NCBI GenBank assembly: GCA_046350035.1
Contig: JAXMBD010000014.1
Location: 53,077 to 117,076, forward strand
Length of the DNA stretch: 64,000 nucleotides
From: Isosphaeraceae bacterium
GTDB lineage: Bacteria; Planctomycetota; Planctomycetia; Isosphaerales; Isosphaeraceae
Direction: 5' to 3'
Shown here: one piece after another, positions 1 to 64,000 of the stretch
Numbering within the stretch: position 1 is the first letter of the stretch
How the letters are laid out: each line of letters starts with the position of its first letter
Program-made: the position numbers and the translations under genes
Notes under the pieces: generated by a model
Told to the model about the DNA's origin: nothing
Database searches by the model: none
What the model saw: only the letters and a program-made list of their open reading frames with translations

Positions 1-156
1 TAGGCATGGATCGGCCTTCTCGCGCTTCGCCCGCGGGGGAGGAGCGAGGGGATGTTGTCAAACAGATACGTTACGGACGGAAAGTCGTCAAAGGCGTGGA
101 GCGGTGGCGACGTCCGTTCGTGGCCTGACCTTAGGATGTTGCGTATGGGCCCGCCT

Positions 157-1176
157 TCAGGCGCGGGGGTGGGCATCTCGGTAGGCATCCAGGAGGCGCT
201 CTCGGGTAACGTGGGTGTAAATCTGGGTGGTCGTCAGGCGGCGGTGGCCCAGCAATTCCTGGACGCTCCGTAGGTCGGCGCCGCGGTCGAGCAGGTGGGT
301 TGCGAAACTATGGCGGAGGGTATGGGGGCTGGCGGTTCCATCCAGGCCGATCAGGAGTTGGCGATCCCGGAACATCCGGCCCACGCTGCGGGCGGTCAAC
401 CGGGTTCCCTTGCAGTTGAGGAATACGGCGGGTTCTTCATGCCGAAGGGGTTCACGCAACTGCAACCATCGTGCCAGCCAGTCGGTCGCCTCCTGCCCCA
501 AGGGGCAGAGTCGTTCCCGACGGCCCTTGCCGCGGGCCCGCACCAGGCCGGCCTCCAGGTCCAGGTCGTCGCGGTCCAAGGCCACCAGCTCTCCGACGCG
601 CAGGCCGCCGCCGTAAAGCGTTTCCAGCAGGGCCCGATCGCGGACGCCCGCCGGCTCCGAGGTCGGGATCGACTCCAGCAACTTGACCACCTGCTCCACG
701 CCCAGGGGGTGCGGCAGGCGCCTCGGCTGCCGGGGATTCTTCAGCACCGAAGAGGGATCCACCGTCACGGAGCCGGCCCGTCGTTGATGTCGAAAAAACG
801 ACCTCAGGCTCGCCAATCGTCGCGCGATGGTGCTGGCCGCATAGCCTTCGCCGCTCAACCACGCCGCGTAGCCGCGCAATCGACGAGCATCGACCGCCGC
901 GAGGTCGGTGATCGGCCGCGACAACCCGGCCAGGTAGGATCGGAAGAGGCCCAGATCCTCTCGGTACGATCGCAAGGTGTGAGGGGACGCATTCCGTTCC
1001 CGCTCCAAAGCCATCAAGAAGTCTTGCACTTGCCCATCAATTCGAGTGGGCTTGGGAGCTTCAGTGCATGCATCTTGAGGTATGGTCAAGGGCTCGGCAG
1101 GCGCGATGGTGCGGGCGTTGTTTCGCACAGCCGAGGGCATGGGTGGAAATTCTCCGAGAGGCCGTAGCATATCCAT
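157..1176 (-). CDS. tyrosine recombinase/integrase, XerC/XerD-like
   Basis: ORF 157..1365. C-terminal catalytic box 'HTLRHSFATHLLDRGADLRSVQELLGHRRLTTTQIYTHV' and N-terminal 'FLMALERERNASPHTLRSYREDL'. The first ~60 aa of the ORF are P/S/R-rich, so the internal ATG at 1176 is preferred; the start is uncertain. Confidence 0.85.
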   Translation of the reverse strand: MDMLRPLGEFPPMPSAVRNNARTIAPAEPLTIPQDACTEAPKPTRIDGQVQDFLMALERERNASPHTLRSYREDLGLFRSYLAGLSRPITDLAAVDARRLRGYAAWLSGEGYAASTIARRLASLRSFFRHQRRAGSVTVDPSSVLKNPRQPRRLPHPLGVEQVVKLLESIPTSEPAGVRDRALLETLYGGGLRVGELVALDRDDLDLEAGLVRARGKGRRERLCPLGQEATDWLARWLQLREPLRHEEPAVFLNCKGTRLTARSVGRMFRDRQLLIGLDGTASPHTLRHSFATHLLDRGADLRSVQELLGHRRLTTTQIYTHVTRERLLDAYRDAHPRA

Positions 1177-1664
1177 GGCCGAATCCGGCGGGATCGGCAG
1201 CTTCGGCGAGGAGGGCAGTCGAGGGAGGTTAGACGGACGGTAGAATGATGGCGAGAGCCTGATCCTTGACAGATCGGCCCGTGATCGCGGGTTCTCCCCG
1301 GACGCAACCCTTACGCATGGATCGTCGTTTTTGGGACACAGACTCGTGGGAATTTTGAAGATCAAGTGGACCGATCGGAACGATTTTGGCGTTTGATGGC
1401 ATGCGCTCCGTACTTTAACCGTCTACTTGCTCAAGTAAGCAAGAAAGGAGGCTTTGAAACAGGCTTATTCCATCGAATCGCGGAGAAAAAGAGTCCGCGT
1501 CGGGCATGAATTCGAGATGAATTCGCCCGTCCCGGGGCGGACGAAACATCGTGCCATCCCCGGCCCATTGAACCGGAGGGATGATTTGACCAGGGCGAGC
1601 CCCTCTCAAACCGGATTCCTTTCGCTCTCCGTGTGCAGGCCCGAGCTGTCGAGGACCGGTGTCG

Positions 1665-1682
1665 CCGGTCGGGCCCGACCGG
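1665..1682 (-). terminator. perfect 18-nt GC palindrome just downstream of fabD
   Basis: 'ccggtcgggcccgaccgg' lies 18 nt beyond the fabD stop codon (1700-1702). There is no clear U-tract, so its terminator function is only inferred. Confidence 0.3.
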
Positions 1683-1699
1683 ATCGGTCCCGACCGAGT

Positions 1700-2617
1700 T
1701 CAGCGGGCGGCCACGTGATTGCAAGCCATCTTGCGATCAATCCGCTTGAGCAGGCCGGTAAGGACCCGGCCGGGGCCGATCTCGTAGAACGTGTCGAACC
1801 CGTCGGCGAGCATCCTGCGGATCGATTCTTCCCAGCGGACTCCCTGCGTGACTTGCATGGCCAGGGTTCGCCGGATGGCGTTGGGATCTTCGGGGTGCGG
1901 GGCGGTATCGACGTTCGAATAGACCGGGATCCGCGTCGGACGGATTTCCATCGAGGCCAGCGCCTGGGCGAGCTCGTCGTCGGCCGGCTTCATCAAGGGG
2001 GTATGGAAGGCGCCGGCGACCGCCAGGGGGACGGCCTTCATGGCCCCCAGTTCGGTGGCGATCGGCTCGATCACCTCCAGGGCGGCGGCATCGCCGGAGA
2101 TGGCGACATTGTTCGGGCAGAGCATGTTGGCCTTCCAGGCGCGCCCCCCGCGTTCGGCGACCTGGCGGACGAGTTCGTCGAGTTTATCGCCGTCGAGGCC
2201 CAGGACGCTCGTCATGCCGCTGGGGGTGGCGAGGGAAGCGGCCTGCATCGCCTCGCCGCGCTTGCGGACCAGCTTGAGGCCCGTCTCGAAGTCGAAGGCG
2301 CCGGCGAAGCAGAGCGCCGTGTACTCGCCCAGGGACAACCCGGCGGCTCCGGCGCAGGTTTCGAACGCTGCGGGATGCTTGACCTTGAGGTCCTCAAGGG
2401 CCGCCAGGCTGGCGACGAAGAGGGCCGGCTGGCTGACGTCGGTGGCGTTCAGGGCGTCGGCGGGGCCTTCGAAACAGATCGCCTTGAGGTCGAAGCCGAG
2501 CACCTCGTTGGCGCGGTCGAAAAGGGACCGGGCCGCCGGCAGCTCGTCATAGAGTTGGCGGCCCATGCCGACGGCCTGGGCCCCCTGGCCCGGGAACAAG
2601 AATGCAATCTTGGCCAT
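1700..2617 (-). CDS. fabD: malonyl CoA-ACP transacylase
   Basis: 'MAKIAFLFPGQGAQAVGMG', active-site 'GLSLGEY', 'AGAFHTPLM'. ATG at 2617 is preceded by GGAAGGAG. The ORF track extends to 2779, but that extension is R/P-rich. Confidence 0.93.
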   Translation of the reverse strand: MAKIAFLFPGQGAQAVGMGRQLYDELPAARSLFDRANEVLGFDLKAICFEGPADALNATDVSQPALFVASLAALEDLKVKHPAAFETCAGAAGLSLGEYTALCFAGAFDFETGLKLVRKRGEAMQAASLATPSGMTSVLGLDGDKLDELVRQVAERGGRAWKANMLCPNNVAISGDAAALEVIEPIATELGAMKAVPLAVAGAFHTPLMKPADDELAQALASMEIRPTRIPVYSNVDTAPHPEDPNAIRRTLAMQVTQGVRWEESIRRMLADGFDTFYEIGPGRVLTGLLKRIDRKMACNHVAAR

Positions 2618-2669
2618 CCGGAAGGCTCCTTCCGTGGGGAGAGCGGGAAAGTACGGTCCTCGTCCTGGC

Positions 2670-3740
2670 TCAGGCCGGTGTGCCGGGCGTCTGCGCCAGT
2701 TGCTCGACGATGAGGCGGGAGACCCGATCATCCGCGAGCGTGCCGGCGACCCGGCAGGCGTTCTTAATCGCCCGGGCACCCGACGAACCGTGGCAGATGA
2801 GGCAGGCGCCCTTGATCCCCAGAAGCGGGCCGCCGCCGTATTCCTCGTACTCGTACCGGGCCTTGAGCTCGCGGAGCGACGCCACCACGCGGGCGCCGGC
2901 CTCGCTTCCGCCGCCGCCCAAGAGCGGGATCAAGCGGCCGAGTTCCTCCTTGATCGCGCCGAAGAGGAACTCGACGGCCCCTTCGCCGCCCTTCAGGAGG
3001 ACGTTGCCGGTGAAGCCGTCGCAGACGACCACTCGGGCGTGCCCGTCGTAGATATCGCGGCCTTCGACGTAGCCCACGAACCGGCCGGCGGCGGGGCCCT
3101 GGCGGAAAAGGTCGCGGGTGGCCCGGACCAGGTCGTTCCCCTTGTCTTCCTCGCTGCCGACGTTGAGGATGCCGATGGTCGGCTCCTCAACGCCGACGAT
3201 CTGCTGGGCGTAGATGGCCCCCATCACCCCGTACTGGTAGAGGTCTTCGGGCTTGGGGTTCATGTTGGCGCCGACATCGACCAGCACCACAGGCCCTTTT
3301 CTTGACGGGAAGACGACTGCAATCCCGGGCCGTCGGACGCCCGGCAGGAACATCTTGGCGTGGAACAAGGCCGAGGCGACCATGGCGCCGGTCGAACCGG
3401 CCGAGACGATCGCGCTGGCCTCGCCGGAGGCGAGCAGGCCCCAGCACTTCGAGATCGAATTGTCGCGTTTCTTGCGGAGGGCCTCGACGGGCTTCTCCTG
3501 CATGCCGATGACTTCCGAGGCGTGGACGATCGGCAGGCGATCGGCGGGGATCTCGCCGTGGCGTGCCAGCTCGGCCTCGATCTGGTCGCGGATCCCGACG
3601 AGGGCGACGGTCAGGCCCGGGATATCGCGGACGGCATGGACGGCGCCATCGACGATCGGCCCGGGGGCGTGGTCGCCGCCCATCGCATCCAGGGCAACCC
3701 GCATGGCGAGAGTCTCCGCATCGGACTGGCTGTTTAGCAT
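2670..3740 (-). CDS. plsX: phosphate acyltransferase PlsX
   Basis: 'MRVALDAMGGDHAP', 'VSAGSTGA', 'GFTGNVLLK', 'GACLICHGSS'. Start taken at M104 of ORF 2670..4049; ATG 3704 is an alternative. Confidence 0.9.
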   Translation of the reverse strand: MLNSQSDAETLAMRVALDAMGGDHAPGPIVDGAVHAVRDIPGLTVALVGIRDQIEAELARHGEIPADRLPIVHASEVIGMQEKPVEALRKKRDNSISKCWGLLASGEASAIVSAGSTGAMVASALFHAKMFLPGVRRPGIAVVFPSRKGPVVLVDVGANMNPKPEDLYQYGVMGAIYAQQIVGVEEPTIGILNVGSEEDKGNDLVRATRDLFRQGPAAGRFVGYVEGRDIYDGHARVVVCDGFTGNVLLKGGEGAVEFLFGAIKEELGRLIPLLGGGGSEAGARVVASLRELKARYEYEEYGGGPLLGIKGACLICHGSSGARAIKNACRVAGTLADDRVSRLIVEQLAQTPGTPA

Positions 3741-4020
3741 CGGTTCCGGCGGCGCGACCGCGTCAAGGGCGGGGGTTTTTGCCCTCTCGCAAACGGGATG
3801 GGGATCCCGATCGGCTACCGGGGAAACGGCTTGGGGCGATCGCTCGGCCCCGCCCTTGGGGCACCGCGTGTGGCCCGATCCTAGGAAACGGGGGAAGTCG
3901 CTGTCAAGCGCCCGGTCCGGCCCGGCTGCGCCCGAACGGATTCGGCCGAACTCGGCGGTTCCCCGTGGCCGATGGATCCCGGATGGCGGAGAATTGGCGC
4001 GAAATTCGGGGGGAACGCCC

Positions 4021-4647
4021 ATGATCAGGCGAATGCGGAGCGGGACCATGATTCGGGCCGCGGCGTGGATCGCCCTGGGAGCCCCGGCGGCCTGGGGTTA
4101 TCAGGAGTCGCCCGAGAGCGTGGCGGTCAAGGGCAGCCAGGCCCGTTTCCCGTCCCGGACGACGCTCGCCCGGGGCAAAGAGTCGGTCCCCCTGCGGCTC
4201 ACCGGCGCGGCCCTGCGGACCCGACTGGGATTCGGCGTATATGCCGTGGGCAGTTACGTGCAGGAAGGCACGGCGCTCAAGGAACCGTCCGACATCATCC
4301 GGGCCGATTGCGCCAAGGTGCTGGAGTTGGCCTTCGAGCGGAACGTGGCCGGCTCGACCATGTATGAGAACCTGGCGGCCAACCTCCGTGCGAACCACCC
4401 GGCCCCCGAATTCCAGGAAGAGCTTGCGAGGCTTTCGAAGTTCCTCCAGGCACACCCCGCAACCAAGGGGAGCGTGCTGCGGCTCGCCTACGACCCCGGT
4501 GCGGGCCTGAGCTTGACCGCGGGCGATGGGTCGGTCCTGGCCTACAACGGGCCGGAATTCGCGAGGGCCCTGTGGGGGATCTACTTCGGGCCGAGGCCGA
4601 TGGATCCCGCCATCCGCGCGGCCCTGACCGAACGAATCGTCCGCTAA
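4021..4647 (+). CDS. secreted chalcone-isomerase-like family protein
   Basis: C-terminal 208 aa of ORF 3253..4647. Signal-like 'MIRAAAWIALGAPAAWG', then 'LRLTGAALRTRLGFGVYAVGSYV', typical of the chalcone isomerase-like fold family. The upstream part of the ORF is antisense to plsX. Confidence 0.55.
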   Translation: MIRRMRSGTMIRAAAWIALGAPAAWGYQESPESVAVKGSQARFPSRTTLARGKESVPLRLTGAALRTRLGFGVYAVGSYVQEGTALKEPSDIIRADCAKVLELAFERNVAGSTMYENLAANLRANHPAPEFQEELARLSKFLQAHPATKGSVLRLAYDPGAGLSLTAGDGSVLAYNGPEFARALWGIYFGPRPMDPAIRAALTERIVR

Positions 4648-4761
4648 AAGATCCGGCATTGGACTTGCGGGGGCTCGTCGTCCCATAATGATGGGCCGAT
4701 CGATCGCCCCACACCTGGGCCCCCCATCCTCCACGTCGCAATCAACCCGGACGACACTACC

Positions 4762-5631
4762 ATGCGCACCGAAGGCCAGCGCGAGAGCGAGAACATTGAG
4801 GACCGTCGAGGGATGTCGGGGCCGGCGATGGCGACCGGCGGGATCGGCATCGTTGGAGTCCTGATCGTTGTCGTCTACTCGCTCCTCGGCGGCGACCCCC
4901 GCGACGTGCTCGACGTGGTCCAGCCGCCCGGACCGGGGGCGGGCCAGCAGGCCCCCGGCGAGCCTTATGAAGAGACCGCCGAGGAAGCGGAGGTGCGGAA
5001 GCGAGTCGCCGTGGTGCTGGCCGATACCGAGGACGTCTGGACCGAGGTCTTCCGCCAGGCCGGCAAGCGTTATGAACAGCCGACCCTGGTGCTCTACCGG
5101 GGCGCCACCGAGACCGAATGCGGCGAGGGCCAATCGGCGATGGGGCCGTTCTACTGCCCGGCCGACGCCAAGGTCTACCTCGACCTGGGATTCTTCGAGG
5201 AGTTGACCGAAAAGTTCGGCGCCCCGGGCGACTTCGCCCAGGCCTATGTTGTGGCGCACGAGGTGGGGCACCACGTCCAGAACCTGCTGGGCATCTCGAA
5301 CAAGGTTCACCGGCTCCAGCAGGCCGCAGGCAGCAAGGCGGAGGCGAACGACCTGTCGGTCCGCCTGGAACTCCAGGCCGACTTCCTGGCCGGCGTGTGG
5401 GCCAATCGCGCCAATAAGATGCGGGACATGCTGGAGCAAGGTGATATCGAGGCCGCCATGAACTGCGCCAAGGCGATCGGGGACGACCGGCTGCAGAAAC
5501 GCTCCACCGGGCGGATCGTGCCCGACGCGTTCACGCACGGTAGCTCGGCCCAGCGGGTCCGGTGGTTCAAGAAGGGCCTCCAGACGGGCGACATCAACCA
5601 GGGCGATACGTTCAACGCCGAGGATCTGTGA
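4762..5631 (+). CDS. ypfJ: YpfJ-family neutral zinc metallopeptidase
   Basis: N-terminus 'MRTEGQRESENIEDRRG', a TM helix, 'YCPADAKVYLDLGFF', zinc site 'HEVGHHVQN'. Confidence 0.88.
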   Translation: MRTEGQRESENIEDRRGMSGPAMATGGIGIVGVLIVVVYSLLGGDPRDVLDVVQPPGPGAGQQAPGEPYEETAEEAEVRKRVAVVLADTEDVWTEVFRQAGKRYEQPTLVLYRGATETECGEGQSAMGPFYCPADAKVYLDLGFFEELTEKFGAPGDFAQAYVVAHEVGHHVQNLLGISNKVHRLQQAAGSKAEANDLSVRLELQADFLAGVWANRANKMRDMLEQGDIEAAMNCAKAIGDDRLQKRSTGRIVPDAFTHGSSAQRVRWFKKGLQTGDINQGDTFNAEDL

Positions 5632-5636
5632 GATCG

Positions 5637-6260
5637 ATGCGACCCCGCCCGCTCGAAAACCCCGACCCGTACTGCCCGCGGTGCGGGACGACTCGGGCGG
5701 GCGACTCGTCCCTCTGTCCGGGTTGCGGCGAATCCTGGACGAGTCCGGGGTATTGCTCAACCTGCGAGCGCTACTGGTCGCTGCCCGAGGGCGTCGAATG
5801 CCCGAAGCATGGCCTACCCCTGGATGCCTGCCCGCAAGACGAAGCGTCGGCCGGGTGGCCCGCCGACGTGCCACTGGACTGGGTCACCGTGGAGACCTAC
5901 CCCCACCCCTACGCCGCACAGGCCGCCCGGATCCGTTTGGACGCCGAGGGTATCCCGACCTTCCTCGAAGGCGCCCGGATGGGAGAGAATACGCTCTATC
6001 AGAACGCCACCGGCGGCGTGAAATTGCAGGTCCCTCGCGCCCTGCAATCCGACGCCCGCATCCTGCTTTCGCAATCCTGGGCGGCGCCGACGGAGATCGA
6101 CGAGGCCGAGGACGAGGAGTGGGAAGAGCCGATTCGCGTCATCGAGGTCGCCGATGACCCCGGCCCGCAATCGCCCGCTCGGCCGATCGCGATGGCGACG
6201 GTTGGCCTCTGCCTGGCCGCGATCGCCTGGGCTGCGTGGACCTGGCTGGGATCCCGCTAG
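5637..6260 (+). CDS. zinc-ribbon plus DUF2007-like protein with C-terminal TM helix
   Basis: 'CPRCG..CPGCG', 'CSTC..CPKHG', then 'WVTVETYPHPYAAQAARIRLDAEGIPTFLEG' (DUF2007-type fold signature). ATG at 5637 lies 3 nt after the ypfJ stop. Confidence 0.55.
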   Translation: MRPRPLENPDPYCPRCGTTRAGDSSLCPGCGESWTSPGYCSTCERYWSLPEGVECPKHGLPLDACPQDEASAGWPADVPLDWVTVETYPHPYAAQAARIRLDAEGIPTFLEGARMGENTLYQNATGGVKLQVPRALQSDARILLSQSWAAPTEIDEAEDEEWEEPIRVIEVADDPGPQSPARPIAMATVGLCLAAIAWAAWTWLGSR

Positions 6261-6646
6261 GGACATCCGCCGCGGGCCGCGCCGGGTGTCTGCGGATCTC
6301 TCGGATCAGGTGGCCCGCTGCCGAAATCCTCTGCGGTCATCGGCGGTCCGGCAGGATTCGGGCTCGCGGATGCCTGCGCGGTCGATATGGCCCATCTCCC
6401 TCTGGTTTGGCTGGGACTTCCACGCATTCTCGCACGCGGCCTGGCCCGCAGCCAGCCCGGTATGGGTCGGTCGCGCGACCGTCGGCGAAGGCAGTGGTGA
6501 TCGCCCGCGAAACCCGGACCGGGATGGCATCCGCAGCGATGCCATGCGACTGGATTCTCGCCGCCCCGTCGTCCATGGACCTGGGGGCGGCGATCCCGAG
6601 GGGACGGGAAGCGAATCCGACCGATCCGACACGATCTCGATCGTCC

Positions 6647-9600
6647 TCAGTTCGCGAAGCTCGCGGCGAGCCGACCCGTGGGGATCGCCAGGAGTGTCAC
6701 CCGTGCCTTGGACCCCTTGCCGATCCGGGCCAGGGCATCGCCCCCAGGCAGGCGGTCGCGGTTGCCGTCGATCGCACGGCCGGAAGCGTCCATCAGCGCC
6801 TTGGGCAAGGTCCCGGAGATGCGAAGTTGCAGGATCCTGGTCAGGGCCAGCGGCCGGGCCAGGGTCAGTTTCACCAGGTTGGTGCCCGCCGAATATTGGG
6901 CCGATTTCAGCTTCACAACGGGGGCGGTCTTGCTGTCGAACGAGCCGCGGCGATCGGCCGTGGTGAGCTTGTAGTTGGCCAACGTCTGGGCCGATGCCTG
7001 GTTGAGGGCCCCGGTGAACGTCACGGTGAGCGTCGTCAAGGCCTTCGAGCGTGAGAGCGTCGGCTTGACCGTCGCGACCTGGACCGCGGGCACCAGGATG
7101 GATAGGGTGCCGCGGGCCGATCCCTGGTAATTCGGGTCGTCGATGGTGGCGGTCACATCGTAGTTGCCGGCGGCGGTCGGCCTCGCGACCGACCGGCCGC
7201 CCTCGAAGTAGGAGAGGATCACAGACAGGCCAGCGGGGTTTGTTGAGGCGGTCACCGCCTGGCCCTGGCCGTTGAACGGCACGCTCAGGTTGGACAGGGT
7301 CACCGACGCTTCGGCCTTCCTCGCGGCCACCGTACGACCGGGCGCTTCGGTCGCCAGGTGGTTGGCATCGCCGGCCTGGGTCGCGGTCAGAACGGCCGCG
7401 CCGGTACCGGTCGTCATGGTCACGAGGAACCCGCCCGTCGCATCGGGGACCACGGTGCAGCCCGTGCCGGTGAGCGCGACCGGCAGGCCCGAATCGCTGC
7501 TGGCGGTCACCCGGAAGGTCGAGCCGTAGGTCGCCGAGGCCGGCACGCCCACCAGGGCGATGGACTGCGACGCCGGGGCGATCACCAGGCCGGCCGAGCC
7601 ATCGACGGCCGGATCGAAGTTGGCGTTACCGGCGTAGGCGAAGGCTACCGAGTAGGTCCCGGCCGCCAGGCCGTGGAGGTCGATCGTGGCGGCGAACGAG
7701 CCGTCTTCCTGCACGGCCGCCTGCGCCGAGGCGTTGCCGATCGAGATCGAGACGACCTGGGCCGCCGGTACCGCCGTGGGGGCGATCAACCTGCCGGAGA
7801 CCACCGCCCCGCCCGCCTGGTTGTAGGTCGCGATCACCGGGGCCGAAATGCCAATGAACGTGGGGCGGGCCTTGACGACCCGGATCGAAGTGGTGGCCGC
7901 GGCGGTGGTGAAGCCGATCGGGTCGTCGGGCGTGAAGGCGACGTTCAGGACCTGCCCCGAGCCCGCCGGCAGCACCGTGCCGGCCGGCGGGCTGTAGGCG
8001 AACGTGCCGGGAGCCGAGGCGGTCGCGTCGAGTTGCAGGGCCGAAAGCGGCGTGCCGTACGCGATTTCCGCGGGGGTCGCCCAGGTGATCCGTGGCGTCA
8101 CCCGTCCGATCGCCAGGATCCCGGTGGCCGACTGCGCCCCGAGGCTGGCCGTGCCGGCGTAATCGGCCCGGATCGTGAACGATCCGATCGGCGTGCCGCC
8201 GGGGATCCGATAGGATACGCTCGCAACGCCGCCCATCACGGCCGCGGACTGCGGTTGGCCGACGACGGCCGTGCCGTTGAGGATCGTGAAGATCAACGAG
8301 CCCTCGCCCACCGTGCCGGCCGGGCTCGTCACGCGGGCGGAAAGCGCCACGTCCTGGTCGGCCCCGTTCGAAGGGGCCCCCACGCTGGGCACGGCCACGA
8401 GGGTTGACGCCTGCCGGACGATCAGCGACCCCGCGGCGTCGGCCTCCGCCGCTCGGAAGTTGGCCGACGGCTGATAGGCGGCCCGGATCGTGTAAGAGCC
8501 GGCCGACAGTCCCGGCGGCAGTGTATAAACGGCCATGGCCGAGCCGGCAGCCACCGCACCCGTCGTCGGGTTGCCCAGCGGGTTCCCGCCGGCATCGAGA
8601 ACCGTGAAGACGACAAGCCCGCCGTCCACCACGCCGGCGGGGCTGGAGACTGCGGCGGCCAGGCTTACCGACTGCGAGGGCACCGCGTAGGTGGTCGATT
8701 GCGCCGAGGCCGCCACGGTCGCATCGGCCGGGCTGATCGTCAGCGTCCGGTCGGCGGGGTTGAACGGCTGGAAGTTGCCGTTACCGGCGTAGGAGGCGCG
8801 GAGCCTGTACGAGCCGGCCGGAAGCCCCGCGGGCAGCCGGTAAGCTCCGACGGCCTGCCCTGACACGACCGTCGCCGTGGCCGACGTCCCGACCACGGAG
8901 GCGCCGTCGAACAACGTGAAGGTGACGACCCCACCGTCGACCGAGCCGGCCTGGCTCACCAGGCCCAGTGTGACACGGACCGACTGGTCGGATGCTCCGT
9001 TGTAGACGATCGGGTCGGCCGAAAAACCGCCCGCCAGCGAGGTTGAGGCGGCCGACACCGTCAAGACCCCGCGGGTATCGGCCGGCGAGGCGAGGAAGCC
9101 GCCGCTCCCCCCGTAGGTGACCTCAATCTGGTAAGCCCCCCCCGCCAGGCCCGGCGGCAGGGGCATTGAGGCGGAGGCACGCCCCTGGGCCACCGACCCG
9201 AAGACCGGCCCGGCGACAATGGTCGCGCCGCTCACCAGCCGGAACGCGACCGAGCCGCCATCGACGACCCCGGCCGTGCTGGTGACGGTGGCCGACACAC
9301 CCACGGCCTGCGAGGAAGCGCTGAAAACGGCCGAGGCCGAGGCGGCGGCGGATGCTGTGGACGCGGCGGCGATCGTCAGGGTCTGGCCGGAATCGACCGA
9401 GGTCAAGAAATTGGTGTTCCCGTTGTAAGTGGCCTGGATCGAGTAAGCCCCGGGGGCCAGGCCGGCCGGCAGGGGGTACGACACGGTCGCGACGCCCGAC
9501 GCCGAGACCGACGCCGATACCGAAGTCGTTCCGGGAACCGCCAAGCCCCCCTGCAGCAGCACGAACGCCACTTCACCGACGTTGACGATGGCCGTGCTGG

Positions 9601-9956
9601 TCACGGTGGCCGTCAAGTTCACCGACTGCGACGCGACCACGAAAGCAGTCGAGGCCGGCGCGGCGGCGACGGCCGTCGCCGCCGCGTTGACGACCAGCAC
9701 CTGCGTCGAGTTGATCGACGTGATGAAGTTCGTCGACCCGCCGTAGGTCGCCTGGATCGTGTAGCTGCCCGCACCCAGGCCCGCCGGCAGCGGGTACGAA
9801 ACCGTCGCGACGCCCGACGCCGACACGGCGGCCGACACCGTGGTCGTCCCCGCCACCGGCACGCCGCCTTGCAGGAGCGCGAACGACACCGAGCCGACAC
9901 CCACCACGGCGGCCGTGCTGGTCACGCTCGCCGTCAGGGTCACCGAGGCGGCGCCC
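6647..9956 (-). CDS. giant Ig-like-repeat surface protein, C-terminal fragment (frameshifted)
   Basis: ORF 6647..10216. Only residues from '...ASGAASVTLTASVTSTAAVVG' onward look like protein; the first ~85 aa are R/P/C-rich junk. Repeated ~105-aa modules end in 'Y.LP.GL..GSY.I.A.Y.G..NF'. A C-terminal Ig-like module is present ('VTFTGALNQASAQTLANYKL'). Confidence 0.8.
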
Positions 9957-12900
9957 GAAGCCGGCCGAGGCCGGCGCGGCGGCGACGGCCGTCGCCGCCG
10001 CGTTGACGACCAGCACCTGCGTCGAGTTGATCGACGTGATGAAGTTCGTCGACCCGCCGTAGGTCGCCTGGATCGTGTAGCTGCCCGCACCCAGGCCCGC
10101 CGGCAGCGGGTACGAAACCGTCGCGACGCCCGACGCCGACACGGCGGCCGACACCGTGGTCGTCCCCGCCACCGGCACGCCGCCTTGCAGGAGGGCGAAC
10201 GATACCGAGCCGACACCCACCACGGCGGCCGTGCTGGCCACGGTGGCCGTCAAGTTCACCGACTGCGACGCGACCACGAAAGAAGTCGAGACCGGCGCGG
10301 CGGCGACGGCCGTCGCCGCCGCGTTGACGACCAGCACCTGCGTCGAGTTGATCGACGTGATGAAGTTCGTCGACCCGCCGTAGGTCGCCTGGATCGTGTA
10401 GCTGCCCGCACCCAGGCCCGCCGGCAGCGGGTACGAAACCGTCGCGACGCCCGACGCCGACACGGCGGCCGACACCGTGGTCGTCCCCGCCACCGGCACG
10501 CCGCCTTGCAGGAGCGCGAACGACACCGAGCCGACACCCACCACGGCGGCCGTGCTGGTCACGCTCGCCGTCAGGGTCACCGAGGCGGCAGCACCGCTAT
10601 AGATCAGCGGCGCGGGTGTCACGGCCGCTGTGGTGGTGGAAGCCTGGAGGATCGTCAACGACTGAGCAAAGACCGAGGTCACCGAAGTGTAGTTGGTCGA
10701 GCCGCCGTAGGCGACCTGGACCGAGTACGAACCGGCCGCCAGGCCGCCCGGCAGGGCGAAGACGCCGCCGGCCCGGCCGGCATTGACCGCGACCCCCGGC
10801 CAGGTGGCCACCGTTGCGGAGCCACTCAGGATGGCGAAGGTGACGGTCCCCTCGTTGACGGTGTCGCTGCCGGCGCCGATCGTCGCGTTTAGGGTCACGG
10901 ACGACCCGTTGGCGTTGAACGTGGCCGAGGCGTTGCCGCCGACGCTGGGCGTCACCGCGCTAGTGTTCACCGTGAGCGTGGCGTTGGTACCGACGAAGGA
11001 CTGGAAGTTCCCGGCCGAATTGTAGGCGGCCTGAACGGCGTAGGTGCCCGAGGCCAGGCCCGGCGGCAGGGTCGCGGCGGCCTGGGCCGCGTTGGCCGAG
11101 ACGGTGGGGCTGGGGACGCCCGCCACCACGCGGTTGTCCGCCCGGAGGAGTCGGAATGTGACCGTGCCCACGTTGATCGACGACGCGTTGGGGCTGGTCA
11201 CCTGGGCAAACAGGTTAACCGACTGCGATCCGGCGGCAAAGTAGGTGACCGGGGGAGGGGCCTGGACGGTCAGGCCACCGATCGGCGCCTGGGCGACCGG
11301 CATCGTCTTGGTGTCCGACGTGCTCGCGTAGCTGTCGGGGGCCGCGTAAATGGCCTTGATCGTGTAATTGCCGGCGACCGTGCCGGCGGGCAGGATGTAA
11401 GACGTACTGGCCTGGTTGTTGACGACCGGGGCCGACGGGCTGGCGATCGGGGTCCCGTAGAGCGAGATCGCGAACGTGACGGTGCCGTAGCTCAGGCTCG
11501 GGTTGCCCGAACTGGTGACGTTGGCCGTTAGGCTGATCGTCTGGGAGATGTCGGCCTGGTAAACCAGCGACGGCGGGCTGGGGATCGTCGTGGAGGTGGA
11601 GGCCGTTCCGATCGTGAGGAACTTGCCGTTGTCGGTCGCCGACAGGTAATTCTGCGTGCCGATGTAGGTGGCCACGATCGTATACTGGCCCGCCGGGGTG
11701 CCGCCGGGCAGGATGTAGTTGTTCGCCGTCGCGGCGCCATTCTGGACGAGAACGGTGACCGCCTGGCCGATCTGCGTGGTGCCGAAATAGACGGCGAACT
11801 GGACGCTCCCCTCGTTAATGGCCACGCCCACCGATGTGGCGACGCTGGCGGAGAGGCTGATCGTCTGATCGGTCGTCTGGAAGGCCACCCCGGTCTTCGA
11901 ATTGGCCGTGATCCGCGCCGCGTTGGTGGCGACGAACGGCTGATAAACGATCGTCGGCCGTGTCGCGTCGGTCACGTGGTCGAGGATCTTGGCCGCGATC
12001 GCCGTCGGAGAGGTGGTGCCCCAGTAGTTGAGCGACAGATCAAGATTGGCGTTCGGATCGCCCACGGCGACGACGCCCCGGTTGCCAATACTCGTGAAGT
12101 CATTCTGATGGATGTTCGTCGTCGCACTACCGGTCAGGGTTAGCACGGTTGAGAGCAACGAATTCAGGATCGTGGCATTGGCGAGAGAACCAACCGTGAC
12201 CGAAGTAATGGAAACAGAGCAGTTGCTTAGAATCAGACGTCCGGGATTCGAGACTCCGCCGGCGACGTTGAGCTGGCTGGGGTAGTTGCCGTTGGTGGTG
12301 GAGGTGAAGGTCGCCCCGGTCGCCGTCAGCGTCCCGCCGGAGCCCACCGACACCGTCGACGACGACGGGTACGGCGTGTACTGCACGGTGTTGCTACCTG
12401 GGAAGCTCGCCGAGCCTCCGTTCAGATTCAGGCTAGCGCTTGCCCCGATTGACAGCGTGGCGCCCGTGCCGAGGTTCAAAGCTGCCTGAGAATTGACGGT
12501 AAGGGTCTGATTGTCCGCAATCTTCAGGTAACCCGTCGCGCCGACGCTGAGAGTCGTGCTTGTGTTGACAACGAACGGACCGCCGAGGGTGCTGCTAGAG
12601 TTCAGCGTCAGCGACCCGCCGAGAAGCTTGATTGTAGTATTGCTGTTGCTTTGTATCCCCAGGACTGTGTCGTTGCCCGAATTGTGTGTGACCACGATCG
12701 CCTGGCTCTGGGTGAATGAGGCCACATCGCTTACGCCGGGGACCTGCTTGGGGCTCCAGTTATTGGAATCCCCCCAGTCGCCGCCTGCCGAGTTGTTCCA
12801 GGTGATCACGGCTAACAGGGCACGGTCCTCCAGGCCCTCCGTCTCGAATAGCGGCCGGCGGCGGTGCCGGCCGTTGCTATGAGGCTTCGGGCCGGGCGAC

Positions 12901-12986
12901 TTGACGTTCGGCGTGGCCGGGCGGAGCGGGAGACGGAGGGTCCGGTGGAGTCGGCTCACGGTGGGGCTCCTCGGTACATCGCCCAC
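9573..12986 (-). CDS. giant Ig-like-repeat surface protein, N-terminal fragment (frameshifted)
   Basis: N-terminal 'RRRPLFETEGLEDRALLAVITWNN', a beta-helix-like T/S/N/G-rich region, then Ig-like modules. The last ~125 aa ('GFGRRLGDPDGERDQHGRRGG...') are out-of-frame read-through after an extra base in the C-run at 9954-9956. Confidence 0.8.
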   Translation of the reverse strand: MGDVPRSPTVSRLHRTLRLPLRPATPNVKSPGPKPHSNGRHRRRPLFETEGLEDRALLAVITWNNSAGGDWGDSNNWSPKQVPGVSDVASFTQSQAIVVTHNSGNDTVLGIQSNSNTTIKLLGGSLTLNSSSTLGGPFVVNTSTTLSVGATGYLKIADNQTLTVNSQAALNLGTGATLSIGASASLNLNGGSASFPGSNTVQYTPYPSSSTVSVGSGGTLTATGATFTSTTNGNYPSQLNVAGGVSNPGRLILSNCSVSITSVTVGSLANATILNSLLSTVLTLTGSATTNIHQNDFTSIGNRGVVAVGDPNANLDLSLNYWGTTSPTAIAAKILDHVTDATRPTIVYQPFVATNAARITANSKTGVAFQTTDQTISLSASVATSVGVAINEGSVQFAVYFGTTQIGQAVTVLVQNGAATANNYILPGGTPAGQYTIVATYIGTQNYLSATDNGKFLTIGTASTSTTIPSPPSLVYQADISQTISLTANVTSSGNPSLSYGTVTFAISLYGTPIASPSAPVVNNQASTSYILPAGTVAGNYTIKAIYAAPDSYASTSDTKTMPVAQAPIGGLTVQAPPPVTYFAAGSQSVNLFAQVTSPNASSINVGTVTFRLLRADNRVVAGVPSPTVSANAAQAAATLPPGLASGTYAVQAAYNSAGNFQSFVGTNATLTVNTSAVTPSVGGNASATFNANGSSVTLNATIGAGSDTVNEGTVTFAILSGSATVATWPGVAVNAGRAGGVFALPGGLAAGSYSVQVAYGGSTNYTSVTSVFAQSLTILQASTTTAAVTPAPLIYSGAAASVTLTASVTSTAAVVGVGSVSFALLQGGVPVAGTTTVSAAVSASGVATVSYPLPAGLGAGSYTIQATYGGSTNFITSINSTQVLVVNAAATAVAAAPVSTSFVVASQSVNLTATVASTAAVVGVGSVSFALLQGGVPVAGTTTVSAAVSASGVATVSYPLPAGLGAGSYTIQATYGGSTNFITSINSTQVLVVNAAATAVAAAPASAGFGRRLGDPDGERDQHGRRGGCRLGVVRAPARRRAGGGDDHGVGRRVGVGRRDGFVPAAGGPGCGQLHDPGDLRRVDELHHVDQLDAGAGRQRGGDGRRRRAGLDCFRGRVAVGELDGHRDQHGHRQRR
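9591..10590 (-). repeat. three near-identical tandem coding units (periods 316 and 321 bp)
   Basis: Identical shadow ORFs start at 9900, 10216 and 10537 ('MSAR[CY]RS[RP]SCKAACRWRG...'). The protein repeats 'TAAVVGVGSVSFALLQGGVPVAGTTTVSAAVSASGVATVSYPLPAGLGAGSYTIQATYGGSTNFITSINSTQVLVVNAAATAVAAAP' three times. Confidence 0.9.
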
Positions 12987-13537
12987 GGGTAGGCGGGGAC
13001 GTTTCGTCCCGTAGGTGATGCCTTCATGGATGCAGTCTGCGCAATCCGGATCGGTTCACAAATGGAATACCGGGGGAATGAACACGGTTGTGTGGTTTTT
13101 TTCCCGAATTCGATCCGAAGACGATCGACCGAGCGGAAAAAACGGCTTTCCGACCTTTGACGTCCCGCCCTGGCAGCTTGCGCCCACGGCATGTGTCCCC
13201 GACGGAACGCCTGGCGCTGTTTGCCTTTCGGAAATCGAGCCCGGGTCACCACTCCTGCCGATTTGTTCGCACCGAGTCGGTGGCAGCCGGCGTGATTGTG
13301 GTCCGTTTGGATGGGACGGCTTCGTCCGGTCTGGCCTCCCGTCGGGCTTTACGAGACCCGGCGCCAGGCCGGTCGTTCCATCGACGGGGTGTGGCCGGCT
13401 TTGCGGGCGAAACTCTCGCTCTCGTCCGGCACGGAACCGCTTCCTGGCTGGTCGGTAGGCGCAGGCCTTCACCCCCCGGGTGGCCGGTCGAGTGGGTGTC
13501 GGGGACGGCCGATTCCCGCCGATACGGGGGTCGTTCC

Positions 13538-13924
13538 TCAGCCGAGCAGCCAGGCGAGCGCATCCTCGCGGGTCGGGAAGAGTCGAATGTTGGTGCCCCG
13601 GTTGTAGGCGACGTCGTCGAGGAAGGCGACGTCGGCGGCGGTCGGCTGCCCCGAGGCCACGATGAGGGCGATCTTCACGCCGACGGGGAACGACGCCCCG
13701 AAGTGGTAGAGATGCGCCAGCGAGGGGACGACCTGCTGCCCCCTTGTGTCGGCAAGGACCTTGTGGAAGCCGGTTTGCGTGATCAGTTCCAGGAGCTCGG
13801 CCACGGCCCGCCGATTTTCCTCGCCCGTGACGACCCCGTGCGAGTCGACCTCAATGATCCGATCCCGCTCATTGACTCGGAGCATCTCGGGCATGGGCCA
13901 GGACCTGTTGAATACCGTTGCCAT
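13538..13924 (-). CDS. hypothetical protein, possibly STAS/SEC14-like (SpoIIAA-like fold)
   Basis: Protein-like composition. The C-terminal pattern 'IALIVASGQ...NIRLFPTREDALAWL' resembles SpoIIAA-like/STAS-SEC14 small proteins. The start is uncertain (13924, 13894 or 13990). Confidence 0.4.
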   Translation of the reverse strand: MATVFNRSWPMPEMLRVNERDRIIEVDSHGVVTGEENRRAVAELLELITQTGFHKVLADTRGQQVVPSLAHLYHFGASFPVGVKIALIVASGQPTAADVAFLDDVAYNRGTNIRLFPTREDALAWLLG

Positions 13925-14239
13925 GCGAGCCGGGGCGAGCTTCGACCGCTTCTTGCGTCCGACCCCGGTTTTGCCGTCGCCGGGTGGCACCGATGCGGAG
14001 AGCCCGTCAGCTTAATCAATCCAGCCAGCGTTCCAGTCTAACCCGAATCCCGGTCCATCACATCCACCGTCCGGTTGGGCGTCCGCGACGCGGGAGGCCG
14101 GTCGAGGCCGCATCGAGATGGATCGCCCCAGGCGCGAGTTCGAAGTGGCACCAACTGCCCGGTATGGTTGCCGTTGCGGCCGCCGTCGATGGGCGGTATT
14201 CTTGTTGTTTCTTCAACCCGAGGGGCGGGCTGCTTTCCT

Positions 14240-15760
14240 ATGTTTGATGACCTCCAAAAACGCCTGGCCGGGGCCCTCGGCCTGTTCCGACCCCGGGGCG
14301 TGCTGACCCAGGCCAATATCGAGGATGGGCTGCGCGAGGTCCGCACCGCCCTGCTCGAGGCCGACGTCCATTACAACGTCGTCCAGGAGTTCATGGCCCG
14401 CGTCGGCGAGAAGGCGGTCGGCGCCCAGCTGATCAAGTCGGTCCGGCCCGAGCAGCAGATCGTCAAGATCGTCTACGACGAGCTCGTCGAGTTGATGGGC
14501 CCGGCCGACACCGCCTTGCGGTTCGAGAAGTCCGGGCCGACCATCGTCATGCTCTGCGGCCTGCAGGGCTCGGGCAAGACGACCACCTGCGGCAAGCTCG
14601 CCCGGATGATGATGCAGGCCGGCCGCAAGCCCTTGCTGGTCGCGGCCGACCTCCAGCGCCCCGCCGCCATCGAGCAGTTGAAGGTCATCGGCCAGCAATT
14701 GCAGATCCCGGTCTACAGCGAGGCCACCACCAACCCGGTGAAGGTCTGCCAGGATGCGCTCGTCGAGGCCAACCGGCAGGACCGCGATACGATCATCCTC
14801 GATACCGCCGGCCGATTGCACGTCGATGACGCCTTGATGGCCGAACTGAAGGAGATCGAGAAGAAGGTCAAGCCCCACCAGGTGATGTTCGTCTGCGACG
14901 CCCTGACCGGCCAGGATGCCGTGGCCAGCGCCGGCGCCTTCAACAAGGCGCTGGAGCTCGACGGCATCATCATGACGAAGCTCGACGGCGACGCCCGGGG
15001 CGGCGCGGCGCTGTCGGTCCGCAAGATCACCGGAGTGCCGATCAAGTTCGTGGGCGTCGGCGAGAAGCTGGACAAGCTCCAGCCGTTCGACGCCCAGCGG
15101 GTGGTCGGCCAGGTGCTGGGGATGGGCGACATCGTCGGGCTCGTCGAGGCGGCCCAGTCGGCCGTCGACCAGGACGAAGCCCGCCGCCAGCAAGAGCGGA
15201 TGGCCAAGGGGAAGTTCGACCTCAACGACTTCCGCAAGTCGATCGGCCAGATGAAGCAGATGGGGTCGATGCGCGACCTCATCAAGATGTTCCCCGGCCT
15301 GGGCCAGATGGACCTCGACCTCGACGGCGTCGACGCCGACGGCGAGGTGAGGCGGCTGCAGGGGATCATCGACAGCATGACCCCCGACGAGCGGACCGAC
15401 CCCAACAAGATCGACATCTCCCGGCGACGCCGGATCGCCGCCGGCGCCGGCGTCGACCCGTCCGATGTGTCGAGCCTGGTCAAGCAGTTCGAGGGGATGG
15501 CCGCCTTCGTCAAGCAGATGTCCCAGATGACGATGCTCGACAAGATCCGGGCGATGACCGGGCTGGGCAAGGCCGGGGCCTTCAACCCCGGCGCCAAGCT
15601 GGTGGCCCCCAAGATTGGCACGGGCAAACGGCTCTCGCCCAAGGAACGCGAGAAGCTCCGCAAGCAACGCGAGAAGGAAGAGCGCAAGCTCCGCCGGGAG
15701 CAGCGCAACCAGGGGAAGAACGAGCCGGGACCACCGTCCAAGGGAGGGCCGCCCCGCTAG
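14240..15760 (+). CDS. ffh: signal recognition particle protein Ffh
   Basis: 'MFDDLQKRLAGALG', P-loop 'GLQGSGKTTTCGKLA', 'LDTAGRL', 'TKLDGDARGGAALS', M-domain 'MGSMRDLIKMFPG'. K/R/E-rich C-terminal tail. Confidence 0.95.
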   Translation: MFDDLQKRLAGALGLFRPRGVLTQANIEDGLREVRTALLEADVHYNVVQEFMARVGEKAVGAQLIKSVRPEQQIVKIVYDELVELMGPADTALRFEKSGPTIVMLCGLQGSGKTTTCGKLARMMMQAGRKPLLVAADLQRPAAIEQLKVIGQQLQIPVYSEATTNPVKVCQDALVEANRQDRDTIILDTAGRLHVDDALMAELKEIEKKVKPHQVMFVCDALTGQDAVASAGAFNKALELDGIIMTKLDGDARGGAALSVRKITGVPIKFVGVGEKLDKLQPFDAQRVVGQVLGMGDIVGLVEAAQSAVDQDEARRQQERMAKGKFDLNDFRKSIGQMKQMGSMRDLIKMFPGLGQMDLDLDGVDADGEVRRLQGIIDSMTPDERTDPNKIDISRRRRIAAGAGVDPSDVSSLVKQFEGMAAFVKQMSQMTMLDKIRAMTGLGKAGAFNPGAKLVAPKIGTGKRLSPKEREKLRKQREKEERKLRREQRNQGKNEPGPPSKGGPPR

Positions 15761-15956
15761 TTCCGCCCGCGGCGAGGACCGCCGCCGTTCGATCCGCCAT
15801 TGACCAGGGTTCGCGACGACCCCCTTCCGGGGCCGTCGCGCGGGGCCGCCGCAGGCTCGGGACCGGCCCCGTCCTCCTTCGGGAGGTTGTCCGTTCGGAA
15901 AACCCGCGGGACTTGTCATGCCTCCGGGCCGGGTGATTTTCGATCAGGAGAGTTTC

Positions 15957-16364
15957 GTGGTTCGTATTCGCATGAAGTCGATGGGCCGCCGCCACCGCCC
16001 GTTCTTCCGCATTTGCGCGATGGACGCCCGCACGCCCCGCGACGGCCGGGCGATTGAGGAGCTAGGGCACTACGACCCGCTGGTCCGCAATCCCGAGGCC
16101 CAGACGGTCCTCAACGTGAACCGGATCCGGTACTGGTTGTCGGTCGGCGCCCAGCCCAGCAACAAGGTCGCCGCTCTGCTCCAGAAGCACGGCGTCCAGA
16201 AACCGGCCCCGGGCGAGCCCTGGGCCCTGCCGGAGATCAAGACGCCGCCGCCCGCCGCGGCCCCGGAGCGCCGGCCAACCCGGCCTGATCCCGCCCCGCC
16301 GCCCCTGGCGGCCGAGGTCCCCCGATGGAGCCGCCCTCGCGCCCGTTCCGGTTCGACGTGCTGA
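15957..16364 (+). CDS. rpsP: 30S ribosomal protein S16 with P/A-rich C-terminal extension
   Basis: 'VVRIRMKSMGRRHRPFFRICAMDARTPRDGRAIEELGHYDP'. In-frame GTG at 15957 is preceded by CAGGAGAG. It overlaps the trmD start by 40 nt. Confidence 0.85.
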   Translation: MVRIRMKSMGRRHRPFFRICAMDARTPRDGRAIEELGHYDPLVRNPEAQTVLNVNRIRYWLSVGAQPSNKVAALLQKHGVQKPAPGEPWALPEIKTPPPAAAPERRPTRPDPAPPPLAAEVPRWSRPRARSGSTC

Positions 16365-17023
16365 CGCTGTTCCCCGGCCTGTTCGACGGTTTCCTCGACG
16401 AGAGCATCTTGAAGCGGGCGATCGCCCGGGGGCTCGTCGAGGTGCACCGCTGGAACCTCCGCGACTGGGGTATCGGCCGGCACAAGCAGCTGGACGACCG
16501 GCCCTTCGGCGGCGGCCCCGGGATGGTCCTGATGGCGCCACCGATCGTGGAAGCGGCCGAGTCGGTCCGGGGGCGGGGCGAAACGCCCGGCCACCTGGTG
16601 TTGCTCAGCCCCCGCGGGCGGCGGCTCGACCAGGCGAGGGTCCGCGAGTTGGCCGACCTGCCCGACCGCCGGATCCTCCTGCTCTGCGGCCGCTACGAGG
16701 GCTTCGATCAGCGGATCATCGACGAGTTGCAACCCGAGGAGCTTTCGATCGGCGATTACGTCCTCTCCGGCGGCGAAGTCCCCGCGATGGCGATCATCGA
16801 CGCGGTGATGCGGCTGGTGCCGGGCGCCCTGGGTGATGATCAGAGTTCCGTGGACGAATCGTTCGGGCCCGACGGCGGCCTCGAATACCCGCAATACACC
16901 CGCCCCCGCGAATTCCGGGGGCGAACGGTCCCCGAAATCCTGCTGGGCGGCGACCACGCCGCCATCGAACGGTGGCGAAAGAGTCAACGCAGGCCATCGC
17001 CGCCCGAACCGAATCCCGAGTAA
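16325..17023 (+). CDS. trmD: tRNA (guanine37-N1)-methyltransferase
   Basis: '[13 protein letters not shown]', '[13 protein letters not shown]', '[13 protein letters not shown]', '[11 protein letters not shown]'. Confidence 0.92.
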
Positions 17024-17046
17024 CCCGACCCGAAAGGCTTCTTACG

Positions 17047-17562
17047 ATGCAAAACCGCCTGATGGAGCTGGTCGAACAGACCAGCCTGAAGCAAACGGTG
17101 CCGCACTTCGAGATCGGCGACACCGTCGACGTCCACGTGCGGATCCTCGAAGGTGAGAAAGAGCGGATCCAGATCTTCAACGGCGTGGTGATCGCCCGGT
17201 CGGGCACCAAGACCCGAGAGATGTTCGTGGTCCGTCGGATCGTCCAGGGCGAGGGCGTCGAGCGGAAGTTCCCGGTCCATTCGCCCAGGATCGCCGACAT
17301 CGTCGTCAAGCGGTCGGGCAAGGTCCGCCGGGCGAAGCTGTACTATCTCCGAGGCCTCTCGGGCAAGGCCGTCCGGCTCAAGGAGCGGTTCGTCGGCGGA
17401 AAGGCGACGGTGGCCGAGGCCGCGGCCGCCCGCGTCGAGAAACGCGCCGCCCGCAAGGCCCGCAGCGAGGCCCGAGCCGCCGCCCGGGCCGAGGCCAAGG
17501 CCAACCCCAAGCCCAAGGGCAAGAAGGGCGACGCCCCGGCCGAGGCCGAATCGGCCTCGTAA
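17047..17562 (+). CDS. rplS: 50S ribosomal protein L19 with K/A-rich C-terminal extension
   Basis: '[30 protein letters not shown]', '[21 protein letters not shown]', '[10 protein letters not shown]'. ATG at 17047. Confidence 0.92.
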
Positions 17563-17674
17563 CGCCCCGAAGCGAGACGCCCCGGGCGCGCGGCGGCCTC
17601 AACCCGCTGCGCGCCGGTCGAACACCCGCGGATACTGAACCGAACCGACGCGATCCGTAGCGAGGTCCCCCACG

Positions 17675-18064
17675 ATGGCCGCCGATAAAGGCAAGTCCGA
17701 GAAGCCCAAGACGCAGCACAAGCCGCCCGCCGATCCCAAGGCCGAAGCCAAGGCCGAGGCCCGCGCCAAGGACAAGGCGAAGAAGGCCAAGGCCGAGGCG
17801 GAAGCCAAGGCCGAAGCCAAGGCCGCCGAGCCGGCCAAGCCCGAACCCGCAGCCCCTCGGCCCCCGGCCGACCCCCGCCTCAAGGTCATGAAGAAGTTCG
17901 AGGGCCGGTTCCTGCCCAAGGGCCCCCTGCGCGACCGCTACAAGGCGATCCGCGTCCGGTGGGATTCCGAACAGGACAACGGGGGTGTCACGGTCGAAGA
18001 ATTGAAAGGCCTGCTCAACGACTGGCGAGCCTCCCGGGCCAAGCCAACCAAGGCCAAGGCCTGA
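17675..18064 (+). CDS. hypothetical Lys/Ala/Glu-rich protein
   Basis: 129-aa ORF. The low-complexity 'KAEAKAEARAKDKAKKAKAEAEAKAEAKA' N-half is followed by a normal-looking C-half 'LKVMKKFEGRFLPKGPLRDRYKAIRVRWDSEQDNGGVTVEELKGLL'. Confidence 0.45.
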   Translation: MAADKGKSEKPKTQHKPPADPKAEAKAEARAKDKAKKAKAEAEAKAEAKAAEPAKPEPAAPRPPADPRLKVMKKFEGRFLPKGPLRDRYKAIRVRWDSEQDNGGVTVEELKGLLNDWRASRAKPTKAKA

Positions 18065-18088
18065 GCGACGGGCGATCCTGCAAAGACG

Positions 18089-19855
18089 CTACGAGATCGG
18101 ACGGCCCCGCCGGGCGTTCTGGGCCAGCTTGGCCCGACCTCGCCCGGCCGACGCCCTCCAGAGCAGCTTCCAGGTGAAATCATTGCGGAAGAGGCCTGGG
18201 TCGTAAAGCCGGAGGAACCGGAGTTCATCGCCTCGGAGCTTCCCGGGCGCCTCGGCCAGGCTGATCCGCAGTCGCGTCAGGTTCTGGACCCGCCGGGCCA
18301 TCGCCATCGCCCGGTGGAGCCGGGCACCCACCAGGTCGATTAGGTAGAGCCGGCCCGCCCCCCCTTCCCGGCCGTCCGACCCCTCGATCAGGATGTTGGC
18401 CGATTTCAGGTCCCGGTGCGATAGCGACCGGCCGTGCAAGTCCGCGATCAACTGGGCCAGCCGGTAGAGTAGCGGAGTGATGAGGCGGCGGCGTTCCTGG
18501 GAGCTCGCCCGCTCGACGTGCGTCAGCAGGTAATCCTGCAACGTCACCGAAGGCTCGACCTTCTTCGTGACCAAATAGGTCTCGGAGTGGAGCCAACGCA
18601 AGGGCCTGGGCAGCCAGTCCGGCCCCCGACGAACCAGATAGGCCAGGTTCGCTGGGGTCGATACGGCGCGGCTGGCCAGGTGCTGGCCGGCGACCCAGGA
18701 AGCCCAACCCCTCGAAGGCCGGAAGAGGCTCAGGAGCGGGTCGAACCAGCGTCGGACGTTGAACCGCTTATAAATCAATGGCCCTTTGGACAGGCCGTCC
18801 AGGGTCACCTCGGCGACGAAGGTCGTCCTCGAATCCTTGAGGATCCGGGCCCCGGGCGCCTCCAAGGGGCGATCCGGATCCTCCAACAGGGCGAGGATCG
18901 GGTCGACATCGCCCCGGGCGCGGACGCCGATCGCCCAGACCATCGGCGAACTTCGGATCTGGAAATACTTGTTGTTGCCGCGATTCCGGCGGCCCCAGCG
19001 CCTCCAGAGCCGATCGGCCCATGCCCGGGTTTTGCGATCGATCCGGGCGATGAGCAGTCGAGGCCAGGGGTGGGGGTCGGATCGTGCCCGAAGGTAGGCG
19101 AGGAACGCCCGATAGCGATCGGTTCGGCTGGCGCGGAAGCCGAAGTAGTGGTCGAGCAGGGCCAGATTATCCATCGATTCCGACCAGCCTAATCCCGGCC
19201 GATAACGGACAGCGTCCAGGTCGATCAGGTAAAGTCTCGGTCGGTCGTCGGCAGCAAATCGGACCAGAAAGTTGCCCGGGTGGAGATCCAGGTGAACGAA
19301 GCCGGCCTCGTGGAGCTGGGCCGTGAGCTTCCCGAGCTCGATCGCCAGGGCGCGACGAAGCCGGCCCCTTGAGGGCTCCTCGCGATCCGGCAGGTCCTGT
19401 TCGTAGACCTCCTGGAGCGACCTGGAACCGTCGAGGCCGAGGGTGATCAGGTAGTTCTCGAGCAGGAAGCCCCACCGCCGGCGCTCGCCGATGGCCAGGG
19501 GCCGGATCGTGGGGATGCCCAGCCGGGCCAGTTCCAGCGCGTGCAGGCACTCGTTGCGCCCCTTGCCCCGGCGGAACCACTGGCGGAGCTTCGTCCGCAG
19601 GTCCGGGACGAGGAAATGCTTGATGTAAACCGTGCCGCGATCCAGGTCGACCCGATAGACCACCCGGAAGGGGCTGCTCTTGACGACGTGGAGCCTGCCC
19701 TCGGACTTCCAGCGGTCGATCCGGAAGCCCTGGTCGTCGGCAAAGGCGTCCCTCCAGCCCGGGTCGACCTTCCACGACTTGGGGCCCGCCCGGAAGGCGG
19801 GCCAGTCGCGGAACGGCGGGTTGGTTGCCGGATCGAACTCCGTATGTCCCCGCAC
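18089..19855 (-). CDS. tandem Kdo/WaaP-family (lipopolysaccharide-kinase-like) protein kinase-fold protein
   Basis: Two kinase-like cores, 'LHEAGFVHLDLHPGNFLV...LYLIDLDAV' and 'LHGRSLSHRDLKSANILI...LYLIDLVGA'. GTG at 19855 is preceded by GGAGGGGG, 17 nt after the upstream kinase stop. The upstream part of ORF 18089..20320 is R/G/P junk overlapping the previous gene. Confidence 0.75.
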   Translation of the reverse strand: MRGHTEFDPATNPPFRDWPAFRAGPKSWKVDPGWRDAFADDQGFRIDRWKSEGRLHVVKSSPFRVVYRVDLDRGTVYIKHFLVPDLRTKLRQWFRRGKGRNECLHALELARLGIPTIRPLAIGERRRWGFLLENYLITLGLDGSRSLQEVYEQDLPDREEPSRGRLRRALAIELGKLTAQLHEAGFVHLDLHPGNFLVRFAADDRPRLYLIDLDAVRYRPGLGWSESMDNLALLDHYFGFRASRTDRYRAFLAYLRARSDPHPWPRLLIARIDRKTRAWADRLWRRWGRRNRGNNKYFQIRSSPMVWAIGVRARGDVDPILALLEDPDRPLEAPGARILKDSRTTFVAEVTLDGLSKGPLIYKRFNVRRWFDPLLSLFRPSRGWASWVAGQHLASRAVSTPANLAYLVRRGPDWLPRPLRWLHSETYLVTKKVEPSVTLQDYLLTHVERASSQERRRLITPLLYRLAQLIADLHGRSLSHRDLKSANILIEGSDGREGGAGRLYLIDLVGARLHRAMAMARRVQNLTRLRISLAEAPGKLRGDELRFLRLYDPGLFRNDFTWKLLWRASAGRGRAKLAQNARRGRPIS

Positions 19856-19872
19856 GCGAATCGTCCCCCTCC

Positions 19873-21462
19873 TCAAGCCCTCGGGAAGGCCTCGCCCAGG
19901 GCGCCCATGAGCTGGTCGAAATCGACCGGCTTGGTCAAGTGCCGGGCGAAGCCGGCGTCCCTGGCGAGCTGCCGGTCCCTGTCCTGCCCGTAGCCGGTCA
20001 GGGCGATGAGCGTCGGGGGAGGGCCGTCGGAGTCCCGGCCGATCAACCGCGCCACCTGATAGCCATCCATGCCTGGGAGTCCGATGTCGAGCAGGACGAC
20101 TTTCGGTCGGGCCGACCGGGCCAGGCCCACCGCCGACGGACCATCGAACGCGATGGCGACCTCGTAGCCGCTCAATTCCAGCAACCGTGCCATGCCACGT
20201 GCGGTGTCCACGTTGTCGTCCACCACCAGGATTTTTCTGGGGCCCTGGGCGCGGTCGGCGCCAGGCCGTTCGGGCGCGGCCGTCGCCTCGGTCGTAGGCG
20301 GGGCCACCGCGGGCAACCATACGGTGAACTTGCTGCCGAGGCCGAGGCCTTCGCTCTCGGCCGCGACGCGGCCGCCGTGCATTTCCACCAGCCGCTTCAC
20401 CAGCGTCAGGCCGATACCCAGCCCCCCCTCCGAGCGGGCGAGCGACCGGTCACCCTGGACGAACAGGCCGAAGAGGTTGGCCACCTGCTCCGGGGGGATG
20501 CCGATCCCGTGATCCTCCACTTCGAACCGCAACTGGCCGTCCGCGACGCGTGTCGAAAGCCGGATCCGCCCCCCGTCGTCGGAATACTTCGCGGCGTTCG
20601 TGAGCAGGTTCACCGCCACCTGCTCCAGGCGAGTGGGATCGACGTCGAGGTGGGCCCCGGAGTGGCCGTAATCGAGCTCGAGGCGATGCCGGCGTTCCTG
20701 CACGAGCGGCCCGATCGAGGCCACCGCCCGCTCAAACACCGGGGTCGGGTCGATGACCTGGCGGCGGACCTGGATCTTGCCGTGCATGATCCGCGAGACG
20801 TCGAGCAGGTCGTCGATCAGGCGGCCGAAGGTCTTCGTCTGATTCTCGATGACCTGCCTGGCCCACTCCTGGTTCTCTCGCAGGGGGCTCCGTTTCCATA
20901 CCTCGATGGCGCCCGACACGGCCGAGAGCGGGTTCCGCAACTCGTGGGCGAGCATGGCAAGGAATTCGTCCTTGAGCCGGTCGGCCTCCTGGAGTGCCCG
21001 GGCATATCGGCGGCTCTCCTCGAGCAGGCGGGCGTTCTCGCAGAGGGCCTGCTTCAACTCCTCGCGATGGCGGGCCAGTTCGAAGAAGACCTGGGCCTTG
21101 CTGCGGAGGATGTCGGGCTCGATCGGCTTGCCCAGGAAATCGACGGCGCCGGCCTCGTAGCCCCGGAACCGACGCTTCTGGTCGGCATTGCCGGCGGTCA
21201 GGAAGATGATCGGCACGCGGCGAGTCCGCTCGGTGCCGCGCATCAGCTCGGCCAGCTCGAAGCCGTTCATCTCCGGCATCTGCACGTCGATCAGGGACAG
21301 GGCGACTTCATGCTCCAGGAGCAGTTCCAGAGCTTCGGGTCCGGACCTCGCCCTGAGGAGGGACAGGCCGTCTCTGCGGAGTAGCGCCTCCAGCGACAGG
21401 AGGTTCTCCTCGAGGTCGTCAACGAGCAGGAAGTGGATCGGTTCGGGCGGCTTCGTGGTCAT
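19873..21462 (-). CDS. hybrid histidine kinase, REC-HisKA-HATPase-REC
   Basis: 'HFLLVDDLEENLLSL...DVQMPEMNG', H-box 'FLAMLAHELRNPL', 'GGLGIGLTLVKRLVEMHGG', second REC 'KILVVDDNVDTARGM...DIGLPGMDG'. Confidence 0.9.
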   Translation of the reverse strand: MTTKPPEPIHFLLVDDLEENLLSLEALLRRDGLSLLRARSGPEALELLLEHEVALSLIDVQMPEMNGFELAELMRGTERTRRVPIIFLTAGNADQKRRFRGYEAGAVDFLGKPIEPDILRSKAQVFFELARHREELKQALCENARLLEESRRYARALQEADRLKDEFLAMLAHELRNPLSAVSGAIEVWKRSPLRENQEWARQVIENQTKTFGRLIDDLLDVSRIMHGKIQVRRQVIDPTPVFERAVASIGPLVQERRHRLELDYGHSGAHLDVDPTRLEQVAVNLLTNAAKYSDDGGRIRLSTRVADGQLRFEVEDHGIGIPPEQVANLFGLFVQGDRSLARSEGGLGIGLTLVKRLVEMHGGRVAAESEGLGLGSKFTVWLPAVAPPTTEATAAPERPGADRAQGPRKILVVDDNVDTARGMARLLELSGYEVAIAFDGPSAVGLARSARPKVVLLDIGLPGMDGYQVARLIGRDSDGPPPTLIALTGYGQDRDRQLARDAGFARHLTKPVDFDQLMGALGEAFPRA

Positions 21463-22037
21463 GACTCTGTCACGATAGCAAGAAGGTAATCGGCAATCTC
21501 CCCGAGTTCCAACGACCGAGCCCCGGGGCAGGCGTCGAGGGCGGCCGTTGGCATGGCCGGCGACAAGGCCTTGTCGGGTCGCTGAACCAGAGCGGTACCC
21601 CCGCGATCGACGATGGCCTTCAGCCCGCGCGCCCCGTCGCTGTTAGCCCCGGTGAGGACGATCCCGACGAGCCCCACCCCGTAAGCCTCGGCGGCCGTCT
21701 CGAGAAGGACGTCGATCGATGGCCGGGAAAACAGGACCGGCTCGTCGGCGGACAGGGAGAGGCGGCGATCGGGCTCGACGAGGAGGTGGTAATCGGGCGG
21801 TGCCAGGTACACGGTGGCCGGCTCGATCGGCTCCTTATCCTGGGCCTCCCGGACCGACACACGGCACTTCCTCCGCAGGAGATCGGCCAGGAAACTCTCC
21901 TTGTCGGCCGGGATGTGGACCACCACGAAAACCGGCAGGGGATAGTCGGCAGGCAGGCTGGGGAGGATCGCCGACAGGGCTTCGAACGCCCCGGCCGACG
22001 CGCCGATCGCGACCGCCTCCGTGGTGGAGAGGGTCAT
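21459..22037 (-). CDS. cheB: CheB-type protein-glutamate methylesterase, catalytic domain only
   Basis: 'AIGASAGAFEAL', 'VFVVVHIP', 'VLTGANSDGARG'. 192 aa, with no N-terminal REC domain. ATGA overlaps at both ends. Confidence 0.88.
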   Translation of the reverse strand: MTLSTTEAVAIGASAGAFEALSAILPSLPADYPLPVFVVVHIPADKESFLADLLRRKCRVSVREAQDKEPIEPATVYLAPPDYHLLVEPDRRLSLSADEPVLFSRPSIDVLLETAAEAYGVGLVGIVLTGANSDGARGLKAIVDRGGTALVQRPDKALSPAMPTAALDACPGARSLELGEIADYLLAIVTES

Positions 22038-22861
22038 CGGTCCCCCCGCCTCTGATAGATCCGGTGCTCCGGCGAGAACTCGGCGAAATTCGCGGAATGC
22101 GCCGAGAAGCGGAGCGACTCCTTGGCGCCCAGGCCCAGGAAACCCTTACGCGACAACGAGTCCCGGAACAGGCCGATGGCCCGATCCTGGAGTTCCCGGT
22201 CGAAGTAGATCAGGACATTCCGGCAGGAGATGAACTGGACCTCGGCGAAGACCTGGTCGGTGACGAGGCTGTGGTCGGAGAACACCACGCGGGATCGGAG
22301 GCTCCGGTCGAAAACGGCCGAGCCGTAGGCAGCGGTGTAGTAGTCGGAGAGGGACGACCGGCCTCCCGACTTCCGGTGGTTCTCGGTGAACAGGGCCAGT
22401 CGCCCTATGTCGTAGACGCCGGCCTCGGCCTTCACCAGGGCTTCGGGGCTGATATCGGTCCCGTACAGGATCGTACGCTCCTCGAGGCCCTCCTCGCGGA
22501 GCAGGATCGCCCACGAATAGACTTCCTCGCCGGCGCCACAACCGGCGACCCAGATTTTCAAGGAAGGGTAAGTCTTTAGGTGCGGCACCACTTCCTGGCG
22601 GATTGCCCGGAAATAGCCCGGGTCGCGGAAGAGTTCGCTAACCTGCACCGTCATGTAGGACAGCAGCACGGGGAAGGCCGTGGGGTCGTGTAGGGCCCGA
22701 TCCTGGACCTGCGAGAACGAGGCGCAGCCGAGTCGCTCTCGGGCCTGCAAGAGCCGCCGTCGGAGCGAGGCGACCGAGTAGCCCCTGAAGTCATAGTGGA
22801 ACTTCCGGTAGATCGCCTCCAGCAGCAGCTTGAACTCGATCTCCTCGGCGCGGTTCACCAC
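22034..22861 (-). CDS. cheR: CheR-type protein-glutamate O-methyltransferase
   Basis: 'FKLLLEAIYRKFHYDFRGYS', 'ELFRDPGYF', SAM motif 'KIWVAGCGAGEEVYS', 'FISCRNVLIYF'. GTG at 22861 follows GGAGG by 5 nt. Confidence 0.88.
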   Translation of the reverse strand: MVNRAEEIEFKLLLEAIYRKFHYDFRGYSVASLRRRLLQARERLGCASFSQVQDRALHDPTAFPVLLSYMTVQVSELFRDPGYFRAIRQEVVPHLKTYPSLKIWVAGCGAGEEVYSWAILLREEGLEERTILYGTDISPEALVKAEAGVYDIGRLALFTENHRKSGGRSSLSDYYTAAYGSAVFDRSLRSRVVFSDHSLVTDQVFAEVQFISCRNVLIYFDRELQDRAIGLFRDSLSRKGFLGLGAKESLRFSAHSANFAEFSPEHRIYQRRGDR

Positions 22862-22890
22862 GGGATCCTCCGGGATCGCTCCACCTTTCC

Positions 22891-25800
22891 TCACCTCGGC
22901 ATCCAGACGCGGACGAGCGAGAGAAGCTTCTCGACGTCCAGGGGCTTGGCCATATAGTCGTTGGCGCCGGCGTCGAGGCATTGCTCCTGGTCATCCCGCA
23001 TCGCCTTCGCGGTGAGCATCAGGATCGGCAGCTTCTTCCACGCGGGGCGGCTGCGGATGGCTCGGGTGGCCGCAAGGCCGTCCATCTCGGGCATCATGAC
23101 GTCCATCAGCACCAGATCGATCCGCTTGGCGGGGTCATCCCCGGCTTGTTCCAGGGCCTCGATCGCTTCCTTACCATTGCGGGCGATCCGGACGGATGCC
23201 CCGCGGGGCTCCAGGAGGCTCGTCAGTGCGAACACGTTCCGCACGTCGTCCTCGACGACGAGGATCCGCTTGCCTTCGAGCGCCGCATCCCGGCTCCGGG
23301 CAACCTCGAGCATCTTCTGATGCTCGGGTGGCAACTCCGAGACGACCTGATGGAGGAAGAGCGTCACCTCGTCAAGCAGGCGCTCGGGCGACTTGGCGCC
23401 CTTGATGATGATCGATCGGGAATGGCGGCGGAGTCGCTGCTCCTCTTCGGCGGACAGCTCCCGGCCGGTGTACACGATGGCCGGCGGGAAGGAATAGGCG
23501 TCCTCTCGGCTGAGCGTCTCCAGGAGCGTGTAGCCGGATGCGTCGGGCAGCGACAGGTCGAGCACCATGCAGTCGAATGTCTCGGAGCTAAGCCGCTCCA
23601 GGCACTCGGCGGCCGTACCCGCCCCGATGGTCTCGACAGCGAGCGAACCGAGCAGGATCCGCAGGCTCTCGAGCTGGAGGGGATCATCTTCGACGACCAG
23701 TATCCGGCGCATCCTCCGGGCCCATCGCTTCTCCAAACCGCCGATGGCCCGGGCCAGATCGTCGCGTTTCACCGGCTTGAGCAGGTAACCGACGGCGCCC
23801 AGCGACAGGGCCATCCCGGCGTGGTCGCTGGCCGAGACGACGTGGACGGGGATATGCCGTGTCCGGGCGTCCTGCTTGAGTCGATCGAGGACCGACAGGC
23901 CCGATTCGTCGGGCAGTCCGATGTCGAGCACGATGGCGCTGGGGAGATGGCGGATCGCCATCCCCAGCCCCTCTTGCGCGGTCGAGGCGACCAGGCACTG
24001 CAGATGTTGTTCGCGCGCCATGTCGTAGAGGATCCGTGCGAACTCCGGATCGTCCTCCACGACGAGGATTGCATGGGCGTCCCCGCGGAGTTTATCGCGG
24101 TCATCCTCGAAGAATCTCGGCCGGGTCGTCGCGGGGAGGGGCGGCGTCGGCGAGGGGGGCGGCTCGGCGGCCTGGGCCGGTGCGGCCATCTTGGCTTCGT
24201 CACGGGCTCGCACGAGGACCGGGTCGTATGCCTCCGGGATAGTGAGCGTGAAGATGCTGCCGCGGCCCGGTTCGCTTTCCAATCCGATCGAGCCGCCCAG
24301 CAACCTCGCCAGCTCGCGCGAGATCGACAGGCCGAGCCCGGTGCCCCCGTATTTCCGGCTCGTCGTCCCGTCGGCCTGGTGGAATGCCTCGAAGATGGCC
24401 TCCTGCTGATCGACGGCAATCCCGATCCCGCTATCCTGCACCGCGAACGCGACCCTACCGTCGTCGGCGCGTCGGACCTCGGTGACTACCCCCCCGCGTT
24501 CGGTGAACTTGATCGCGTTCGAGAGCAAATTCTTGAGGATCTGTTCGAGCCGCTGGCGATCGGTCTCGATCCGCTCGGGGCAACCGGGGGCGATCCCGGT
24601 CGAGAACGCAAGCCCTTTCTGGCTTGCGACCTGATCAAACGTCCGCGACAAGTCCTGAAGGAAGTCGACGATCCGCACCGGCTCCGCGCGGACCTCCATC
24701 CGGCCGGCCTCGATCTTCGACAGGTCGAGGATGTCGTTGATCAGGTTCAGCAGGTCGTTTCCCGACGACTGGATCGCCCTCGCGAACCTGACCTGCTCAT
24801 CCGTCAGGTTCCCCTGCGGATTGTCCGCGAGGAGCTTGGCCAGGATCAGCGACGAGTTGAGCGGCGTCCGCAACTCGTGCGACATGTTGGCCAGGAAATC
24901 GCTCTTGTACCGGCTGGCCTGCTCGAGTTCGCGGGCCTTGAGTTCCAGCGAGGCTTGCGAACGGCCGAGGTCGTCCCGCTGCCTGGCGAGGAGGTTCGCG
25001 TGTTCCTCCAGCTGGAAATTGCTCTGCTCCAATTCGACCTGTTGAAGCTCCAGCCTGGACTGCGACTCCTTCAGAATACGCCCCTGTTCCTCGAGTTCCT
25101 CGTTCGAGACCCGCAGTTCTTCCCCTTGAGCCTGGAGTTCTTCGGCCTGCCGTTGCGTCTCCTCCAGCAGTCCCTGGAGTGCAACCCGATTCTTGGCGGC
25201 CTTCACGGCCCGGGCGATGAAGTCCGAGGTCGAAGCTAGCAACCGTTCGGTCAGGTCGGCGCCCTTCTTGAGGTGGCCCAACTCAAGGATTCCCATCACC
25301 TCCCCATCAACCGACAGGGGGGCAACCACGAGATGGCCTGGCGCGGCGCGTCCGAGCCCCGAGCCGATCGTCAGGTAATCGGCCGGGGGGTCGGACAGTA
25401 CGAACGTGCGGAGATCCTTCGCCGCCTGCCAGAGCAGGCCGTCGCCATCCCGGATGCGCGTGGGGACGGTCCCGTTGGAAGGAACTCCATAGGTGGCCGC
25501 TCTCTCAAACCCGCTGCCCGCCTCGACGAAGAAGGCCCCCGCATGCGCATCGAGGTATTCGGCGAGGAACTTCAGGACGTTGTCGCCGACCTGCCCCGGT
25601 GACTGGTCGCCGGCCAGGGCGGTACTCAGCCCCACGGCCCCCGTTTGGAGCCACTCGCGTTGCCGCTGGGACAAGGCCGAACGCCTCGCGAAGTATCCGT
25701 TGACCCCGGCCAGGGTCACGCCGAGCAGGGTGGTCAGGGCGGCGCTCCCGACCGCAACCCGGAAAGCCGTCGACATTTCCGCCAGGCTGTCGGCCCGCCG

Positions 25801-26328
25801 CCGCAATTCCAAATCCTCAATCTCGCGGACGCGGAGCCGAATGGCGTCCATCGCCTCCTTACCGCGATCGGTCAAGACCAGGGACCGAGCAGCCTCGAAG
25901 CCTTCTGCCCGCCGGACCCCGATGGTATCCGCCAGTTCCGCGAGCTTGACGTCCACAAACTCCCTCAGCTGGAGCACACGCTCGCTGGCGATCGGCGAAT
26001 CCTGCACGAGCGTCGCTAACTCGTCGAGGCGGGAATCGATGCGGGCCAGGGAAAGATGATAAGTTCCGAGATAGCGGTCCTCGCCAGTGATGAGGAACCC
26101 CCGCTGGCCGGTCTCGGCGTCTTTCAGCGTCGACAGGAACTCATCGACCTTGGCGAGCGTGTCGTGTGTACGGGTGGCCTGCCCCACGTCGTAGAGGATC
26201 TTGCGCAAATTCACGTACGAAATCAGGCCGCTTACGAGGAAGAACACCAGCAGGGCGACGAACCCCAAAGTGAGCGAGGCAGGCAGGTCGGCCGCCGGGG
26301 ATCCGCGACCCGCGTTCGAATCCGGCAT
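22891..26328 (-). CDS. CHASE3-TM-GAF-coiled coil-HisKA-HATPase-3xREC hybrid sensor kinase
   Basis: CHASE3-like 'LKDAETGQRGFLITGEDRYLGTY', TM 'AALTTLLGVTLAGVNGYF', H-box '[13 protein letters not shown]', '[14 protein letters not shown]'. Three REC domains ('ILVVEDDPEFARIL', 'ILVVEDDPLQLESL', 'ILVVEDDVRNVFAL'). Confidence 0.9.
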   Translation of the reverse strand: MPDSNAGRGSPAADLPASLTLGFVALLVFFLVSGLISYVNLRKILYDVGQATRTHDTLAKVDEFLSTLKDAETGQRGFLITGEDRYLGTYHLSLARIDSRLDELATLVQDSPIASERVLQLREFVDVKLAELADTIGVRRAEGFEAARSLVLTDRGKEAMDAIRLRVREIEDLELRRRADSLAEMSTAFRVAVGSAALTTLLGVTLAGVNGYFARRSALSQRQREWLQTGAVGLSTALAGDQSPGQVGDNVLKFLAEYLDAHAGAFFVEAGSGFERAATYGVPSNGTVPTRIRDGDGLLWQAAKDLRTFVLSDPPADYLTIGSGLGRAAPGHLVVAPLSVDGEVMGILELGHLKKGADLTERLLASTSDFIARAVKAAKNRVALQGLLEETQRQAEELQAQGEELRVSNEELEEQGRILKESQSRLELQQVELEQSNFQLEEHANLLARQRDDLGRSQASLELKARELEQASRYKSDFLANMSHELRTPLNSSLILAKLLADNPQGNLTDEQVRFARAIQSSGNDLLNLINDILDLSKIEAGRMEVRAEPVRIVDFLQDLSRTFDQVASQKGLAFSTGIAPGCPERIETDRQRLEQILKNLLSNAIKFTERGGVVTEVRRADDGRVAFAVQDSGIGIAVDQQEAIFEAFHQADGTTSRKYGGTGLGLSISRELARLLGGSIGLESEPGRGSIFTLTIPEAYDPVLVRARDEAKMAAPAQAAEPPPSPTPPLPATTRPRFFEDDRDKLRGDAHAILVVEDDPEFARILYDMAREQHLQCLVASTAQEGLGMAIRHLPSAIVLDIGLPDESGLSVLDRLKQDARTRHIPVHVVSASDHAGMALSLGAVGYLLKPVKRDDLARAIGGLEKRWARRMRRILVVEDDPLQLESLRILLGSLAVETIGAGTAAECLERLSSETFDCMVLDLSLPDASGYTLLETLSREDAYSFPPAIVYTGRELSAEEEQRLRRHSRSIIIKGAKSPERLLDEVTLFLHQVVSELPPEHQKMLEVARSRDAALEGKRILVVEDDVRNVFALTSLLEPRGASVRIARNGKEAIEALEQAGDDPAKRIDLVLMDVMMPEMDGLAATRAIRSRPAWKKLPILMLTAKAMRDDQEQCLDAGANDYMAKPLDVEKLLSLVRVWMPR

Positions 26329-26715
26329 GGAGGTTGCCCGAGGAAAGAATATCGACGACGCCCGGCAGGACCGACCAGCTCCCCGGTCTCAACAGCCCAT
26401 GTCGTCGGGTGGGATGGGTTCAGGAATAGGCCATCCGACCGACCCGAAGGTAACGACCCTATCCCCTCGCCACAAGGAAAAGTCGCGACCGACCTAGCCC
26501 GCGAATCCGAAGCATCGGCCACCGCAAGTTGGGTGGGTCGATGACCCGACGAATTGACTAGCACATCTCGCGCCACGAGCTGACAATCTCGACGATCACG
26601 CGGGAAGCTTGTACCCTAAAAACTGTCGAACCAAGCTTTTACTGAGCCTTGCAGCAAGATCTGATCCCTTAGATCGGCAGACTAAGCATCCGGCCGCGGT
26701 TTTCCCGGACTTTCC

Positions 26716-26910
26716 GCCCCGGAGGAGCGGCGGTGGATAGCCCGGGGCGCCAGCCCCGGGAAACGGCCAACCCCACCTAAAGGGCCCCGGCACGGCGCCG
26801 GAAATCCCTGGAAACCAGGGATTTCCGACGCCGTGCCGGGGCCTGTTCGTTGGGGTTGGCCGTTTCCCGGGGCTGGCGCCCCGGGCTATTCACGGTCGCC
26901 CCTCCGGGGC
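26716..26910. repeat. 195-bp near-perfect palindrome (two 96-nt arms, 3-nt loop)
   Basis: Arms 26716-26811 and 26815-26910, paired base by base by hand: 85 Watson-Crick pairs, 3 G:T wobbles and 8 true mismatches out of 96. Mirror ORFs on both strands give 'MPGP[FV]RWGWPFPGAGAPGY'. Confidence 0.9.
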
Positions 26911-27049
26911 TTTATAACCGAGAATCATGCAACAACCGTGTCCGCCCGCTTAGACTCCTCGAAGAACGAGTGTACGAGTCGTGGCTTCTGGCGAAGGCGA
27001 CCGAGAGCCGGGTGGAATTCCGGATGCAACTGATCCAGGTCCAGTCAGA

Positions 27050-46052: not shown

Positions 46053-49000
46053 ATGCCGAATACATGCCATCAAGTCGTCCTCGACCCCGACCGCCTCGCC
46101 GCGCTGCGAGCGTCCGGCCTGCTCGATAGCCCGCCGGAGGCTAGCTTCGACCGATTAACCCGGCTGGCTACACGGTTCCTCCGGGTACCCGTAGCGATCA
46201 TCTCCCTGGTGGACGCCGGGCGTCAGTTCTTCAAGAGCAGTGTGGGCCTGCCAGAGCCATGGGCTAGCCGTCGCCAGACCCCGCTGACGCACTCGTTCTG
46301 TCAGCTTGTCGTCGCCTGCGGAGATCCCCTGATCGTACGCGATGCGCGTTCCGACCCTCGCGTGCGAGAGAATGATGCGATCCGCGACCTGGGGGTGGTG
46401 GCGTACCTCGGGATTCCGCTGCGGACGTCCGACGGCCATGTCCTGGGCGCGTTCGCCGTGATCGCGGGCGAGCCGCGCGATTGGACCGGGGACGACGTTC
46501 AGATCCTGGCCGACCTGACGGAGTCCGCGATATCCGAGATCACCCTCCGGGCCGAAGCCGTCAAGCTGAGGAGGGCCCAGGAGCAACACGCGGTTCAACA
46601 CGGGACCGTAACGGCCCTGGCCGAGAGCGAGACGCTGCCCGAGGCCATTGGACGCGTCCTGCGGGTCATCGGAGAGGGGCTGGACCTCGACGTTGGCGAG
46701 TTCTGGGCCGTTGACGACGAATCGGGCTGGCTCCGGCGCGACCCGGTCGACTGGCGCTCGGGGCGGGTCGGGCCCGACTTTTCGAGGGCCGTTGAGGGCC
46801 TGGCGCTGCCGAAGGGGCTGGGATTACCCGGTAGGATCTGGCAGACCGGGGGCCCGATCTGGGTCGAGGAAGATGATACGGGCCGCATGCCCGACCCCAC
46901 GAGCCCCCTGGCTCAGCACGGACTCCGAGCCGCTTTCGGCTTCCCCATCTGGGACGAACGGGGCGTATTAGGGGTCATGACTTTTCTTTCGAGGAGCCTT
47001 CAAAACCAGGACGACGCATGGTTCCAGTTCCTCAAGACTCTCGGCGGCCAGATCGGCCAGTTCGCGGAACGCCGCCATGCCGAGGAGGAAGTGGCCCGGC
47101 TGAATGCCCACCTGTCCGGGATCCTGGACGCCGCCACAGCGGTCTCGATCATCGCCACCGACATCCAGGGGGTGATCACGACCTTCAATTCGGGGGCCGA
47201 ACGCCTGGTGGGGTATCGGCGAGAGGAATTGATCGGTATCGCGACACCGGAGATTTTCCACGACGCCGCCGAGCTCCAGGCCCGGGCGAGAGACCTGGCC
47301 GCGACGCTGGGACGCCCCGTGTCCGGCTTCGAGGCGTTCGTCGCCGGCCTGGCGACAGGGGCGAGCCAAGAACGGGAGTGGACCTACGTCCGCAAGGACG
47401 GCGGACGCCGGCGTGTCCGCCTCAACGTCTCAGCCGTGGGCTCCCCGGATGGGACGATCCGCGGCTACCTCGGGGTAGCCCTGGACGTGACCGAGGAGCA
47501 CGAGGCAGCCCGCCGCCTGGAAAGGAGCGAGGCCACGCAGCGGGGCATCGTCGAATCCTCGTTCGACGCCCTGATCTCGATGGACGCCGAGGGCTACGTC
47601 GTCGAGTTCAACCCGGCGGCCGAATCGATCTTCGGGTACCCGCGCGAGGCGGCGATCGGCCGAAAGCTGTCCGACCTGATCGTCCCGCCCGAACATCGCG
47701 AGGCACACCTGAAGGGCCTGCGGCGCTACCTGGAGACGGGTAGCAAGCAGGTGCTGGGCCGCCGGATCGAAATCGAAGCATGCCGATCCGACGGCCGAAG
47801 GATCCCGATCGAGCTGGCGATCAGCGTGGTGCCGATGGACGGGCCGCCGCTGTTCACCGCCTCGTTGCGGGACATCACAGACCGCCGCCGTGGCGAGGCC
47901 GAGTTGAAGGACCGCGAGGCGAGGCTGCACTCGCTCATCGACTCCGCGGCCGACGGAATCCTCGTGATTGACGAGTGCGGGCGGATCGAGACGTTCAACC
48001 CCGCCGCCGAGAAGCTGTTCGGCTACGCGGCCGATGAAGTCCTGGGTCGAAACGTCTCGCTCCTGATGCCGGGAGCCGAAGCGGCTCGGCACGACGGATA
48101 CCTTGCGAGATACTTCGCCACGGGGCAGGCACGTGTCATTGGCCTGGGGCGTGAGGTCGTCGGGATGCGAAAGGATGGGTCGGAGTTCACGATGGAGCTG
48201 GCTGTCAGCGTGATGAGGCTCGACGGCGGCGTGCGGTTCACGGGGATCGTCCGCGACGTGACCGAGCGGCGCCGGGTGGAGTCCGACTTGCGATCCTCCA
48301 ACGCTTTGCTGCACGCCATCCAGAGAGCCCACCAGCGGTTCATCACCGACGAATCACCGGGCGGGCTCTTCAGCGACGTGCTCTCCGATCTCCTCGGGCT
48401 CACGGGCAGCGCCTACGGCTTCATCGGCGAGGTATTGCACGATGACTTCGGTCAACCCTACCTCAAGACCCACGCGGTGACGAACATCGCCTGGGACGAA
48501 GCCACACGGCGGCTCAACGATGTTCGCGCGCAAGAGGGCCTTGAGTTTCGCAACCTGCGTACACTCTTCGGGGCAGCGCTGACGACGGGCGAGGCCGTGC
48601 TCTCGAACGACCCGGCCCGAGATCCGCGCCGGGGCGGACTACCGCCGGGCCACCCACCGCTGGATTCCTTCCTGGGGCTGCCCGTACGCCGAGCCGGGAC
48701 GATGGTCGGGCTGATCGGGCTGGCAAATCGCCCAGGGGGCTATGACGAATCGGTGGCGGCCTACCTGGAGCCGTTGCTCAGCACCTGCGCCAGCATCATC
48801 GAAGGTTACCGCAATGAGCGACGCCGGCAGAAGGCCGAGTCGGACCTCCAGGCGAGCAAGGAAGCAGCCGAAGCCGCGAGCCGCTCCAAGAGCGAGTTCC
48901 TCGCCAACATGAGCCACGAGGTCCGCACCCCGATGGCGGCGATCCTCGGCTACGCCGACATGATGCTCGAACCGTCGCTGAGACCCCCCGACCGCGACAG

Positions 49001-50387
49001 CGCGTTGCAGGCGATCCGCCGCAACGGCTCGCATTTGCTCCAGATCATCAACGACATCCTCGACCTCTCCAAGGTTGAGGCCGGCAAGCTCGAAATCGAA
49101 CCCATCCCCTACTCCCCCTGGCGTGTGGTCCTCGAGGCGATCTCGGGTCTACGGGTCCGGGCCCAGGAGGGCGGGGTCGAGATCGAGGCCGACCCGACCG
49201 GCCCGCTGCCGGCCTCTTTGCGCATCGATCCCACGCGGGTGCGCCAGGTGCTCGTGAACCTCGTGAGCAACGCGATCAAGTTCTCGCCGCCCGGGGGGAT
49301 CGTCTCGATCCGCCTGGGGACCGCCGCCGACCGCACGGCGCTGCACTTGGAGGTAGAAGACCACGGCATCGGCATGACGCCCGAGCAGCTCGGCCAGCTA
49401 TTCGCCCCGTTCCAGCAGGCCGATAGTTCGACCACCCGTCACTTCGGCGGGACGGGCTTGGGCCTGTCGATCACTCGCCGATTGGTCGAGGCGATGGGCG
49501 GTCGGATCGCCGTGGAGAGTGCCGTCGGGCTGGGCAGCCGGTTCACGGTCTGGCTCCCCATGGTATTCGACCCGGACCGGACCGAATGGCTGGCGCCGGA
49601 GGAATTGGCCACGAGGGCGGCCCCGGATCCGCAACCCGACGATTCGCTGCCGGATCGGCGTCTGAAGGGCCGCGTGTTAGTCGCCGAGGACAGCGTCGAT
49701 ATCCGCCGTGTCCTGCTATACCACCTCCACCGGCTCGGCCTGGAAGTCGAAGTTGCCGAGAATGGTATACAGGCGGTCGACATGGCCCAGGCTCGCCCGT
49801 TCGACGTCATCCTCATGGACATGCAAATGCCCGAACTCGACGGCTACGGGGCCACGAGTTCGCTGCGGCGGCGTGGTTACAGGAAACCGATCGTGGCCCT
49901 GACGGCCCATGCGATGCGCGACGACCGGGAGAAGTGCATCCGGGCCGGCTGCACCGACTACCTGACCAAGCCCGTCCAGCCCGGCCACCTAGCCGACGTC
50001 CTGGCCGCCTACATCCCGCCCGGGCCAAGCGGGCCATTCGGGGACCATCCTCCCAGGGGGACACCGGCCGACCGCGGCGGCATCTCCTCGGAATTCCGGA
50101 GTGACCCCGAGATGATGGACCTCGTTCGGGCCTACGTCGAGAGTTTGCCGGTGACGGCGGCGGGGCTGCGGAGCGCCGCCAGGAAGGGCGACCTGAACGT
50201 TGTGGCCGAGCTCGCACACCGGACCAAGGGGGTCGGCGCCATGTACGGTTACCCCGCCCTAACCGAGCAGGCCGCGCTCATCGAGGCGGCGGCCCAAGAT
50301 GGAGGCGAGGCCGACCTGCTGAACGAACTGCTGGACGAGATGGACGACCTTGTCCACCGGGTAGCCCAGGGCCTTATCGTCCCCTGA
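46053..50387 (+). CDS. multi-sensor hybrid histidine kinase (GAF-GAF-PAS x3-GAF-HisKA-HATPase-REC-HPt)
   Basis: PAS cores '[18 protein letters not shown]', '[18 protein letters not shown]', '[18 protein letters not shown]'. H-box '[13 protein letters not shown]', '[19 protein letters not shown]', REC '[24 protein letters not shown]', HPt-like '[14 protein letters not shown]'. Confidence 0.9.
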
Positions 50388-50396
50388 ATGGCCGGC

Positions 50397-52534
50397 TCAA
50401 TGCTCGCGGAATGGAGCGTAGTGCCCCTCGGACTGATCCCAGAGGAATACGGTCCACATGTAGCTGCGGTAAGCAACCCGCATATTCTTGCGCAGGAAGA
50501 GTTCGATGCGGGCGCCGGGGTATTCCCACCGCAGGTTCTTGCCTCGGGTCCGGAACTTCTCCCGGTTGACAACCACCCAGAGTCGCTCGTGCCGCTTGCA
50601 AGCGTCGACGAGGTCGTCCAGCGAGGCGATGGTTTCGGCGCCGCCGTTGCGATCGATCAGCCGTCCCCCCTTGAGCATCACGAAGTCGTGGAGCAGGGGC
50701 ACGGTGAGGTCATAATCGACGCGCCCGGCTTCCAGGTAGGCCGCGTGCGGGTGCGGCTCGTTGGCCGCGATCGCGTCGCCGGGCCGGAGCTGACCCCGGA
50801 CGAACCGAAAGGCGCCCGTGGAGTCGTTGAGGATCTTGGAATCGTAGGAGTCCGCGATACGCCAGGGGGCCCAGTCGAGGAGGAATGCCAGCAGGAGCGG
50901 CAGCGTCAGCAGAGCGGCAACCCGGCGGTCGTCACGCGTGCCGCCCGAACCGGTCGCGGACGACACCCAGTGCACGAGCAGCCCGAGGCCGCGGAGCGTC
51001 AGCAGAAGCCAGAGCGGGATCAACCAGTACTGGTAGCGGAGGCTCACGTGGGAGACCATCAGGTTCGTGAGCGCGACCCCCGAGGCGAGGAAGAACAGCA
51101 GGGTCCATGCGATACGGCCTCCTCGCGCGACCAGCAGCGGGAGGGCCGCGAGCAGGATGAGGCTGGGGGCGACGTGCAGCCGCGAATAGCCCAGGAACAG
51201 CGAGGCGAAATTGTAAGGGTCCCAGAAGTGGGGCTTGATGCTCGCCTCCACGTTCGGCGAGACGCCCTCGGTCCGCGTCAGGCAGAGCGTCTGGAATACG
51301 ACGAGGTCGAGCACGATGAAGCCGAGCGCTACCGCCGTAACGATCGCCAGCCGGATGTTTGACGGCCACCCGGCGTCCCGCCCCAGCAGGAACAGGCCGA
51401 TCGCCAGCTGGAAGACCATGATGGCCGTGATCTCCTGGCTCAGCACGGCAACGAGGAACGCCAAGACCGTGAGATAGCGGTACTTCTGCGAAGGGGCACC
51501 GGCGAAGCCGAGGTGGAACCAGTAGACCGCCAGCAGCGCGAAGAACTGTTGCTGCTGGTAGAACCGCACGAGGTGTGACGAAAAGATCGCGAAAGGGTGG
51601 ATACTGAAGAAAAACGCCGTGCCCAGGCCAACCCAGGGGCTCCGCATCAGCCGCTCGGCCAGGCGATACGCCAGCAGGGCGGTCGCGACTCCGAAGGCGG
51701 CGCAGGGCAGGCGCATCGCCCAGAGGTTCTCGCCGAATGCCCAGACGATCGCCCCGATGAGGTAGTGGTAGGCGGGGCTCCTCGTGTAGTAGACCCCCTC
51801 GGGCACGAACGCCGGCGCGCCCGTCCGGGCGATCCCGACGACCGCCTGGCACGACGCGTATTCGTCGTCGTCCAGGGGCTGAAAGTCGAGCTTATAGATC
51901 CTCAGGACGCCGCAACCCACGAGCAGGACCACCAGCAAGGGCCACCAGGCGCGCGACCTCGGCAGCTGGATCAAGCCGTCGATCGCCCGACGCGGCAGCC
52001 GGGCCAGGGCGAGCGGCGAGCCCGCTGCCAGCACCAGGATGGCTGGCCATGTGTAAGGCAGCCGGAACAGCAACGCTTCGTGCCGTTCGTTCCAGGAATT
52101 CTCCACCAGGAGCGCGGCCAGCAACACGGCGGCCGGCAGCATCAGGAGCCTCCCGATCCGCCGGGCCGCCCGGTCCGTGGCATGGGCGGCGGCCTCGCCC
52201 CGACGACGCGCACTCTGGACCGAACCGACCACCCCGCCCGTCGCCAGCCCCACCGCGATCGCCCAGGATCCGGCGATCCAGCCGAGCTTGGCGCGTAGGA
52301 TGCCGAGGTTATCGACGGCGACCCCTCGATAGACGGTCGCGGGCCAGGGGCCGAAGGGCGTGCGTGCCGGTCCCAGGATCGTCGCCTCATTCGGCGGCCC
52401 CAGATCGCCGTGGGATGACTGGACGCGGCAGGTCCAGGCCGTGGCGGCATCGGTCGCGAACCGGATGCGTTCGCCGCCGGCGAGTCGTGCCTGGCCATCG
52501 ATCGCCACACGGGGTGCCCAGCTGAATCCTCGGG
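50397..52534 (-). CDS. GT39/ArnT/PMT-like GT-C membrane glycosyltransferase portion (third frame segment of a split 1,171-codon gene)
   Basis: 'LDDDEYASCQAVVGIARTGAPAFVPEGVYYTRSPAYHYLIGAIVWAFGENLWAMRLPCAAFGVATALLAY', followed by many TM helices and a soluble C-terminal domain. The ORF track gives 50397..52571. Confidence 0.75.
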
Positions 52535-53220
52535 GCTCAGCGCGCAGAGCCGCACCTCGACACGGTTCCAACCGGCCCGGATCAGCGGACGGACGTCGTA
52601 GGCCGAGTAGCCGCCGATGGCCCGGTCGCGCCCTAACGCCTTCGCATCGCGTTCCTCGGGCAGGATCGGTACCGGGTCGTGGGGCATCACACCCTCCCCT
52701 TCCTCCTTGACCGGGTCGTACGTTCCCGGCAAGTCACTCCGGGTCGTTGCCCTCGCCTTGTCGCGGGTCACGTTCATCGTGTTTTCTCGCGGCTTGAAGG
52801 CGAGCTGACTGGGGTCGCCGTGGCGTGGCGCCTCGAACCGGTCTCCGACGAACAGCGAGCCCACCTCGTCGGGGTCGAGCAGTTCGGGCGCGGCCGGCAG
52901 ATCGGCACCACGCGGCGCGCCGAGGATCCAGTCGCCCGAGTCGAGGTCGGGGTTGCCGATGAGGGCGGGGGTGACGCGGCGATCGTTGAGGAAGAGGTCG
53001 TAGTTGCGGTTCGCGGCGAGGCGGATCCAGGCGTCTTCGGGTATCTCGGGTAGGTCCCAGGTCGCCGAGAACCAGACCGGGTCGTCGGAGCGGGCCCGGT
53101 CGTCGCGCGCCCAATGGCCGGTGAAGGGTGTGGTCATCGCCTCGGGATCGAACGATTGGAAGTGGAGGTCGGGCGTGGTGTGGCCACCCCGCCCCGGTTC
53201 GACCGCCGAACGCCAGGCGA
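52535..53220 (-). pseudogene. middle frame segment of the split GT-C fusion gene (beta-sandwich module 2)
   Basis: Within ORF 52142..53296, only 'AWRSAVEPG...FTGHWARDD...WIRLAANRNYDLFLNDRRV...YDVRPLIRAGWNRVEVRLCALSP' looks protein-like. The flanks of the ORF are R/P/G junk. Confidence 0.6.
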
Positions 53221-53912
53221 GGGTCGTTGTAGCGGGGCTCGGTCCAGTCGTACCTCGGATCGAAAGGCGGCACCGGCTCGGCCAGCCATCCCGCATCCGA
53301 GTCGATGCGGATCCGATCGCCCGACCACAGCAGGATCTCCCCTTCGATCTTGACCATCGCGGGGGCCTGGCGCGACTCGATCTCCACCGCGATGACGTTA
53401 TCCCCGGGCTTCAGGTGCGGTGTGATATCGTGGACGCTGGGTAGCCAGTCGTTGCGGTGCGACGACCACTGGTACTCGCGGGGGAAGTTCAACGCCAGCG
53501 CCGCGGGCGAGGAATTGAGCAACTGTCCGGGCTCGTTTGAGCCGGTCTGGAAAGGCCGGGTTGGCCGCCAGAGATAGACCCGCCCGCATGGGTTCCGGTT
53601 GACGCAGATCTCGTAAGCCTGGAACGGGGCCACCACCATCCAGGCGTGCTTCACGGGCCCTGGCAGCACCACGTGGCGGCGGAAGTAGCCGGCGTAGGAG
53701 GGGTCGCCCGGCGCGGCGATCCAGTCGCCCCGCAGGCTCCGCCGCTTGATCGCGGGCCCGGGGCTCGCCAGCCAGTGGCCCATCGCGAGGCCCAGCTCGA
53801 TGGCCAGCACCGTCGCGATCGACGCGGCGACCGCGAGCGCCTTCGCGGCCCGACCACCCTCGGGGGATCGAAGGGCTGCCCGGAGCCGGCGGACGATCGA
53901 TGCGGCACTCAT
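53221..53912 (-). pseudogene. first frame segment of the split GT-C fusion gene (TM anchor plus beta-sandwich module 1)
   Basis: 'AKALAVAASIATVLAIELGLAMGHWL' (TM), 'AWMVVAPFQAYEICVNRNPCGRV', 'LKPGDNVIAVEIESRQAPAMVKIEGEILLWSGDRIRIDSDAGWLAEP'. ORF 52734..53912 then degenerates into R/P-rich sequence. Confidence 0.6.
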
Positions 53913-55234
53913 GGCTTCCGCGCCTTCCGCTCGAACTCGACGGCTGCTTCGGTGTCGCCCTCGCGGAACGCCGCGAGCATCGCGTTCTCGTAGCTGGAGG
54001 AGAGGACGATCGCCTTCGTCGGCATTTGGAAGACGTCGTACGTCGCCTTGATCTGCCGGATCAGACGCTCGAGTTCCTCGCGTCGCCAGGTCCGGAGATA
54101 GGCGAACTGGAGAGCGTAATTCGCCTTCAGGTTGCAGGGCTCGCGTCGGAGGACTTGCTCAAGCCACTCGCATGCGAGGTCGTTGCGCTGTCCGTTAAGG
54201 GCGTGGAGCCCGGCGCGGAGGATCGCACGGAGAGCTTCCCGGTGGACTGCGCCGCCGGGAGGGCTGGAATCGACCAGAGCCAGGTACTCGTCGACCGCCT
54301 GCGCGTAGCGACCCTGGCGCTCAAGCAAGGTGGCGCGGAAGAGGCGTCCCTCGGGCGTCCCGACCCGGTCACGCCGGAAGTCGATCAGGCCGAGCTGCGC
54401 CACGAAGAAGGTGTCCTCGCGGAGGGCGGGCAAATCGCGGGCGGCGAGGCGGAGCCGTCGCTCGGCCTCGTCATAGTGGCCTCGGGCAACAGCCTCGCGG
54501 CAGCGGTCGAGCTCGAGCGAGGCGAGCAAAATGGGCGTCATCGCGACGACTGCACCGATGGCGAAGGTCGTCGCCGCCGCGGCCGCGCCCCGGGTCGCCC
54601 TGCGACGGTTAAGCCGACCGCCGGGGAGGCATTCGGCGATCACCAGCAGCCCCGTCCCGAAGATCGCTGCCCCCCAGCCGAGCTTGGCGAACTGGCAGAA
54701 CCGATTCGAGTAGCCGAGCGCCTCGAACCAGGTCATCAAGCGGCCCCACTGGAAGGCCGCCAGGCCGGAACTGGGCATACGGACGACGTTGATCTGGCGG
54801 GGCGTATCGACCATGTAGATGTAGTCGTTCCAGCCGGTCCGGCTGAACTCGAGGTTCGTTGGCAGGTCGCCCCCGAGCCACGTCAGGTTCTCGTGCTGGA
54901 TGTGCAGCCAGTTGGCTCGCGCCGACAGGGAAGGTTCCAACGCCATTACCACATACGGGAAGAAGAGCTGCGATGCGAGGAAGGCCCCGGCGAGCATCGC
55001 CTTGCGGTCACTTGTCCGGCGATGCCACGCATGACCGACTCCCATGACAACCGCGAAACCACCGCAGGTGAGCCGGAACGGGATCGCCGAGCGCGGTTTC
55101 GCCGTGAGGCAGCGATACGATCCATCCGCCTGCTCGCGGAGGCCGATCGGGACTTCCATCCATGGGCGGACCAACGAAAGGCCCAGCAGCGCCGCCGACG
55201 CCAATGCCAGCCCGATCGAGGCAAGTCGATGCAT
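53909..55234 (-). CDS. polytopic membrane protein with C-terminal TPR-like helical repeats
   Basis: Hydrophobic segments ('IGLALASAALLGLSL', 'AMLAGAFLASQLFFPYVVMAL', 'LGWGAAIFGTGLLVIA', 'TFAIGAVVAMTPILLASL'), then 'GHYDEAERRLRLAA...QGRYAQAVDEYLALV'. ATGA overlap with the downstream gene. Confidence 0.6.
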   Translation of the reverse strand: MHRLASIGLALASAALLGLSLVRPWMEVPIGLREQADGSYRCLTAKPRSAIPFRLTCGGFAVVMGVGHAWHRRTSDRKAMLAGAFLASQLFFPYVVMALEPSLSARANWLHIQHENLTWLGGDLPTNLEFSRTGWNDYIYMVDTPRQINVVRMPSSGLAAFQWGRLMTWFEALGYSNRFCQFAKLGWGAAIFGTGLLVIAECLPGGRLNRRRATRGAAAAATTFAIGAVVAMTPILLASLELDRCREAVARGHYDEAERRLRLAARDLPALREDTFFVAQLGLIDFRRDRVGTPEGRLFRATLLERQGRYAQAVDEYLALVDSSPPGGAVHREALRAILRAGLHALNGQRNDLACEWLEQVLRREPCNLKANYALQFAYLRTWRREELERLIRQIKATYDVFQMPTKAIVLSSSYENAMLAAFREGDTEAAVEFERKARKP

Positions 55235-56718
55235 TAGCGGGCCTCCCCATCACCCGGGGTCGGCCGGATTCGGTCTCTCGGTTCGAGGATTTGGTAGCCA
55301 TCGAGGATGACCCGCTCTGCGGTCGAAAGGCCGTTTCGGACTTCGATCCAATCGCCGTCCACGACACCAAGAGCCACCTCTTGCGGGCGGAAGCCGTCCC
55401 CCTCGACGATATAAACCAGGCCGCGCCCGGCCGTGATGGCGGAAACGGCCGAACGCGGCAGGCAGTCGACCTCGTCCTTGGCTTCCACGGTGCTGAATCC
55501 TGTCATGCCCGGCACGACGCGTACCTCCGCATCTACCAGGGTCATCCGCACGGCGAAAGTCGCGGGCCACTCGGGCGCACCGGTGCCCATCGGCCGGATA
55601 GGACGCGTCGATTCGGGGCCCCCGAGTTCGTAGGTCACGAACGGGTTGACCCATGCCACTTCCCCCCGGAAGTATCGGTCGGGGTAAGCCTCCAGGCGAA
55701 CCTTGGCCGGATCGCCGACTTTCATGCGACCGTACGAACCCTGGTCGAAGTTCGCCTCGAACCACCAGGAGGAGGCGATCAAGAATCCGGGCTTGCCCGG
55801 ATCCTGGTTGTATTCCCCTTCATGGACGAGGCACCGTTCGATGAGCCCGTCGGCGTTGGCGTACACCCGGTGGTCGGCCAATTCGGCCTGGCGGTGTTTG
55901 AGGGCCAGCTCGGCTTCGCGGACCGCGGACTCGGCGATCACCAGGCTTTGGGTGACGCCCTGCGACGACATGCCCAGGTTGAAACGCGCCTCACGGATCG
56001 TCGCCTCGAGGGCGGTCAAGGCGATCTGCTGGTCGATCACCATCGCGCGGGAGCCGAATCCTTTCTTAATCAGGTCCAGGTCCATCTGGATGCGCTGGCG
56101 ACGCAATTCGGACTCCTTCTCGGCGGCTTCCAGGCGGATGCGATCGCGTTCGGGCCGCTCTTTCTCCAGCACGTAGGCCGATCCGATCTTCACCCGCTCG
56201 AGCTCCGCCCTGGCCGTCTCGAGCGCGGCCTCGGCGGCTTCGGCCTTGAAGCGGGCCTTGGTCGAATCGACCTCGGCCACCAGTTGGCCCTTGGTAACCC
56301 GCTGGCCCTCGGCTACGAGCACGCGGGAGATCTTGCCCATGGGAATGATCGGTACGACATAGGGCTCGGTGCGGACCAGCCCCTCGCCAAGCGCGCGGTA
56401 TCGAAGTGCCCGCCGGGTCAGTTGCGTCGTCGAGACCGGGAATGGCTTGCCCAGCTTCCGATACAGCGAGGGATAGCCGAACTTGGAGGTGGTGATCCGG
56501 CTCGACGGCGACCAGTAGCCAGGCAAGATGATCGCGATCAGCGTGGCCGCCCCCGTCGCGGCGGACACGACCAGTAGGAAGCTGAGGGCGGTGTTCCGGC
56601 GAACCAATTCCGGAACCCGCACAAACATGGACTTGGCGGCGTCCCACAACCAAGACCAGGGATTTGCAACAACGAAAATCAGGCCGGCTTCGTTTCGTTT
56701 GCCCTGGATATCTCTCAT
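55234..56718 (-). CDS. HlyD-family membrane-fusion (periplasmic adaptor) protein
   Basis: N-terminal TM 'ALSFLLVVSAATGAATLIAIIL', lipoyl-like 'GKISRVLVAEGQRVTKGQLVAEVD', long coiled coil, 'RVYANADGLIERCLVHEGE', 'PGMTGFSTVEA'. Confidence 0.85.
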   Translation of the reverse strand: MRDIQGKRNEAGLIFVVANPWSWLWDAAKSMFVRVPELVRRNTALSFLLVVSAATGAATLIAIILPGYWSPSSRITTSKFGYPSLYRKLGKPFPVSTTQLTRRALRYRALGEGLVRTEPYVVPIIPMGKISRVLVAEGQRVTKGQLVAEVDSTKARFKAEAAEAALETARAELERVKIGSAYVLEKERPERDRIRLEAAEKESELRRQRIQMDLDLIKKGFGSRAMVIDQQIALTALEATIREARFNLGMSSQGVTQSLVIAESAVREAELALKHRQAELADHRVYANADGLIERCLVHEGEYNQDPGKPGFLIASSWWFEANFDQGSYGRMKVGDPAKVRLEAYPDRYFRGEVAWVNPFVTYELGGPESTRPIRPMGTGAPEWPATFAVRMTLVDAEVRVVPGMTGFSTVEAKDEVDCLPRSAVSAITAGRGLVYIVEGDGFRPQEVALGVVDGDWIEVRNGLSTAERVILDGYQILEPRDRIRPTPGDGEAR

Positions 56719-57345
56719 CGGATGTCTTCAGTCCCCGCGACGGGGTCATCGATCAACACCTTCCCGCCACGAACTTGGGCCTAACGGTCAACGGGGCCGG
56801 CCCGTGCCCATGACCCTGTTACGATTCGGATTGTCCCTACCAGGCGTCGCGCGACCTGGTTCGGTCATGCTTGCTCCTCCAGGGCATTTTCGGGGCCCAA
56901 CTCGCGCCCACTCGCGTGTACGGACCTCAAGAGACCCCGAAACACGGCTTCCGCCTGCGATTTTCGAATCCCCACCCGCCAGGATTCTAGGACGGCGAGC
57001 GCCCGTGAGACGGATCACCGACCGGATCGTCTCGTTTTGAGACGTCTGGTCGCAAGCTGACACGCGGCGACGATTCCGGAGGGCCTAATTCTGCCCCGAG
57101 ATCGACGCCTTGCGACGAAGCAACGTGCGTTGCAAATGGGCCAAACTCTTATCAGAACGGCTGATGCGATGGCACCTCGGCCTTTTCCTGCACCAAAATC
57201 CCTCGACGGAACGACCAAATTGCCCCCCCGGGCGGTTCGGCATCGCCTTCGTGATGGTGTCTCCTCGTCGGTGGCGGCACGACGAATCCGAGCCGCCTCC
57301 AAGTTCACGGGGAACTGGCCCATGCAGGCCAAAGGGAGACTACCG

Positions 57346-58767
57346 ATGAAGATCGCCGTGGTGGGGACGGGATATGTGGGACTGGTCACGGGGACTTGCC
57401 TGGCCGACTCGGGCCGCGACGTCATCTGCATCGACCGCGACTCTTCCAAAATCGCCCGGTTGCTGGAGGGCGGGCTCCCGATCTACGAGCCCGGCCTGGA
57501 CGTGTTGGTCATGCGAAATGTGCAGGCCGGGCGCCTTTCCTTCGCCACGGACATCGCTGCTGGCATCCGCGAGGCCGATCTCGTGTTCCTCGCGGTCGGC
57601 ACACCGCAGGCCCACGACGGCTCGGCGGACCTCTCGGCCCTGTTCGCGGCGGGTTGCCAAATCGCCGATTGCCTCACATCGCCCAAGACCATCGTAATCA
57701 AGAGCACCGTGCCGGTCGGGACGAATGCCGAGTTGGCCCGGCGGATGGCCGAGCGGACGAACGTTCCATTCCAGGTCGCCAGCAACCCCGAGTTTCTCCG
57801 CGAGGGTTCGGCCCTCGAGGACTTTCAGAGGCCCGATCGCGTTGTAATCGGGGCGCGCATGCCCGAAGTGGTTTGCCAGCTCCGCGCCCTGTATACCCCG
57901 TTCCTCGCCGGGGGCCGGCCCTTCCTCGCGATGACCCCCGAAAGCGCCGAAATGACCAAATACGTCGCCAACTGCCTTTTGGCGACGAAGATCAGCTTCA
58001 TCAACGAGATGGCGAACCTCGCCGGAGCCGTCGGGGCAGAGATCGACGACGTCCGTCGGGGTATCGGCCACGACCACCGGATCGGCTTCCAGTTTTTGGC
58101 GCCCGGCGTCGGCTATGGTGGCAGCTGCTTCCCGAAAGACGTCCGGGCGCTGTCGCACCTGGCGCAATCGGCCGGCGTTGCGGCCCGGCTGATGGCGGCA
58201 GTTGATGAGGCCAACGAGGCTCAGAAGGAGATCCTCGGCCGCTCCATCCTTGAGAGTTTCGGTCCGCAGGCCCGTGGGCGCCGGGTGGCGATCTGGGGCC
58301 TGGCATTCAAGCCCGAAACCGATGATATCCGCGAGTCGCCGGCGCTTCGGCTGATCGACGACCTGCTCGCCTCCGGCGTCGCCCAGATCCGCGTTCACGA
58401 CCCGGTTGCCCAGGATCACATCAGGGCAATCTATGGCAATCGCCTGATCTACTGCTCCCAGCGTTACCAGGCACTCGAGGGTGCCGATGCGCTGGCGATC
58501 GTGACTGATTGGGAGGAGTACCGAGATCCCGACTACATCTTGATGGCCGCTCTCATGCGGGTGCCCCGGATTTTCGACGGCCGGAACATGCTCGACCCTC
58601 ACCGCGCCGCCAACTTTGGCTTCTCCTATCGGGGCATCGGTCGCACGAAGGTTGACGCCCCCAATCGCGCCAAGGGCAAAGCCTCGGCCCACATGCCGAC
58701 GATCGAACCAAAGCACCTCCCCGCGAAGCCGAGGACGGCGATCCTGCCGACCGTCTCGGTCGCTTGA
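57346..58767 (+). CDS. ugd: UDP-glucose 6-dehydrogenase
   Basis: 'MKIAVVGTGYVGLVTG', 'KSTVPVGT', 'SNPEFLREG', catalytic 'GYGGSCFPKDV'. ATG at 57346 follows AAAGGGAG. Confidence 0.92.
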   Translation: MKIAVVGTGYVGLVTGTCLADSGRDVICIDRDSSKIARLLEGGLPIYEPGLDVLVMRNVQAGRLSFATDIAAGIREADLVFLAVGTPQAHDGSADLSALFAAGCQIADCLTSPKTIVIKSTVPVGTNAELARRMAERTNVPFQVASNPEFLREGSALEDFQRPDRVVIGARMPEVVCQLRALYTPFLAGGRPFLAMTPESAEMTKYVANCLLATKISFINEMANLAGAVGAEIDDVRRGIGHDHRIGFQFLAPGVGYGGSCFPKDVRALSHLAQSAGVAARLMAAVDEANEAQKEILGRSILESFGPQARGRRVAIWGLAFKPETDDIRESPALRLIDDLLASGVAQIRVHDPVAQDHIRAIYGNRLIYCSQRYQALEGADALAIVTDWEEYRDPDYILMAALMRVPRIFDGRNMLDPHRAANFGFSYRGIGRTKVDAPNRAKGKASAHMPTIEPKHLPAKPRTAILPTVSVA

Positions 58768-58847
58768 ATCGACCTTGTCGGACCGAACCGAAAAGCCCGC
58801 GGGAGCGGCGATGTCCGCCCCTCCCCGTCCGCAGAAGGGGCCCAGCC

Positions 58848-60020
58848 ATGTCGGCGGGCCCTATGACCCTGAACCAGTCGCCAGCACAAGGGAATTCCAA
58901 CATGAGCCTTGACCTCTCCTCAACGGCCGTCATGGACGCCTTCGAGTATCAATCCGTCAATGTAAGACGTGCCACACACGCCGAAACGAACCGGCCGACC
59001 CGGCACTCGGCGGCCCCCCGGATCGCCTTTAGCTTCGTCGTTCCCGTGAAGGACGAGGAGGCCACCCTCGGTGAGCTGTATCGCCGGATCAAGGAGCAAA
59101 TCCGTGACGACGAGCCGTTCGAAGTAATCTTCATCGACGACGGCAGCCGCGACGGCTCCTGGGGGGCGATCGAGGACCTCGTCGCGGCCCACCCGGGCAT
59201 TGTCCGAGGACTTCGGTTCCGCCGCAACTGCGGCAAGGCGGCAGCCCTGATGGCAGGCTTCCGCGCGTCGAGGGGCGAGATCCTTTTCACCCTCGATGCC
59301 GACCTTCAGGACGATCCCAAGGAGATCCGCCGGTTCCTCGCCAAGCTCGACGAGGGGTTCGACCTCCTCAGCGGCTGGAAGAAGGTCCGGCACGACCCCT
59401 GGCACAAGGTTCTCCCGAGCCGCATCTTCAACCGCATGCTCAGCCGCGTGACGGGGGTCGATCTGCACGACCATAACTGCGGCTTTAAGTGCTATCGCGC
59501 CGAAGTTGCCAAATCGCTGACTCTCTTCGGCGAATTGCACCGGATGGTGCCCGCCCTGGCCGCGATCGAGGGCTACCGCGCGGCGGAAATCGAGGTTCAG
59601 CACCACCCCCGCAAACACGGCGTCAGCAAGTACGGGTTCGAGCGTTACCTCCGCGGCTTCGTCGATATGCTCACGGTTGGCTTCCTTCGCAAGTACCGCG
59701 AGCGGCCGACTCACTTCATCGGCGGCGTGGCCGCCTTCGCCCTGGCGGGCTCGCTCGCACTGCTCGTGCTGGCCATCTCTGCGGGCATCTACGGGCTCTC
59801 GACGCTCGCACTGGGCTCGATCGCCTTCAGCGCGGCCCTGTTGGGCACGGCAACATTAAGCGTGATCTGCGGCCTGATGGTCGAACTGACCATCCGAGGG
59901 GGGCTCCGCGAGAGCTGGCGACTGCCGATCATCGAGGACACTGCGAGCAACGCCTCGCCGATGGCCCGCCAGTTTCCGGCCGCCGCGCCGGTTCCGGTCG
60001 CCTATGGCCTCGGAGCCTGA
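58848..60020 (+). CDS. GT2 polyprenyl-phosphate sugar synthase-like glycosyltransferase (ArnC/GtrB/DPM1 type)
   Basis: 'FSFVVPVKDEE', 'VIFIDDGSRDGS', 'NCGKAAALMAGF', 'DADLQDDP', two C-terminal TM helices. The start is uncertain (58848, 58863 or 58902). Confidence 0.85.
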   Translation: MSAGPMTLNQSPAQGNSNMSLDLSSTAVMDAFEYQSVNVRRATHAETNRPTRHSAAPRIAFSFVVPVKDEEATLGELYRRIKEQIRDDEPFEVIFIDDGSRDGSWGAIEDLVAAHPGIVRGLRFRRNCGKAAALMAGFRASRGEILFTLDADLQDDPKEIRRFLAKLDEGFDLLSGWKKVRHDPWHKVLPSRIFNRMLSRVTGVDLHDHNCGFKCYRAEVAKSLTLFGELHRMVPALAAIEGYRAAEIEVQHHPRKHGVSKYGFERYLRGFVDMLTVGFLRKYRERPTHFIGGVAAFALAGSLALLVLAISAGIYGLSTLALGSIAFSAALLGTATLSVICGLMVELTIRGGLRESWRLPIIEDTASNASPMARQFPAAAPVPVAYGLGA

Positions 60021-60089
60021 AAGGGCCCGGAGGACCGGCGAAGTTTCAAACGCTTTCATCCCATCTACCCCACTAGAGAGGACAATCGA

Positions 60090-61418
60090 ATGCCACCCCT
60101 TGACGTGAGCTCCAGGTCGGGACGCCTCAAGATCTTGATGATCGGTTCAACCTATCCCCGCCACGAAGCCGACTACGCTGTGCCGTGGCTCCGCGAGACA
60201 GTGCGTCGGCTGACGGAACGCGACCACGAAGTCACCGTCCTCGCCCCTGCTTACGCCGGGCTGGGGCGCCACCGGATCGACGGAGTTCCGGTTGAGCGAT
60301 TCCGCTATGCCCCTCGCGGCTTGGAGCACCTGACCCACGAGCAAGGTGCGCCCAACCGAATCCGCAAGCCGATCTACCAGGCCCTCGGGGCCCCTTACGT
60401 GGCTTTGGGGGCCGTGGCGTCGGCCCGATTGGCCCTCCGCAAGCGATTCGATGTGATCCACGCCCATTGGCCATTCCCGCACGGGCCTATCGCCGCGGCG
60501 GCTCGGGCCGCCTGCGGCGCGCCCATCGTCGCGAACTGCCACGGGGCCGAGTTCGCCATGGCCGCGCGGAAGACGTGGGTCCAACCGCTCCTGAGGAGGG
60601 CCCTGGTCGGCGCCGATCGGCTCCTGGCCAACAGCAGGCACACCGCCGAACGCGTGCACAGGATGAGCGGTCGAGAGGCCGAAGTGATCCCCTACGGCAC
60701 AACAGTCCGTGCCAGGCCCACCCCCGCGCCTCGAAATCCTGTTCCTCGAATCCTCTTCACCGGCCGACTGATCCAGAGGAAGGGTGTCGAATACTTGATC
60801 CGTGCCATGCCCCACATCCTCGCCAGCGGGCCGGCATCCCTCCAGATCACGGGCGACGGGGACTGCCGCGCCGGGTTGGAGTGCCTGACGCGTGAGTTGG
60901 GCCTGGCCGATTCCGTGCAGTTCCTCGGCTTCGTCGATAACAAGAAACTCGACGCCCTTTATGCCGGTTGCGACGTGTACGTCAACCCGTCGATCATTGA
61001 CGACAACGGCGACACCGAGGGCCTCGGGGTAGGTCCTATTGAGGCCTTCTGCCACGGTCGTCCGGTCGTCGCCTCGGCGGTTGGCGGAATTGTTGACGTG
61101 GTAATCCACGAACGGACCGGACTCCTTGTACCCGAGAAGGACCCGGAGAGGCTGGCCGGTGCGATCCGCAGGCTGATTGAGCGGCCGCTAGAGGCCAAGG
61201 CGCTCGCCCAGGCCGGGCTCGAGTACGCTCGACGGCATTTCGACTGGGACCGGATCGTCGAATCCCTGGTTGACGTTTACCACGGGGCAATCGCCGAACG
61301 GGGGTCCCGCGGCCGTTCTTTGACCTTCCGACCCGCATCGGCCCCTCTCGGCGTCTCGTCGCAACTCCTGTCGCAAGTTCCGAACTCCTTTCTTCCTCGC
61401 GAGGGTGCCCTACCGTGA
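60090..61418 (+). CDS. GT4-family (group 1) glycosyltransferase
   Basis: 'ILFTGRLIQRKGVEYLI', E-x7-E 'EGLGVGPIEAFCHGRPVVASAVGGIVDVV', 'GLLVPEKDPERLA'. Confidence 0.88.
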   Translation: MPPLDVSSRSGRLKILMIGSTYPRHEADYAVPWLRETVRRLTERDHEVTVLAPAYAGLGRHRIDGVPVERFRYAPRGLEHLTHEQGAPNRIRKPIYQALGAPYVALGAVASARLALRKRFDVIHAHWPFPHGPIAAAARAACGAPIVANCHGAEFAMAARKTWVQPLLRRALVGADRLLANSRHTAERVHRMSGREAEVIPYGTTVRARPTPAPRNPVPRILFTGRLIQRKGVEYLIRAMPHILASGPASLQITGDGDCRAGLECLTRELGLADSVQFLGFVDNKKLDALYAGCDVYVNPSIIDDNGDTEGLGVGPIEAFCHGRPVVASAVGGIVDVVIHERTGLLVPEKDPERLAGAIRRLIERPLEAKALAQAGLEYARRHFDWDRIVESLVDVYHGAIAERGSRGRSLTFRPASAPLGVSSQLLSQVPNSFLPREGALP

Positions 61419-62389
61419 TTAAGCGCCTCACCCGGCATCAGCTTGCTCGGCTCGGCTACCTCGCGGTCGCCGCCATTGCGGCGACGATGATGGTGCGGAC
61501 GCTCCGCGAGGCAGGCGCCCCCTTCCTGACGGCGGCGTCGTCGATACCGGCCTGGGCCCTCGCGACTGCCTTCGGGCTTGCACTGGTCTACCGCGTGATC
61601 AATGCAACCGGTTGGAGTCTGGCGCTGCGTATCCTGGGCCATCCGACCGATGTGGTGTCAACCGCGAGGCTCTGGCTGGCGTCCGAAGCCTGCCGATGGC
61701 TCCCCGGAAGCGTCTGGGCCTATGGTTCGCGGACGCTTCTCGCCACGCAGAGGGGCTTGAAGGCCCAGGCGGTTGGTGCCAGTCTGGGCCTGGAGCTAAT
61801 CACGACCGTGGCGGCCTGGCTTGTGGTCATGCTGATCGGCGGGCGGTGCTTCTGGCAACGTCTGCTTCCCAACGGGTTAGAGGGCCTCAACGCCTGGGCG
61901 ATCCTCAGTCTTATCCTGGCCCTCGCGGCGGCCGCCGCTGCGGCCTTCCGTCTCTCCCCCCGCTTGCGCCGGTCCATAGCCTCGAAATGGGGCCAGCTCG
62001 CCTCGCTACTACGCTGCTCATTCGACCCCCGATGGCTTGCAGCGACCTTCCTGTTCTTCGTGGCGATGGCCGTCTTCAATGGCCTGGCCCTGTTCATCCT
62101 GGTTCAGGCCTTACCGGACCGCGACTGCCCGCTCTCCGCCGTCATCGCCGCGAACGCGGCAGCCTGGTTGGCGGGCTTCTTCGCTTTGTTCGCCCCGGGC
62201 GGGCTCGTCGTCCGCGAGGCGTGCCTCGCCGCCCTACTCGCGACCTGGCTCGGACCCGAACTGGCCCTGGCGCTGGCGCTCGCCTGGAGGCTGGTCCAGA
62301 TTCTCGCCGAGATCTGCTGCTTTGTGGTGGTTGTGGTCTGGGGCTTGCCTACAAATATTGGGGTCGTATCCACACCCGCTGCCGCTTAA
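61415..62389 (+). CDS. UPF0104 / lysyl-PG-synthase-TM-like 'flippase-like' membrane protein
   Basis: ~8 hydrophobic segments. 'RVINATGWSLALRILG', 'WLASEACRWLPGSVWAYGSR', 'AAWLAGFFALFAPGGLVVREA'. GTGA overlap with the GT4 stop. Confidence 0.7.
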   Translation: MIKRLTRHQLARLGYLAVAAIAATMMVRTLREAGAPFLTAASSIPAWALATAFGLALVYRVINATGWSLALRILGHPTDVVSTARLWLASEACRWLPGSVWAYGSRTLLATQRGLKAQAVGASLGLELITTVAAWLVVMLIGGRCFWQRLLPNGLEGLNAWAILSLILALAAAAAAAFRLSPRLRRSIASKWGQLASLLRCSFDPRWLAATFLFFVAMAVFNGLALFILVQALPDRDCPLSAVIAANAAAWLAGFFALFAPGGLVVREACLAALLATWLGPELALALALAWRLVQILAEICCFVVVVVWGLPTNIGVVSTPAAA

Positions 62390-62572
62390 CCCACGTCCAT
62401 CGCACCGCCGGCCCAAAGTCCCGTGACATCGCGACTCCCATGCGAAGGACTCAACGAGGCTCGAGAGTGGGCCAAACCGGTTTCTTGGCGGTTTAGTCGC
62501 TACGGACATTCAGGCTCGCCCTTTCTCGGCCGACGCTCGATAATTGAGCCACACCCGAGGGAGGATGGCAGG

Positions 62573-62922
62573 GTGGGACGCCGACAAGCCTTGACCGACG
62601 AGCAGTGGGTCAGGATCCAGGGCCTCCTCCCCGGCAAGCCGGGCGACCCGGGGCGGATGGCCGCCGACAACCGCCTCTGCGTCGACGCGGTCCTCTACCT
62701 CCTGAAGACCGGCAACCCCTGGGAGGACCTGCCGGCCCGCTTCGGCAAGCCGAACTCGGCGTGGAAGCGGGTCGATCGCTGGTGCCGCGCGGCTGTGTGT
62801 TGGAGCGGATCGCGGCGCCCCTGAACGACCCGGACCTGGAGGAGGTCCAACTGCACTCTTGCAGCATCAAGGCCCATTCGGTCGCCTCGACGGGCCGGCG
62901 CCAGGCCGCCGAAAAAAACTAG
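62573..62922 (+). pseudogene. IS5-family transposase N-terminal fragment (frameshifted, truncated)
   Basis: GTG at 62573 after GGGAGG. 'LTDEQWVRIQGLLPGKPGDPGRMAADNRLCVDAVLYLLKTGNPWEDLPARFGKPNSAWKRVDRWCRA', shift in the 'gtgtgt' tract near 62795, then 'LERIAAPLNDPDLEEVQLHSCSIKAHSVASTG'. It ends where the next element begins. Confidence 0.6.
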
Positions 62923-62939
62923 GCCGGAAGAGTCTGTTT

Positions 62940-64000
62940 GACGCGTGGTGTTGGATACGTTATTCCCGAGACGGTGATCGCTTCGAGGAGGCGCCCCATG
63001 CCGCGACGGAGTGCGCGACCCGCCCCGAGCGGGTCCTGGATCTGCCCGCCCACACGCGGGCCTGCCCGGCTCGCTCCGGGCCGCTATGGTCGGCCGTCAC
63101 GGCAAGGCGGGCGGTCGTGACGTTGGAGGGCCCCCTGCAGCTGCGGCTCCAGATCCGCAGCTGCCGCGATCCCGGGTGCCCCCGATACAAGGCCTGCCTC
63201 CGGCCCGAGCAGGAAGGCCGGTTCGTCCTGCCGCAGCACGAGTTCGGCCTGGACGTCGTCGCGCTGATCGGCCGCCTCCGCCATGCCGAGCATCGCAGCG
63301 TGCCGGAGGTCCGCGCCGCATTGGTTCGCCGCGGCGTGCCGATCTGCGTGCGGAGCGTCGGCAACCTCCTGGACCGGTACGACGAACTCCCGGCCCTGTC
63401 CTGCTCCGATGCCGCCCGGCTGCGGCGGATCGCCGCCGGGGCCGGGCGGGTGATCCTGGCCATCGACGGCCTGCAACCGGACGTCGGTCACGAGGTGCTC
63501 TGGGTGCTCCGCGACGTGCTCTCCGGCGAAGTCCTCCTGGCCCGCAGCCTGCTGCCCGCGACGCAGGACGACCTGGCGGGGCTGCTGTGCGAGGTCGCCG
63601 GGGCCCTCGGCGTGCCGGCGTGCCCATCGCGGGGGTCGTCTCCGACGGCCAGACGTCGATCCGCAAGGCGGTCGAGCGGGCATTGCCCGGCGTGCCCCAT
63701 CAGCTGTGCCACTTCCATTACCTCCGCGAGGCGGTACTGCCGGTGTACGAGGCCGACCGCCACGCCAAGGTCCGGCTCAAGAAGGAGGTCCGCGGCATCC
63801 GGCCGATCGAGCGGAAGCTCGAACGCCGGGACGACCCCGAGGCCGAGGCGGCCCGGGGCTACTGCGGACGGTCCGCTCGGCCTTGACCGACGACGGCCGC
63901 CCGCCGCTGGAGGCCTCGGGATTGAAGCTGGCGGGCCGGCTGACGAAGGTCGCCGACAGCCTGGGCCGGGTGGCCGCAAAGGGGGACCCGAACGAGCTGA
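62940..64000 (+). pseudogene. DDE transposase of a second IS (family not assigned), at least two frameshifts, runs off the window
   Basis: Frame 0 (no stop to window end): 'TLEGPLQLRLQIRSCRDPGCPRYKA...LAIDGLQPDVGHEVLWVLRDVLSGEVLLARSLL'. Shift near 63625 to 'IAGVVSDGQTSIRKAVERALPGVPHQLCHFHYLREAVLPVYEADRHAKV', and shift near 63860 to 'VRSALTDDGRPPLEASGLKLAGRL'. No clear start codon. Confidence 0.55.

Follow-up and report, generated by a model that had tools for sequence, protein, structure and literature searches.

The first four genes of the Isosphaeraceae cluster analysed here make up a copy of a four-gene signalling cassette that is widely distributed and belongs to the RsbK/RsbM, CfcABCD and BmsA type, the likeness to RsbK/RsbM and CfcA being one of domains and gene order as published. 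They encode, in order, a membrane hybrid histidine kinase (HK1), a CheR-type methyltransferase, a CheB-type methylesterase and a cytoplasmic kinase led by a receiver domain (HK2). In this planctomycete member of a known cassette, methylation enzymes of the chemotaxis families appear to have a histidine kinase, not a chemoreceptor, as their target. Taken as a whole, the observations are probably best explained by a methylation-tuned four-gene cassette in which a long coiled coil of HK1, the S-helix, is the substrate, and from which the fifth gene, encoding a tandem Kdo/WaaP-family kinase (K5), is independent. The initial annotation had read the fifth gene as the output of the relay, a claim that our survey of related loci removes.

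Organization of the locus

The five genes lie on the minus strand of a 64-kb stretch of DNA (the window), and both their tight packing and the domains initially assigned to them are borne out by ORF coordinates and Pfam matches. GC3 ranges from 0.83 to 0.88 across the five frames, supporting their coding nature. ATGA overlaps are seen at 22034-22037 (CheR/CheB) and at 21459-21462 (CheB/HK2), so the two junctions first described as -4 nt hold, whereas the spacers of 29 nt and 17 nt depend on the start chosen: in-frame alternatives at GTG 22894, overlapping the HK1 stop, and at TTG 19876 would replace them with GTGA and TTGA overlaps, respectively. For CheR, the start used in the initial annotation is favoured because the orthologues are 275 aa long. 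A consensus scan of 17500-27200 returned promoter and terminator counts no higher than the shuffled expectation, a result that speaks neither for nor against a single operon, and revealed no terminator-like or promoter-like site at the HK2–K5 junction. Among 46 further ORFs across the window no MCPsignal, CheA or CheW match is found (Pfam), which supports the view that the CheR/CheB pair lies outside any local chemotaxis locus. Likewise, no REC-GGDEF protein is present among the scanned ORFs, and Pfam scans of the ORFs show the window to be rich in IS elements.

HK1 contains a highly conserved S-helix

HK1 (22891..26328, minus strand) is a 1145-aa membrane hybrid histidine kinase, delineated by Pfam matches, hydrophobic segments and receiver motifs. 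It comprises TM1, a periplasmic CHASE3 domain, TM2, a GAF domain, a 13-heptad S-helix, a HisKA domain carrying His484, an HATPase domain and three receivers. Pfam places CHASE3 at residues 50-181 (E 2.9e-34), GAF_2 at 242-375, HisKA at 475-542 and HATPase at 590-699, followed by three Response_reg stretches, and hydrophobic segments at residues ~11-40 and ~191-209 flank CHASE3. The DD, D, T/S and K motifs can be read from the translation in each of the three receivers. No HAMP domain is matched (Pfam, E ≤ 0.01), and the gap between TM2 and GAF is only ~30 residues. Orthologues of identical architecture, 1157-1159 aa in length, occur in Singulisphaera, Fimbriiglobus and an Acidobacteriota metagenome-assembled genome (MAG).

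The S-helix (residues 384-474; 24907..25179, minus strand), the candidate methyl-accepting segment, directly precedes the H-box; a heptad print-out resolves it into 13 heptads in which Leu occupies position a and a polar residue (Gln or Ser) position d. Across 39 orthologues it is nearly invariant, including exposed Glu and Gln positions. Its median identity of 73.8% is the highest in the cassette, exceeding those of CheR (67%), the kinase core (65%), CheB (60%), HK2 (52%) and the sensor (41%). Such conservation fits recognition by partner enzymes. A homology search with a 116-aa S-helix query returned short fragments, bare of the architectures of the full proteins, and showed that the motif is widespread.

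Within the S-helix, the heptad print-out and column counts reveal a cluster of Glu-Glu pairs (25087..25164, minus strand), four of them spaced seven residues apart (E389/390, E396/397, E403/404 and E410/411) and accompanied by E413/414; another pair lies at E441/442. Glu occupies each pair position in 35 to 39 of the 39 orthologues. By analogy with RsbK/RsbM (PMC4574943), we propose these pairs as putative CheR/CheB methylation sites. Regular-expression scans for the chemoreceptor methylation consensus, either [ASTG][ASTG]xx[EQ][EQ]xx[ASTG][ASTG] or EExxA[ST], found no match in HK1, HK2 or K5, arguing that, if the helix is the substrate, its recognition differs from that of MCPs. Nor was Glu/Gln alternation, a hint of CheB deamidation, found at the proposed sites in the 39 orthologues.

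CheR and CheB retain their catalytic residues

The gene directly downstream of HK1 (22034..22861, minus strand) encodes a predicted CheR-type SAM-dependent protein-glutamate methyltransferase of 275 aa from a GTG start, matched by Pfam CheR_N and CheR. Its best solved relative is Bacillus subtilis CheR (5FTW, E 1.9e-24), whose stretches ACSTGEEPYT and CRNVFIYF align with AGCGAGEEVYS and CRNVLIYF here, and its identity across the cassette loci is 64-77%. The next gene (21459..22037, minus strand) encodes a predicted CheB-type methylesterase of 192 aa that consists of the catalytic domain only (Pfam CheB_methylest, E 1.4e-54). Ser14, His41 and Asp134, all three invariant in 26 family members, correspond in the alignment with Salmonella CheB (1A2O) to its Ser164, His190 and Asp286. 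No receiver domain is detected by Pfam in this protein or among the 120 homologues listed; CheA-type phospho-control of the esterase is therefore impossible.

The four-gene cassette is conserved across phyla

Through CheB, 84 related loci were found. Wherever the available sequence allows, CheR lies directly upstream of CheB and a receiver-led kinase directly downstream. HK1 with its S-helix is present in 36 of the 38 loci that have at least 4.6 kb of upstream sequence, and two loci (L009 and L056) carry CheR–CheB–kinase without an upstream HK1. The hosts include Isosphaeraceae, Gemmataceae and an Acidobacteriota MAG, as well as plasmids of Rhizobium, Agrobacterium, Ensifer and Brucella; the cassette has probably spread horizontally.

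In our locus, gene 4 encodes HK2 (19873..21462, minus strand), a 529-aa cytoplasmic kinase with REC-HisKA-HATPase-REC order in Pfam. What gene 4 retains across the loci is its N-terminal receiver; the kinase behind it varies, being HisKA-HATPase with or without REC, HWE_HK, or PAS-HisKA_3-HATPase-REC. The initial expectation of a conserved five-gene order in relatives thus holds for genes 1-4 and fails for gene 5.

K5 lies outside the conserved unit

K5 (18089..19855, minus strand) is a 588-aa protein in which Pfam Kdo (PF06293) matches two stretches. In agreement with the initial description of two Kdo/WaaP-like kinase cores, both motifs quoted there occur in the translation and each half matches the kinase-fold model, with 100.1 bits for the whole protein, 58.9 for the N half and 44.4 for the C half against a cutoff of 21.3. 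The ATP-binding Lys, the catalytic loop and the metal-binding Asp are conserved: residues invariant among 27 family members include, for the N half, Lys79, the His188-x-Asp190...Asn195 loop and Asp212/Asp214 and, for the C half, Lys363, the Arg481-Asp482...Asn487 loop, K484 and Asp507. Of the solved relatives, Pseudomonas aeruginosa WaaP (6DFL) ranks best. K5 scores well below the cutoff of the NCBIfam RfaP equivalog for heptose(I) kinase WaaP/RfaP (NF011703; 93.2 bits versus 170). The most likely role of K5 is that of an LPS-core-type sugar kinase of the envelope.

K5 is outside the conserved cassette unit and occupies this place only in a narrow lineage. In all 39 cassette loci whose downstream sequence reaches 4 kb or more, a K5 homologue is absent from that side, and their fifth genes are heterogeneous. 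The five-gene order is found in four contigs of relatives, whose proteins are 73-84% identical to those described here, and is kept only by K5 relatives at 78-80% identity. Homologues at 50-63% identity mostly follow a GT4 glycosyltransferase or stand alone; in other Isosphaeraceae, K5 stands between GT4 and a gene for a DUF1570 protein, and three of them also encode an MsbA-like ABC transporter upstream, on the other strand. In the window, K5 follows HK2 and the envelope-polysaccharide neighbourhood of several more distant homologues is absent. Tblastn with the GT4, DUF1570 and ABC proteins of Paludisphaera gave no match in the window or in locus L008, indicating that these neighbours did not travel with K5. 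A single-sequence search of genome contigs with K5 returned one locus. K5 is probably co-transcribed with the cassette. The neighbourhood counts led us to reject, as leading explanation, an output role for K5 as a paralogue specific to the cassette, and K5 fails as the conserved terminal gene that the initial annotation had made of it.

A working model and its alternatives

In the model that we favour, HK1 would sense a periplasmic cue via CHASE3 and a cytoplasmic cue via GAF, and the signal would travel along the long, marginally stable coiled coil of the S-helix to the phosphorylation site at His484. CheR would use SAM to methylate the heptad-spaced Glu-Glu pairs, the receiver-less CheB would hydrolyse the esters, and the methylation level would set or reset the on/off bias of HK1, as on a chemoreceptor. 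Phosphoryl groups may pass from His484 to the HK1 receivers and, most likely, to the N-terminal receiver of HK2, gating the second kinase. Since the cluster encodes no Hpt domain, receiver-to-receiver transfer would require a partner encoded elsewhere, and the final response regulator, too, would be encoded outside the cluster. K5 would be an independent envelope sugar kinase juxtaposed in this lineage, not the phosphorelay output. The first kinase was already named as the obvious substrate in the initial annotation, and it is indeed the best candidate, given its most conserved S-helix and the RsbK/RsbM precedent (PMC4574943).

It is unlikely that CheR and CheB instead serve methyl-accepting chemoreceptors encoded elsewhere, their position between two kinases reflecting co-regulation only. 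Such receptors would be compatible with a comparative study that reports both cheA and cheW for three of its four Isosphaeraceae genomes and cheW alone for the fourth (PMC5352709), with a view of this genome that spans 64 kb, and with an HK1 that does not match the MCP methylation consensus. However, the pair is locked in the four-gene order in 84 loci of several phyla and plasmids, the CheB has no receiver to couple it to CheA, the described Isosphaeraceae are non-motile with few flagellar genes (PMC5352709), the Pseudomonas counterpart of the pair plays no part in chemotaxis (PMC4951495), and RsbM offers a precedent for methylation of the kinase itself (PMC4574943). The initial annotation, on the other hand, took the five genes as one unit in which K5 is the output of a methylation-tuned phosphorelay, through protein-level control or deliberate co-expression. 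The 17-nt spacer between HK2 and K5 (or 4-nt overlap from the alternative start), the featureless junction and the order kept in the four contigs speak for this reading; yet K5 is missing downstream of all 39 informative loci, its more distant homologues sit in the GT4 or stand-alone context, it contains no receiver or other phospho-acceptor domain (Pfam), and the abundance of IS elements in the window fits rearrangement, which together make such a unit distinctly improbable. Because K5 is not a conserved output, the idea of an adapting phosphorelay with a non-transcriptional output is unsupported, the output not being encoded in the cluster. We regard as equally doubtful that the cassette of an Isosphaeraceae sub-lineage captured the tandem LPS-core-type kinase, such that envelope sugar phosphorylation is expressed with, or controlled by, the adapting two-kinase relay; if true, this would tie signalling to the envelope in a way that has not been described in systems of the RsbK/Cfc type.

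Least probable of all is that CheR and CheB modify another cassette protein, either HK2 or a receiver, or that CheB works mainly as a deamidase and not in a reversible methylation cycle. CheB enzymes do possess glutaminase activity as well, the S-helix sites are proposed by analogy, and the two loci that keep CheR–CheB–kinase without an upstream HK1 would accommodate another target. Nevertheless, HK2 has no heptad Glu-Glu array and gene 4 is variable behind its receiver; moreover, nearly every orthologue has Glu at the proposed sites instead of Gln, leaving a deamidase no encoded Gln to act on. The target of RsbM is the S-helix (PMC4574943). The methylation-tuned cassette with HK1 as substrate thus remains our preferred reading.

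Comparison with known systems

Compared with canonical chemosensory adaptation, the cassette shares the CheR and CheB enzyme families, as well as acidic Glu-Glu pairs that sit one heptad apart along a lengthy coiled coil bordering a region of kinase control. The canonical pathway, however, employs an MCP, CheA, CheW and a CheB with a REC domain, the first three of which have no counterpart in the window. Unlike the sites of chemoreceptors, those of the HK1 helix fall outside the MCP consensus, and it is the kinase that would accept the methyl groups. K5, for its part, resembles WaaP/RfaP and the Kdo-family LPS-core kinases WaaY, KdkA and InaA in possessing the PF06293 fold, here twice, with its Lys, catalytic-loop and metal-binding Asp motifs; it differs in being a two-core tandem fusion of ~590 aa, as against ~260 aa for the LPS-core kinases, and its second core carries a protein-kinase-like HRDLKxxN loop.

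The initial annotation knew of no worked-out mechanism for CheR/CheB genes beside hybrid kinases, a view contradicted by what the literature describes for RsbM and the RsbK S-helix (PMC4574943), for cfcABCD(E) (PMC4951495) and for bmsA (PMC8175716). The HK–CheR–CheB–hybrid HK cluster is cfcABCD(E) in Pseudomonas putida, where a chemotaxis role of the CheR/CheB pair in cfcA–cfcB(cheR)–cfcC(cheB)–cfcD was ruled out (PMC4951495), and a like cluster surrounds bmsA in Pseudomonas (PMC8175716). In cfcABCD(E), as in P. alkylphenolica bmsA and P. brassicacearum 3082-3079, a CHASE3/GAF hybrid kinase is followed by CheR, CheB and a receiver-containing hybrid kinase, and the gene for the output regulator, CfcR (REC-GGDEF), lies outside the cluster (PMC4951495, PMC6849547, PMC8175716). 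The fifth gene, cfcE, is named without description in the part of the source consulted, so the likeness covers genes 1-4. The Isosphaeraceae copy belongs to a different phylum, and the roles of CheR and CheB are likewise not worked out in Pseudomonas.

The closest biochemical precedent comes from the sigma-B stress module of Bacillus cereus, RsbK–RsbM with RsbY, in which the membrane hybrid kinase RsbK combines CHASE3, GAF, S-helix, HisKA/HATPase and a C-terminal receiver and adjoins a CheR-type gene (PMC4574943). Purified RsbM, a CheR homologue, methylates this CHASE3-GAF hybrid kinase in vitro with 14C-SAM; the methylation maps to the S-helix and represses signalling (PMC4574943). RsbK differs in carrying a HAMP domain and a single receiver, whereas HK1 has no HAMP match and three receivers; Bacillus encodes the cognate regulator RsbY (REC-PP2C) close by, whereas gene 4 here is a receiver-led kinase and the cluster encodes no output regulator. 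Finally, RsbM is an orphan without a paired esterase, whereas the Isosphaeraceae cassette has CheB. For this CheB-containing version, our survey provides concrete targets: a four-gene unit found on plasmids and in several phyla, with a Glu-Glu coiled coil as its most conserved segment.

A compact five-gene run

The run at 18089–26328 consists of five minus-strand ORFs, all present where the initial annotation had placed them, and Pfam profile search bears out the domain content assigned to each product. The first gene encodes HK1 (22891–26328; 1145 aa), a hybrid kinase with CHASE3, GAF, HisKA and HATPase_c domains and three receiver stretches. It is followed by a methyltransferase with CheR_N and CheR domains (22034–22861), a 192-aa protein containing a CheB methylesterase domain only (21459–22037), the REC-HisKA-HATPase-REC kinase HK2 (19873–21462), and K5 (18089–19855), a tandem kinase in which the Kdo/WaaP kinase family is matched twice, with either half alone reaching the Pfam cutoff. 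Third-position G+C is 0.83–0.88 in all five ORFs, as in real genes of this genome. Both reported ATGA overlaps were found, whereas the 29- and 17-nt spacers hold only with the starts originally chosen. With alternative in-frame starts, GTG at 22894 for CheR and TTG at 19876 for K5, the junctions at 22891–22894 and 19873–19876 would instead be GTGA and TTGA overlaps; all four junctions would then be 4-nt NTGA start/stop overlaps, a hint of translational coupling along the whole run. Orthologue lengths favour the original 275-aa CheR start. The window belongs to a MAG of the Isosphaeraceae (Planctomycetota). Pfam scans of 46 further ORFs along it detected neither MCP nor CheA nor CheW, in agreement with the earlier reading; a planctomycete-typical DUF1559/N_methyl gene is also present.

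Conservation and spread of the four-gene cassette

Relatives of the receiver-less CheB form a very large family, with 7,526 matches at E ≤ 1e-10 among 8,000 scored candidates. Gene neighbourhoods were sampled via these relatives in 80 metagenome loci and four genomes or MAGs (Paludisphaera rhizosphaerae, Singulisphaera acidiphila, Fimbriiglobus ruber and an Acidobacteriota MAG). Tblastn searches with the window proteins show that, wherever the contig reaches, CheR lies immediately upstream of CheB and a kinase led by an HK2-like receiver lies immediately downstream, and that an HK1 orthologue stands at a fixed distance in 36 of the 38 loci with at least 4.6 kb of upstream sequence. The conserved receiver forms the N-terminus of gene 4 in every case; the kinase part that follows differs by locus, being HisKA-HATPase with or without a second receiver, an HWE kinase, or PAS-HisKA_3-HATPase-REC. 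The survey thus defines the conserved unit as four genes, HK1-CheR-CheB-HK2: of the five-gene order proposed initially, genes 1–4 are retained across phyla, but gene 5 only in close relatives. Two loci, L009 (P. rhizosphaerae) and L056, carry CheR, CheB and the receiver-led kinase but lack an HK1 orthologue in the 10 kb upstream of them; the gene ahead of CheR in L009 is a Peptidase_M24 gene, and a few kb farther upstream come a phage-type integrase gene and a series of small ORFs.

The cassette is also found on plasmids of Rhizobium, Agrobacterium, Ensifer and Brucella, with CheB 60–66% identical to the planctomycete protein. The single plasmid checked, Rhizobium oryzihabitans p1 (locus L095, 58908–73471), also carries HK1, CheR and HK2 and hence the whole four-gene cassette; its S-helix, kinase core, CheR and CheB are 65–78% identical to their planctomycete counterparts. 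Related CheB genes occur on 75 further plasmid records, some of them conjugative. The occurrence of the cassette across phyla at such high sequence identity suggests that it has spread horizontally between them. Just past gene 4 of the L095 locus lies a convergent gene for a single-domain response regulator.

The HK1 S-helix as a candidate methylation substrate

Ser14, His41 and Asp134 of CheB align with the catalytic triad of Salmonella CheB and are invariant within the family, and alignment of CheR with B. subtilis CheR (5FTW) reveals conserved AGCGAGEEVYS and CRNVLIYF stretches; judging from these residues, both enzymes look competent. Between the GAF domain and the H-box of HK1 lies the S-helix, a coiled coil of 13 unbroken heptads (residues 384–474; window 24907–25179) in which position a is Leu and position d is polar, most often Gln or Ser; this pattern suggests marginal stability. 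This polar core is unusual in that nearly all d positions are Gln or Ser rather than hydrophobic, a feature conserved across phyla, and may suit the helix to switching. Positions f and g of four successive heptads are filled by Glu-Glu pairs (389/390, 396/397, 403/404 and 410/411), additional pairs lie at 413/414 and 441/442, and all of these residues are almost invariant among 39 HK1 orthologues. The S-helix is the most conserved segment of the cassette: its median identity is 73.8%, whereas CheR reaches 67%, the kinase core 65%, CheB 60%, HK2 52% and the sensor 41%. This degree of conservation at exposed acidic and amide positions is consistent with their being recognised by partner enzymes, and by analogy with an existing precedent HK1 is a reasonable candidate substrate of CheR and CheB. 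However, the MCP methylation-site consensus has no match anywhere in HK1, and the candidate sites show no Glu/Gln alternation across the 39 orthologues, both of which count against a simple chemoreceptor analogy. Many S-helix fragments (P0121, P0124, P0126, P0129, P0131 and others) bear the precomputed Pfam accession PF28019.1, not in the local Pfam copy, which may denote a newly established family that includes this coiled coil.

Alternatively, the CheR/CheB pair could serve MCPs encoded elsewhere in the genome, as cheA, cheB, cheR and cheW are reported in P. borealis, S. acidiphila and strain SH-PL62 (PMC5352709). We consider this unlikely, given the rigid conservation of the cassette and a CheB that has no receiver domain. 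In the same study, I. pallida has cheW only, all four Isosphaeraceae genomes contain few flagellar genes, and described Isosphaeraceae are without motile cells (PMC5352709).

K5 is a lineage-specific neighbour

The K5 family is well conserved, about 590 aa long and annotated as "lipopolysaccharide kinase InaA family". Both halves belong to the Kdo/WaaP family, confirming the proposed kinase fold, and the ATP-binding Lys, catalytic loop and metal-binding Asp are kept in both cores in all 27 aligned members. The closest solved structure is P. aeruginosa WaaP, and K5 matches the NCBIfam RfaP model far under its cutoff. The five-gene order is kept only in four short contigs from close relatives (L004–L007; K5 78–80% identical). 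K5 homologues of 50–52% identity are preceded by a GT4 glycosyltransferase gene in four Isosphaeraceae contigs, one of them from Paludisphaera borealis (L001, L003, L093 and the contig of P0013); three of these four also have a DUF1570 gene after K5, and three an MsbA-like ABC transporter gene upstream on the opposite strand. This arrangement, the usual one for the family in Isosphaeraceae, resembles a small envelope-glycan (LPS-core-like) module. In one further genome, K5 is followed by a DUF1570 gene but preceded by an uncharacterised one, and L008 holds a solitary 63% identical copy, flanked by an M61 peptidase gene on one side and a cytochrome-containing gene on the other.

Nothing suggests that K5 is the output of the phosphorelay, as had been proposed: it has no receiver domain, and no homologue lies downstream of the cassette in any of the 39 other loci with room, where the downstream genes are mutually unrelated (DUF6065, alpha/beta hydrolase, FG-GAP, HlyD). 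The simplest reading is that K5 is an envelope sugar kinase juxtaposed to the cassette in one sub-lineage. There it is probably co-transcribed with the cassette, since 17 nt leave no room for signals and a consensus scan was uninformative.

Other features of the window

Mobile-element remnants are abundant and the region looks prone to rearrangement: a tyrosine integrase (157–1422), a DDE_3 fragment directly upstream of HK1 (27050–27652), a DDE_5 transposase (36523–37740), a DDE_Tnp_1 fragment (43657–44160) and a DUF4096 fragment (62390–62824). About 900 nt from the DDE_5 transposase, a 99-aa ORF (35289–35588) matches only the C-terminal third of the HlyIII family (profile positions 141–224) and may be what an insertion left of a longer gene. 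At 6647–13055, two very long minus-strand ORFs rich in Big_3_5 and MG2 domains share about 680 nt in different reading frames; they may be parts of a single giant gene for a surface protein, interrupted by a frameshift or an assembly error. A second two-component locus (44251–50387) comprises a minus-strand NtrC-type sigma-54 activator divergent from a 1499-aa multi-GAF/PAS hybrid kinase, which carries a receiver and the sole Hpt domain found in the window, the domain that the cassette would need for receiver-to-receiver transfer.

Proposed mechanism and comparison with known systems

On the observed domain anatomy and conservation, we infer every biochemical step of the following mechanism. 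HK1 would integrate CHASE3 and GAF inputs and relay them through the S-helix to His484, while CheR and a constitutively active receiver-less CheB would determine how far the heptad Glu pairs are methylated and thereby bias the kinase; in RsbK, methylation stabilises the off state via the receiver domain. If CheR and CheB preferred opposite helix states, as in chemoreceptors, adaptation would arise without phospho-feedback to CheB. Phosphoryl groups would pass to the HK1 receivers and, as the strict conservation of the gene 4 N-terminal receiver suggests, to that domain, which would gate the second kinase, with the cognate regulator encoded elsewhere.

The initial annotation held that no mechanism had been worked out, which is incorrect because such systems are already described in B. 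cereus and Pseudomonas. B. cereus RsbK is a hybrid kinase with CHASE3, HAMP, GAF, S-helix, kinase core and receiver; its co-encoded CheR homologue RsbM methylates the signalling helix, the purified enzyme transfers label from 14C-SAM to RsbK, and this modification holds the pathway off (PMC4574943). The figure of 127 RsbK-like kinases in 10 phyla is cited there (PMC4574943), and it had been noticed before that RsbK and CheR are associated in genomes (PMC12848376). The first gene of the P. putida cluster cfcABCDE encodes CfcA, a CHASE3/GAF hybrid kinase (PMC4951495), which targets the separately encoded REC-GGDEF regulator CfcR (PMC4951495; PMC6849547), and in other Pseudomonas the neighbourhood of a bmsA orthologue consists of hybrid kinase, CheR, CheB and hybrid kinase (PMC8175716). 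In the literature examined, we found no characterisation of the esterase role in the CheB-containing version. The novelty originally ascribed to the locus is not upheld; K5 is a lineage-specific neighbour gene and the cassette, matched by published domain and gene order, is of the same kind as the RsbK/RsbM, cfc and bmsA systems.

Follow-up and report, generated by a model that had tools for sequence, protein, structure and literature searches.

A Glu/Gln heptad ladder continuous with the predicted DHp helix of a planctomycete hybrid kinase: a candidate methyl-accepting segment for the adjoining CheR and CheB

A hybrid sensor histidine kinase of Isosphaeraceae bacterium, encoded in the window (the whole 64,000-nucleotide stretch of DNA that was analysed), contains a ladder of regularly spaced Glu-Glu and Glu-Gln pairs that is probably modified by the CheR and CheB enzymes encoded directly downstream. 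Judged from its sequence, the segment of residues 389-444 would be the coiled-coil substrate of both enzymes, as part of a dimeric signalling coil continuous with helix alpha-1 of the DHp domain. The ladder lies beside CheR or is fused to it in almost every case sampled, which makes it the best candidate target of CheR/CheB. The domain order of the kinase, as assigned by Pfam, is CHASE3-GAF-HisKA-HATPase-3xREC, and its features are as follows.

22891..26328, minus strand: hybrid sensor histidine kinase, 1145 aa (ORF with translation, Pfam)
Residues 50-181 of the kinase: CHASE3 domain, followed by a membrane/linker region (Pfam)
Residues 242-375: GAF domain (Pfam)
24904..25188, minus strand: E/Q-rich heptad coil, residues 381-475 (translation, register, AF2)
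25081..25164, minus strand: Ladder A, residues 389-416, four heptads EE-T/EE-L/EE-L/EE-L
24997..25080, minus strand: Ladder B, residues 417-444, Leu register as in Ladder A (column counts)
24913..24996, minus strand: distal coil, residues 445-472, joining the ladder to the DHp helix (register unchanged; 48% identity, more variable)
24877..24879, minus strand: codon of the predicted phospho-accepting His484, in the H-box directly after the coil
Residues 475-542: HisKA domain (Pfam)
Residues 590-699: HATPase domain (Pfam)
C-terminal: three receiver domains (Pfam)

A reading made earlier from the letters alone (the sequence-only reading) had described a heptad coil rich in E/Q that separates GAF from HisKA, lies directly upstream of the H-box and is nearly free of helix breakers, and this description holds. 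The coil occupies residues 381-475 on the minus strand (25188..24904, reverse complement), between the Pfam boundaries of GAF and HisKA and just ahead of His484, and contains no Pro and four Gly. The 92-residue peptide quoted in that reading begins at residue 381. A plus-strand reading of 24904-25188 gives a meaningless translation and was rejected, the gene being on the minus strand. Glu and Gln together make up 35% of the coil versus 12% of the whole protein.

The heptad register was found to be unbroken throughout the coil. Twelve of the 17 Leu share one heptad phase, a count reached by 0 of 200,000 composition-preserving shuffles, and at least three in-register [EQ]E[LMIVF] units arose in only 40 of 200,000 such shuffles. 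The coding DNA was checked for a tandem repeat and none was detected, indicating that the periodicity exists at the protein level only. Coiled coils generally contain many E, Q and L residues, and the pattern could in principle have arisen by chance from composition, or from a recent DNA repeat, and serve no particular purpose. The shuffles, the absence of a DNA tandem repeat, an almost empty control search with the reversed pattern and the 84% identity of Ladder A across orthologous loci of several phyla all speak against this explanation, which is counted as refuted and given practically no weight.

In Ladder A, the Glu pairs fall at 389/390, 396/397, 403/404 and 410/411, with a further pair at 413/414. 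In Ladder B the acidic/amide pairs are shifted to heptad positions 4-5, namely KE 420/421, EL 427/428, EQ 434/435 and EE 441/442. One core position of the coil is Leu; at the other, small or polar residues occur (N409 and N437, both invariant; G/S/Q/A elsewhere), an arrangement that would place the conserved Glu-Glu and Glu-Gln pairs on the exposed face, with about 10 acidic residues per chain within 28 residues. The AF2 monomer model predicts a single straight helix over residues 366-502, running with no turn from GAF through His484, with block-mean pLDDT of 93-96 across most of the coil. The earlier statement that the coil is wired into the DHp helix agrees with this predicted uninterrupted helix. 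The distance from the first Glu of EELQAQG to His484 is 88 residues, or 4 mod 7, and the same phase between ladder and H-box His was observed in 137/137 ladder kinases, even with spacers of six different lengths (46, 53, 60, 67, 81 and 88 residues); one relative carries an insert of exactly one heptad. A fixed heptad phase to the His would, however, be expected of any rigid linker. The coil may be a signalling helix only, a long S-helix-type linker conserved for mechanical coupling of GAF to DHp, with CheR and CheB acting elsewhere: on a receiver of the kinase, on the second hybrid kinase, on a downstream regulator or on chemoreceptors encoded elsewhere. This explanation is judged unlikely, while retaining appreciable weight, and much of the evidence given below bears on it.

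The modifying enzymes are, as had been stated in the sequence-only reading, encoded by the next two genes after the kinase, first CheR and then a receiver-less CheB by Pfam, and a second hybrid kinase follows.

22034..22861, minus strand: CheR-type glutamate methyltransferase, CfcB-like (Pfam CheR_N + CheR, E 2e-34)
21459..22037, minus strand: CheB methylesterase/deamidase catalytic domain, lacking a receiver (Pfam, E 1.4e-54)
19873..21462, minus strand: second hybrid kinase, REC-HisKA-HATPase-REC (Pfam), overlapping the CheB stop

The likely start of CheR is the GTG at 22861, 29 nt past the kinase stop; an alternative, longer ORF with an ATG from 22981 would overlap the kinase. Alignments with PDB CheR structures start at query residues 48-76, and the protein retains both the CheR_N and the SAM-binding domain. 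In the CheR tree the window CheR lies inside the CfcB clade with support of 98-100. The start of CheB overlaps the stop of CheR (ATGA), and its catalytic triad is intact, S14/H41/D134 being aligned with Ser164/His190/Asp286 of 1A2O. Of 156 related loci, 144 carry the second hybrid kinase, which was considered as an alternative substrate of CheR/CheB. Its linker shows 34% identity and is, like the EE residues within it, poorly conserved; because these Glu residues are unconserved, the second kinase was dropped as a substrate, which also counts against a linker-only role for the coil of the first kinase.

Conservation was measured on 64 orthologues whose selection rested on CheR similarity and ignored the coil, from loci of several phyla; a coil-picked homologue set had been put aside as biased and the analysis was redone on the CheR-picked loci. 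In this set, identity was 84% for Ladder A, 82% for HisKA/H-box, 40% for GAF and 30% for CHASE3, with an entropy of 0.50 for Ladder A versus 0.55 for HisKA, and Ladder A plus the H-box was found to be the most conserved stretch of the kinase. E403, E404 and E411 are invariant; E396/E397/E410 are kept in 62-64/65 and E434/E441/E442 in 55-64/65. Position 435 is Q in 55 and E in 8, and position 414 is E in 50 and Q in 10, showing E/Q alternation. Position 428 is L in the window kinase, whereas the pair 427/428 is most often EQ in orthologues, with Q in 26/65. The E/Q pairs are thus conserved at fixed heptad positions across the 64 CheR-selected loci, a point on which the sequence-only reading had staked its proposal beforehand. 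A critical signalling helix would likewise be highly conserved, and strong conservation is for that reason also compatible with a mere linker. However, the invariant residues comprise exposed ladder positions besides core positions such as N437, and R406, V407, Q394, Q401, Q415 and Q429 are surface residues that are invariant or nearly so.

A third role for the ladder is suggested by a strongly conserved and partly non-acidic surface motif, EELRVSNEELEEQ, which contains the invariant exposed Val and Arg. The ladder could bring CheR/CheB to the kinase as a surface for docking or tethering, in the manner of the C-terminal pentapeptide of Tar/Tsr, with the modified residues elsewhere in the complex, and the pairing of each CheR clade with its own ladder variant would fit such a surface. 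A four- to eightfold heptad repeat typifies multi-site substrates, not a single docking site, and the E/Q alternation at the pair positions resembles deamidation sites. Moreover, fused proteins, in which the enzymes are already tethered, still keep the ladder. Docking is accordingly considered an improbable explanation, well behind modification of the ladder itself.

The association of ladder and CheR was examined across genomes, with evidence that comes mostly from related operons and is hence non-independent. CheR adjoins the kinase in 76/76 coil-selected loci with downstream DNA, and CheB is found in 71/76. A homology-free search of 401 genomes with an EEL-x4 heptad pattern yielded 60 pattern-selected loci, in which the N/Q/S/T-type ladders, with two exceptions, have a same-strand CheR within 0.5-2.3 kb; four unrelated acidic repeats recovered by the pattern have no CheR nearby. 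The CheR-linked ladders occur in two arrangements, either downstream of CheB-CheR in one fused protein or within a kinase whose gene adjoins CheR, and stand behind at least six sensor architectures, in both gene orders and with varying numbers of receivers. In the genome of the window, the ladder is present in 3 of 42,312 ORFs, two of them CheR-linked, and of the 32 kinase cores, 30 lack a ladder and also have no CheR close by. Taken with the 76-locus and 60-locus counts, this contradicts the possibility, named in the sequence-only reading as fatal to its proposal, that kinases lacking CheR/CheB carry the segment equally often. In a census of CheR contexts, the neighbourhood was found to hold either MCP/CheW/CheA or a ladder, never both, MCP-linked CheRs being devoid of it. 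The ladder is the sole element common to all non-MCP CheR contexts examined, including fusions and kinases with unrelated sensors, which would not be expected of a coil that serves as a linker only. On the other hand, genome G025 (96% complete) encodes a GAF-ladder-kinase with three EEL heptads and no CheR anywhere. The ladder can therefore persist in the absence of the enzyme, as a linker would. A single clade for all ladder-associated CheRs was considered and rejected: CheRs of the CfcB type form one well-supported clade and those of the fused type another, and the CheRs of other ladder kinases scatter. Given this scatter and weak deep nodes, no single origin is claimed.

What distinguishes this coil from the adaptation helices of chemoreceptors? 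The chemoreceptor methylation-site consensus is [ASTG][ASTG]-x-x-[EQ][EQ]-x-x-[ASTG][ASTG]. The kinase contains neither full nor half matches to it (0 of each), whereas two MCPs in the C31 cluster of the same genome, used as a positive control, contain 2-3 full matches each; a third MCP from this genome, on contig C3, also gave 0. The MCPsignal domain (PF00015) is absent from the kinase, for which Pfam gives CHASE3, GAF, HisKA, HATPase_c and Response_reg only. Like the helices of Tar/Tsr, the coil is long, controls a histidine kinase and bears Glu-Glu/Glu-Gln pairs every seven residues; dedicated CheR and CheB genes lie next to it, and relatives show E/Q alternation at pair positions. Unlike Tar/Tsr, it has no MCP signalling domain and no small residues flanking the pairs, and the hydrophobic position comes right after the pair (EE-L) instead of closing the heptad. 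In addition, the AF2 monomer prediction is of one continuous parallel-type helix fused to its own DHp, whereas Tar/Tsr form an antiparallel hairpin, packed as a four-helix bundle in the dimer, and act through CheW on a separate CheA, and the CheB encoded here lacks the receiver domain of the Tar/Tsr system. The sequence-only reading had called the segment equivalent to that of chemoreceptors; the likeness stands for the E/Q pairs at heptad spacing and fails for the consensus and the MCP domain.

The missing consensus is compatible with a linker that CheR does not modify. Five MCP-signal matches were found in the genome, all on other contigs, and the window CheR/CheB may act on these MCPs in trans. 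Yet two of the chemosensory clusters of this genome have matches to enzymes of their own (CheB and CheR on C31; CheB and a CheR fragment on C17), MCP-linked CheRs fall outside the clade that holds the window CheR, and the P. putida homologues have no chemotaxis role (PMC4951495). Taken together, the idea that the coil is a candidate methyl-accepting segment is partly supported and seems somewhat more probable than its negation: conservation and the association with CheR count for it, and the lack of an MCP consensus, the lack of a hairpin in the AF2 monomer and the CheR-less G025 count against it.

If the ladder is indeed the substrate, CheR would methylate the second Glu of several pairs, with 397, 404, 411, 414 and 442 as candidates, and CheB would demethylate these sites and deamidate Gln435 and, in relatives, Gln428. 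An acidic coil of marginal stability may become more or less stable, or shift its register, once charge is neutralised, and the altered coil would shift the kinase/phosphatase balance at His484, the output being the three-receiver phosphorelay. The kinase would thereby gain a slow, reversible memory of the kind that methylation gives chemoreceptors. Since CheB has no receiver, feedback would presumably operate through conformation-dependent access to the sites and not through phosphorylation of CheB. More broadly, it is marginally favoured that histidine kinases with a methyl-accepting helix of their own, tuned directly by CheR/CheB, make up a widespread class.

Methylation-based adaptation is regarded as a hallmark of chemosensory arrays. 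If the proposal is true, ordinary two-component systems would obtain sensory adaptation without chemoreceptors, CheA or CheW, and a previously unreported substrate of CfcB/CfcC-type enzymes would be identified. Two-component sensors would then adapt to a background stimulus, and their dose-response and memory would have to be read differently. Operons of this family are spread over many phyla, and those of Pseudomonas control c-di-GMP and biofilm. The analysis provides a short candidate list for the substrate question (E397, E404, E411, E414, Q435 and E442) and a structural rationale, the candidate sites being held at a fixed angle relative to the phospho-accepting His.

Several known systems resemble parts of this arrangement. 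S-helix linkers share a continuous helix from a sensor domain to DHp in phase with the His, and are likened to the coil by helix and phase alone. Salmonella CheR is reported to methylate the non-chemoreceptor PhoP at consecutive acidic residues (PMC8546571), a case in which CheR modifies acidic pairs of a two-component protein, as proposed here. PhoP is, however, a receiver/DNA-binding protein and not a kinase coiled coil, its CheR is a chemotaxis enzyme for which PhoP is a second target, and, as the window kinase has three receivers, this case could also favour a receiver as the target over the coil. An in-silico paper on A. tumefaciens presents CHASE3 solely as a chemoreceptor ligand-binding domain. 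CheB-CheR fusion sensors, always with CheR, carry N-E-E-L-Q-S-T heptad runs that have the EE-L unit and the polar Asn core in common with the window kinase; one such fusion with a ladder, broken by frame changes, lies in the same genome at C12:50620-54544. In these fusions the ladder shares its polypeptide with CheB and CheR, lying about 190 residues (about 0.6 kb) past CheR and far from an H-box, whereas the window has separate genes. The CheR domains of the fusions form a clade (support 100) separate from the window CheR, and their ladders match the half-consensus [EQ][EQ]xx[small][small], which the window ladder does not.

The closest counterparts are found in Pseudomonas. In P. putida KT2440, the CHASE3/GAF hybrid kinase CfcA is encoded by the first of five genes, cfcABCDE, together with cfcB (cheR) and cfcC (cheB) (PMC4951495, PMC6849547). 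CfcA is required for the activity of the diguanylate cyclase regulator CfcR, which it "very likely" phosphorylates. A chemotaxis role of CfcB/CfcC "has been ruled out" (PMC4951495). In a related Pseudomonas cluster, a second hybrid kinase is added after CheB (PMC8175716). BmsA of Pseudomonas alkylphenolica, a CHASE3/GAF sensor hybrid kinase with effects on biofilm and motility that is known from genetics only, is described as orthologous to a Pseudomonas gene with CheR, CheB and hybrid kinase neighbours (PMC8175716, citing Lee et al. 2016). The literature searched held no report of a substrate for cfcABCDE/bmsA-type CheR/CheB and no methylation data for any family member, including CfcA and its coil; searches on the ladder motif, CheB-CheR fusions and non-chemoreceptor CheR substrates returned nothing relevant. 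Like CfcA, the window kinase combines CHASE3 and GAF with a HisKA/HATPase core and C-terminal receivers, and, as in loci of the cfc/bmsA type, cheR, cheB and the second hybrid kinase lie directly downstream on one strand. Two loci, one of a Pseudomonas MAG (L059) and one of Halopseudomonas (L041), show coil identity of 71-74% to the window and share its synteny. Through these two loci, the architecture and the gene order, the window locus appears to be a candidate orthologue of the cfcABCDE/bmsA cluster, differing from the Pseudomonas clusters in being carried by a planctomycete.

The CHASE3-GAF-HisKA-HATPase-3xREC hybrid sensor kinase carries a Glu/Gln-rich coil between its GAF and HisKA domains. 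The sequence-only reading placed this coil correctly at 24904-25188; the gene runs on the minus strand and the peptide begins at residue 381. The two modifying enzymes were also found where that reading had them, in the next two genes. CheR, CheB and a second kinase follow on the same strand, with gene ends overlapping or nearly abutting.

26328..22891, minus strand: hybrid sensor kinase, 1145 aa (ORF translation); CHASE3 50-181, GAF 242-375, HisKA 475-542, HATPase_c 590-699 and three receivers (Pfam)
25188..24904, minus strand: E/Q coil, residues 381-475 of the kinase
Downstream of the kinase, minus strand: CheR, with CheR_N and SAM-binding domain
After CheR, minus strand: CheB methylesterase domain, 192 aa, without receiver
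After CheB, minus strand: second kinase, REC-HisKA-HATPase-REC

The longest CheR ORF starts at ATG 22981 and shares 91 nt with the end of the kinase gene; because solved CheR structures align only from residues 48-76 of this longer ORF onward, GTG 22861 is the most likely predicted start. CheB residues S14/H41/D134 align with Ser164/His190/Asp286, the catalytic triad of Salmonella CheB (PDB 1A2O). The second kinase is present in 144 of 156 related loci, and its linker is 34% identical, with unconserved Glu residues.

The periodic pattern of the coil is beyond chance. Glu and Gln make up 35% of residues 381-475, compared with 12% of the whole kinase, and proline is absent. When heptads are counted from residue 389, Thr fills position 3 of the first, and Leu fills that position in each of the next eleven. 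Positions 1-2 of the first four heptads are Glu pairs (389/390, 396/397, 403/404 and 410/411), and from 413 on the pairs occupy positions 4-5 (EE 413/414, KE 420/421, EL 427/428, EQ 434/435 and EE 441/442). The Leu phasing was matched in 0 of 200,000 shuffles of the 95 residues, and three in-register [EQ]E[LMIVF] units in only 40 of them. As an observation, the heptad coil preceding HisKA was borne out. No tandem repeat was found at the DNA level in the coil-coding stretch. In the organism's own genome (6.35 Mb), such a run of Glu-pair heptads, here termed a ladder, occurs in only 3 of 42,312 open frames: the window kinase, a frame-interrupted CheB-CheR fusion gene and one probable chance match. 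In the fusion gene (C12:50620-54544, outside the window), the CheB-CheR part precedes a NEELQSTNEEL-type ladder, after which come a PAS-like region and another CheB domain; since these parts occupy three different reading frames, it is either frameshifted or affected by assembly errors.

An initial comparison ranked homologues by the coil region itself and was hence biased. It was repeated with 64 full-length kinases upstream of CheR genes picked only by likeness to the window CheR.

Conservation of kinase regions in the CheR-selected set (identity to the window kinase; column entropy)
Ladder A (389-416): 84%; 0.50
HisKA: 82%; 0.55
Ladder B (417-444): 65%; 0.92
Distal coil (445-472): 48%; 1.75
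GAF: 40%; 1.89
CHASE3: 30%; 2.27

In this set, T391, E403, E404, L405, R406, N409, E411, L412 and N437 are invariant, and the exposed residues Q394, Q401, V407, Q415, Q429 and Q430 are nearly so. Glu and Gln exchange at position 414 (E50/Q10) and position 435 (Q55/E8); such exchange is a trait of chemoreceptor deamidation sites, yet also a common conservative substitution. The window kinase departs from the family norm at A448 (E in 58/65), H443 (Q in 62/65) and L428 (mostly Q/A), at about 24985-25047, and the second half of its ladder is therefore slightly eroded.

A monomer of residues 365-560 was modelled with AlphaFold2 (51 aligned sequences), and a continuous helix into the DHp domain was obtained. 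Residues 366-502, including His484, form a single unbroken helix, followed by DHp helix 2, with block-mean pLDDT of 93-96 across most of the coil. Since the two core positions are filled by Leu and by a polar or small residue (invariant N409 and N437, otherwise G/S/Q/A), heptad geometry would turn the Glu pairs towards the exposed side of the coil. The H-box His follows the first ladder Glu at a spacing of 4 mod 7 in 137/137 kinases, comprising all those of the collected loci with a ladder at most 200 residues from the H-box (distances 46, 53, 60, 67, 81 and 88). An Asticcacaulis MAG orthologue (L238) has exactly one extra heptad (LQSQSEE) in ladder A relative to all others, and register is kept. 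At this constant spacing, the Glu pairs stay at a fixed angle to the phospho-accepting residue.

A coil-only profile search yielded 80 loci from Alpha-, Beta- and Gammaproteobacteria, Planctomycetota, Verrucomicrobiota, Myxococcota, Nitrospirota and Armatimonadota. Where downstream sequence is available, CheR comes next on the same strand in 76/76 and CheB is present in 71/76; in the other four loci, the sequence stops within the kinase gene. Because these coil-selected loci are orthologous operons, they show conserved synteny rather than independent events. A homology-free search, in which a degenerate DNA pattern encoded EEL-x4-EEL-x4-EEL, matched 85 of 401 genomes of Planctomycetota, the phylum of the window, the reversed-pattern control being almost empty, and 60 neighbourhoods were examined. 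Ladders of the N/Q/S/T type lie about 0.6 kb after the CheR domain and in frame in CheB-CheR fusions, and 0.6-2.3 kb from a separate CheR in kinases. Kinases lacking CheR did not carry the segment equally often: these ladders are CheR-linked with two exceptions, L107, which a contig end truncates, and L140. CheR is absent near four acidic repeats unrelated to these ladders. Ladder kinases outside the CfcA type (CHASE3/GAF hybrid kinases with CheR and CheB genes) have dCache-HAMP-GAF, HAMP-GAF, sensor-PAS-PAS, poly-HAMP-GAF or TM-ladder-GAF-PAS sensors. Two dCache-HAMP-GAF examples (L088, G186:C109; L135, G143:C248) have CheR upstream and no CheB in the flanks examined, a methyltransferase-only arrangement unlike that of the window. 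In a census of CheR matches from five genomes and the organism's own, contexts were either MCP/CheW/CheA or a ladder, never both, with three orphans. Only 2 of 32 kinase cores in the own genome lie within 5 kb of CheR, both in the window operon.

L140 (G025:C53:1-10200), a GAF-ladder-HisKA-3xREC kinase whose ladder has three EEL heptads, is the one clear exception to this link: no CheR match was found anywhere in its genome, which is 96% complete. The coil must therefore serve some role independently of the enzyme, as would be the case if its primary task is to transmit the signal as a helix. Two contig ends of that genome carry the L140 ladder sequence (C53:1-10200 and C12:2-51).

Is the coil equivalent to the methylation helix of chemoreceptors (MCPs)? 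In sequence, this part of the earlier proposal failed. The small-residue consensus around chemoreceptor methylation sites has no match in the kinase; it matches two to three times in each of two own-genome MCPs and not in a third. Pfam detected no MCP signalling domain in the kinase, and no hairpin was predicted in the coil of the AlphaFold2 monomer.

In the CheR tree, the window CheR and other enzymes with CfcA-type neighbours make up a well-supported clade (support 98-100), fusion CheRs form another (support 100), and the remaining ladder-linked CheRs are scattered, with weak deep branches; a single origin is neither proven nor excluded. Among loci L001-L080 and the window, the planctomycete CheR groups with Gemmataceae and Verrucomicrobiota inside a clade whose other members are mostly Proteobacteria. 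This mixture of phyla suggests horizontal spread of the whole operon.

Overall, the ladder stands as a genuine module under strong constraint, linked to CheR and joined in phase to the DHp helix. The methyl-accepting interpretation is partly supported, and by sequence the ladder is not an MCP methylation helix; on balance it is probably the best candidate substrate of CheR/CheB. The proposed mechanism, if true, would represent a novel variation on CheR/CheB adaptation. The window locus is an orthologue of an operon already known genetically, sharing architecture and gene order with the cfcABCDE cluster of Pseudomonas putida and the bmsA cluster of P. alkylphenolica (PMC8175716). No discussion of kinase methylation was found in the accessible literature on such clusters. 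A precedent for a non-chemoreceptor CheR substrate comes from Salmonella, in which CheR is reported to methylate PhoP at acidic pairs (PMC8546571).

Follow-up and report, generated by a model that had tools for sequence, protein, structure and literature searches.

Three-component GT2/flippase/GT-C systems (PMC11127046, PMC8035078) and glycolipid operons that pair a glycosyltransferase with a predicted flippase, analogous to MprF (PMC11483062, PMC10128005), are the precedents for the seven-gene cluster considered here. It lies in a 64,000-nt stretch of DNA (the window) from an Isosphaeraceae bacterium MAG (GCA_046350035.1, contig JAXMBD010000014.1, positions 53,077 to 117,076, forward strand) and was compared with 81 related loci of Planctomycetota and Verrucomicrobiota. 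The literature search gave no published account of this cluster, in line with the original prediction that it had not been described before.

Like the GtrA/B/C, CsbB/GtcA/YfhO and pentofuranose systems (PMC11127046), the cluster combines a GT2 bearing C-terminal TM helices with a small polytopic candidate flippase and a GT-C featuring an acidic first periplasmic loop. Nevertheless, its candidate flippase is of the MprF type (PF03706) and not of the GtrA or SMR type, its GT-C is roughly double the usual size and carries lectin-like sandwiches at its N-terminus, and the further co-conserved components are a GT4, an MFP adaptor, a TPR-membrane protein and an OMF, the last of these in Verrucomicrobiota. 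With the Arn (PmrHFIJKLM), Rgt, Lgm and Flm systems it has Ugd, the ArnC-like GT2 and the ArnT-like GT-C fold in common, but ArnA, ArnB, ArnD and ArnE/F are missing, most loci lack Ugd, and GT4/MFP/TPR/OMF parts as well as extra GT-C domains are added. The predicted absence of ArnA/B/D holds throughout the annotated loci, which are devoid of formyltransferase/epimerase, DegT aminotransferase and polysaccharide deacetylase genes, and none of these families occurs among the conserved neighbour clusters. The mycobacterial PIM/LM/LAM pathway (PimA/PimB' GT4, Ppm1 GT2, GT-C enzymes PimE/MptA/MptB/EmbC) offers the same logic, i.e., a cytoplasmic GT4 acting on a lipid, flipping, and extension by a GT-C with the polyprenyl-P-sugar that a GT2 provides; PimB' and PimA are moreover among the best solved matches of the cluster's GT4. 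Still, the analogy is a functional one only, as the present genes are clustered, come without inositol-lipid evidence, are accompanied by MFP/TPR/OMF parts and belong to other phyla.

GpgSDF of P. aeruginosa and HexSDF of C. difficile share with the cluster the pairing of a glycosyltransferase with a flippase-like protein, the GT4 and flippase-like genes of the cluster being adjacent in 48/52 loci. By contrast, the cluster has no deacetylase, its pair is linked to GT2/GT-C/MFP genes, and the GlcNAc-PG synthase model (cutoff 480 bits) gives only 55 bits for its GT4. An N-anchored adaptor of the EmrA/HlyD type and a TolC-like OEP (23 loci) are likewise known from EmrAB-TolC, MacAB-TolC and DevBCA-HgdD. 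In contrast to these tripartite exporters, an ABC, RND or MFS partner is found in no locus, so that the adaptor is without a conserved pump as the original prediction had it; apart from the GT-C, only a novel 5-TM/TPR protein is conserved as an inner-membrane partner. The predicted periplasmic location of the TPR domain also recalls the scaffolds BcsC, PelB, AlgK and PgaA of synthase-dependent exopolysaccharide systems, but here the domain is anchored in the inner membrane and not fused to an outer-membrane barrel.

Gene content of the two arms

All seven predicted genes were recovered when the ORFs of both arms were re-read (ORF list and Pfam), and the arms are separated by the expected 627-bp spacer (56719-57345, read from the sequence). 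This spacer presumably carries promoters for both arms; an Rfam search of it gave no match. The plus-strand arm comprises the genes for Ugd (57346-58767), the GT2 (58764-60020), the GT4 (60090-61418) and an LPG_synthase_TM protein (61415-62389), the last two overlapping by GTGA at 61415-61418. On the minus strand, the HlyD adaptor gene (55234-56718) is followed by those of the TPR-membrane protein (53909-55234) and the GT-C (50397-53912). Here, the overlaps TAATG (55236 to 55232) and ATGA (53912 to 53909) were read directly, and the 5-TM/TPR gene is translationally coupled to both neighbours by these start/stop overlaps. The motifs GGSCFPKD, IFIDDGSRDGS and DADLQDDP were all found in the translations.

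Ugd matches the N, central and C domains of Pfam UDPG_MGDP_dh (4e-60, 1.5e-36 and 1e-30), an NCBIfam NDP-sugar dehydrogenase model (428 bits) and TuaD (3.7e-137). It adjoins the cluster in the Isosphaeraceae-type loci L001, L006 and L007 and, as a partial match, in a Pirellulaceae MAG (L023), four loci altogether, and is a lineage-specific accessory outside the core set. The GT2 (Pfam Glycos_transf_2, 6.9e-30), whose true start is probably the ATG at 58845, consists of a GT2 domain with two C-terminal TM helices. Its predicted ArnC-like character was borne out by the ArnC structure 9hwj (4e-41), further PDB matches being GtrB (5eke, 1.9e-23) and DPMS (5mlz, 6.9e-14); NCBIfam ArnC is matched at 1.1e-42, under the equivalog cutoff. 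Judged by sequence, it is a polyprenyl-phosphate glycosyltransferase of the ArnC/GtrB type. The GT4 (Pfam Glyco_trans_1_4, 2.3e-37; Glyco_transf_4, 1.4e-21) is predicted to be a cytoplasmic glycosyltransferase with a generic family assignment; among solved structures, a protein of the sucrose-phosphate-synthase type ranks first and PimB' (3okc, 3.1e-22) second. The last gene of this arm (Pfam LPG_synthase_TM, PF03706/UPF0104, 1.7e-10) is assigned to the MprF-type flippase-like membrane proteins.

In the opposite arm, the adaptor is classed as a membrane-anchored periplasmic protein of the MFP/HlyD-EmrA type according to Pfam HlyD_D23 (1.5e-11), NCBIfam RND_mfp (101.5 bits, cutoff 94.9) and EmrA (4.7e-20), and PDB matches to MexJ/MacA/EmrA; its translation may start at an internal Met, residue 31. 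The TPR-membrane protein (441 aa) features five TM helices and a conserved periplasmic loop, and its C-terminal TPR domain is predicted by the positive-inside rule to be periplasmic. TPR_16 is matched weakly (Pfam, 1.5e-4), the membrane half corresponds to no Pfam or NCBIfam model, and the NCBIfam search of the protein gave no match. In its AlphaFold model (pLDDT 88.6) the TPR half alone was matched by Foldseek (MamA, PilF). The family is small and specific; a cutoff of E<=1e-30 yields 138 representatives, almost all of them ~440-470 aa long.

The GT-C product, when stitched, has ~1175 aa and is 55-70% identical to intact proteins of 1158-1177 aa over 96-100% of the length. An N-terminal TM helix is followed by periplasmic lectin-like beta-sandwiches, three extra TM helices, an ArnT-like core including the LDDDEY loop, and a C-terminal periplasmic alpha/beta domain. 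Both the fusion to a beta-sandwich and the ArnT-like nature of the enzyme had been predicted. The former agrees with Pfam Bac_rhamnosid_N in homologues and with Foldseek matches of the sandwiches to GH78 (rhamnosidase) N-domains and a lectin; for the latter, ArnT (5ezm, E 2.8e-7, TM 0.61) is the nearest fold of the core in the AlphaFold model of the homologue P0008 (pLDDT 76.4). The gene further matches Pfam PMT_2 (2.2e-9). The acidic residues D687/D689/E690 (P0008 numbering) are invariant among the homologues, and the invariant loop is retained in the window.

The frame of this gene is interrupted twice by compensating 1-nt indels. It runs in frame 0 from 53912 to ~53223, in +1 from ~53221 to ~52547 and again in frame 0 from ~52538 to 50397. 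The first frameshift (53218..53223, minus strand) is a surplus C in AAC GAC C CTC GCC TGG, where the tblastn HSPs of six intact homologues change frame in agreement with the sequence. At the second (52538..52547, minus strand; tblastn HSP boundaries and sequence) one nucleotide is missing, and the ORF list places a frame-0 stop ahead of it, at 52734-52736. The gene is not dead everywhere, as it forms a single frame in 79/81 relatives.

Conservation of the gene set across related loci

Co-conservation of these genes was found to be strong across two phyla, and the gene set is best read as restricted to Planctomycetota, Verrucomicrobiota and their relatives in the PVC superphylum. The 5-TM/TPR protein occurs in 72/82 loci, window included, and the order of HlyD adaptor, TPR-membrane protein and ~1170-aa GT-C is almost invariant: the first two genes are adjacent in 66/68 loci, and the triad is contiguous in 56/65 under a strict rule which the other nine fail mostly by few-nt start/stop overlaps. 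The sugar-lipid module of GT2, GT4 and flippase-like gene lies entirely within the flanks in 39 of the 45 loci with enough sequence and shows at least three arrangements; GT2 and GT4 are adjacent in 46/49. The two triads are co-directional in 31 loci, divergent in 4, convergent in 3 and otherwise placed in 1, so that their linkage has outlived rearrangement. What is conserved of the seven-gene divergon is its gene set, not its divergent layout. Nor is the module wholly self-contained, as sigma-54/two-component regulators and, in Verrucomicrobiota, a TolC-like OMF recur beside it. The OEP gene adjoins the GT2 in 23 verrucomicrobial loci; near the planctomycetal loci, window included, an OMF gene was not found.

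Proposed pathway and alternative readings

Building on the gene families, folds and co-conservation observed, we infer an order of steps, a lipid acceptor, a role in export and a sugar. The preferred reading, which is given an even chance, is that an envelope glycoconjugate is assembled and handled at the periplasmic side of the cytoplasmic membrane by a regulated extension of the three-component GT2/flippase/GT-C system. This would glycosylate a flipped lipid-linked acceptor in the periplasm and hand its product over to a conduit of adaptor, TPR protein and, where present, TolC-like factor. UDP-glucuronate would be supplied by Ugd in Isosphaeraceae, the ArnC-like GT2 would put a monosaccharide on polyprenyl phosphate at the cytoplasmic face, and the GT4 would glycosylate a membrane lipid primer. 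The MprF-type protein may flip this primer, the polyprenyl-P-sugar or both into the periplasmic leaflet, where the GT-C would draw on the flipped polyprenyl-P-sugar via its LDDDEY loop and add one or more sugars to a glycan acceptor held by its lectin-like beta-sandwiches. A complex of the 5-TM/TPR protein, adaptor and GT-C is suggested by gene order and overlap, fusions joining the three being absent from the family survey. The product might then cross the periplasm via the 5-TM/TPR protein and adaptor to a TolC-like OMF, cluster-encoded in Verrucomicrobiota.

LPS decoration of the Arn/Rgt/Lgm type, with the GT-C putting a single residue from a polyprenyl-P-sugar (e.g., a uronic acid) on lipid A/core at the periplasmic face and with adaptor and TPR protein being accessory or unrelated to export, would fit the closeness of the GT2 to ArnC and of the GT-C core to ArnT, the adjacent Ugd in Isosphaeraceae and one GT-C homologue labelled 'RgtA/B/C/D-like' by its source. 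As a whole it is unlikely, since ArnA/B/D-type genes occur in no annotated locus, known lipid A systems lack the GT4, MFP, TPR protein and OMF that are here conserved like the GT-C, and ~480 aa of lectin-like domains are missing from ArnT. It is likewise improbable that sugars are passed from a polyprenyl-P-sugar to secreted or surface proteins by PMT/TMTC-type O-glycosylation, the separate TPR protein recruiting substrates like the fused TPRs of TMTC. The PMT match stays under the Pfam cutoff (22.1 vs 22.7 bits), ArnT outranks the PMTs in fold, a MIR domain is absent, and known PMT systems make no use of an MFP/OMF or of a GT4 paired with a flippase-like protein, even though Pfam PMT_2 and PMT are matched, homologues are annotated as GT39 by their sources, Foldseek also matches structures of Pmt4, Pmt1-Pmt2 and OST, and the TPR domain is predicted to be periplasmic; large surface proteins adjoin the cluster, but in 9-11 loci only. 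The separability of the triads, which are non-adjacent in 26/57 loci, and the absence of GT4 and flippase-like gene within the flanks of the Roseibacillus-type loci L045, L062 and L075 could point to two independent functions side by side, i.e., a membrane glycolipid made as by GpgSDF/HexSDF from GT4 and flippase-like protein (perhaps with the GT2), for which such operons are known (PMC11483062, PMC10128005), and a separate adaptor/TPR/GT-C triad. This is very unlikely, as the triads have stayed within 10 kb in 39/45 loci across two phyla despite repeated rearrangement, and the GT-C requires a polyprenyl-P-sugar donor of the kind that the linked GT2 makes.

Irrespective of the function in relatives, the cluster may be a decaying, non-functional remnant in this organism with the GT-C as a pseudogene, a possibility of some substance that is nevertheless somewhat doubtful. 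Besides the two frameshifts and the original-frame stop, the seemingly intact housekeeping genes elsewhere in the window, which indicate an assembly not generally prone to indels, and the nearby transposase-like remnants speak for it. Against it, the segment read out of frame equals its flanks in conservation (61-70% vs 63-73% and 66-70%), and the six other genes all have their full length, with 44-72% identity to the Aquisphaera orthologues. Owing to the MAG source and the mutually cancelling indels, a local consensus error is possible, and the frameshifts may stem from either an assembly error or a recent inactivation. If the indels are real, the proposed glycosylation and export pathway would be blocked at the transfer step in this organism.

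Regulatory genes beside the cluster

Two recurrent regulator types flank the cluster in the window. A sigma-54-dependent response regulator (44254..45726, minus strand) combines Response_reg, Sigma54_activat and HTH_8 domains (Pfam 1.8e-21, 4.7e-68 and 6.5e-11) and has homologues in 34 related loci. A hybrid sensor kinase (46014..50387, plus strand; three GAF, three PAS, HisKA, HATPase, REC and Hpt by Pfam) is convergent with the GT-C gene and separated from it by 9 nt. Kinase homologues adjoin the cluster in 24 loci, e.g., Tautonia L004, and a long convergent ORF takes this position in L006; H-NOX sensors occur in 18 loci and Hpt in 16. Expression might accordingly be controlled by the sigma-54 activator fed by hybrid kinases, which would be linked to H-NOX in many lineages and to GAF/PAS domains in the window. 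In the window's own spacers, 627-bp region included, no convincing -24/-12 element was found, and across the loci such an element lies upstream of the GT2 in 25/52 against about 3.6 expected. Transposase-like remnants occur near the cluster in the window, the housekeeping genes of which look intact elsewhere.

Layout and co-conservation of the cluster

All seven open reading frames of the original prediction were recovered from the ORF list at their predicted positions, i.e., on the minus strand the HlyD-type adaptor (55234-56718), a membrane/TPR protein of 441 aa (53909-55234) and the GT-C gene (50397-53912), and on the plus strand the UDP-glucose 6-dehydrogenase Ugd (57346-58767), the GT2 (58764-60020), the GT4 (60090-61418) and the flippase-like LPG_synthase_TM protein (61415-62389). 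The overlaps TAATG, ATGA and GTGA were all seen by direct reading of the sequence, the quoted motifs were found in the translations, and every domain call was reproduced by Pfam and NCBIfam. The GC content of the cluster region amounts to 63-71%. When begun at TTG 58764, the GT2 ORF overlaps the ugd stop; as GT2 homologues comprise 347-389 aa, ATG 58845 is the likelier start, which would leave a gap of ~77 nt behind ugd.

Conservation was followed in the annotated neighbourhoods of Aquisphaera, Mariniblastus, Tautonia and one verrucomicrobial isolate as well as in 77 further loci from a scan of GTDB species genomes, every locus being queried with the proteins of the window. The adaptor gene adjoins the gene of the TPR-membrane protein in 66 of 68 loci, and both continue contiguously into the GT-C gene in 56 of 65 loci under a strict rule, the nine exceptions being mostly start/stop overlaps of a few nucleotides. 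Likewise, GT2 is followed directly by GT4 (46/49 loci) and GT4 by the flippase-like gene (48/52), with all three inside the flanks in 39 of 45 loci. As for the orientation of the two triads, 31 loci are co-directional, 4 share the divergent order of the window, 3 are convergent and 1 has another arrangement. This linkage outlasts rearrangement across two phyla and thereby argues strongly for a common function. In the proposed test of the seven-gene divergon, conservation held for the gene set and failed for the divergent layout and for Ugd. The latter was found only in the Isosphaeraceae-type loci L001, L006 and L007, with a partial match in L023, and is thus accessory. The core of the set comprises six genes, to which an outer-membrane factor and regulators are added in some lineages, and the cluster is known from at least ~100 species genomes.

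In three Roseibacillus-type loci (L045, L062, L075), a TolC-like outer-membrane factor (OEP), GT2, adaptor, TPR-membrane protein and GT-C are present, and GT4 and the flippase-like gene are both missing within 10 kb; this joint loss fits an action of the two as a pair. Four MAGs labelled Bdellovibrionales, Cloacimonadota, Paceibacteria and Crocinitomicaceae (L035, L037, L038, and L074) carry the cluster in verrucomicrobial or planctomycetal layout, and their contigs are probably misbinned.

Properties of the encoded proteins

The GT2 is clearly of the ArnC/GtrB/DPMS type according to its PDB matches (ArnC, 4e-41), and two hydrophobic helices are seen at the C-terminus of its translation. With 146 bits against the NCBIfam ArnC model, whose equivalog cutoff is 529, it shares the ArnC superfamily and, judged from its sequence, is not an ArnC equivalog. 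The GT4 is generic, with PimB' and PimA among its best solved relatives, and reaches 55.5 bits against the NCBIfam GlcNAc-PG synthase model with a cutoff of 480. For the flippase-like protein, a sequence search of the PDB gave no match; this PF03706 protein of the MprF type is the sole flippase candidate of the cluster, and a GtrA/SMR-type gene is conserved nowhere near.

The stitched GT-C product of the window has 1175 aa and aligns at near full length with more than 100 homologous proteins of ~1120-1220 aa from Planctomycetota and Verrucomicrobiota. In the AlphaFold model of the intact Aquisphaera homologue (P0008; pLDDT 76.4, pTM 0.76), an N-terminal TM helix is followed by a beta-sandwich part of ~480 residues, three TM helices, the GT-C core and a C-terminal alpha/beta domain. 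The sandwiches matched N-domains of GH78 rhamnosidases and a fungal lectin in Foldseek. A sequence search of the PDB gave no match for the core, whereas Foldseek ranked ArnT first (5ezm, TM 0.61 on target) with oligosaccharyltransferases, Pmt4 and AftA behind. The first core helix is followed by a loop with the motif LDDDEY, which is invariant or nearly so and intact in the window; D687, D689 and E690 (P0008 numbering) are invariant in 25 GT-C sequences. The beta-sandwich region additionally holds an insert which is conserved yet disordered in the model. It lies within the second beta-sandwich (P0008 residues 319-437, window ~52600-52950 on the minus strand), carries the nearly invariant motif PELLDPDEVGS..RFE.PRHGDP and may serve as a loop that binds a partner or a metal.

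The adaptor exceeds the cutoff of the RND_mfp model TIGR01730 (101.5 bits vs 94.9) and also matches Pfam HlyD_D23 and MexJ, MacA and EmrA of the PDB. The AlphaFold model of its 441-aa neighbour (pLDDT 88.6) comprises five TM helices, a loop that is conserved and, at the C-terminus, a TPR domain; both this loop and the TPR part would be periplasmic according to the positive-inside rule. In a fold search of the PDB, the TPR half alone found relatives and the membrane half none. The family is small, a search of 1.84 billion proteins giving 138 representatives at E<=1e-30, and consists only of stand-alone proteins of ~440-470 aa, fusions to GT-C or adaptor having been sought in it without success. 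As predicted, the adaptor lacks an adjoining ABC, RND or MFS pump; a cognate transporter of these types was found neither in the window nor as a conserved cluster in the 81 loci. A TolC-like OEP gene adjoins GT2, typically divergently, in 23 verrucomicrobial loci (2260-3795 in the locus L003 and 22 others), while none occurs in the window or within 10 kb of the planctomycetal loci.

Alternative readings and a model of function

Two independent modules lying side by side would account for the Roseibacillus-type loci without GT4 and flippase-like gene; against this stands the linkage maintained across two phyla, and it is well supported that the cluster represents one functional module. Local gene decay, i.e., a cluster that is being lost in this genome, draws on the GT-C gene of the window, whose third-position GC places the coding frame at 0 between 53912 and ~53225, at +1 from there to ~52545 and at 0 again as far as 50397. 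With six intact homologues as queries, tblastn gave three collinear segments with frame changes at 53223/53221 and 52547/52538. The two indels are of 1 nt each and of opposite sign, ~680 nt apart, the first (~53222) being a surplus C (GAC-C-CTC) and the second (52538-52547) the loss of one base, which cannot rescue the protein because a frame 0 stop codon at 52734-52736 precedes it. The frame-shifted segment retains 61-70% identity to the homologues vs 63-73% and 66-70% in its flanks, and the gene is kept in one frame in 79 of the 81 related loci. For housekeeping genes in other parts of the window, the domain matches are full-length. The source assembly is a MAG labelled Isosphaeraceae, and the indels represent either a very recent inactivation or a local consensus error. 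A GT-C gene divided over two frames was likewise observed on the MAG contigs L054 and L064. Sites besides GT-C were also flagged by a crude GC3 frame-change scan of the window; seven overlapping ORFs picked from the gene list, ffh and a large Ig-like protein all turned out to be separate intact genes.

A decoration of LPS is suggested by the likeness of GT2 and GT-C core to ArnC and ArnT. However, ArnT has ~550 aa and acts on lipid A, whereas the GT-C of the cluster has ~1170 aa with extra domains, and the genes for ArnA (formyltransferase/decarboxylase), ArnB (aminotransferase) and ArnD (deformylase), which an Arn locus encodes beside ArnC and ArnT, are absent as Pfam types from the window flanks, the four annotated loci (L001-L004) and the conserved neighbour clusters, in line with the original prediction. 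That the cluster is not an Arn locus is well supported. Protein O-glycosylation by a GT39/PMT-like enzyme could be read from the Pmt4 match of the core, but the PMT domain PF02366 stays at 22.1 bits under its cutoff of 22.7 with only the broad PMT_2 passing, the GT-C gave no MIR match, and ArnT ranks over Pmt4 and Pmt1-2 in Foldseek. In the GpgSDF/HexSDF glycolipid operons, which combine a lipid glycosyltransferase, a deacetylase and an MprF-type flippase, the tight pair of GT4 and flippase-like protein has a counterpart (PMC11483062, PMC10128005); unlike these operons, the cluster has no deacetylase, and its GT4 scores far below the GlcNAc-PG synthase cutoff. The mycobacterial PIM/LM pathway resembles the cluster in its overall enzyme logic and may serve as an analogy only. 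GT2, GT-C and the candidate flippase agree with the established three-component scheme of periplasmic glycosylation (PMC11127046, PMC8035078). The likeness covers the polyprenyl-phosphate type GT2 with C-terminal TM helices and, by AlphaFold and Foldseek, the GT-C fold with the acidic motif of the first periplasmic loop; in contrast, a dedicated polyprenyl-P-sugar flippase of the GtrA/GtcA or ArnE/F type is missing. With tripartite MFP-dependent efflux and secretion systems the cluster shares the MFP adaptor but not the ABC/RND/MFS inner-membrane partner. Literature searches yielded precedents for parts of the cluster and no description of the cluster itself, as had been presumed.

An action outside the cytoplasm is well supported. 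The translational coupling of adaptor and TPR-membrane protein, the lack of a pump and the outer-membrane factor in one phylum suggest that, in a trans-envelope assembly, the GT-C/TPR-membrane pair would stand in for the pump. Sugar transfer outside the cytoplasm combined with such an assembly is a model for and against which the chances appear even, and acceptor, sugar, processivity and export are deduced elements within it. A bolder joint reading, doubtful as a whole, is that GT-C and 5-TM/TPR protein replace the pump of a tripartite adaptor/TolC machine, that a glycan or lipoglycan made in the periplasm from polyprenyl-P-sugars would be passed straight through the outer membrane, and that this surface-glycan assembly and export would differ from the pathways of Wzx/Wzy, ABC-transporter and synthase type, be restricted to the PVC group and be controlled by sigma-54 signalling that senses NO or redox state (H-NOX).

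Little is understood of the envelopes of Planctomycetota and Verrucomicrobiota, whose surface glycoconjugates are mostly uncharted. A widely conserved, uncharacterised envelope gene set is now defined as a compact unit, including two families without functional annotation, the 5-TM/TPR protein and the lectin-fused GT-C of ~1170 aa. It is unusual that a periplasmic adaptor is paired with a glycosyltransferase in place of a pump. Should the export model be true, diderm bacteria would possess a new way to carry glycans over the envelope, and H-NOX/sigma-54 signalling would be tied to envelope remodelling.

Regulators, promoters and further neighbours

Conserved neighbours were found by ORF clustering and targeted searches, and two regulators of this kind border the cluster in the window. 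A sigma-54 activator with receiver domain (44254-45726, minus strand) also occurs in 34 loci, and a hybrid kinase with GAF/PAS, REC and Hpt domains (46014-50387, plus strand) has hybrid kinase counterparts in 24; related loci further hold H-NOX (18), Hpt (16) and single receiver domains. GT2 is preceded at a distance of 48-182 nt by a -24/-12 element (TGGCAC-N5-nnGCw) in 25 of 52 loci vs ~3.6 expected, an expectation derived from the loci as a whole; among them are L002, L003, L011, L035, L045, L046, L049, and L070. Upstream of GT2, such elements are not detectable in the Isosphaeraceae loci or in the window, the spacers upstream of HlyD, Ugd and GT2 in the window contain no acceptable one, and the sigma-54 enrichment of other lineages is thus not transferable to this locus. 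Sigma-54 promoters were also rejected for the window at large, since a scan with TGGCAC-N5-TTGCW gave 16 matches vs 17.8 expected. A search of window 50000-64000 against Rfam gave no match. The divergent spacer holds short, unremarkable repeats; a perfect palindrome, GCAACGTGCGTTGC at 57120-57133, was dropped, being conserved in no related locus and statistically ordinary (observed count reached by 24 of 100 shuffles).

Upstream of the regulators, a SASA-type carbohydrate esterase (42322-43314, minus strand) and a weak match to a PEP-CTERM protein (39023-40003, minus strand) are encoded. A DDE_5 transposase gene is located at 36523-37740 on the plus strand, and a weak MULE-like transposase remnant (63011-63886, plus strand) lies just beyond the flippase-like gene within a stretch of 71-74% GC.
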